Shown here: in pieces, positions 1 to 17,267 of the stretch
How positions within the stretch are numbered: the stretch's first letter is position 1
Layout: each line of letters opens with the position of its first letter
Source of the DNA: a virus
Lineage: Duplodnaviria; Heunggongvirae; Uroviricota; Caudoviricetes
Length of the DNA stretch: 17,267 nt
Reading direction: 5' to 3' (one strand)
Virus record (IMG/VR): IMGVR_UViG_2565956714_000008
Coordinates: 1-17,267 of that record
Notes under the pieces: model-generated
Database searches by the model: none
What the model saw: only the letters and a program-made list of their open reading frames with translations
Told to the model about the DNA's origin: nothing
Translations under genes and position numbers: made by a program

Positions 1-378
1 ATGGACGAACAGTGGGGCTATGTCGGGGCTAAATCGCGCCAGCGCTGGCTGTTTTACGCGTATGACAGTCTCCGGAAGACGGTTGTTGCGCACGTATTCG
101 GTGAACGCACGATAGCGACGCTGGGGCGTCTTATGAGCCTGCTGTCACCCTTTGACGTGGTGATATGGATGACGGATGGCTGGCCGCTGTATGAATCCCG
201 CCTGAAGGGAAAGCTGCACGTAATCAGCAAGCGATATACGCAGCGAATTGAGCGGCATAACCTGAATCTGAGGCAGCACCTGGCACGGCTGGGACGGAAG
301 TCGCTGTCGTTCTCAAAATCGGTGGAGCTGCATGACAAAGTCATCGGGCATTATCTGAACATAAAACACTATCAATAA
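1..378 (+). CDS. insB: IS1 transposase InsB, C-terminal 125 residues (5' end outside window)
   Basis: ORF-track protein ...[72 protein letters not shown] matches the InsB C-terminus as I remember it; stop TAA at 376-378 lies just inside the terminal repeat. Confidence 0.85.
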
Positions 379-393
379 GTTGGAGTCATTACC
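1..393 (+). mobile_element. IS1 insertion sequence, 3'-terminal 393 bp (rest of element lies upstream of window start)
   Basis: 1-378 translates to the C-terminal part of IS1 InsB; 371-393 (atcaataagttggagtcattacc) is the IS1 terminal inverted repeat. Recognised from memory of IS1. Confidence 0.9.
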
Positions 394-1653
394 ATCTTTC
401 TCAACAACCTGCCGGCTCCCGGAGGATATAATTGTTGTGTCAGCTTTCCCGCCGCTTTTGATATTTTGCGTTCCGCTGTTGATATTGGTGCCTGTGGCTA
501 TGCCATAATTATTAATATTCTGTGTGCCACCATTAATTATGGTATTTGTCGCGTTTCCTGCAACATCCATAACCCCGCCATTATCTATTCGGGTCGCATC
601 AGCTTTAGCATTGGTTAAAACTGACATTGTTCCTTTATCTTTAATAATCGTCTTGTTTGCCGAACCATATGCGTTTATGTCTAAATGACCACCGTTTTCC
701 AGCAACACATTGTCTGCCACGTGATTGTGGATGGAGAATGCACCTTCACTATTCGTACCGCTCACCGTCGTACCGTTAGTGTTAGTTTTTAAAATTGCAC
801 CATCGTGCTGGGTAACATTTGTTGCCGTACCACCACTAACATCAAGCACGCCACCAGAATAAACTTCAATAACATCCGAGGTGCTGGTGTTATCAACAAT
901 TTGCGTGCCACCAGAATAGATATGCGTATTTTTTGCCGTTGACTTACTATTCAGAGACTGAGTTCCGCCTTCAATCGTCGTGTCCAGCGCACGGCTCTCA
1001 TATACTCTTTGCTCACCGCCATTTTTAATGGTTGTTGTTTCTACTGTGCTCTGTTCAACATACTGTCGACCACCATTTATGGTTGTGTTCGTTGCCAGAC
1101 TTCCTTGTACTACGTCCTGAGAGCCAGACTTATTTATCGTTGTACCATCAGCATGCCCTTGAACTTTTACTATCTGGCTACCACCATCAATGAGTATTCC
1201 ATTCGCACTCCCTCCCTCTACGCGTGAAGCACCGCCCTTAATTGTCGTTCCATTGCTGATACCCCCTTTATAAACGTCCTGATTGCCACTCTCGATTGTC
1301 GTACCTGTGGAAATACCCCCGTCATGAATTGACTGTCTGCCACCGTTAATGGTTGTATTATTAGCCTGCCCCACAAAATTGTTATGACTTCCTATATCTT
1401 GATATCCACCAGATTCAATAAGACTTCCATTAGATACCCCGCCATGAACATTCTGCTGGCCATGGTTGATAATATGAGTGTTATTTGTTGTACCTCGTTC
1501 ATCCACTTTTTGGTTGCCATCTACAGTCTCATCGTTTACCACACCAATAACATTAGTAGTGAAGGCAGCCATCCCGGGCGGGGCATATATCAAGGCAGAT
1601 ATCAATAAGGAAAGTACTGAGCGGCGACAATAATAGGGACTGGTCCTGTTCAT
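394..1653 (-). pseudogene. ypjA: Autotransporter adhesin gene truncated by IS1: signal peptide plus passenger-domain repeats only, no beta-barrel translocator
   Basis: Minus-strand ORF with probable start ATG at 1653 (GAGGA 8 nt upstream), N-terminal signal-like segment MNRTSPYYCRRSVLSLLISALIYAPPGMAAF, then many ~19-aa repeats of the form TTINGG-Q-V/GG-S-G typical of AIDA/Ag43-type passenger beta-helices. The frame runs straight into IS1 at 393/394 (the ORF-track tail ...[24 protein letters not shown] is IS1-encoded). Symbol assigned from remembered K-12 gene order (ypjA-pinH-ypjB-ypjC-ileY), not from an identity check. Confidence 0.7.
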
Positions 1654-1991
1654 AAATTTCATCCTCTGAAAAGTGAATACTGAGTAGCGTTTAAGCGACC
1701 TTAGCTTTGCTGCAACATCAGCCCACAGGCACCAGACCAGGGGATTCATCCTGAAGAGACAGCGCAAGTGTATTGTGTTCACCGCTCATCAAAGACATCA
1801 TGATGAAATGATGATATTCCGCATAAGAATGAGGCATTTTTTAAACGCAGTGCGCTGAAGTGTGGTTGGATAAAAAAGTCAATCCATTCAGGAAATACGG
1901 GCGTATTCTTTTCTTTCGACAATGAGGCCGTTGGCAAAATAAAATGATTTACATAATCGTTTCTGATGAATATCTTCTGCTCACATAAAAA

Positions 1992-2290
1992 TCACACAAT
2001 AACTTTGAGATCGCAGATTGTTTTACTTTTACAGCATTCGTCCCCCCATTGTTGGGCAAATATAGATTGGGCCAGAGCACGAAAGTTAATACCACGTTCG
2101 CACAGCTCCTCCAACAGCACGACAAGATGCCACATACTGCGCCCCAGTCGGTTCAGTTTACAGACTAGCAGTGCGTTCCCTGCCGATGATGTCCTGACCA
2201 GTTTTTTCAGTCCGGACCTCCTGCCACGGTTTTACGTTGAAGTGGTAACCCTGAGCACGCAGTTCTTCAGTCAGGCGTGGTGCACCGTAA
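1992..2290 (-). pseudogene. pinH: Serine recombinase (invertase/resolvase) relic, frameshifted and truncated
   Basis: Minus-strand translation of about 2040-2170 gives ...[38 protein letters not shown]..., resembling the conserved core of Hin/Gin/Pin-type serine recombinases (pattern WKLDRLGRS...L..L.ERGI.F.SL); the upstream part is in another frame and no intact N-terminal catalytic region is present. Symbol by locus memory only. Confidence 0.5.
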
Positions 2291-2564
2291 CGCTGTTATT
2301 GCTGGGTAAGATCAAAAAACTTTCAGGCAGCTAAGGAAAGTTGAACCAGACATTAGATGAAATATTTCAACCAATTACAGCACCAATTCAGTCACTGCCA
2401 GCCCACCAAATAAATCAAGGGGTTACATGAAAACGTAGCCCCTTTTTCTTTGGTAGTGACACTAAAATGGATGTAGTGTGAAGAATAATCCCGTTTACTC
2501 AATCAATAATACATATTGTTTCAATCTACGTTATTATCTCTTTGTAAAAATTGCCATTTATTAA

Positions 2565-3356
2565 TCATTGAAAACTGCTTTTAGAACTTGATACAACGGG
2601 ACTAGTCACAACAGGACTATTCTCAACGGGATCATCCTCAGAGGAACTATCATCAAAGTCATCATCCATAAATAAAATATCATCGAATGGTGCCACGCCC
2701 GTGATGAGTTTTATTTTATTATTACGATCAGTCAATACTCCACTTAAACCGTTTTCGCTCACAGGTTTTAATGATTTTTCATTACTCTTGTTGTAAGCAG
2801 GCGCATTAAAAATACACGGAGTATCAACATCAAACAATGACGTTCCCCAGTTCACATATTGAATATCATAGTTACTGAAGTTCTGTCCAGAAAAGAAGCA
2901 CCCCTTAAAATCCAATCCACGTAAATTATATAAACCACCCTCTTCTTTTTGGAGAGTAATGTTAATTTTGGCTATCTCCCGGACATCATCGCCATTTTTG
3001 TATTTGAATACCGTTTCAAGATGTTCTCCAGACAGCTTGACTTCAGGAAATAATTTGAAATCAAAGCCTATATTATTATGTGTCAACGTAGATGAACAAA
3101 AAATGGAAAAAGCTTGCAGTGCTGAATTATAGCTATCGATTTTATCTTGAGGCTGAGCTCTTGGTAAAAACTTATAGCAACACTCATAAAAATTAAACAG
3201 AAGCTCTGAAGACCTTGTATTTTTATCAAATAATACCCCCTTGAACTCATTCACAAACGCATCTTTTTTTTCTTGAATATCTATGGGGTGTTCCTTTGAC
3301 TCTGACAAAGATGAAATCTCATCTATTTTGTTTTCATATGAATTACGTGATTCCAT
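2565..3356 (-). CDS. Hypothetical protein, 263 aa, AT-rich, acidic Ser/Asp-rich C-terminus
   Basis: Long uninterrupted minus-strand ORF in AT-rich DNA; no recognisable domain; no clear Shine-Dalgarno before ATG 3356. Position corresponds to ypjB if my recollection of the K-12 gene order is right. Confidence 0.55.
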   Translation of the reverse strand: MESRNSYENKIDEISSLSESKEHPIDIQEKKDAFVNEFKGVLFDKNTRSSELLFNFYECCYKFLPRAQPQDKIDSYNSALQAFSIFCSSTLTHNNIGFDFKLFPEVKLSGEHLETVFKYKNGDDVREIAKINITLQKEEGGLYNLRGLDFKGCFFSGQNFSNYDIQYVNWGTSLFDVDTPCIFNAPAYNKSNEKSLKPVSENGLSGVLTDRNNKIKLITGVAPFDDILFMDDDFDDSSSEDDPVENSPVVTSPVVSSSKSSFQ

Positions 3357-3455
3357 ACAGACATTTGGCGGCGTTTCTAAAATAACACTACGCGTACTAC
3401 TTGGCTTAAGTAAACCAACATGAAAATCACTTTTTCTTATATTATCGAAAAGGTT

Positions 3456-3938
3456 CTATTCATTTCTTTTAGCGCATTCAAAAAACTGATCGGCATTATT
3501 TTTATTCGATAATTTTTTAGTTTCAGAAAACACATTTTCATTGTTTTCCAGCTTTAGTTTAATGAGAAGATTTTCCCAGACCTGCTTGCTTAAACATATT
3601 ACGTCAGGCTCACCAGAACTAACTAACTCGTGATTATTATTAAAGTGTACGTTGAATACCTTTAAGTTATTTTCACCAACTTCATATTTAATACGTTTTA
3701 ATTGTTCTCCAGCTCCCATAATGACAAAGGCGTTGCCTTCTTGATATATACATTCAGACATCATTTTTTGTAAAGTTTCAAGAGCACCGCGATACGTCTC
3801 TGATGCAGCTTCCTTACAAATTAATTTTAAAATACTATGAGCTAGTAGCTCCATGTGTTTAGAAGATTTATTTTCATTATAACTTCCACTACCCAAAACT
3901 GCGCTAGCGTTAAATCCGTTGCTTTTACTAACTAACAT
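3456..3938 (-). CDS. Hypothetical protein, 160 aa, AT-rich
   Basis: Minus-strand ORF with GAGGA 7 nt upstream of ATG 3938; same strand as and 100 bp upstream of the 263-aa ORF (likely co-transcribed). No recognisable domain. Position corresponds to ypjC in K-12 gene order. Confidence 0.55.
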   Translation of the reverse strand: MLVSKSNGFNASAVLGSGSYNENKSSKHMELLAHSILKLICKEAASETYRGALETLQKMMSECIYQEGNAFVIMGAGEQLKRIKYEVGENNLKVFNVHFNNNHELVSSGEPDVICLSKQVWENLLIKLKLENNENVFSETKKLSNKNNADQFFECAKRNE

Positions 3939-4688
3939 TGTCTATTCCTCAATTAATGTCTACATGGCTATTTTTAATGTTATTACTGTTTGTCACTATA
4001 AAAAAACGCTCATTTGAGACAATTACTGACATTAACTGCTTCACTTGCTACGCATGGAACTTTTAATTAAATTAGCACAGGAATGTTAAATTTAATAAAC
4101 AAAAGGTTATTTCGCTGTATGATAAAAAAAACCGTTATAATTTATTAGTGAAAATCGTTTTTCAAGTGTTAGAAATTTATATCTCAATAGCGTTGGTTAA
4201 TGAGCATAGCCACGCTCCTGTAACGCTCACAAAACTCATCTGCCTGCGGCGGGTGTTCTGGTCAGTAGTAGATGTTTAAGGCGTGGCAGAGACATTTCAT
4301 CCTTACTCTACGGCATTGTTCTACATACATTGGTTGTGGTACTCACTTATCATCAGTGAGCGAACAGAGAATAGTTCAGTGATTTGAGTAATTAACCTGA
4401 TTAAATGAAGGGGTATAATAAATGATAATACTCTGGCTTTATCGTTAATTACTTAATTCCACATGTAAGCAATTTGCCCGCTTGGCATAGCAGGCATTTT
4501 TTCCAGGTACTTTTGAATGAGTACTGATGGATAAATACATTGCAGTGGCGTGCCACGTACCAAAACACCAGCCCTCATTCGAAACCACCCACCGCACTTC
4601 TTCCTTGAAATGGCGTTAGTCATGAAATATAGACCGCCATCGAGTACCCCTTGTACCCTTAACTCTTCCTGATACGTAAATAATGATT

Positions 4689-4733
4689 TGGTGGCCCTTG
4701 CTGGACTTGAACCAGCGACCAAGCGATTATGAG
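4689..4733 (-). repeat. att core copy: 45-nt duplicate of the tRNA-Ile2 3' end (acceptor/T-arm to anticodon loop), marking the left boundary of the integrated element
   Basis: tggtggcccttgctggacttgaaccagcgaccaagcgattatgag matches 15430-15474 at 44 of 45 positions (single C/T difference); the sequence diverges immediately after, and the region upstream in tRNA orientation is not tRNA-like. Confidence 0.85.
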
Positions 4734-4842
4734 TTGGTTGATAACCCTTTACTTACAGATACTTAGCGATACTTTTCAATACCTTAGCATTTTTTAAAAC
4801 TACTGTATAAATACCTGTATATACCCCAAAATACTTCTTTAC

Positions 4843-4890
4843 GGTATCCTATAGGTATCCTGGAGCAGAACAAGCGATTTTCCAGGATAC
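4843..4890. promoter_or_regulatory. Putative integrase arm-type binding sites (GGTATCCT direct repeats plus inverted copy)
   Basis: ggtatcctataggtatcctgg at 4843-4863 and inverted copy tccaggatac at 4881-4890; a near-identical block ggtatcctataagtatcctgg occurs at 15367-15387 beside the other att core. Function inferred. Confidence 0.4.
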
Positions 4891-4914
4891 CAGATCGCTT
4901 GGTGGGGTGTATGA

Positions 4915-6336
4915 GTGAAATTATTCAGATTCTCTAAAGTAAAAATTGCAGAACTGCCAACGCCGGAACATGGACAGGTCGAATATGGTGATACGGAGGT
5001 TAACGGGCTGCGTGTCCGTGTAGGTTCGTCTGGTGTGAAAAGTTTCTGCATTTCCCGTAAGCGTAACGGAAAATTTATTCGTGCAACGCTGGGGCGTTTT
5101 CCTGATCTGAGCGTGGATAATGCCAGGGCTAAAGCTATGGAACTCCTTGGCGAAGTCGCCACAACGGGGATAAATCCGAACATAGCAAAGCGCACTAACA
5201 ACAAGGCCATGATAACGCTGAGTGAGGCGATTGACGCCTACGTAAAAAATCGTGGCCACCGCCTGAAACCCTCCACAGAAAAACAGTACCGCAGCATATT
5301 ACAGAATTATTCCGGTGACTGGATGGCCCATACCCTCGCCAGTATTTCCCGCGAACGGGTGGAACAACGGCATAAGGCCATCACTGATGGGGCTGTATGG
5401 TTCGGTGCTGATAAAACCACGTTACGGGCTGGGGTTGGTACAGGAAGCAAGGCACAGGCCGATTTATGGGCGCGTGCGCTACGTGCTGTGTGTCGGTTTG
5501 CGCATGATCATTACCGTGATGATGCGGGTAATACTCTTTTACCGGATCCGCCGACTCTGGTACTGAGCACCAAGCGCCAGTGGCACGGAACGGTAAGAAA
5601 AACGGAACGTATCCGCCTGCATGATTTTCCCCGCTGGTTTGCTGCTGTAGCTGCTGTGCGCGACCAGGGCGAACAGGAAAGGGATGATATAGCTGTTACG
5701 GTATGTGATGCCGTGGAAATGGCACTGTTTACCGGACTGAGGAAATCAGAAGTTTTTGGCCTTACGTGGGATCGCGTGAATATGGGCGGTCGCTTTTTCT
5801 GGATAGACACCACGAAAAACGGGGATCCGCTTGAACTGCCGATCACTGATACGTTGCGGAAAATGTTTCTTCGCAGGCTAAAAAACAAAGCTGCTGATGA
5901 TGTGCTGGTGTTTCCTGGCGTGAAGGGAGTGATTCAGGAGACACGGCACATCATAGACCGGATAAGCGCGGCTACCATTCCTGAGGCGAACGATGAAATG
6001 CTCTTCCCTGTCCCGTTTAAGTGGCACGACGCACGCCGGACGTTCGGAACGGTTGCTGAGCTGGTGGGCGTGGGTAATTACATCCTCAAGCGCCTGATGA
6101 ATCACCGCACTATGCGAAGTGCCGACGTAACGCAGGGGTATTTACATTTCGGTGCTGATGAACTGCTGGAGCCAGCATCACGGATAGAACGGGCAATTCT
6201 GGAACATGCCGGGCTGGTGGAGAGTAAAAAATCTATCGATGCGCAATTACTTTCCGCACTGGAGGGCATGAGTGATGATGAAAAACGTCGTTTACTATTT
6301 GCTATAGTACAAGAAAAGAATGACATATATGGGTGA
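4915..6336 (+). CDS. int: Tyrosine recombinase / integrase, P4-like with N-terminal arm-binding domain
   Basis: 473-aa ORF starting GTG 4915. The N-terminus (LPTPEHGQVEYGDTEVNGLRVRVGSSGVKSFCISRKRNGKFIRATLGRFPDLSVDNARAKAMELLGEV) fits the arm-binding domain pattern of P4-family integrases; C-terminal region has catalytic-domain signatures (LFTGLRKSEV, HDARRTFGT, TQGYLHF). Lies 180 bp inside the att repeat. Confidence 0.9.
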   Translation: MKLFRFSKVKIAELPTPEHGQVEYGDTEVNGLRVRVGSSGVKSFCISRKRNGKFIRATLGRFPDLSVDNARAKAMELLGEVATTGINPNIAKRTNNKAMITLSEAIDAYVKNRGHRLKPSTEKQYRSILQNYSGDWMAHTLASISRERVEQRHKAITDGAVWFGADKTTLRAGVGTGSKAQADLWARALRAVCRFAHDHYRDDAGNTLLPDPPTLVLSTKRQWHGTVRKTERIRLHDFPRWFAAVAAVRDQGEQERDDIAVTVCDAVEMALFTGLRKSEVFGLTWDRVNMGGRFFWIDTTKNGDPLELPITDTLRKMFLRRLKNKAADDVLVFPGVKGVIQETRHIIDRISAATIPEANDEMLFPVPFKWHDARRTFGTVAELVGVGNYILKRLMNHRTMRSADVTQGYLHFGADELLEPASRIERAILEHAGLVESKKSIDAQLLSALEGMSDDEKRRLLFAIVQEKNDIYG

Positions 6337-7045
6337 TAACAATATATCGGTCAAACAATATATTATTTATTCGGTTATGAATGATTTAATTACTGGTGGG
6401 CGAGACTCTTCAGTTTTAAACGTTCCTGTATCTTTATCCCCGAAAAACTCCACCATAGAGGCTATAAAACGCTTGATTGATGATATAAGAGATTATTTTT
6501 ATAAATCAAAGTATCCAACAAGAGAATTTCTTTTGTGTTATGGTTTAGAATTAAGAGAAATCGAGCAATATCCTATTGAATTAGCTATAAGAATGGATTC
6601 ATGTGGTTTTTTAATATTTGATAGTAAACTATCTTGTCAGGTTGTCGATACTTTAAATTCAGCAGTTGCATTGTACCATGTCGGAATGCGTAATCACGCA
6701 GACAAACTTACTAGGGTTGGTGTTGAGTTATTGCTTAATGACTTTTTTGAAGAAATTATATCGAACCATGAAAAAGATAAAAAAATAAAAGATGCTTTAT
6801 CCTTATCACAGAAAGAAAAAGCGCGCAAACCAAGAAATCATTATTACAATGAAGTTATGCACGTAATTAAACTAACATGGGAAAAGTACCCTAAAGCCAG
6901 TAAAACAGGTTTATTGAACGAGCTTTCTGTTTACTATCATGGGAAAGTAAGTAAAAACACTCTGGATAAATGGATTAAAGAATCAGGAGCACAACCACCA
7001 AGACCTGATAAATATTCTTCGTTTGAACTTGTTCACCCCCAATAG
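6320..7045 (+). CDS. Hypothetical protein, 241 aa, markedly AT-rich cargo gene; possible HTH near C-terminus
   Basis: ORF overlaps the integrase stop by 17 nt (ATG 6320; alternative ATG 6329). Base composition is visibly more AT-rich than the flanking integrase and regulator genes. No recognisable catalytic motif; C-terminal KASKTGLLNELSVYYHGKVSKNTLDKWIKE looks HTH-like. Confidence 0.55.
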   Translation: MTYMGDNNISVKQYIIYSVMNDLITGGRDSSVLNVPVSLSPKNSTIEAIKRLIDDIRDYFYKSKYPTREFLLCYGLELREIEQYPIELAIRMDSCGFLIFDSKLSCQVVDTLNSAVALYHVGMRNHADKLTRVGVELLLNDFFEEIISNHEKDKKIKDALSLSQKEKARKPRNHYYNEVMHVIKLTWEKYPKASKTGLLNELSVYYHGKVSKNTLDKWIKESGAQPPRPDKYSSFELVHPQ

Positions 7046-7073
7046 CTGGCTAGTGTATCTTAATAGCTGGCTA
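7041..7073. repeat. Two direct repeats aatagctggcta spaced 21 bp, upstream of the Xis/AlpA-like gene
   Basis: aatagctggcta at 7041-7052 and 7062-7073; a partial third copy (ctggctatt) near 7110. Possible regulator binding sites. Confidence 0.3.
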
Positions 7074-7150
7074 TTAAGGCTAAATAACTGGTAACCTCCC
7101 CACAGCAACTGGCTATTGGGCTAAAAACAAAATACCCATTGATTGATATT

Positions 7151-7184
7151 TATCACCGTTGTTACTTAGAAGTACACGGTGATA
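7151..7184. promoter_or_regulatory. Inverted repeat TATCACCGT-N16-ACGGTGATA overlapping the ribosome-binding region of the downstream HTH gene; candidate operator
   Basis: Perfect 9-bp arms at 7151-7159 and 7176-7184. The half-site TATCACCG resembles lambda-type operator half-sites, although the spacing differs from lambda operators. Confidence 0.4.
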
Positions 7185-7187
7185 GAT

Positions 7188-7397
7188 ATGAATTTAAAGA
7201 AATCTGATTTATCAACTGACCGCCTTACACGTGCTGAAGCTGCTGCCTACCTTGGCGTTAACAATCAAACGCTGGCGAACTGGGCCTGTACTGGCAAGGT
7301 AAAAATCCCTTTCCATAAGCTGGGGCGCAAAGTGCTGTATATGCGCACTGATCTCGATGCTTATCTTGCATCCACTCGCAGAACGCAGACGGTGTAA
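7188..7397 (+). CDS. Xis/AlpA-superfamily helix-turn-helix DNA-binding protein (excisionase-like or induction regulator)
   Basis: 69 aa from ATG 7188 (track start GTG 7179). LTRAEAAAYLGVNNQTLANWACTGKVKIPFHKLGRKVLYMRTDLDAYL fits the excisionase-family HTH pattern (L..EAA.YLGVS..TL..W...G.IP..K.GR...Y...DLDAYL). Confidence 0.75.
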   Translation: MNLKKSDLSTDRLTRAEAAAYLGVNNQTLANWACTGKVKIPFHKLGRKVLYMRTDLDAYLASTRRTQTV

Positions 7398-7744
7398 GGG
7401 GGAGTGATGGCACATAAAACAAAGGCGACCGCAGAGGGCCGCCAGTGGCATAACACTAAACTTGAGCATATCCAGAATACCAGGTTGTTGGCTGGTGGGC
7501 AATGCTATCAGTCTGGCTCGATTCGCTGCCATGCCTGCAATGAGCGTATTTTCCTAGAATACTCTTTAAGGTACTTCTCAAGGATAAACGCACATGGTGC
7601 GAATCTCTCCGGTTCATGTTCGTTTACCGCATTTTTGCGTTGTTTTTTCTTGGATGAGGATAATTTCTTTAATGATTTGTCAGTCATCGTAGATACCTGT
7701 AACCCTGTGCGCCACAGTTCACCGCACCACGGCGCTGGTGATGG

Positions 7745-7870
7745 TTACTCCTGCTCTTTGGCCTTGCGCCGCTGGCGGCGTTTGATCTCATCAAGGATTT
7801 TTCTTGGTAAGAAGCCTGCTGGTTTATTCTCTGGTAGAGAAAGTTTGTTATCGGTCTGCTTTTCAGTCAT
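7745..7870 (-). CDS. Small basic protein, 41 aa, translationally coupled to the upstream RHH gene
   Basis: ATG at 7870 lies 3 nt after the RHH stop codon (ATGtaTGA arrangement); encodes MTEKQTDNKLSLPENKPAGFLPRKILDEIKRRQRRKAKEQE. Below the ORF-track length cut-off; a weak call. Confidence 0.25.
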   Translation of the reverse strand: MTEKQTDNKLSLPENKPAGFLPRKILDEIKRRQRRKAKEQE

Positions 7871-7873
7871 ACA

Positions 7874-8065
7874 TCAGCCTTTAGGTTCAATGCCGCGTCG
7901 CTTTAGTTCGGCACGAGCTAATTCTTTAAACCAATTGCCGAGGGTTAGGCCATCGGCGGTTGCTGCCTCGTTTACTTGCTGGCGTAGTTCTTTGCTAATT
8001 CGTATCTGGAATGTCGGCGACCATCCCTCGCCGCGTGGTGATTTATCCCGCTTTAATGTTGACAT
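7874..8065 (-). CDS. Ribbon-helix-helix (Arc/CopG-like) DNA-binding protein, candidate repressor
   Basis: 63 aa; ...FQIRISKELRQQVNEAATADGLTLGNWFKELARAEL has the beta-strand/helix/helix layout of RHH proteins. Its start codon is embedded in a perfect palindromic operator (8064-8109). Confidence 0.6.
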   Translation of the reverse strand: MSTLKRDKSPRGEGWSPTFQIRISKELRQQVNEAATADGLTLGNWFKELARAELKRRGIEPKG

Positions 8066-8109
8066 GTACGTACGTAACTCCTATTATCATCAATATTACG
8101 TACGTACAT
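8064..8109. promoter_or_regulatory. Palindromic operator: two copies of the self-complementary 10-mer TACGTACGTA within perfect 14-bp inverted arms, in the divergent promoter region
   Basis: atgtacgtacgtaa (8064-8077) and ttacgtacgtacat (8096-8109) are exact reverse complements, separated by 18 bp that include the RHH gene's AGGAG ribosome-binding site. Confidence 0.55.
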
Positions 8110-8133
8110 TAACAGTAAGTGCAACAAAAAACA

Positions 8134-8168
8134 AAGCCCCGCAAGTGTCGTTACCACTCGCAGGGCTT
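8134..8168 (-). terminator. Hairpin with 12 of 14 paired bases, followed by a U-run on the minus strand only
   Basis: aagccccgcaagtg / cactcgcagggctt with loop tcgttac; A-tract 8121-8133 gives UGUUUUUUGUU after the hairpin on the minus strand. On the plus strand it would sit in the 5' UTR of the replication operon. Function uncertain. Confidence 0.3.
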
Positions 8169-8204
8169 CTAACCACCAACGATAACGAGAGTATCGAGGT
8201 AGCT

Positions 8205-8408
8205 ATGAGAAATCATACCATACACCCGCAAGGGCGGGATTCGCACAACCTGAATAAATTCGCCTGGCGTTTTATCGCCCTGAGCGCCGCAAAACCGCGT
8301 GTGATTACCATCGTGGCCACCAGCGAACAGGAAGCACGCCAGCACTCCCCGGCTGGCTGCGTGATGGTATTCGCCGCCCGTATTCGTCAGGGGGTGTGCC
8401 ATGCCTGA
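8205..8408 (+). CDS. Hypothetical protein, 67 aa, first gene of the plus-strand operon leading to the replication gene
   Basis: ATG 8205 with GAGGT 5 nt upstream; codon usage on this strand is typical of E. coli coding DNA (ctg, gcc, acc, atc, cgt, ccg), unlike the overlapping antisense ORFs; stop overlaps the next start (8401). Confidence 0.45.
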   Translation: MRNHTIHPQGRDSHNLNKFAWRFIALSAAKPRVITIVATSEQEARQHSPAGCVMVFAARIRQGVCHA

Positions 8409-8721
8409 TATGTCAAATTACCAGTACCTGATTAATCCGCATTTTAACTGTGAGCATGATATTGCTAAAAAGGTTTATTCCGCTGCGGATGGGGCGACTG
8501 ACAATATATCAATGGCCGTTGCGTCAATTGGTAGCCTGATGTGGCATGCGTCAGAAAATGAGGACTATGACGAAAAGGCCATGCGCATTGATATGGGTAA
8601 TATCGGTTTGTTACTGGCAATGCTTGGACATTTTGATATTTCGTTACGGTGCACCATTGAAAATGCCACAGATGCATTAAATGCCATAAAGAAAGCGAAT
8701 ACTGATTCAAATCGGGGATAA
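8401..8721 (+). CDS. Hypothetical protein, 106 aa
   Basis: ATG 8401 with GGGGG 6 nt upstream; overlaps the preceding stop; no recognisable domain. Confidence 0.5.
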   Translation: MPDMSNYQYLINPHFNCEHDIAKKVYSAADGATDNISMAVASIGSLMWHASENEDYDEKAMRIDMGNIGLLLAMLGHFDISLRCTIENATDALNAIKKANTDSNRG

Positions 8722-8727
8722 ATAATC

Positions 8728-9027
8728 ATGAGAACGTATTTATCTGGCTTGACTGCCAGCGGTTATGCACATCCCAAAATTATCCCCGGCGCTATTTATC
8801 TGGATAAGAACGGTAACAGAGTAACGGTAAAAGAACTGATGTTTGACCGTGTGTATTTTATTCGTGATGGCTATTCATTTCATAGTTCGCTGAACGTGGA
8901 GATCTTTATTAGCAGATTCAGGCGGGAAATCCCGCTTTCCAGAAATAACCATGTGTCACGTGTGAATGTGGATAAAAAACTACAGGAACTGAAAAACATG
9001 ATTGCCGCGTGGAGAGAGCAGAAATGA
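8728..9027 (+). CDS. Hypothetical protein, 99 aa
   Basis: ATG 8728 (GGGGA 9 nt upstream); its stop overlaps the replication-gene start (ATGA at 9024-9027), indicating translational coupling. Confidence 0.5.
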   Translation: MRTYLSGLTASGYAHPKIIPGAIYLDKNGNRVTVKELMFDRVYFIRDGYSFHSSLNVEIFISRFRREIPLSRNNHVSRVNVDKKLQELKNMIAAWREQK

Positions 9028-10841
9028 AAAAAGCGCCAAATTTAAAACACCAGTCGCGTGACAAAATGACGGAAGTCATCATTTTTGCGGGTAGTGATGC
9101 GTGGGCACATGCGAAGCAGTGGCAGGAACAGGACGGGCGACTGGCTGGCGATAACGTGCCTCCTGTCTGGCTTGGAGAGCAACAACTTGCCGAACTGGAC
9201 AACCTGCAAATCGTACCGGACGGACGCTATCGCGTGCGTCTCTATCAGGCGGGGTTATTGCGTCCGGGGCTTGTTAATACCATCGGGCAGAAACTGGCAG
9301 CGGCAGGTGTCAGGGATGCTGATTATTATCCTGAAGGAATGCACAGCCAGAAACGGGAGAACTGGCGCGAATATCTGGAACGTGAACGGGCAGAGCAGGC
9401 GGAAAAGAAAAAGGTAGTTGAACTGCCTGTAAAGAAAAAAGAGCGGGTAAAAGACGATAACGCTTCATCACTGGCGCTTAACCAGATGGGAGCAAGTCAA
9501 CGCGGCGAAGTTCTCCTGGCACATTATGGCGGTGAATTGGCGATTCATGCTGACTCTGACACTGTTCACCATTACAACGGCGTTGTATGGGAGCCAGTAC
9601 AGGATAAAGAATTACAGCGAGCTATGGCACAGATTTTCATTGATGCGGAGATCAGCTATTCGCAGAACGCCATTAAATCGGCGGTCGATACCATGAAGTT
9701 AAGTTTGCCTGTAATGGGGAATACAGCCCGTAACCTGATTGGATTCAGTAACGGGGTATTTGATACCAGAACAGGTAATTTTCGGGGGCATAACAAAAAC
9801 GACTGGTTGTTAATTGCCAGTGAATTACCTTTCAGCCCACCAGCAGAGGGGGAAACACTGGCAACACATGCGCCGAATTTCTGGAAGTGGTTACGCCGTT
9901 CGGTGGCTGAGAATGACCGCAAGGCAGATCGCGTACTGGCGGCATTATTCATGGTGCTGGCGAACCGGTACGACTGGCAGTTATTCATTGAGGTAACAGG
10001 GCCGGGGGGAAGTGGTAAAAGCGTGATGGCGGAGATTTGCACCATGCTGGCGGGTAAGGCTAATACAGTATCAGCAAGCATGAAGGCGCTGGAAGATGCA
10101 AGGGAACGTGCGTTAGTGGTTGGCTTTTCGCTGATTATCATGCCGGATATGACCCGCTACGCTGGTGATGGGGCAGGGATTAAGGCCATTACAGGCGGTG
10201 ACAAGGTGGCAATTGACCCGAAACACAAAGCCCCCTACTCAACGCGTATTCCGGCAGTAGTGCTGGCGGTTAACAATAACGCCATGTCATTCAGTGACCG
10301 CAGCGGGGGGATCTCACGTCGTCGGGTGATATTCAATTTTTCGGAAGTTGTACCGGAGAACGAACGCGATCCGATGCTGGCGGAAAAAATAGAAGGTGAG
10401 CTGGCGGTAGTGATTCGCCATCTGCTTACACGGTTTGCTGACCAGGACGAAGCCAGACGCCTGTTATATGAGCAGCAGAAATCTGAAGAAGCACTGGCGA
10501 TAAAGCGAGAGGGGGATTCGCTGGTGGACTTCTGCGGCTATCTCATGGCGTCGGTAATGTGTGATGGCCTGTTAGTGGGTAATGCTGAAATTGTGCCATT
10601 CAGCCCGCGCAGGTATCTCTATCATGCCTATCTGGCTTATATGAGGGCTCATGGGTTTGGTAAACCTGTAACACTGACGCGCTTCGGTAAAGATATGCCT
10701 GGGGCAATGGCGGAATATGGCAGGGAGTATATAAAACGGAAAACGAAGCACGGTTTACGTTCAAACGTGACACTGACGGAGGAATCAGAAGACTGGATGC
10801 CATCATGTGTATCAGTCACTAATGACGATAGCAAAAATTAA
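9024..10841 (+). CDS. Replication initiator: primase/SF3-helicase-like P-loop NTPase (Pri-Rep type)
   Basis: 605 aa from ATG 9024 (GGAGAGAG 5 nt upstream; track start GTG 9009). Walker A VTGPGGSGKSVMAEIC and a downstream hydrophobic-acidic segment (LIIMPDM) as candidate Walker B, in the C-terminal half; immediately followed by an iteron cluster as in PICI/SaPI and P4-type replication modules. The N-terminal half has no motif I can assign. Confidence 0.8.
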   Translation: MKKAPNLKHQSRDKMTEVIIFAGSDAWAHAKQWQEQDGRLAGDNVPPVWLGEQQLAELDNLQIVPDGRYRVRLYQAGLLRPGLVNTIGQKLAAAGVRDADYYPEGMHSQKRENWREYLERERAEQAEKKKVVELPVKKKERVKDDNASSLALNQMGASQRGEVLLAHYGGELAIHADSDTVHHYNGVVWEPVQDKELQRAMAQIFIDAEISYSQNAIKSAVDTMKLSLPVMGNTARNLIGFSNGVFDTRTGNFRGHNKNDWLLIASELPFSPPAEGETLATHAPNFWKWLRRSVAENDRKADRVLAALFMVLANRYDWQLFIEVTGPGGSGKSVMAEICTMLAGKANTVSASMKALEDARERALVVGFSLIIMPDMTRYAGDGAGIKAITGGDKVAIDPKHKAPYSTRIPAVVLAVNNNAMSFSDRSGGISRRRVIFNFSEVVPENERDPMLAEKIEGELAVVIRHLLTRFADQDEARRLLYEQQKSEEALAIKREGDSLVDFCGYLMASVMCDGLLVGNAEIVPFSPRRYLYHAYLAYMRAHGFGKPVTLTRFGKDMPGAMAEYGREYIKRKTKHGLRSNVTLTEESEDWMPSCVSVTNDDSKN

Positions 10842-10853
10842 ACTTATGGAATA

Positions 10854-11085
10854 ACTGTTCACCACTGTTCACCCTGTCATAAATATCTTTTATATCAGTA
10901 TATTATAGGGTGAACAGTTATTTATGAACTATTCACCAAACTATTCACTGTTCACCTTTTTGGTTGTTTATTGAGCTTCAAGGGTGAACAGTGGTGAACA
11001 GTTGGTGAATAGTTTTTGTAAAACTGTTCACCCCTTAACAGTATGAATTTAAATGGAAAATATCAAAAGGTGAACAGGTGAAGGG
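10854..11085. repeat. Iteron-type replication origin: about 11 copies of ACTGTTCACC / GGTGAACAGT in both orientations within AT-rich spacers
   Basis: tgttcacc at 10856-10863, 10866-10873, 10949-10956, 11025-11032; variant tattcacc at 10930-10937; inverted ggtgaaca at 10909-10916, 10983-10990, 10993-11000, 11069-11076; variants ggtgaata at 11004-11011 and ggtgaagg at 11078-11085. Several copies are tandem with ~10-bp period. Confidence 0.7.
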
Positions 11086-11128
11086 TTAAAATACAAAAAT
11101 TTTAATTTATTGCTCTGAGATAAAGCCT

Positions 11129-11374
11129 ATGACAGCGAAGCGCACAAAAAAAACACAATCGCACGCCCTTGATTTGACGGAACACTGGTTAAGGGGGTCG
11201 ATAAAAATCATCGACCGCAACGCCGGGGAAGGATACGCGAAAGCACATCCCGAACTGATAAGCGCATTCATGACCACGGCGGCGGCAAATTTTGCCACGC
11301 TAACAGAGCGGGAGATTGCCGAAGCGGAACAGGTAACAACCATCAACGTTAAAACCGGAGAGCAGACAGCATGA
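11129..11374 (+). CDS. Hypothetical protein, 81 aa
   Basis: ATG 11129 with only a weak ribosome-binding site; stop overlaps the SSB start (ATGA at 11371-11374). No recognisable domain. Confidence 0.45.
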   Translation: MTAKRTKKTQSHALDLTEHWLRGSIKIIDRNAGEGYAKAHPELISAFMTTAAANFATLTEREIAEAEQVTTINVKTGEQTA

Positions 11375-11793
11375 CAGCACAGATAGCGGCTTACGGACGG
11401 CTGGTGGCTGACCCGCAGTTAAAGACCACTAGCAAGGGTACACAAATGACGATGGCTAGTATGGCGGTCCCCCTTCCGTGCAGCCAGGCAGATGACGGAA
11501 CGGCGACGATGTGGTTATCCGTCCTGGCGTTTGGCAGACAGGCCGACGCACTGGCAAAACACCACAAAGGCGAACTGGTGAGCGTGGCGGGTAACATGCA
11601 GGTAAGCCAGTGGACAGGCCAGAACGGCGAAACGCGGCAGGGCTGGCAGGTTATCGCAGACAGTGTAATCAGTGCCAGAACGGCGCGACCGGGCGGCAAA
11701 AAAGGTCAACAGGGCCAGGCTACTGACGCACTGAACAGGGCAAAACAACAGTCGGGGAATGATGATCCGTACGGCGATAATATACCGTTTTAA
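11371..11793 (+). CDS. ssb: Single-stranded DNA-binding protein (SSB) with acidic C-terminal tip
   Basis: 140 aa; OB-fold region WLSVLAFGRQADALAKHHKGELVSVAGNMQVSQWTGQNGETRQGWQVIAD parallels E. coli SSB ([51 protein letters not shown]); Gly/Gln-rich linker and C-terminal DDPYGDNIPF resembling the SSB tail DDDIPF. Confidence 0.8.
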   Translation: MTAQIAAYGRLVADPQLKTTSKGTQMTMASMAVPLPCSQADDGTATMWLSVLAFGRQADALAKHHKGELVSVAGNMQVSQWTGQNGETRQGWQVIADSVISARTARPGGKKGQQGQATDALNRAKQQSGNDDPYGDNIPF

Positions 11794-11803
11794 ATTCTGC
11801 AAA

Positions 11804-11839
11804 TAAAAAAATGCCGGAAGAAAATAGATTTTCCGGCAT
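11804..11839 (-). terminator. Stable hairpin (9-bp stem ATGCCGGAA/TTCCGGCAT) between ssb and the capsid gene, forming a canonical intrinsic terminator only in the minus orientation
   Basis: Stem 11811-11819 and 11831-11839, loop 11 nt; A-run 11804-11810 gives a U-run after the hairpin on the minus strand; no U-run follows it on the plus strand. Confidence 0.35.
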
Positions 11840-12010
11840 GCTACATAAATCCCGACCAAAGGAAGTAAATACATTAACACGAATTATCAGCACTGAAGTT
11901 GTCACGGCAGATTTTATACAACATTGCACTTGGTTGCATGTATTCGCATAGCAAATATCGGTGATAGCATATATCCACAATTATTTTTAATGAATGCAAA
12001 GAGGATGCGT

Positions 12011-13051
12011 ATGGTTGATTTATATTCGCCTGCCCAGCTTGTGCAGGTGGCTAATGCTGAAGATGTGCAAAAAAAATTAAATGTGTTGTTTACCAGTTTG
12101 TTTTTCACTCGCTCGGTAATGTTTGAATCGAGAGACATTATTCTTGATACGATCGACGATCCAAATATCCCGATCGCGGCGTTTTGCTCTCCTATGGTGG
12201 GCAGTAAAGTTTCACGAGATGAGGGATACGAATCAAAAACAATTCGCCCTGGCTATATGAAACCGAAAAGCAGCATTGATCCAAATAAGTTAGCTGTGCG
12301 CCCTGCTGGTGTGTCACCTGAGCAATACAATGCTTTTGGGGCGCGTAATATTAAAGTTAAACAGGCGATTGTAAATCAGGCTAAAGCTATTCGTACACGT
12401 ATTGAATGGCTTGCTGTTCAGGCAATCACAACGGGGAAAAATATCATTGAGGGCGATGGTATTGAACGTTATGAGCTGGACTGGAATATAAAACCACAAA
12501 ATATCATCACTCAGTCTGGCGGTACTGAGTGGTCAGGTAAGGATAAAGAAACTTTTGATCCAAATGATGATATTGAGAGCTACGCAGAATTTAGTGAGGG
12601 CGTCACTAATATCATCATTATGGGCGGTAATGTATGGAAGAAATACCGTTCATTCAGAGCGATAAAAGAGGCTCTGGATACCCGTCGTGGTTCTAATTCC
12701 GAACTGGAAACGGCCCTTAAAGACCTTGGTGATTCGGTGAGTTTTAAAGGGTATATGGGCGATGTTGCGATTGTTGTTTACAGCGGGCGTTATACCGACG
12801 AGGACGGAACTGAAAAATATTTCCTTGATCCTGATTTGATGGTGCTTGGCAATACGGCTCTCCAGGGGATTGTCGCTTATGGCGGTATTCAGGATCCGGA
12901 GCTAATCCGGATGGGGCTGACTAAAGCCGAACTTGCACCGAAAAACTATATTGTGCCTGGTGATCCGGCTATTGAATATGTGCAGACACATTCAGCACCA
13001 CAGCCAATACCGGCCCGTATCAATCGTTTTGTTACCGTTCGCATTGGCTAA
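12011..13051 (+). CDS. Major capsid protein, lambda gpE family
   Basis: 346 aa from ATG 12011 (AAAGAGGA, 5-nt spacer; track start 11924 is upstream in frame). Long colinear matches to lambda gpE as I recall it: ITQSGGTEWSGKDKETFDPNDDIESY vs ITQSGGTEWSKRDKSTYDPTDDIEAY; DTRRGSNSELETALKDLG vs DTRRGSNSELETAVKDLG; GDVAIVVYSGRY vs GDVAIVVYSGQY; MVLGNT in both. Confidence 0.9.
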   Translation: MVDLYSPAQLVQVANAEDVQKKLNVLFTSLFFTRSVMFESRDIILDTIDDPNIPIAAFCSPMVGSKVSRDEGYESKTIRPGYMKPKSSIDPNKLAVRPAGVSPEQYNAFGARNIKVKQAIVNQAKAIRTRIEWLAVQAITTGKNIIEGDGIERYELDWNIKPQNIITQSGGTEWSGKDKETFDPNDDIESYAEFSEGVTNIIIMGGNVWKKYRSFRAIKEALDTRRGSNSELETALKDLGDSVSFKGYMGDVAIVVYSGRYTDEDGTEKYFLDPDLMVLGNTALQGIVAYGGIQDPELIRMGLTKAELAPKNYIVPGDPAIEYVQTHSAPQPIPARINRFVTVRIG

Positions 13052-13061
13052 GGGGGGAGCA

Positions 13062-13403
13062 ATGGCTACTCATTACACTGAACTCATGGCTGGCACTGAA
13101 GCACTGGTTACTACGCTGGGGATATTTTCAGCTAATAAAGGGGTAATTCCTGCATTTACGCCACTGATGCAGGAAGATACAACAGGTGCACTGGTGGTAT
13201 GGGATGGTACGAGTGCAGGTAAAGCTGTTTATGTTTCCGCTGTACAACTCGATACAGCGAAAAAAACACAGGCTCAGGTCTATAAGACAGGTGTCTTAAA
13301 TGTTGATGCTCTTAACTGGCCTGAGTCAGTAAAAGAACTGTCAGTAAAGGTTGCAGCGTTTGTTGGCTCAGGTATTTCTGTTCAGCCGCTGGCTCGTGTG
13401 TAA
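13062..13403 (+). CDS. Head decoration protein, lambda gpD family
   Basis: 113 aa from ATG 13062 (GGGGGGAG upstream). IPAFTPLMQEDTTGALVVWDGTSAGKAV...KTGVLNVDALNWPE...AAFVGSGISV parallels lambda gpD [28 protein letters not shown]...KSGTFRYEDVLWPE...TAFAGTAISIV. Confidence 0.85.
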   Translation: MATHYTELMAGTEALVTTLGIFSANKGVIPAFTPLMQEDTTGALVVWDGTSAGKAVYVSAVQLDTAKKTQAQVYKTGVLNVDALNWPESVKELSVKVAAFVGSGISVQPLARV

Positions 13404-13414
13404 AGGGGGATACA

Positions 13415-13798
13415 ATGCAGAATCATTACAATGACCTTAAGCCAATTGCCGAAATGATGTATCCGGATCCAGCAGTAGAGGAATTAAAGGCTATTGCTGA
13501 CAAAATGCGTTTAAGCGAGCGTCTTGTTGATATGAATCAGGTGATGGAACTTACAACCCTGAGTCGTCGTACACTGCTAAACCTTGAAGCACGTGGAGAG
13601 TTCCCCGAACGCGTGCAGGTTACGGAAGGGCGTAAGGCCTGGTATTTAAGCGAAGTGATCGACTGGATAAACAATATTCCGCGCGCTTCTGAATATTGCC
13701 GCGTACCTGTCCCAAAAAAGCCAGATGCGGCGCTATGCCTCAAGATTGATCGTGTACGCCGCAATGCACGGGATGGTCGCTATAAGCTGATTGGTTGA
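13415..13798 (+). CDS. AlpA-family HTH protein with ~40-aa N-terminal extension, immediately upstream of cos
   Basis: 127 aa, ATG 13415 with GGGGGA 5 nt upstream. MELTTLSRRTLLNLEARGEFPERVQVTEGRKAWYLSEVIDWINN fits the AlpA pattern (T.LSR.T...L...G.FP.PV.LG.R...W...EV..WI). Confidence 0.7.
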   Translation: MQNHYNDLKPIAEMMYPDPAVEELKAIADKMRLSERLVDMNQVMELTTLSRRTLLNLEARGEFPERVQVTEGRKAWYLSEVIDWINNIPRASEYCRVPVPKKPDAALCLKIDRVRRNARDGRYKLIG

Positions 13799-13822
13799 TG
13801 AAATTAGGGCCCGTTCTGGCTG

Positions 13823-14020
13823 GCGGGTCCTTTCCGGCGATCCGGTAGGCTACGGGGCGTCAGGCGCGCGGGTTTTCGCTTTTTATGAAAATTTTCCGGT
13901 TTAAGGCGTTTCCGTTCTTCTTCGCCGTAACTTTATGTTTTTATTTGAAACACCCCCTGAAAAGAAAGGAAACGACAGGTGCTGAAAACGGGCTTTTTGG
14001 CCTCTGTCGTTTCCTTTCTC
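13823..14020 (+). other. Lambda-type cos site: cosQ-like segment, cosN-equivalent 12-mer (13855-13866, divergent) and cosB with R3, I1, R2 and R1 elements
   Basis: From 13867 onward the sequence (cgcgggttttcgctttttatgaaaattttccggtttaaggcgtttccgttcttcttcg ... ctgaaaagaaaggaaacgacaggtgctgaaaacgggctttttggcctctgtcgtttcctttctc) is nearly identical to my recollection of lambda left-end bases 13-170, including R3 cgtttccgttct (13907-13918), R2 agaaaggaaacg (13963-13974) and R1 cgtttcctttct (14008-14019). Upstream gcgggtcctttccggcgatccggtaggctacg parallels the lambda right end ACGGGTCCTTTCCGGTGATCCGACAGGTTACG. The 12-mer is GGGCGTCAGGCG here versus GGGCGGCGACCT in lambda. Confidence 0.8.
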
Positions 14021-14339
14021 GTTTTTGAGCAAAACTGGCTCTATACATGCTTAGAAATGCTAGGGTTTTTGCGTAATACAGGTAGTGCAGGAGATTCACC
14101 AGGGGATTATTCATATATGCTGGTAGGCGCTATGTGTTAGTGGTGAGCGAAAAACAATCAAAACCGACACCGTAAAAATAAAAATCACAAATTATCAATT
14201 AGTTGTGCCAGTGGTGATGGCGAATGAAATTTCAAAAACTAGCCTTTTTCCGCGATGCTTTCGCCCCGTGGCAGGCCACCCCACCAGGAGGACCCGCTAC
14301 AATTACGGTATCAACCTCATCACTATGGAGGCCATGACC

Positions 14340-14624
14340 ATGACCGAGACCGAAGCGCTCGAAATAATCCGCAGTATTACCGGAATCAGCCAGGCAACAG
14401 GCAAACAGGAGGCCACGCAGCCGGACAGCGTCACCGCTGAAAATTACGCGCGTGTGGTGGCTGAGGTGATGCGCCGTGACGGTATTGAGCTTAACGGCGT
14501 GGATATGCGCAACATACGAACCAGAGTCCTTGAGTTGCTGGCATACCGTCGCCGTTCTCAACAACGGAGGGAGAGCGCGAAAAATACTTACCAGTGGAAG
14601 AAGCCGGAACGACTGCGGTGGTAA
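14340..14624 (+). CDS. Hypothetical protein, 95 aa, in the position lambda Nu1 occupies relative to cosB but unrelated to Nu1
   Basis: Best-supported start ATG 14340 (GGAGG with 8-nt spacer); in-frame alternatives at 14205 (GTG), 14217, 14325 and 14334. Arg-rich C-terminus; no recognisable domain. Confidence 0.45.
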   Translation: MTETEALEIIRSITGISQATGKQEATQPDSVTAENYARVVAEVMRRDGIELNGVDMRNIRTRVLELLAYRRRSQQRRESAKNTYQWKKPERLRW

Positions 14625-14642
14625 CTTGCTGATATTCCCGAT

Positions 14643-14890
14643 AACGCAAAATTGCGTTGGCTGGTGGGTGAGTTGCAGATCTGCAACTCGACCATGAAAC
14701 TACGGAAACTACCCGTAGTTTGGGTAGTAAGAGTAACACCCAGATTTTGGGGCTTACTCGCGATACCCAAATAAAGGGTATCGGTGGAAGAAATATCGTT
14801 TCTCATATGTGAGTACCGAGGGCGGAATTCCGCCTTCGGTTACTTATTGTGCTCATGCACAGGGAGAGGCGGGTACAAATCTCTGTACCC
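14643..14890. repeat. Cluster of six inverted repeats/palindromes in a ~250-bp non-coding stretch
   Basis: AACGCAA-aa-TTGCGTT (14643-14658); perfect 20-bp palindrome GAGTTGCAGATCTGCAACTC (14670-14689); AAACTACGG/CCGTAGTTT (14697-14721) overlapping ACTACCC/GGGTAGT (14708-14728); GATACCC/GGGTATC (14762-14782); GGCGGAATTCCGCC (14821-14834); GGGTACA/TGTACCC (14871-14890). Confidence 0.45.
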
Positions 14891-15033
14891 TGACGTCTTC
14901 CGGACTGCCAGCCCCATCGTTTTTTTACGCCCGCGAAAAATAAAAATTGTTTGTATGTGAGTATTGTAGCCAGCAAAAGCTCTTTCTTTAGTGGCTTATT
15001 GTTTCTAATAGATTTTGGGAGGTAGAAATGGGA

Positions 15034-15053
15034 GGCCCAGCGAAAGCTGGGCC
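15034..15053 (-). terminator. GC hairpin with GAAA tetraloop (GGCCCAGC-gaaa-GCTGGGCC) just downstream of the small minus-strand ORF
   Basis: 8-bp perfect stem; on the minus strand it follows the stop at 15072 and is followed by a C/U-rich tract (UCCCAUUUCU), so not a textbook U-run. Confidence 0.3.
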
Positions 15054-15071
15054 GAGCTTGTTACGCTGTCA

Positions 15072-15215
15072 TTACTTCAGCATGATAACTAAAGCTATAC
15101 ATACTAGCACTACGGCTATTGGGCATAGACCTAAATTGCCAAGTGCTGCGATTAAACCTGTAACGGCAATCACACGTGCAGACAGCAGGTCTGAGCCCTT
15201 TCTTAAAGTATCCAT
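15072..15215 (-). CDS. Small hydrophobic protein, 47 aa, with a predicted C-terminal transmembrane helix
   Basis: ATG at 15215 preceded by GGAGG with 5-nt spacer; encodes MDTLRKGSDLLSARVIAVTGLIAALGNLGLCPIAVVLVCIALVIMLK. Below the ORF-track length cut-off. It is antisense to the 100-aa plus-strand ORF 15028-15330, which also has a strong ribosome-binding site, so the call is uncertain. Confidence 0.35.
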   Translation of the reverse strand: MDTLRKGSDLLSARVIAVTGLIAALGNLGLCPIAVVLVCIALVIMLK

Positions 15216-15366
15216 TGATACCTCCGTCAGGGTTTTTGCCGGTCTCTTGGAGAGTTGGGGGCAAAAGTTCAGACCCGTAGCACTTTCTTGTTCGCAGGTG
15301 AACGGCTGCTACGACCCAACTGTTCTGTAGGCATGAGCCAATTCTTACTTGTTAATACTTCTCAGA

Positions 15367-15387
15367 GGTATCCTATAAGTATCCTGG
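15367..15387. promoter_or_regulatory. Putative integrase arm-type sites (second copy of the GGTATCCT repeat block)
   Basis: ggtatcctataagtatcctgg, 43 bp from the tRNA/att core; near-identical to 4843-4863 at the other end of the element. Confidence 0.4.
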
Positions 15388-15429
15388 TAAAGCAAGATAG
15401 TTTGGATACATCTGTAATTCATTGAAATC

Positions 15430-15505
15430 TGGTGGCCCCTGCTGGACTTGAACCAGCGACCAAGCGATTATGAGTCGCCTGCTCTAACCACTGAGCTAAA
15501 GGGCC
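15430..15505 (-). tRNA. ileY: tRNA-Ile2 (anticodon CAU, lysidine-type; anticodon-only tools would call tRNA-Met)
   Basis: Reverse complement of 15430-15505 is a 76-nt tRNA: GGCCCTTTAGCTCAGTGGTTAGAGCAGGCGACTCATAATCGCTTGGTCGCTGGTTCAAGTCCAGCAGGGGCCACCA, with 7-bp acceptor stem (one G-U pair), anticodon loop CUCAUAA and encoded CCA. It matches my memory of E. coli ileX/ileY and differs from elongator and initiator tRNA-Met. ileY chosen from the flanking gene order. Confidence 0.9.
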
Positions 15506-16064
15506 TTGAGTGTGCAATAACAATACTTATAAACCACGCAATAAACATGATGATCATATGATGTAAATAACAGATTTTTATGCGTTCCCATTCACCTTGG
15601 GTCGTGATTACACGCGACATAAAACCCGACACCGCCTCCATTCGCAAAGTCGATACTCGCAGTCAACAAGCAAATGTTAATAATTAGCACTATCTATAGT
15701 TATCATCGATTCAATGATACTTTGTAATGATTTTGTATCTAATAATATAACTTTATTACATTAGCTGAAGAGTTTTCGCATCATTATGATATCTGTTACT
15801 TTTCACTCCATAAAAATAAACTTCGTATAGCAATATATTCTTTCATAGATCTTATTCTGCTAATCATTAGTTTCGTATGAGCGATTTTTGACAGTTGCCT
15901 CTCCAGACCACATCGATAATTAATAAAACAGATTTAAGCATTATCCTTTTCCATATAAATATTGGATAAAAGTAGGACATCTGTTTGCAATTACTTTCAC
16001 AACAATTAAACATTTTTATGTTTCCGTATACATCATATTACTCTACCATTAGAGGAACTTTATT

Positions 16065-17267
16065 ATGTTTTCTATAAAACCAGGACCCAGAAATTTACCT
16101 ATCGACAACCCCACATTGTTATCATGGAACATTACTGACGGGGATCTAAATTCCAAATTAAATACATTAGAATATCTAAACTGTATAACAAATATTATTA
16201 ATTCTTGTGGAGTTTACCCTCAAGGATTAAAAGACAGAGAAATTATATCAACTTTTCACGCAGAAAAAGTTATTAATGATCTGTTAAAAAACGATTATAA
16301 AATTTCCCTTTCTCCAGATACAACTTACCGAGAGTTGAATAAAGCAGCACAGCGTAGCATTACAGCGCCAGACAGGATAGGAGAAAGAAAAACATAGGTT
16401 TATCAACGAGATACAATGATTGAAAGAGGTGATAACAGCGGTGTTTATCAGTATGGTCGTGCTGAACATTTCACCCACATTATATCTGACAAACCTTCCC
16501 CAAAAGATAAATATGTTGCATATGCTATTAACATTCCTGACTATGAGCTGGCAGCCGATGTATATAATATTAACGTGACGTCACCTTCCGGACAGCAAGA
16601 AACATTTAAAATATTAATCAATCCAGAACATCTACGGCAAACACTTGAGCGTAAATCTCTTACTGCTGTTCAGAAATCACAATGTGAAATCATCACCCCC
16701 AAAAAACCTGGCGAAGCGATTCTTCATGCTTTTAATGCCACCTACCAGCAGATCAGAGAAAATATGTCTGAATTTGCACGTTGCCATTATGGGTATATAC
16801 AAATCCCTCCAGTGACAACTTTCCGTGCCGACGGACCAGAAACTCCCGAAGAAGAAAAAGGTTACTGGTTTCACGCTTATCAACCCGAAGATCTTTGTAC
16901 CATCCACAATCCAATGGGAGATTTGCAGGATTTTATCGCATTGGTTAAAGATGCTAAAAAATTTGGTATCGATATCATTCCTGATTATACCTTTAACTTT
17001 ATGGGAATCGGGGGTAGTGGTAAAAATGACCTGGATTATCCCTCTGCTGATATACGAGCGAAGATCAGTAAAGATATAGAAAGTGGTATCCCTGGCTATT
17101 GGCAAGGTCAGGTTTTGATTCCATTTACTATAGATCCAGTAACAAAAGAACGTAAACAAATCCATCCAGAAGATATACATCTCACTGCAAAAGACTTCGA
17201 AGCAAGTAAAGATAATATTTCTAAGGATGAATGGGAAAACCTCCATGCATTAAAAGAAATCGTTTAA
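16065..17267 (+). pseudogene. ygaQ: Alpha-amylase family (GH13-like) gene interrupted by a single in-frame amber codon
   Basis: ORFs 16065-16397 and 16416-17267 are in the same frame, separated only by TAG at 16395-16397 plus six sense codons. The downstream part carries amylase-like motifs (GYIQIPPVTT..., GYWFHAYQPEDLCTIHNPMGDLQDFIALVKDAKKFGIDIIPDYTFNFMG, compare G.TA.Q.SP..., W.RYQP..Y.L.TR.G..DEF..MV..C...GV.IYVD.V.NHM). Symbol from locus memory (ygaQ is next to ileY in K-12 and annotated as a pseudogene); amylase assignment is motif-level only. The gene ends exactly at the window end. Confidence 0.5.

What the first reader, a model, noticed from the sequence alone, without database searches (positions are those of the whole stretch)
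14643..14890. Dense array of palindromes and mutually exclusive hairpins in the non-coding stretch after cos, including a GGGTA-centred family
Six inverted repeats occur in about 250 bp: a 20-bp perfect palindrome containing AGATCT, a 14-bp perfect palindrome GGCGGAATTCCGCC, and three related pairs built around ..TACCC/GGGTA.. (ACTACCC/GGGTAGT, GATACCC/GGGTATC, GGGTACA/TGTACCC). At 14697-14728 two alternative stems overlap and cannot both form. GGGTATC also resembles the GGTATCC arm-type repeats at both att ends. This looks like a structured regulatory RNA or a cluster of protein-binding sites (integrase, excisionase or a late regulator) rather than random sequence.
Basis: seen in the sequence. 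Interest (0 to 1): 0.45.

Follow-up and report, generated by a model that had tools for sequence, protein, structure and literature searches.

The report
Satellite tail: palindromes plus second cos
The palindrome-rich stretch is the conserved non-coding tail of an E. coli phage satellite (a PICI), built from shuffled modules also found in helper phages; the last module is a second DNA-packaging (cos) site from a different phage family, which suggests how one satellite could exploit two kinds of helper.

Summary
There are 8 perfect inverted repeats of at least 7 bp in 276 bp, against 0.15 expected by chance. It is not one structure and not an integrase or excisionase site cluster. The window holds a 10.7-kb PICI-type satellite at the ileX tRNA, and the stretch is the non-coding tail after its last gene. 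It splits into four modules that occur separately in other islands.

1. 14621-14664: an IHF-consensus motif plus a small hairpin. This is one copy of a repeat unit found 1-4 times per island, with covarying stems.
2. 14665-14787: a 123-bp module (20-bp palindrome, ACTAC repeats, GATACCC hairpin). It is more conserved (96%) than the neighbouring gene (86%).
3. 14815-14840: a GC-rich, terminator-like hairpin.
4. 14862-14948: a complete SfV/SfI/ST64B-type cos site, with TGCCAGCCCC against the mapped SfI end TGCCCGCCCC. It lies 1 kb downstream of a lambda-type cos.

Several palindromes also occur, antisense, inside phage rha, roi and KilA-N regulator genes, next to IHF consensus sites. The cos identification is firm. 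My best guess for the other palindromes is DNA-level protein and IHF binding sites, but an RNA 3'-UTR or terminator role is not excluded. No Rfam family matches.

The parts
13823..14027 (+). Context: lambda-type cos (cosQ/cosN and a lambda-like cosB).
   Evidence: 92-95% identity to the cos regions of 103 lambdoid phage records; sequence read.
14340..14624 (+). Last gene of the island: a conserved 94-aa protein of unknown function (phrog_1561). The palindrome array starts at its stop codon.
   Evidence: PGAP CDS WP_021823916. phrog_1561 at E=6e-49, with no Pfam, NCBIfam or PDB hit. 988 homologues. It is the last gene in both classical and capsid-forming PICI-like islands.
14622..14634 (-). IHF-consensus motif TATCAGCAAGTTA (WATCARNNNNTTR) overlapping the stop codon. 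It is the conserved 5' part of the repeat unit.
   Evidence: The same oriented motif occurs 88 times in 33.7 kb of 49 unique homologous downstream regions, against 1.7 in shuffles and 9 in the other orientation.
14643..14658 (.). Hairpin/palindrome hp1 (AACGCAA aa TTGCGTT), the variable-stem part of the repeat unit.
   Evidence: Other islands have different stems at the same place (ACGCAA, AGTGCA, GGCCCA, TTCGCC, CCTCA, CCCCC and others). 4 of its 6 pairs show changes on both sides. 19/19 nt (14644-14662) are identical to a stretch inside the rha genes of HK639, 2B8 and phiv205-1.
14665..14787 (.). Module b: a conserved 123-bp non-coding module. It holds the 20-bp palindrome (14670-14689), four ACTAC-type half-sites arranged >> << (14697-14728) and the GATACCC hairpin (14761-14783).
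   Evidence: Found as a discrete block at 92-100% identity in 100+ loci, with at least 5 different left flanks and at least 4 right flanks, and sometimes duplicated. Mean identity is 96.1% against 86.4% for the adjacent gene, and higher in 76 of 78 loci. No match at E<=1e-5 among 50,697 phage records. At E<=10, only the 14813-14840 hairpin next to module b gave a non-chance hit; the overlap of the GATACCC hairpin with ST64B sb46 came from a direct pairwise alignment.
14754..14840 (-). Segment homologous, antisense, to codons 55-85 of the ST64B KilA-N gene sb46. It carries both the GGCGGAATTCC-type palindrome and the GATACCC palindrome in the same order.
   Evidence: local alignment of window 14840->14754 with sb46 nt 162-256. 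In sb46 an IHF consensus, AAATCAATCCGTTA, lies between the two palindromes.
14815..14850 (+). GC-rich 26-nt hairpin (core GGCGGAATTCCGCC) followed by UACUUAUUGU; a candidate intrinsic terminator for the island's rightward operon.
   Evidence: Terminator-like hit. RNA dG -22.7 kcal/mol, z = -5.9. A variant of the same hairpin also occurs upstream of module b in other islands.
14862..14948 (+). Second cos site, of SfV/SfI/SfII/ST64B type. The predicted cohesive-end segment TGCCAGCCCC is at 14906-14915. The GGGTACA/TGTACCC inverted repeat (14871-14890) lies 15 nt to its left.
   Evidence: 81-91% identity over about 87 nt to 18 phage records, where this sequence lies between the HNH endonuclease gene and terS. 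The SfI cohesive end was mapped experimentally as 5'-TGCCCGCCCC-3' (PMC3636060). The same sequence lies between HNH and terS in the E. coli NU14 prophage.
15440..15475 (.). Context: right copy of the 36-bp att direct repeat in the 3' part of tRNA-Ile (CAU). The left copy is at 4699-4734. GTATCCT arm-type repeats lie at 15368 and 15379.

Best explanation
The stretch is the non-coding right-end tail of a PICI-type phage satellite. It is a mosaic of four independently exchangeable DNA modules rather than a single element.

Shown:
- The rightmost module (14862-14948, containing the GGGTACA/TGTACCC repeat) is a full-length homologue of the cos site of the SfV/SfI/ST64B phage group, whose packaging depends on an HNH endonuclease. 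The island therefore carries two cos sites of different phage families: a lambda-type site at 13823-14027 and this one.
- The other palindromes are conserved or covarying.
- Several of them are shared with segments inside helper-phage rha, roi and KilA-N regulator genes, where they sit next to IHF consensus sites.

Inferred:
- cos2 lets terminases of e14/SfV-like helper prophages cut and package the island, which would widen its helper range.
- The first unit (IHF consensus plus hp1) and the palindromes of module b act on double-stranded DNA as binding sites for IHF and for dimeric DNA-binding proteins. Candidates are helper-encoded Rha/Roi/KilA-N-type proteins or an island protein such as the adjacent 94-aa protein. 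Together they would form a bent nucleoprotein region just upstream of cos2.
- The GC-rich hairpin at 14815-14840 ends transcription of the island's rightward operon.
For: Composite nature:
- Sub-blocks 14625-14664, 14665-14787 and 14862-14905 match separately in E. coli genomes and phages.
- Module b has at least 5 different left flanks and at least 4 right flanks, and is duplicated in some islands.

cos2:
- 87 nt match 18 phage cos regions at 81-91% identity (alignment).
- 9 of 10 bases match the experimentally mapped SfI end.
- In phages and prophages the sequence always lies between the HNH gene and terS.
- This cos type is present in 1602 of 5426 complete E. coli genomes. Most matches (1286 records) are 80-90% identical, and the one record of that band I checked was a prophage.
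- 13 of 31 island loci with this cos also have a lambda-like cosQ/cosN upstream.

Selection on the palindromes:
- Module b is 96.1% identical against 86.4% for the adjacent gene.
- Compensatory changes occur in hp1 (4 pairs) and in the GATACCC hairpin: CG->TA and AT->CG (GATCCCC/GGGGATC) in the first copy of L043.
- The centre of the 20-bp palindrome changes AGATCT->AAATTT, keeping dyad symmetry at positions that would lie in an RNA loop. This favours recognition of duplex DNA.

IHF:
- The oriented consensus is enriched 88 against 1.7 and sits at a fixed distance, 21-23 nt, from the hairpin.

Link to phage regulator genes:
- roi: CCTCAAATTGAGG followed by AATCAATGGGTTA.
- SSU5 ant.
- HK639 rha.
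- ST64B sb46.
- PMC4936722 states that the P22 rha product is detrimental to lytic growth without IHF, which regulates the rha gene, and lists phi80 Rha in the same family.
- From my own memory of Clerget & Boccard 1996 (PMID 8763934): HK022 Roi binds a site inside its own gene next to an IHF site. The citation is confirmed, but the text is not held.
Against: - No binding, cleavage or transcript data exist. cos2 has one mismatch in the cohesive-end segment (A for C), and the island has no HNH gene or terS of its own next to it.
- The perfect GGGTACA/TGTACCC repeat is specific to the island variants. Phages have other registers there, so its role within cos is unknown.
- In my alignment the 20-bp palindrome varies only in the L003-type and in the AGATTT variants (L058 and its relatives), and the ACTAC stem B hardly at all. 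They therefore say little for or against any pairing model.
- hp1 stems change completely between units while the hairpin is kept. That pattern is more typical of an RNA or single-strand hairpin than of a sequence-specific operator.
- The + strand folds 16 kcal/mol better than the - strand.
- The phage-gene matches are short (19-47 nt, E from 1e-4 to 2) and lie in coding sequence. The palindromes there could have a coding rather than a regulatory origin.
- The IHF motif is a consensus match only.
Confidence: 0.5

Rival explanations
1. RNA-level element. The array is the structured 3' untranslated region of the island's rightward operon: a series of stem-loops that stabilise the mRNA against 3' exonucleases, or that are processed into a 3'-UTR-derived small RNA, ending in an intrinsic terminator at 14815-14850.
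For: - It starts at the stop codon of the last gene and lies on the transcribed strand.
- The fold z-score is -9.4, and the + strand is more stable than the - strand (-128 against -112 kcal/mol).
- hp1 keeps a hairpin at a fixed distance from the stop codon while the stem sequence changes completely.
- Several variants carry G.U on the + strand: AAAUUACGG, GGCCCA/UGGGUU, AGAUUU.
- 14815-14840 scores as terminator-like.
Against: - There is no Rfam hit even at E<=10.
- RNAalifold gives a covariation term of only -0.45 and does not recover the simple hairpins in the 3' part.
- G.U-type and A.C-type mismatch events are about equal, so no strand is favoured.
- Only one hairpin has any U-rich tail.
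- Two palindromes have zero-length loops, and a double change keeps symmetry at would-be loop positions.
- No promoter-like site lies in front of the array.
- The same palindromes occur in the opposite orientation inside phage genes.
Confidence: 0.25
2. Non-functional debris. The array is what remains of Bro-network (Rha/Roi/KilA-N/Ant) genes once carried on the minus strand, fragmented and duplicated by recombination with helper phages. The palindromes are inherited by chance from those coding sequences.
For: - Minus-strand translations give short matches to Rha, Roi, Ant and KilA-N proteins: CNSPTSQRNFA against CSSEFSQRNFA, TEGGIPPS, PPMVEKPTAGRPA, DCGRINGLGL.
- Bro-network genes were found among the PICIs and helper prophages analysed in PMC10111431.
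- The region is highly mosaic.
Against: - Only the same 35-95-nt segments are kept. Similarity never extends into the rest of the domains.
- Units are reiterated in tandem in one orientation with a fixed architecture.
- Module b is more conserved than the adjacent protein-coding gene in 76 of 78 loci.
- Compensatory changes keep the palindromes.
Confidence: 0.12
3. One reading: integrase or excisionase (AlpA/Xis) arm-type sites, or a switch formed by the two mutually exclusive hairpins at 14697-14728.
For: - GGGTATC shares six bases with the GGTATCC att-proximal repeats.
- Two overlapping stems exist.
- The island encodes two AlpA/excisionase-type proteins.
Against: - The true arm repeats (GTATCCT) occur only at 4844, 4855, 4884 and at 15368, 15379, within about 160 bp of the att repeat.
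- The array is 550-800 bp away from the att core.
- Module b occurs with unrelated att sites and arm repeats (GGTGTAGT in L002).
- The 9-nt first repeat that forms stem A is missing in 4 of 20 distinct variants from two lineages.
Confidence: 0.04

Closest known systems
cos sites of the SfV/SfI/SfII/SfIV/ST64B group of temperate phages (10-nt cohesive end TGCCCGCCCC in SfI; HNH endonuclease, P27-family TerS and TerL packaging module)
   Same: 87 nt of contiguous similarity (81-91%) cover the conserved left block, the cohesive-end segment (9/10) and the right block up to where terS would begin.
   Different: It stands alone in a satellite, with no adjacent HNH gene or terS. The cohesive-end segment has A for C at position 5. 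The upstream inverted repeat is in a different register (GGGTACA/TGTACCC against GGTCA/TGACC). Cleavage has not been tested.
EcCICFT073 cos1/cos2 (E. coli PICI with two functional cos sites; Fillol-Salom 2018, 2019)
   Same: A Gram-negative PICI with two cos sites near its right end. [quoted passage not shown]'.
   Different: Both EcCICFT073 sites are described as lambda/phi80-like in cosQ and cosN and as lacking phage cosB; they work with Rpp. Here cos1 keeps a lambda-like cosB, and I found no Rpp: the 127-aa protein matches AlpA, not RppC. cos2 belongs to a different, HNH-dependent phage family.
SaPIbov5-type cos SaPIs and P4: satellites that carry the helper's cos site
   Same: The satellite borrows the helper's packaging signal instead of encoding its own terminase (stated in the cf-PICI preprint). 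The SaPIbov5 helpers also need an HNH endonuclease.
   Different: Different hosts and sequences. Those satellites are described with the cos of one helper type, not two types side by side.
Intragenic Roi-binding site plus IHF site in the roi gene of phage HK022, and IHF control of rha in phi80/P22
   Same: The island's repeat unit (palindrome, 5-10 nt, WATCARNNNNTTR) is homologous to the roi segment CCTCAAATTGAGG-ATTGTGGAAG-AATCAATGGGTTA. The IHF-rha link is cited.
   Different: In phages the segment is coding and single-copy. In islands it is non-coding, antisense to the operon, reiterated, and has many different palindromes. That Roi binds exactly this segment rests on my recollection of Clerget & Boccard 1996, not on a text I could read.
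Rho-independent terminators / REP-type stabilising hairpins at operon ends
   Same: A GC-rich hairpin with a partly U-rich tail at 14815-14850, and an array of hairpins after the last stop codon.
   Different: Only one hairpin resembles a terminator. From memory, I see no REP consensus; this was not formally tested.

Membership tests
SfV/SfI/ST64B-type cos site | 10-nt cohesive-end sequence (SfI: 5'-TGCCCGCCCC-3', mapped by end sequencing) | tested here: met
   TGCCAGCCCC at 14906-14915, a 9/10 match. Genuine phages also vary here: TGCCCGCCTC in sal3 and F1055.
SfV/SfI/ST64B-type cos site | Conserved flanking blocks on both sides of the cut (GGGGCGGGT..CCTGACGTCTTCCGGAC and ATCGTTTTTTTATACCCGCGAAAAATGAAATTT) | tested here: met
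   81-91% identity over 14862-14948 to 18 phage records; alignment A5.
SfV/SfI/ST64B-type cos site | Position between the HNH endonuclease gene and terS of the packaging module | tested here: not met
   The island has no HNH gene, terS or terL. The site stands alone, as expected for a satellite that borrows a helper's terminase.
SfV/SfI/ST64B-type cos site | Cleavage by the cognate terminase/HNH and packaging of the DNA | not testable with these tools
   Needs transduction and end-mapping experiments.
Lambda-like PICI cos (EcCICFT073 cos1/cos2 type) | cosQ and cosN resembling lambda/phi80 | tested here: not met
   This is true of the upstream cos at 13823-14027, but the site inside the finding (14862-14948) has no similarity to it.
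Integrase arm-type binding sites | Same repeat motif as the att-proximal repeats, located within the att arms, and co-varying with integrase/att type | tested here: not met
   GTATCCT repeats occur only near att. The array is 550-800 bp away. Module b occurs with other att types.
Described RNA families (Rfam 15) | Covariance-model match at or near the gathering score | tested here: not met
   Only the tRNA is found at gathering threshold. At E<=10 there is one chance-level 22-nt hit at E=5.
Intrinsic (Rho-independent) terminator | GC-rich stem-loop immediately followed by a U tract on the transcribed strand | tested here: inconclusive
   14815-14840 passes the simple scan, but the number of such hits in the region is no higher than in shuffles. 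dG is -22.7. The tail UACUUAUUGU is only partly U-rich and is lost in the L003-type variant. The other five hairpins have no U tract.
IHF binding site | Consensus WATCARNNNNTTR | tested here: met
   TATCAGCAAGTTA at 14622-14634 on the - strand. The oriented motif is enriched 88 against 1.7 in homologous regions. Actual binding is not testable here.
Riboswitch-like alternative-hairpin switch | Both competing stems conserved across relatives | tested here: not met
   The 5' arm of stem A is deleted in the L003-type variants and in L120. Stem B is conserved, but only by invariant sequence.

The most novel reading that the evidence does not exclude
The tail is a panel of decoy or sensor sites. The satellite would have collected, next to IHF sites, the palindromic self-binding sites that helper phages keep inside their own rha/roi/KilA-N ('Bro-network') regulator genes. 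Helper regulators made after infection or induction would then be captured on satellite DNA. That could tell the satellite which helper is active, or titrate a helper regulator. Together with two cos sites of different families, this would make the right end a multi-helper adaptor.
Probability: 0.15. Interest if true: 0.8.

Novelty: new variant of a known kind. Interest (0 to 1): 0.5.

Why it matters
PICI satellites move virulence and defence genes between enterobacteria, and their spread depends on which helper phages can package them. The people who characterised E. coli PICIs left open why some carry two cos sites. Here the second site clearly belongs to a different packaging family: e14/SfV-like, HNH-dependent, and present in about 30% of complete E. 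coli genomes. This gives a directly testable answer, namely a wider helper range.

The rest of the tail is a reiterated 'IHF motif plus palindrome' unit and a 123-bp module more conserved than the neighbouring gene, both sharing palindromes with sites inside helper regulator genes. As far as my searches went, this has not been described. It could point to a new layer of satellite-helper recognition, or it may be only a structured operon end. Either result would improve the annotation of the right ends of these islands.

Tried and rejected
- Rfam at gathering and at E<=10: nothing relevant.
- Promoter scan: no promoter in front of the array, and the terminator count is not above chance.
- RNAalifold on 20 distinct variants: weak covariation, and a consensus that does not match the simple hairpins.
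- Strand assignment from G.U against A.C mismatches: about equal, so no call.
- H-type pseudoknot from the two overlapping stems: sterically implausible because the connecting loops would have zero length, and stem A is not conserved.
- Rpp: the 127-aa HTH protein upstream of cos1 matches AlpA (PDB 8c3t), not RppC.
- The 94-aa protein: no Pfam, NCBIfam or PDB sequence hit. The AlphaFold model is all-helical with pLDDT 69, and Foldseek against PDB gave nothing with E<1. Its role, and whether it binds the array, stays open.
- Genome-contig scan with the single protein returned only one locus. The IMG/VR scans were far more useful.
- Origin of replication: rejected for this window. The island's iterons (GGTGAACAGT) lie after the primase gene at 10850-11080, and the GCGGGTTA iterons of other islands are absent here.
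- Half-sites of the palindromes elsewhere in the island, as would be expected for an island regulator's operators: none.
- REP/BIME, integron attC, type III toxin-antitoxin repeats and retron RNA: considered from memory and dropped. There is no consensus match, no RT or toxin gene, and the repeats are not near-identical.
- Minus-strand ORFs across the array (72 and 82 aa): translations are not convincing proteins, and similarity to Rha or KilA-N is limited to 8-19 residues.
Full report
**Context**

The window is E. coli chromosome; 14400-15100 is 100% identical to strain KC-Dl-1. A 36-bp direct repeat at 4699-4734 and 15440-15475, in the 3' part of a CAU-anticodon tRNA that PGAP annotates as tRNA-Ile, bounds a 10.7-kb island.

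All island genes read rightward:
- integrase and an excisionase-type HTH protein
- an Icd-like protein
- a primase, followed by GGTGAACAGT iterons
- SSB
- a lambda E-type major capsid protein and a D-type decoration protein
- an AlpA-family protein
- a lambda-type cos
- a 94-aa protein of unknown function (phrog_1561)

This is the gene order of Gram-negative PICI satellites (PMC6092414, PMC10111431). The finding lies between the stop codon of the 94-aa gene (14624) and the att end.

Yes. With a uniform criterion (perfect stem of at least 7 bp, loop of at most 10 nt) there are 8 in 14625-14900. The mean in 2000 dinucleotide-preserving shuffles is 0.146, and none reached 8. These are 8 of the 22 such stems in the whole window. 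The region folds with z = -9.4 on either strand, as palindromic DNA must.

**It is a mosaic**

BLAST against 5426 complete E. coli genomes shows that sub-blocks of the stretch occur independently:
- 14625-14664 alone, for example in O157:H7 islands
- 14665-14787 alone, for example at the end of islands that carry a full head and terminase module (L002)
- 14862-14905 alone in phages

I fetched 80 IMG/VR loci through the 94-aa protein and 83 through a core motif of the middle block. In these loci the middle block ('module b') has at least five different left flanks and at least four right flanks, and is duplicated in some islands.

**Module 4 is a second cos site**

Window 14862-14948 matches 18 phage records at 81-91% identity: SfI, SfII, SfIV, SfV, ST64B, 118970_sal3, F1055, SKA5, vB_EcoM-720R4 and others. 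In every one of them the sequence is the intergenic region between the HNH endonuclease gene and terS. The SfI record is linearised exactly there.

The SfI paper mapped the cohesive end by sequencing virion DNA ends as 5'-TGCCCGCCCC-3' (PMC3636060). The window has TGCCAGCCCC at 14906-14915. Both conserved flanks are present, up to the point where the phage terS ribosome-binding site would begin (alignment A5).

In the phages the corresponding bases pair in other registers (GGTCA/TGACC, or GCGGG/CCUGC), so the perfect 7-bp repeat is a feature of the island variant rather than a conserved cos structure.

The island therefore has two cos sites from two packaging families.

How common is this?
- The exact arrangement with the long lambda-like cosB is rare, 4 of 5426 genomes.
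- However, 13 of 31 island loci with the SfI-type cos also have a lambda-like cosQ/cosN 0.7-1 kb upstream of the 94-aa gene.
- The SfI-type cos sequence occurs in 1602 of 5426 genomes. The large 80-90% identity class is at least partly prophage: in the one record of that class I checked (NU14) the order is lysis genes, HNH, cos, P27-family TerS, TerL, ymfR, portal. Potential helpers therefore appear to be abundant.

EcCICFT073 is known to have two functional cos sites, both described as lambda/phi80-like. [quoted passage not shown]

**Module 1 is one copy of a repeat unit**

The sequence TAACTTGCTGATA, which overlaps the stop codon, reads on the minus strand as TATCAGCAAGTTA. That is an exact match to the IHF consensus WATCARNNNNTTR.

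In the 49 unique homologous downstream regions this oriented motif occurs 88 times in 33.7 kb, against 1.7 in shuffles and 9 in the other orientation. There are up to four copies per island, often about 50-55 nt apart.

Each copy is followed by a short hairpin that typically starts 21-23 nt downstream (median 23). The stem sequence differs from unit to unit: ACGCAA, AGTGCA, GGCCCA, TTCGCC, CCTCA, CCCCC, AGCC, CTCCTCA and others. On my alignment of 20 distinct variants, 4 of the 6 hp1 pairs show changes on both sides.

**Link to phage regulator genes**

Searching phages with unit-rich sequence gave short but repeated hits, on the opposite strand, inside roi and antirepressor genes.

- In roi of phage JLK-2012, codons 43-56 (HPQIEDCGRINGLG) read CCTCAAATTGAGG-ATTGTGGAAG-AATCAATGGGTTAGG. 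That is the same 'palindrome plus IHF consensus' architecture, and it is nearly identical to units of several islands.
- The SSU5 antirepressor carries TTTTCCACCAATGGTGGAAAA at the homologous position.
- The window's own hp1 (14644-14662) is 19/19 identical to a stretch of the rha genes of HK639, 2B8 and phiv205-1, at codons for SQRNFA.
- Window 14840->14754 aligns with codons 55-85 of the ST64B KilA-N gene sb46. That gene contains CACCGAGGGCGGAATTCCACCCTCGG, then the IHF consensus AAATCAATCCGTTA, then GTGATACCCAAAATTTGGGTATCGC.

Similarity never extends to the rest of these protein domains. P22 rha is regulated by IHF and its product is detrimental to lytic growth in IHF-deficient hosts; phi80 Rha is listed in the same family (PMC4936722). 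From my own recollection of Clerget & Boccard 1996 (J Bacteriol 178:4077), HK022 Roi binds inside its own gene beside an IHF site. The reference is confirmed, but the text is not held.

**Module 2 (14665-14787)**

This block is not found in the 50,697 phage records at E<=1e-5. It is present in more than 100 island loci at 91-100% identity. Across 78 loci that have both, its mean identity to the window is 96.1%, against 86.4% for the adjacent 94-aa gene, and it is higher in 76 of 78. That argues for constraint, or for very recent exchange.

Within the block:
- The 20-bp palindrome is nearly invariant. The divergent L003-type has AAATTT for AGATCT at its centre. This is a double change that keeps dyad symmetry at positions that would be loop bases in an RNA hairpin.
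- The GATACCC hairpin shows CG->TA and AT->CG double changes, with A.G intermediates.
- The two 'mutually exclusive' stems come from four ACTAC-type half-sites arranged >> <<. The first 9-nt copy is missing in the L003-type variants and in L120, so the competition between stems is not conserved.

**Module 3 (14815-14840)**

This is the strongest hairpin (-22.7 kcal/mol, z = -5.9) and the only one with a partly U-rich tail. It is a reasonable terminator for the operon. However, a variant of the same palindrome also occurs upstream of module b in other islands and inside sb46.

**RNA or DNA?**

Points in favour of RNA:
- the position right after the stop codon
- the better fold of the + strand
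- the structure-only conservation of hp1

Points against RNA:
- no Rfam match
- an RNAalifold covariation term of only -0.45
- roughly equal G.U-type and A.C-type mismatch events
- palindromes with zero-length loops
- the symmetric double change at the centre of the 20-bp palindrome
- the oriented IHF consensus
- the presence of the same palindromes in the opposite orientation in phage genes

I therefore favour duplex-DNA protein and IHF sites, with modest confidence, and keep the RNA 3'-UTR/terminator reading as the main rival.

Integrase or excisionase sites are rejected. The real arm repeats are GTATCCT next to att, the array is 550-800 bp from the core, and module b travels with other att types.

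**Verdict**

The firm result is that the right-hand part of the finding is a second cos site of SfV/SfI/ST64B type, in an island that also has a lambda-type cos.

The remaining palindromes belong to conserved, shuffled non-coding modules: a reiterated IHF-motif-plus-hairpin unit, a 123-bp module, and a terminator-like hairpin. These share sequences with sites inside helper-phage rha, roi and KilA-N genes. Their mechanism is inferred, not shown.

I rate the finding as a new variant of a known kind (a PICI with helper-derived packaging signals), with moderate interest.

Noticed in passing
window 10850-11080: About ten copies of GGTGAACAGT/ACTGTTCACC iterons in both orientations, directly after the primase gene. 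This is the island's replication origin. From memory, the core TGTTCACC is the iteron bound by the phage P4 alpha protein.
   Followed up: partly
window 15072-15215 (- strand) and 15028-15330 (+ strand): An unannotated 47-aa hydrophobic ORF (MDTLRKGSDLLSARVIAVTGLIAALGNLGLCPIAVVLVCIALVIMLK) with a GGAGGT ribosome-binding site. It is overlapped antisense by a 100-aa ORF that also has GGAGG plus ATG. The hairpin GGCCCAGCgaaaGCTGGGCC lies at 15033-15052. There are no NCBIfam hits (Pfam not searched). It could be a small membrane peptide or a type I toxin-like pair.
   Followed up: partly
window 13823-14027 and 14040-14340: The lambda-type cos keeps a long lambda-like cosB (matched through 14027), but no terS or rpp gene follows it. 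In related islands a 180-aa small-terminase gene sits there (L003, L004). This contrasts with EcCICFT073-type PICIs, which lack phage cosB and use Rpp.
   Followed up: partly
window 14340-14624: The 94-aa protein (phrog_1561) has about 1000 homologues and is the last gene of both classical and capsid-forming PICI-like islands. It is all-helical with a basic C-terminus and has no recognisable family or fold match. It is a candidate binder of the adjacent array.
   Followed up: partly
L092, L101, L110, L118, L137, L145, L161 (about 290 nt after the module-b core motif); L003 7213-8001: Related islands are inserted inside a prophage large-terminase gene or a prophage major capsid gene. These are 'helper-embedded' PICIs, already described in PMC10111431.
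   Followed up: partly
L009, L024, L037, L043 (downstream of the 94-aa gene; sequences): Other islands carry, at the right end, an origin-like structure: GCGGGTTAT x3, an AT-rich spacer, ATAACCCGC x3. It lies immediately before an SfI-like cos variant. L043, L055 and L077 have two SfI-like cos variants in tandem, each preceded by a copy of module b.
   Followed up: no
window 15430-15505: ARAGORN and Rfam call this tRNA Met (anticodon CAT), whereas RefSeq annotates it as tRNA-Ile. That is the lysidine-modified ileX type, which is the island's integration target.
   Followed up: no
window 4915-7045 against L001: Gene coordinates left of the primase are shifted by about 70 nt relative to strain KC-Dl-1, and 13800-14960 is 99.9% rather than 100% identical. 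The window therefore comes from a very close relative, not from that exact record.
   Followed up: no

Follow-up and report, generated by a model that had tools for sequence, protein, structure and literature searches.

Two small open reading frames (ORFs) lie opposite each other beside a tRNA gene in the 17,267-nt stretch of DNA analysed here (positions 1 to 17,267 of IMG/VR virus record IMGVR_UViG_2565956714_000008; hereafter, the window), and each begins shortly after a strong Shine-Dalgarno (SD)-like motif. The original prediction, made from the letters of the sequence, treated them as a sense/antisense pair in which the minus-strand ORF encodes a 47-aa membrane peptide, and likened the arrangement to type I toxin-antitoxin and some superinfection-exclusion systems. 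This raises the question of which of the two ORFs is a gene, what kind of element carries it, and what its product might do. The elements named in that prediction are present: on the minus strand, GGAGG, a 5-nt spacer, an ATG and the 47-aa ORF are followed by a hairpin, and on the plus strand, GGGAGG (15017-22) stands 5 nt before the ATG (15028) of a 100-aa ORF.

A phage satellite integrated at ileY

The window is a piece of the Escherichia coli chromosome around ileY (ypjA ... tRNA-Ile ... alpha-amylase pseudogene). An element of ~10.8 kb (4686-15475) is integrated in the 3' end of this tRNA-Ile2 gene, which has the anticodon CAU (15430-15505, minus strand; called Met by ARAGORN and tRNA-Ile in the RefSeq annotation). 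It is bracketed by a 49-bp direct repeat (attL, 4686-4734; attR core, 15427-15475) that covers the 3' part of the tRNA. Pfam matches in the element include a major capsid protein of the lambda-E type, a decoration protein of the D type, and an AlpA regulator; a tyrosine integrase (4915-6336), an Icd-like protein, a primase, and an SSB were taken from the annotation of near-identical loci. With an integrase, an AlpA-type regulator, a primase, and capsid genes of its own between att repeats at a tRNA, the element is, judged by gene content, a capsid-forming PICI-type (cf-PICI-like) phage satellite.

At the tRNA-proximal end, two direct AGGATAC repeats (15368-15385, minus strand) have the character of integrase arm-type sites of the attP P' arm. 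The same tandem arrangement recurs at 4844-4861, together with an inverted copy at 4884-4890, beside int, and the window holds six copies of the motif against 1.5 expected. By sequence and placement, these repeats are attP arm-type sites on both sides of the core and outside the small gene; this identity accounts for 15368-15426 only, and the cassette that holds the small gene is separable from it. The idea that AGGATAC serves the small gene as a promoter or operator was rejected, as the motif also occurs beside int and in satellites that lack the cassette. A TAGGAT -10 element overlapping AGGATAC was likewise rejected, since it had a promoter score in only 9 of 17 homologues and not in the window. 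The P-arm set falls in the integrase promoter region, where integrase binding could autoregulate int.

In most homologues, an IHF-like WATCAANNNNTTR motif adjoins the att core, as seen in alignments. Most homologues also have a hairpin with a U-rich tail right after the tRNA (loci L013-L016, L022, L024, and L033), reaching -16.9 kcal/mol in Yersinia, which is probably an island-supplied tRNA terminator that overlaps the IHF-like site. The window differs from most homologues in having no U-run hairpin between tRNA and cassette: the equivalent segment (15386-15429) is degenerate, which would favor read-through into the small gene.

An optional cassette beside the arm sites

The small gene lies within a block of ~330 nt on the minus strand (from ~15325 down to 15034) that is inserted beside the integrase arm sites, between these and the satellite body, ~210-400 nt inside the right end. 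Of 5426 complete E. coli genomes, 29 contain the 480 bp between satellite body and tRNA at an identity of at least 99.6%, and the small gene is annotated in none of the 29. In L002, a related satellite that occupies the same tRNA, the arm sites and the tRNA-proximal hairpin with its T-run are present without the small-gene block, and a cassette-less tRNA-Ile arm is found in at least 58 E. coli genomes. Arm sites and tRNA hairpin thus persist in cassette-less satellites, and the cassette is therefore optional.

Three different head modules accompany the cassette in one satellite or another (lambda-E type, HK97 portal/TerL type, and a ClpP-capsid fusion). Wherever a locus includes enough upstream DNA, the cassette follows a tRNA(CAU) on the same strand; in the window, the ATG of the small gene is 214 nt downstream of the tRNA 3' end. 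Three of these tRNA(CAU)-linked loci, from metagenome and viral contigs (L037, L039, and L084), have different arm sequences: their upstream DNA is unlike that of the others, and homology starts at H1, the first hairpin of the mRNA leader. There the cassette stands ~245 nt from the tRNA(CAU), the intervening DNA is unrelated and without AGGATAC, and the loci have a terminator-like hairpin of their own upstream of the cassette. This arrangement indicates that the cassette has moved between att modules and has still remained downstream of a tRNA(CAU).

A conserved gene for a tiny membrane protein

The minus-strand ORF (15072-15215; MDTLRKGSDLLSARVIAVTGLIAALGNLGLCPIAVVLVCIALVIMLK) encodes 47 aa plus stop and starts at an ATG (15213-15215) with the SD sequence GGAGG (15221-15225) 5 nt upstream. 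Its frame is open in all 25 distinct homologous coding sequences, also across an indel, and the product is always 47-49 aa long, in at least 25 distinct homologues spread over seven genera of enterobacteria (Escherichia, Salmonella, Citrobacter, Enterobacter, Trabulsiella, Superficieibacter, and Yersinia), with further members in metagenomes. The SD is kept in all homologues and the ATG is conserved. The Nei-Gojobori dN/dS, calculated outside an invariant stretch near the start, stays below 1 in each of the 186 usable pairs (median, 0.25). On this comparative evidence, the ORF is a real, conserved, and unannotated gene for a tiny membrane protein, and the protein family appears to be confined to Enterobacterales.

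Divergent copies came from a protein search, which returned five 47-48-aa proteins at 72-100% identity, from a 69%-identical Salmonella locus, and from scans for exact motifs in genomes, metagenomes, and viral contigs. Among the leader-motif matches in metagenomes (n = 45), 14 unique sequences (16 loci) were discarded as chance occurrences in GC-rich DNA, and another two fragments as too short to judge. Several homologue clades are closely related, so the counts given here are not counts of independent events.

The protein has a hydrophilic N-terminus (KGSDLLS.R) in which G-S-D-L-L-S is invariant and usually preceded by K, and Arg14 is nearly invariant. This is followed by an apolar segment of ~32 residues with a G-x-G-L-x-P kink (GRAVY of the 47 aa, 1.53) and a basic C-terminus (K, RK, or RR). 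AlphaFold predicts, with moderate confidence (pLDDT 74), a helix at residues 3-28, a break, and a second helix at residues 31-46. In size and hydrophobicity, the protein falls among type I toxins (<60 aa, membrane or hydrophobic). It has no match in Pfam or NCBIfam at E ≤ 1 or E ≤ 10 and none in PHROG or PADLOC with E < 0.1, and it matches no known defense or exclusion model. A profile search of 1.8 billion representatives returned just two further 48-aa clusters, of the same family, and no relatives outside it. Rfam gave no credible match at permissive thresholds for the window or for the Salmonella and Yersinia homologues, and the peptide motif GSDLL is absent from a type I toxin review and from the Fozo 2010 survey.

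An mRNA predicted to hide its own ribosome-binding site

Compared with shuffled controls, the mRNA (minus) strand has a fold z-score of -4.77, versus -2.16 for the plus strand. All of the RNA structures below are thermodynamic or comparative predictions. The conserved cassette is limited on its 5' side by leader hairpin H1 (15272-15322, minus strand), which carries the invariant motif CAGUUGGGUCGUAGC; its 10 pairs are paired in 100% of cells of the alignment, with compensatory changes in two pairs. Just upstream of the SD, a second leader hairpin, H2 (UUUUGCC...GGCAAAA; 15234-15266, minus strand), has a stem that co-varies in all lineages (UUCCUAC/GUAGGAA, UUCUUGC/GCAAGAA, CCUUGC/GUAAGG), one clade having a shorter hairpin in its place. 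At the other end, conservation of the cassette stops right after a terminal 8-bp GC hairpin with a tetraloop (15034-15053, minus strand), in which four of the eight pairs show compensatory changes. The predicted GAAA-tetraloop hairpin is thus present, but GAAA is the reading of the plus strand and the mRNA of the window has UUUC; in most homologues, a GNRA loop is on the mRNA strand. As there is no U-tract on either strand, the hairpin was rejected as an intrinsic terminator. Many G-U pairs are possible only on the mRNA strand.

Within this frame, the SD is predicted to pair with codons 3-5 (GAUACUUU), with a mean pairing probability of 0.80 over 36 homologues and 0.79 in the window. The residues encoded by these codons vary freely (DTLR, TNSI, FDSI, INFT, and others), and their sequence tracks the flank of the SD: cognate SD/early-codon duplexes reach -11.3 kcal/mol versus -8.8 kcal/mol for non-cognate combinations (permutation p = 5e-5). 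The lock is weak in a Trabulsiella-like clade (-4 to -8 kcal/mol). Because the registers of this inner helix differ between clades, it does not resolve in a consensus alignment, and it was assessed by folding each sequence and by the test of cognate versus non-cognate duplexes. The mRNA is thus predicted, with covariation support, to fold so that its own ribosome-binding site is hidden.

A pairing hub inside the ORF

Codons 6-12 of the small gene form an 18-20-nt stretch (AAGGGCUCAGACCUGCUGUC; 15181-15200, minus strand) that is conserved at the nucleotide level and that we call the hub. Of codons 6-11, five have a synonymous diversity of 0 and D9 (GAC/GAT) has 0.22, while codon 12 (TCA/TCT) has 0.49; the values are 0.37 and 0.49 at the adjacent codons R14 and A17, and 0.62-0.76 at codons for conserved residues well outside the hub (L21, L25, G29, L30, P32, and L42). 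Part of the homologue set had been retrieved with the hub itself, but the key tests were run on an independent subset, which for the synonymous test comprised 24 homologues retrieved via the leader motif or via protein or DNA similarity.

Three partners are predicted for the hub. (i) CCUUU, located just before the SD, is the partner of AAAGG(G); in the L036 clade, where the hub has AUGG instead of AAGG, the strand upstream of the SD has CCAU instead of CCUU. (ii) A leader strand at the 3' foot of H1 (GGGUCUGA; 15269-15276, minus strand) pairs with the hub segment UCAGACCU, a helix that closes off a domain containing H2 together with the SD and the AUG. This leader-hub helix is paired in 30 of 30 distinct sequences, C to U changes being kept as G-U, and L037, L039, and L084 have a double change from G-C to A-U (GAC to GAU together with GGG to GGA). 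(iii) In the 3'UTR, GACAGCG (15064-15070, minus strand), just before the terminal hairpin, pairs with UGCUGUC of the hub. Here, 95.8% of cells are paired, the outermost pair being unpaired in 5 of 17 sequences. Three pairs vary on one of the two strands, and each of their 17 changed cells is a transition that leaves a G-U or A-U pair in place. Since the hub strand is invariant here, the 3'UTR-hub helix shows no double compensatory change. For the two long-range helices (3'UTR-hub and leader-ORF), support is mostly conservation and wobble-compatible changes. The window was also searched for a second hub copy, as part of a trans-acting RNA, and none was found.

Transcription and a candidate antisense RNA

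No conserved sigma-70 promoter for the small-gene mRNA was found among the homologues. Upstream, only the promoter of the tRNA, with its TATAAT ~190 nt before H1, is consistently strong, and transcription of the small gene by read-through from the tRNA is a real possibility. No leader peptide or mok-like frame is conserved among the homologues; the window has a single leader ORF (21 aa, 15269-15334), whose start codon is absent in Salmonella.

On the plus strand, a candidate antisense promoter (CAGACA-19 nt-TAAAGT, 15179-15209) lies over the hub and codons 3-5. A motif of this form (TTGACA-18/19-xAxAGT) matches at 8-10 of 12 positions in 35 of 36 homologues, with a spacing of 19 nt in about half of the sequences, and the window has the weakest match (8 of 12); its conservation is fully explained by the constraints on the hub and on the anti-SD strand. 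No intrinsic terminator was found downstream of it. An RNA started at this candidate promoter would run antisense to the leader, the SD, and the AUG, so that a cis antisense antitoxin RNA is a weak possibility suggested by the motif.

Possible functions of the cassette

We consider a new type I-toxin-like module to be the most likely function of the cassette, at a probability of about one half, with a toxicity that we infer from the protein and its mRNA. The type I-toxin-like reading of the original prediction is thus retained on the strength of the minus-strand peptide, as a member of a conserved family with a co-varying, SD-sequestering mRNA, and not of the pairing of two ORFs. The mRNA of ~300 nt would fold into a closed form unfavorable for translation, in which the layers of the lock would be formed by codons 3-5 with the SD, codons 5-7 with the bases before it, codons 8-10 with the leader 3' of H1, and codons 10-12 with the 3'UTR just before the terminal hairpin. 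By the logic of hok or aapA1, this would maintain a stable and inert pool of mRNA that becomes translatable only after processing or refolding. The product would be harmful, as a pore-forming or membrane-perturbing peptide, and an RNA antisense to the start region may counter it. Such a module would stabilize the satellite through post-segregational killing or abort competing infections; the role of the cassette is plausibly satellite maintenance or abortive interference.

It is possible, and clearly less probable, that the product is instead a non-toxic small membrane "moron" protein, which serves exclusion, modulates host membrane proteins, or helps induction, and whose expression is limited or timed by the RNA structure. 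The same evidence for a real gene (open frame, dN/dS, and SD) would fit such a protein, as would its being an accessory gene, variably placed at one end of a mobile element, and its location downstream of a strong constitutive tRNA promoter, which suits a lysogenic-conversion gene; moreover, the antitoxin search found none. What argues for the toxin is the triple lock on the start together with six frozen codons, which ordinary small membrane proteins seldom have and which is typical of toxin mRNAs, and the moron reading also has no defense or exclusion model that matched.

A bolder proposal, to which we give little weight, is that the cassette represents an undescribed type I family resident on the attP arm of tRNA-Ile2 satellites, expressed by tRNA read-through and controlled by a hub that switches between three partners. 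The toxin mRNA would then come largely from the host tRNA promoter, and so only while the satellite is integrated, and the hub would alternate between the leader, the stretch before the SD, and the 3'UTR to license translation. If so, the killing potential would report the integration state of the element.

That the cassette is a structured non-coding RNA (a tRNA 3' trailer or terminator, an sRNA, or a part of the attP arm) with an incidental ORF is very unlikely. The strong conservation and structure at the RNA level, and the position directly downstream of the tRNA and adjoining the integrase arm sites, would agree with it; however, the frame is always open over 47-49 aa, with a dN/dS of 0.25 and with SD and ATG kept, and Rfam holds no match. 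Furthermore, the satellites without the cassette keep arm sites and hairpin, which makes the cassette dispensable for integration and for tRNA termination.

The plus-strand ORF (15028-15330) is the mirror frame of the small gene and extends into the non-conserved flank. It was rejected as a gene: in homologues it spans 8-106 aa with differing starts and stops, the frame is open across the region in 12 of 25 homologues, against 25 of 25 for the minus strand, and it has no Pfam or NCBIfam family. With it, the sense/antisense ORF pair loses its standing as a feature, and the overlapping antisense transcription that had been proposed is not in the sequence, having been deduced from this non-conserved ORF. 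Two overlapping opposite-strand protein genes, each with its own ribosome-binding site, are hardly credible here, even though both ORFs and both SD-like motifs exist in the window and a plus-strand ORF of ~100 aa is also present in the closest Citrobacter-type relatives, given the shifting ends of this ORF, a start that lies outside the conserved cassette in the window, and the expectation that a frame mirroring a hydrophobic ORF stays partly open.

Just 3' of the terminal hairpin, the minus strand carries two CCUCC(C) anti-SD-like motifs (15010-15033), found only in E. coli and the Citrobacter lineage. Located on the mRNA strand, they account for the plus-strand "GGGAGG" that had been taken for a ribosome-binding site, and they could add to the masking of the SD if the transcript reaches that far.

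Comparison with known systems

The hok/sok locus is a type I toxin-antitoxin system of plasmid R1, the E. coli chromosome, and prophages. The cassette resembles hok (PMC5416894) in its membrane peptide of ~50 aa, its compact long mRNA, its terminal hairpin, and its association with mobile elements, as well as in a 3'-proximal element that pairs with the 5' part and in a masked translation start. Unlike hok, however, the small gene shows no sequence similarity to the Hok family (Pfam Hok_Gef, PF01848, was unmatched), its hydrophobic segment is C-terminal rather than N-terminal, it has no conserved overlapping mok-like frame, and its 3' element binds codons 10-12, where that of hok reaches the extreme 5' end. 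Likewise, no Sok-like RNA with promoter and terminator was found at the cassette.

Full-length aapA1 and hok mRNAs are inert owing to long-distance 5'-3' pairing and SD sequestration, and they are activated by 3' processing (PMC5416894; PMC6733600). The aapA1/IsoA1 system of Helicobacter pylori shares with the cassette a 5'-3' interaction, sequestration by an anti-SD, and the lack of a mok-like ORF (PMC5416894; PMC6733600). The antitoxin promoter of aapA1 lies opposite the toxin start, and its sRNA covers the SD and the leader, a geometry that the candidate antisense promoter reproduces. The two differ in that aapA1 belongs to a different phylum, has no homology to the small gene, and encodes a peptide of 30 aa rather than 47 aa; the hypothetical antisense RNA of the cassette has no terminator, and its central pairing hub lies inside the ORF.

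Among the E. coli type I systems, tisB/istR-1, zorO/orzO, and dinQ/agrB have a long, processed 5'UTR. The cassette is similar to them in its small hydrophobic peptide and in a structured leader of >100 nt with a primary transcript that would be poorly translatable; these systems have a divergent gene for a trans-acting sRNA upstream, whereas the cassette has the attP arm and the tRNA in that position. Pfam and NCBIfam gave no homology to Ldr, TisB, Ibs, ShoB, ZorO, DinQ, or TimP. As an optional gene at a variable end position, found with differing structural modules, the small gene is comparable to the accessory genes of satellites and PICIs (PMC10085698), but known satellite cargo consists of annotated protein systems, and this is a 47-aa gene that annotation missed.

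The gene escaped annotation in all 29 of the complete E. coli genomes that carry it, and it is in no curated protein or RNA library. If its product is a toxin, the few known enterobacterial type I systems would gain a new family. The searched literature contains no paper that links type I toxins with phage satellites or PICIs, and on this basis the family would be the first with such a tie. A toxin would also give cf-PICI-type satellites a way to stabilize themselves or to interfere with phages. Even if non-toxic, the gene would be a clean natural case of synonymous sites frozen by a three-way RNA pairing hub, and thus a good model for translational locks encoded within an mRNA; conserved "synonymous" stretches of this kind flag regulatory RNA.

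Other features of the satellite

The small terminase of related satellites is apparently absent from the copy in the window. At 13902-14118, 217 bp replace the ~690 bp that contain the small-terminase gene in the closest satellite (L002), and an IS21 element interrupts this gene in another locus (L001). The satellite copy in the window may be defective in packaging. To the left of the cassette, a strong GC hairpin that runs into a T-rich tail (14815-14840, plus strand) is probably the terminator of the rightward operon of the satellite, convergent with the small gene. In other strains, near-identical satellites are carried at ileX, beside mug and rpoD. In E. coli PS10-3 (L086), the same satellite body (an HTH regulator, the small terminase, and a hypothetical gene) is present at another chromosomal site, near clpS, without the cassette, from which it appears that satellite body and integration module are exchangeable.
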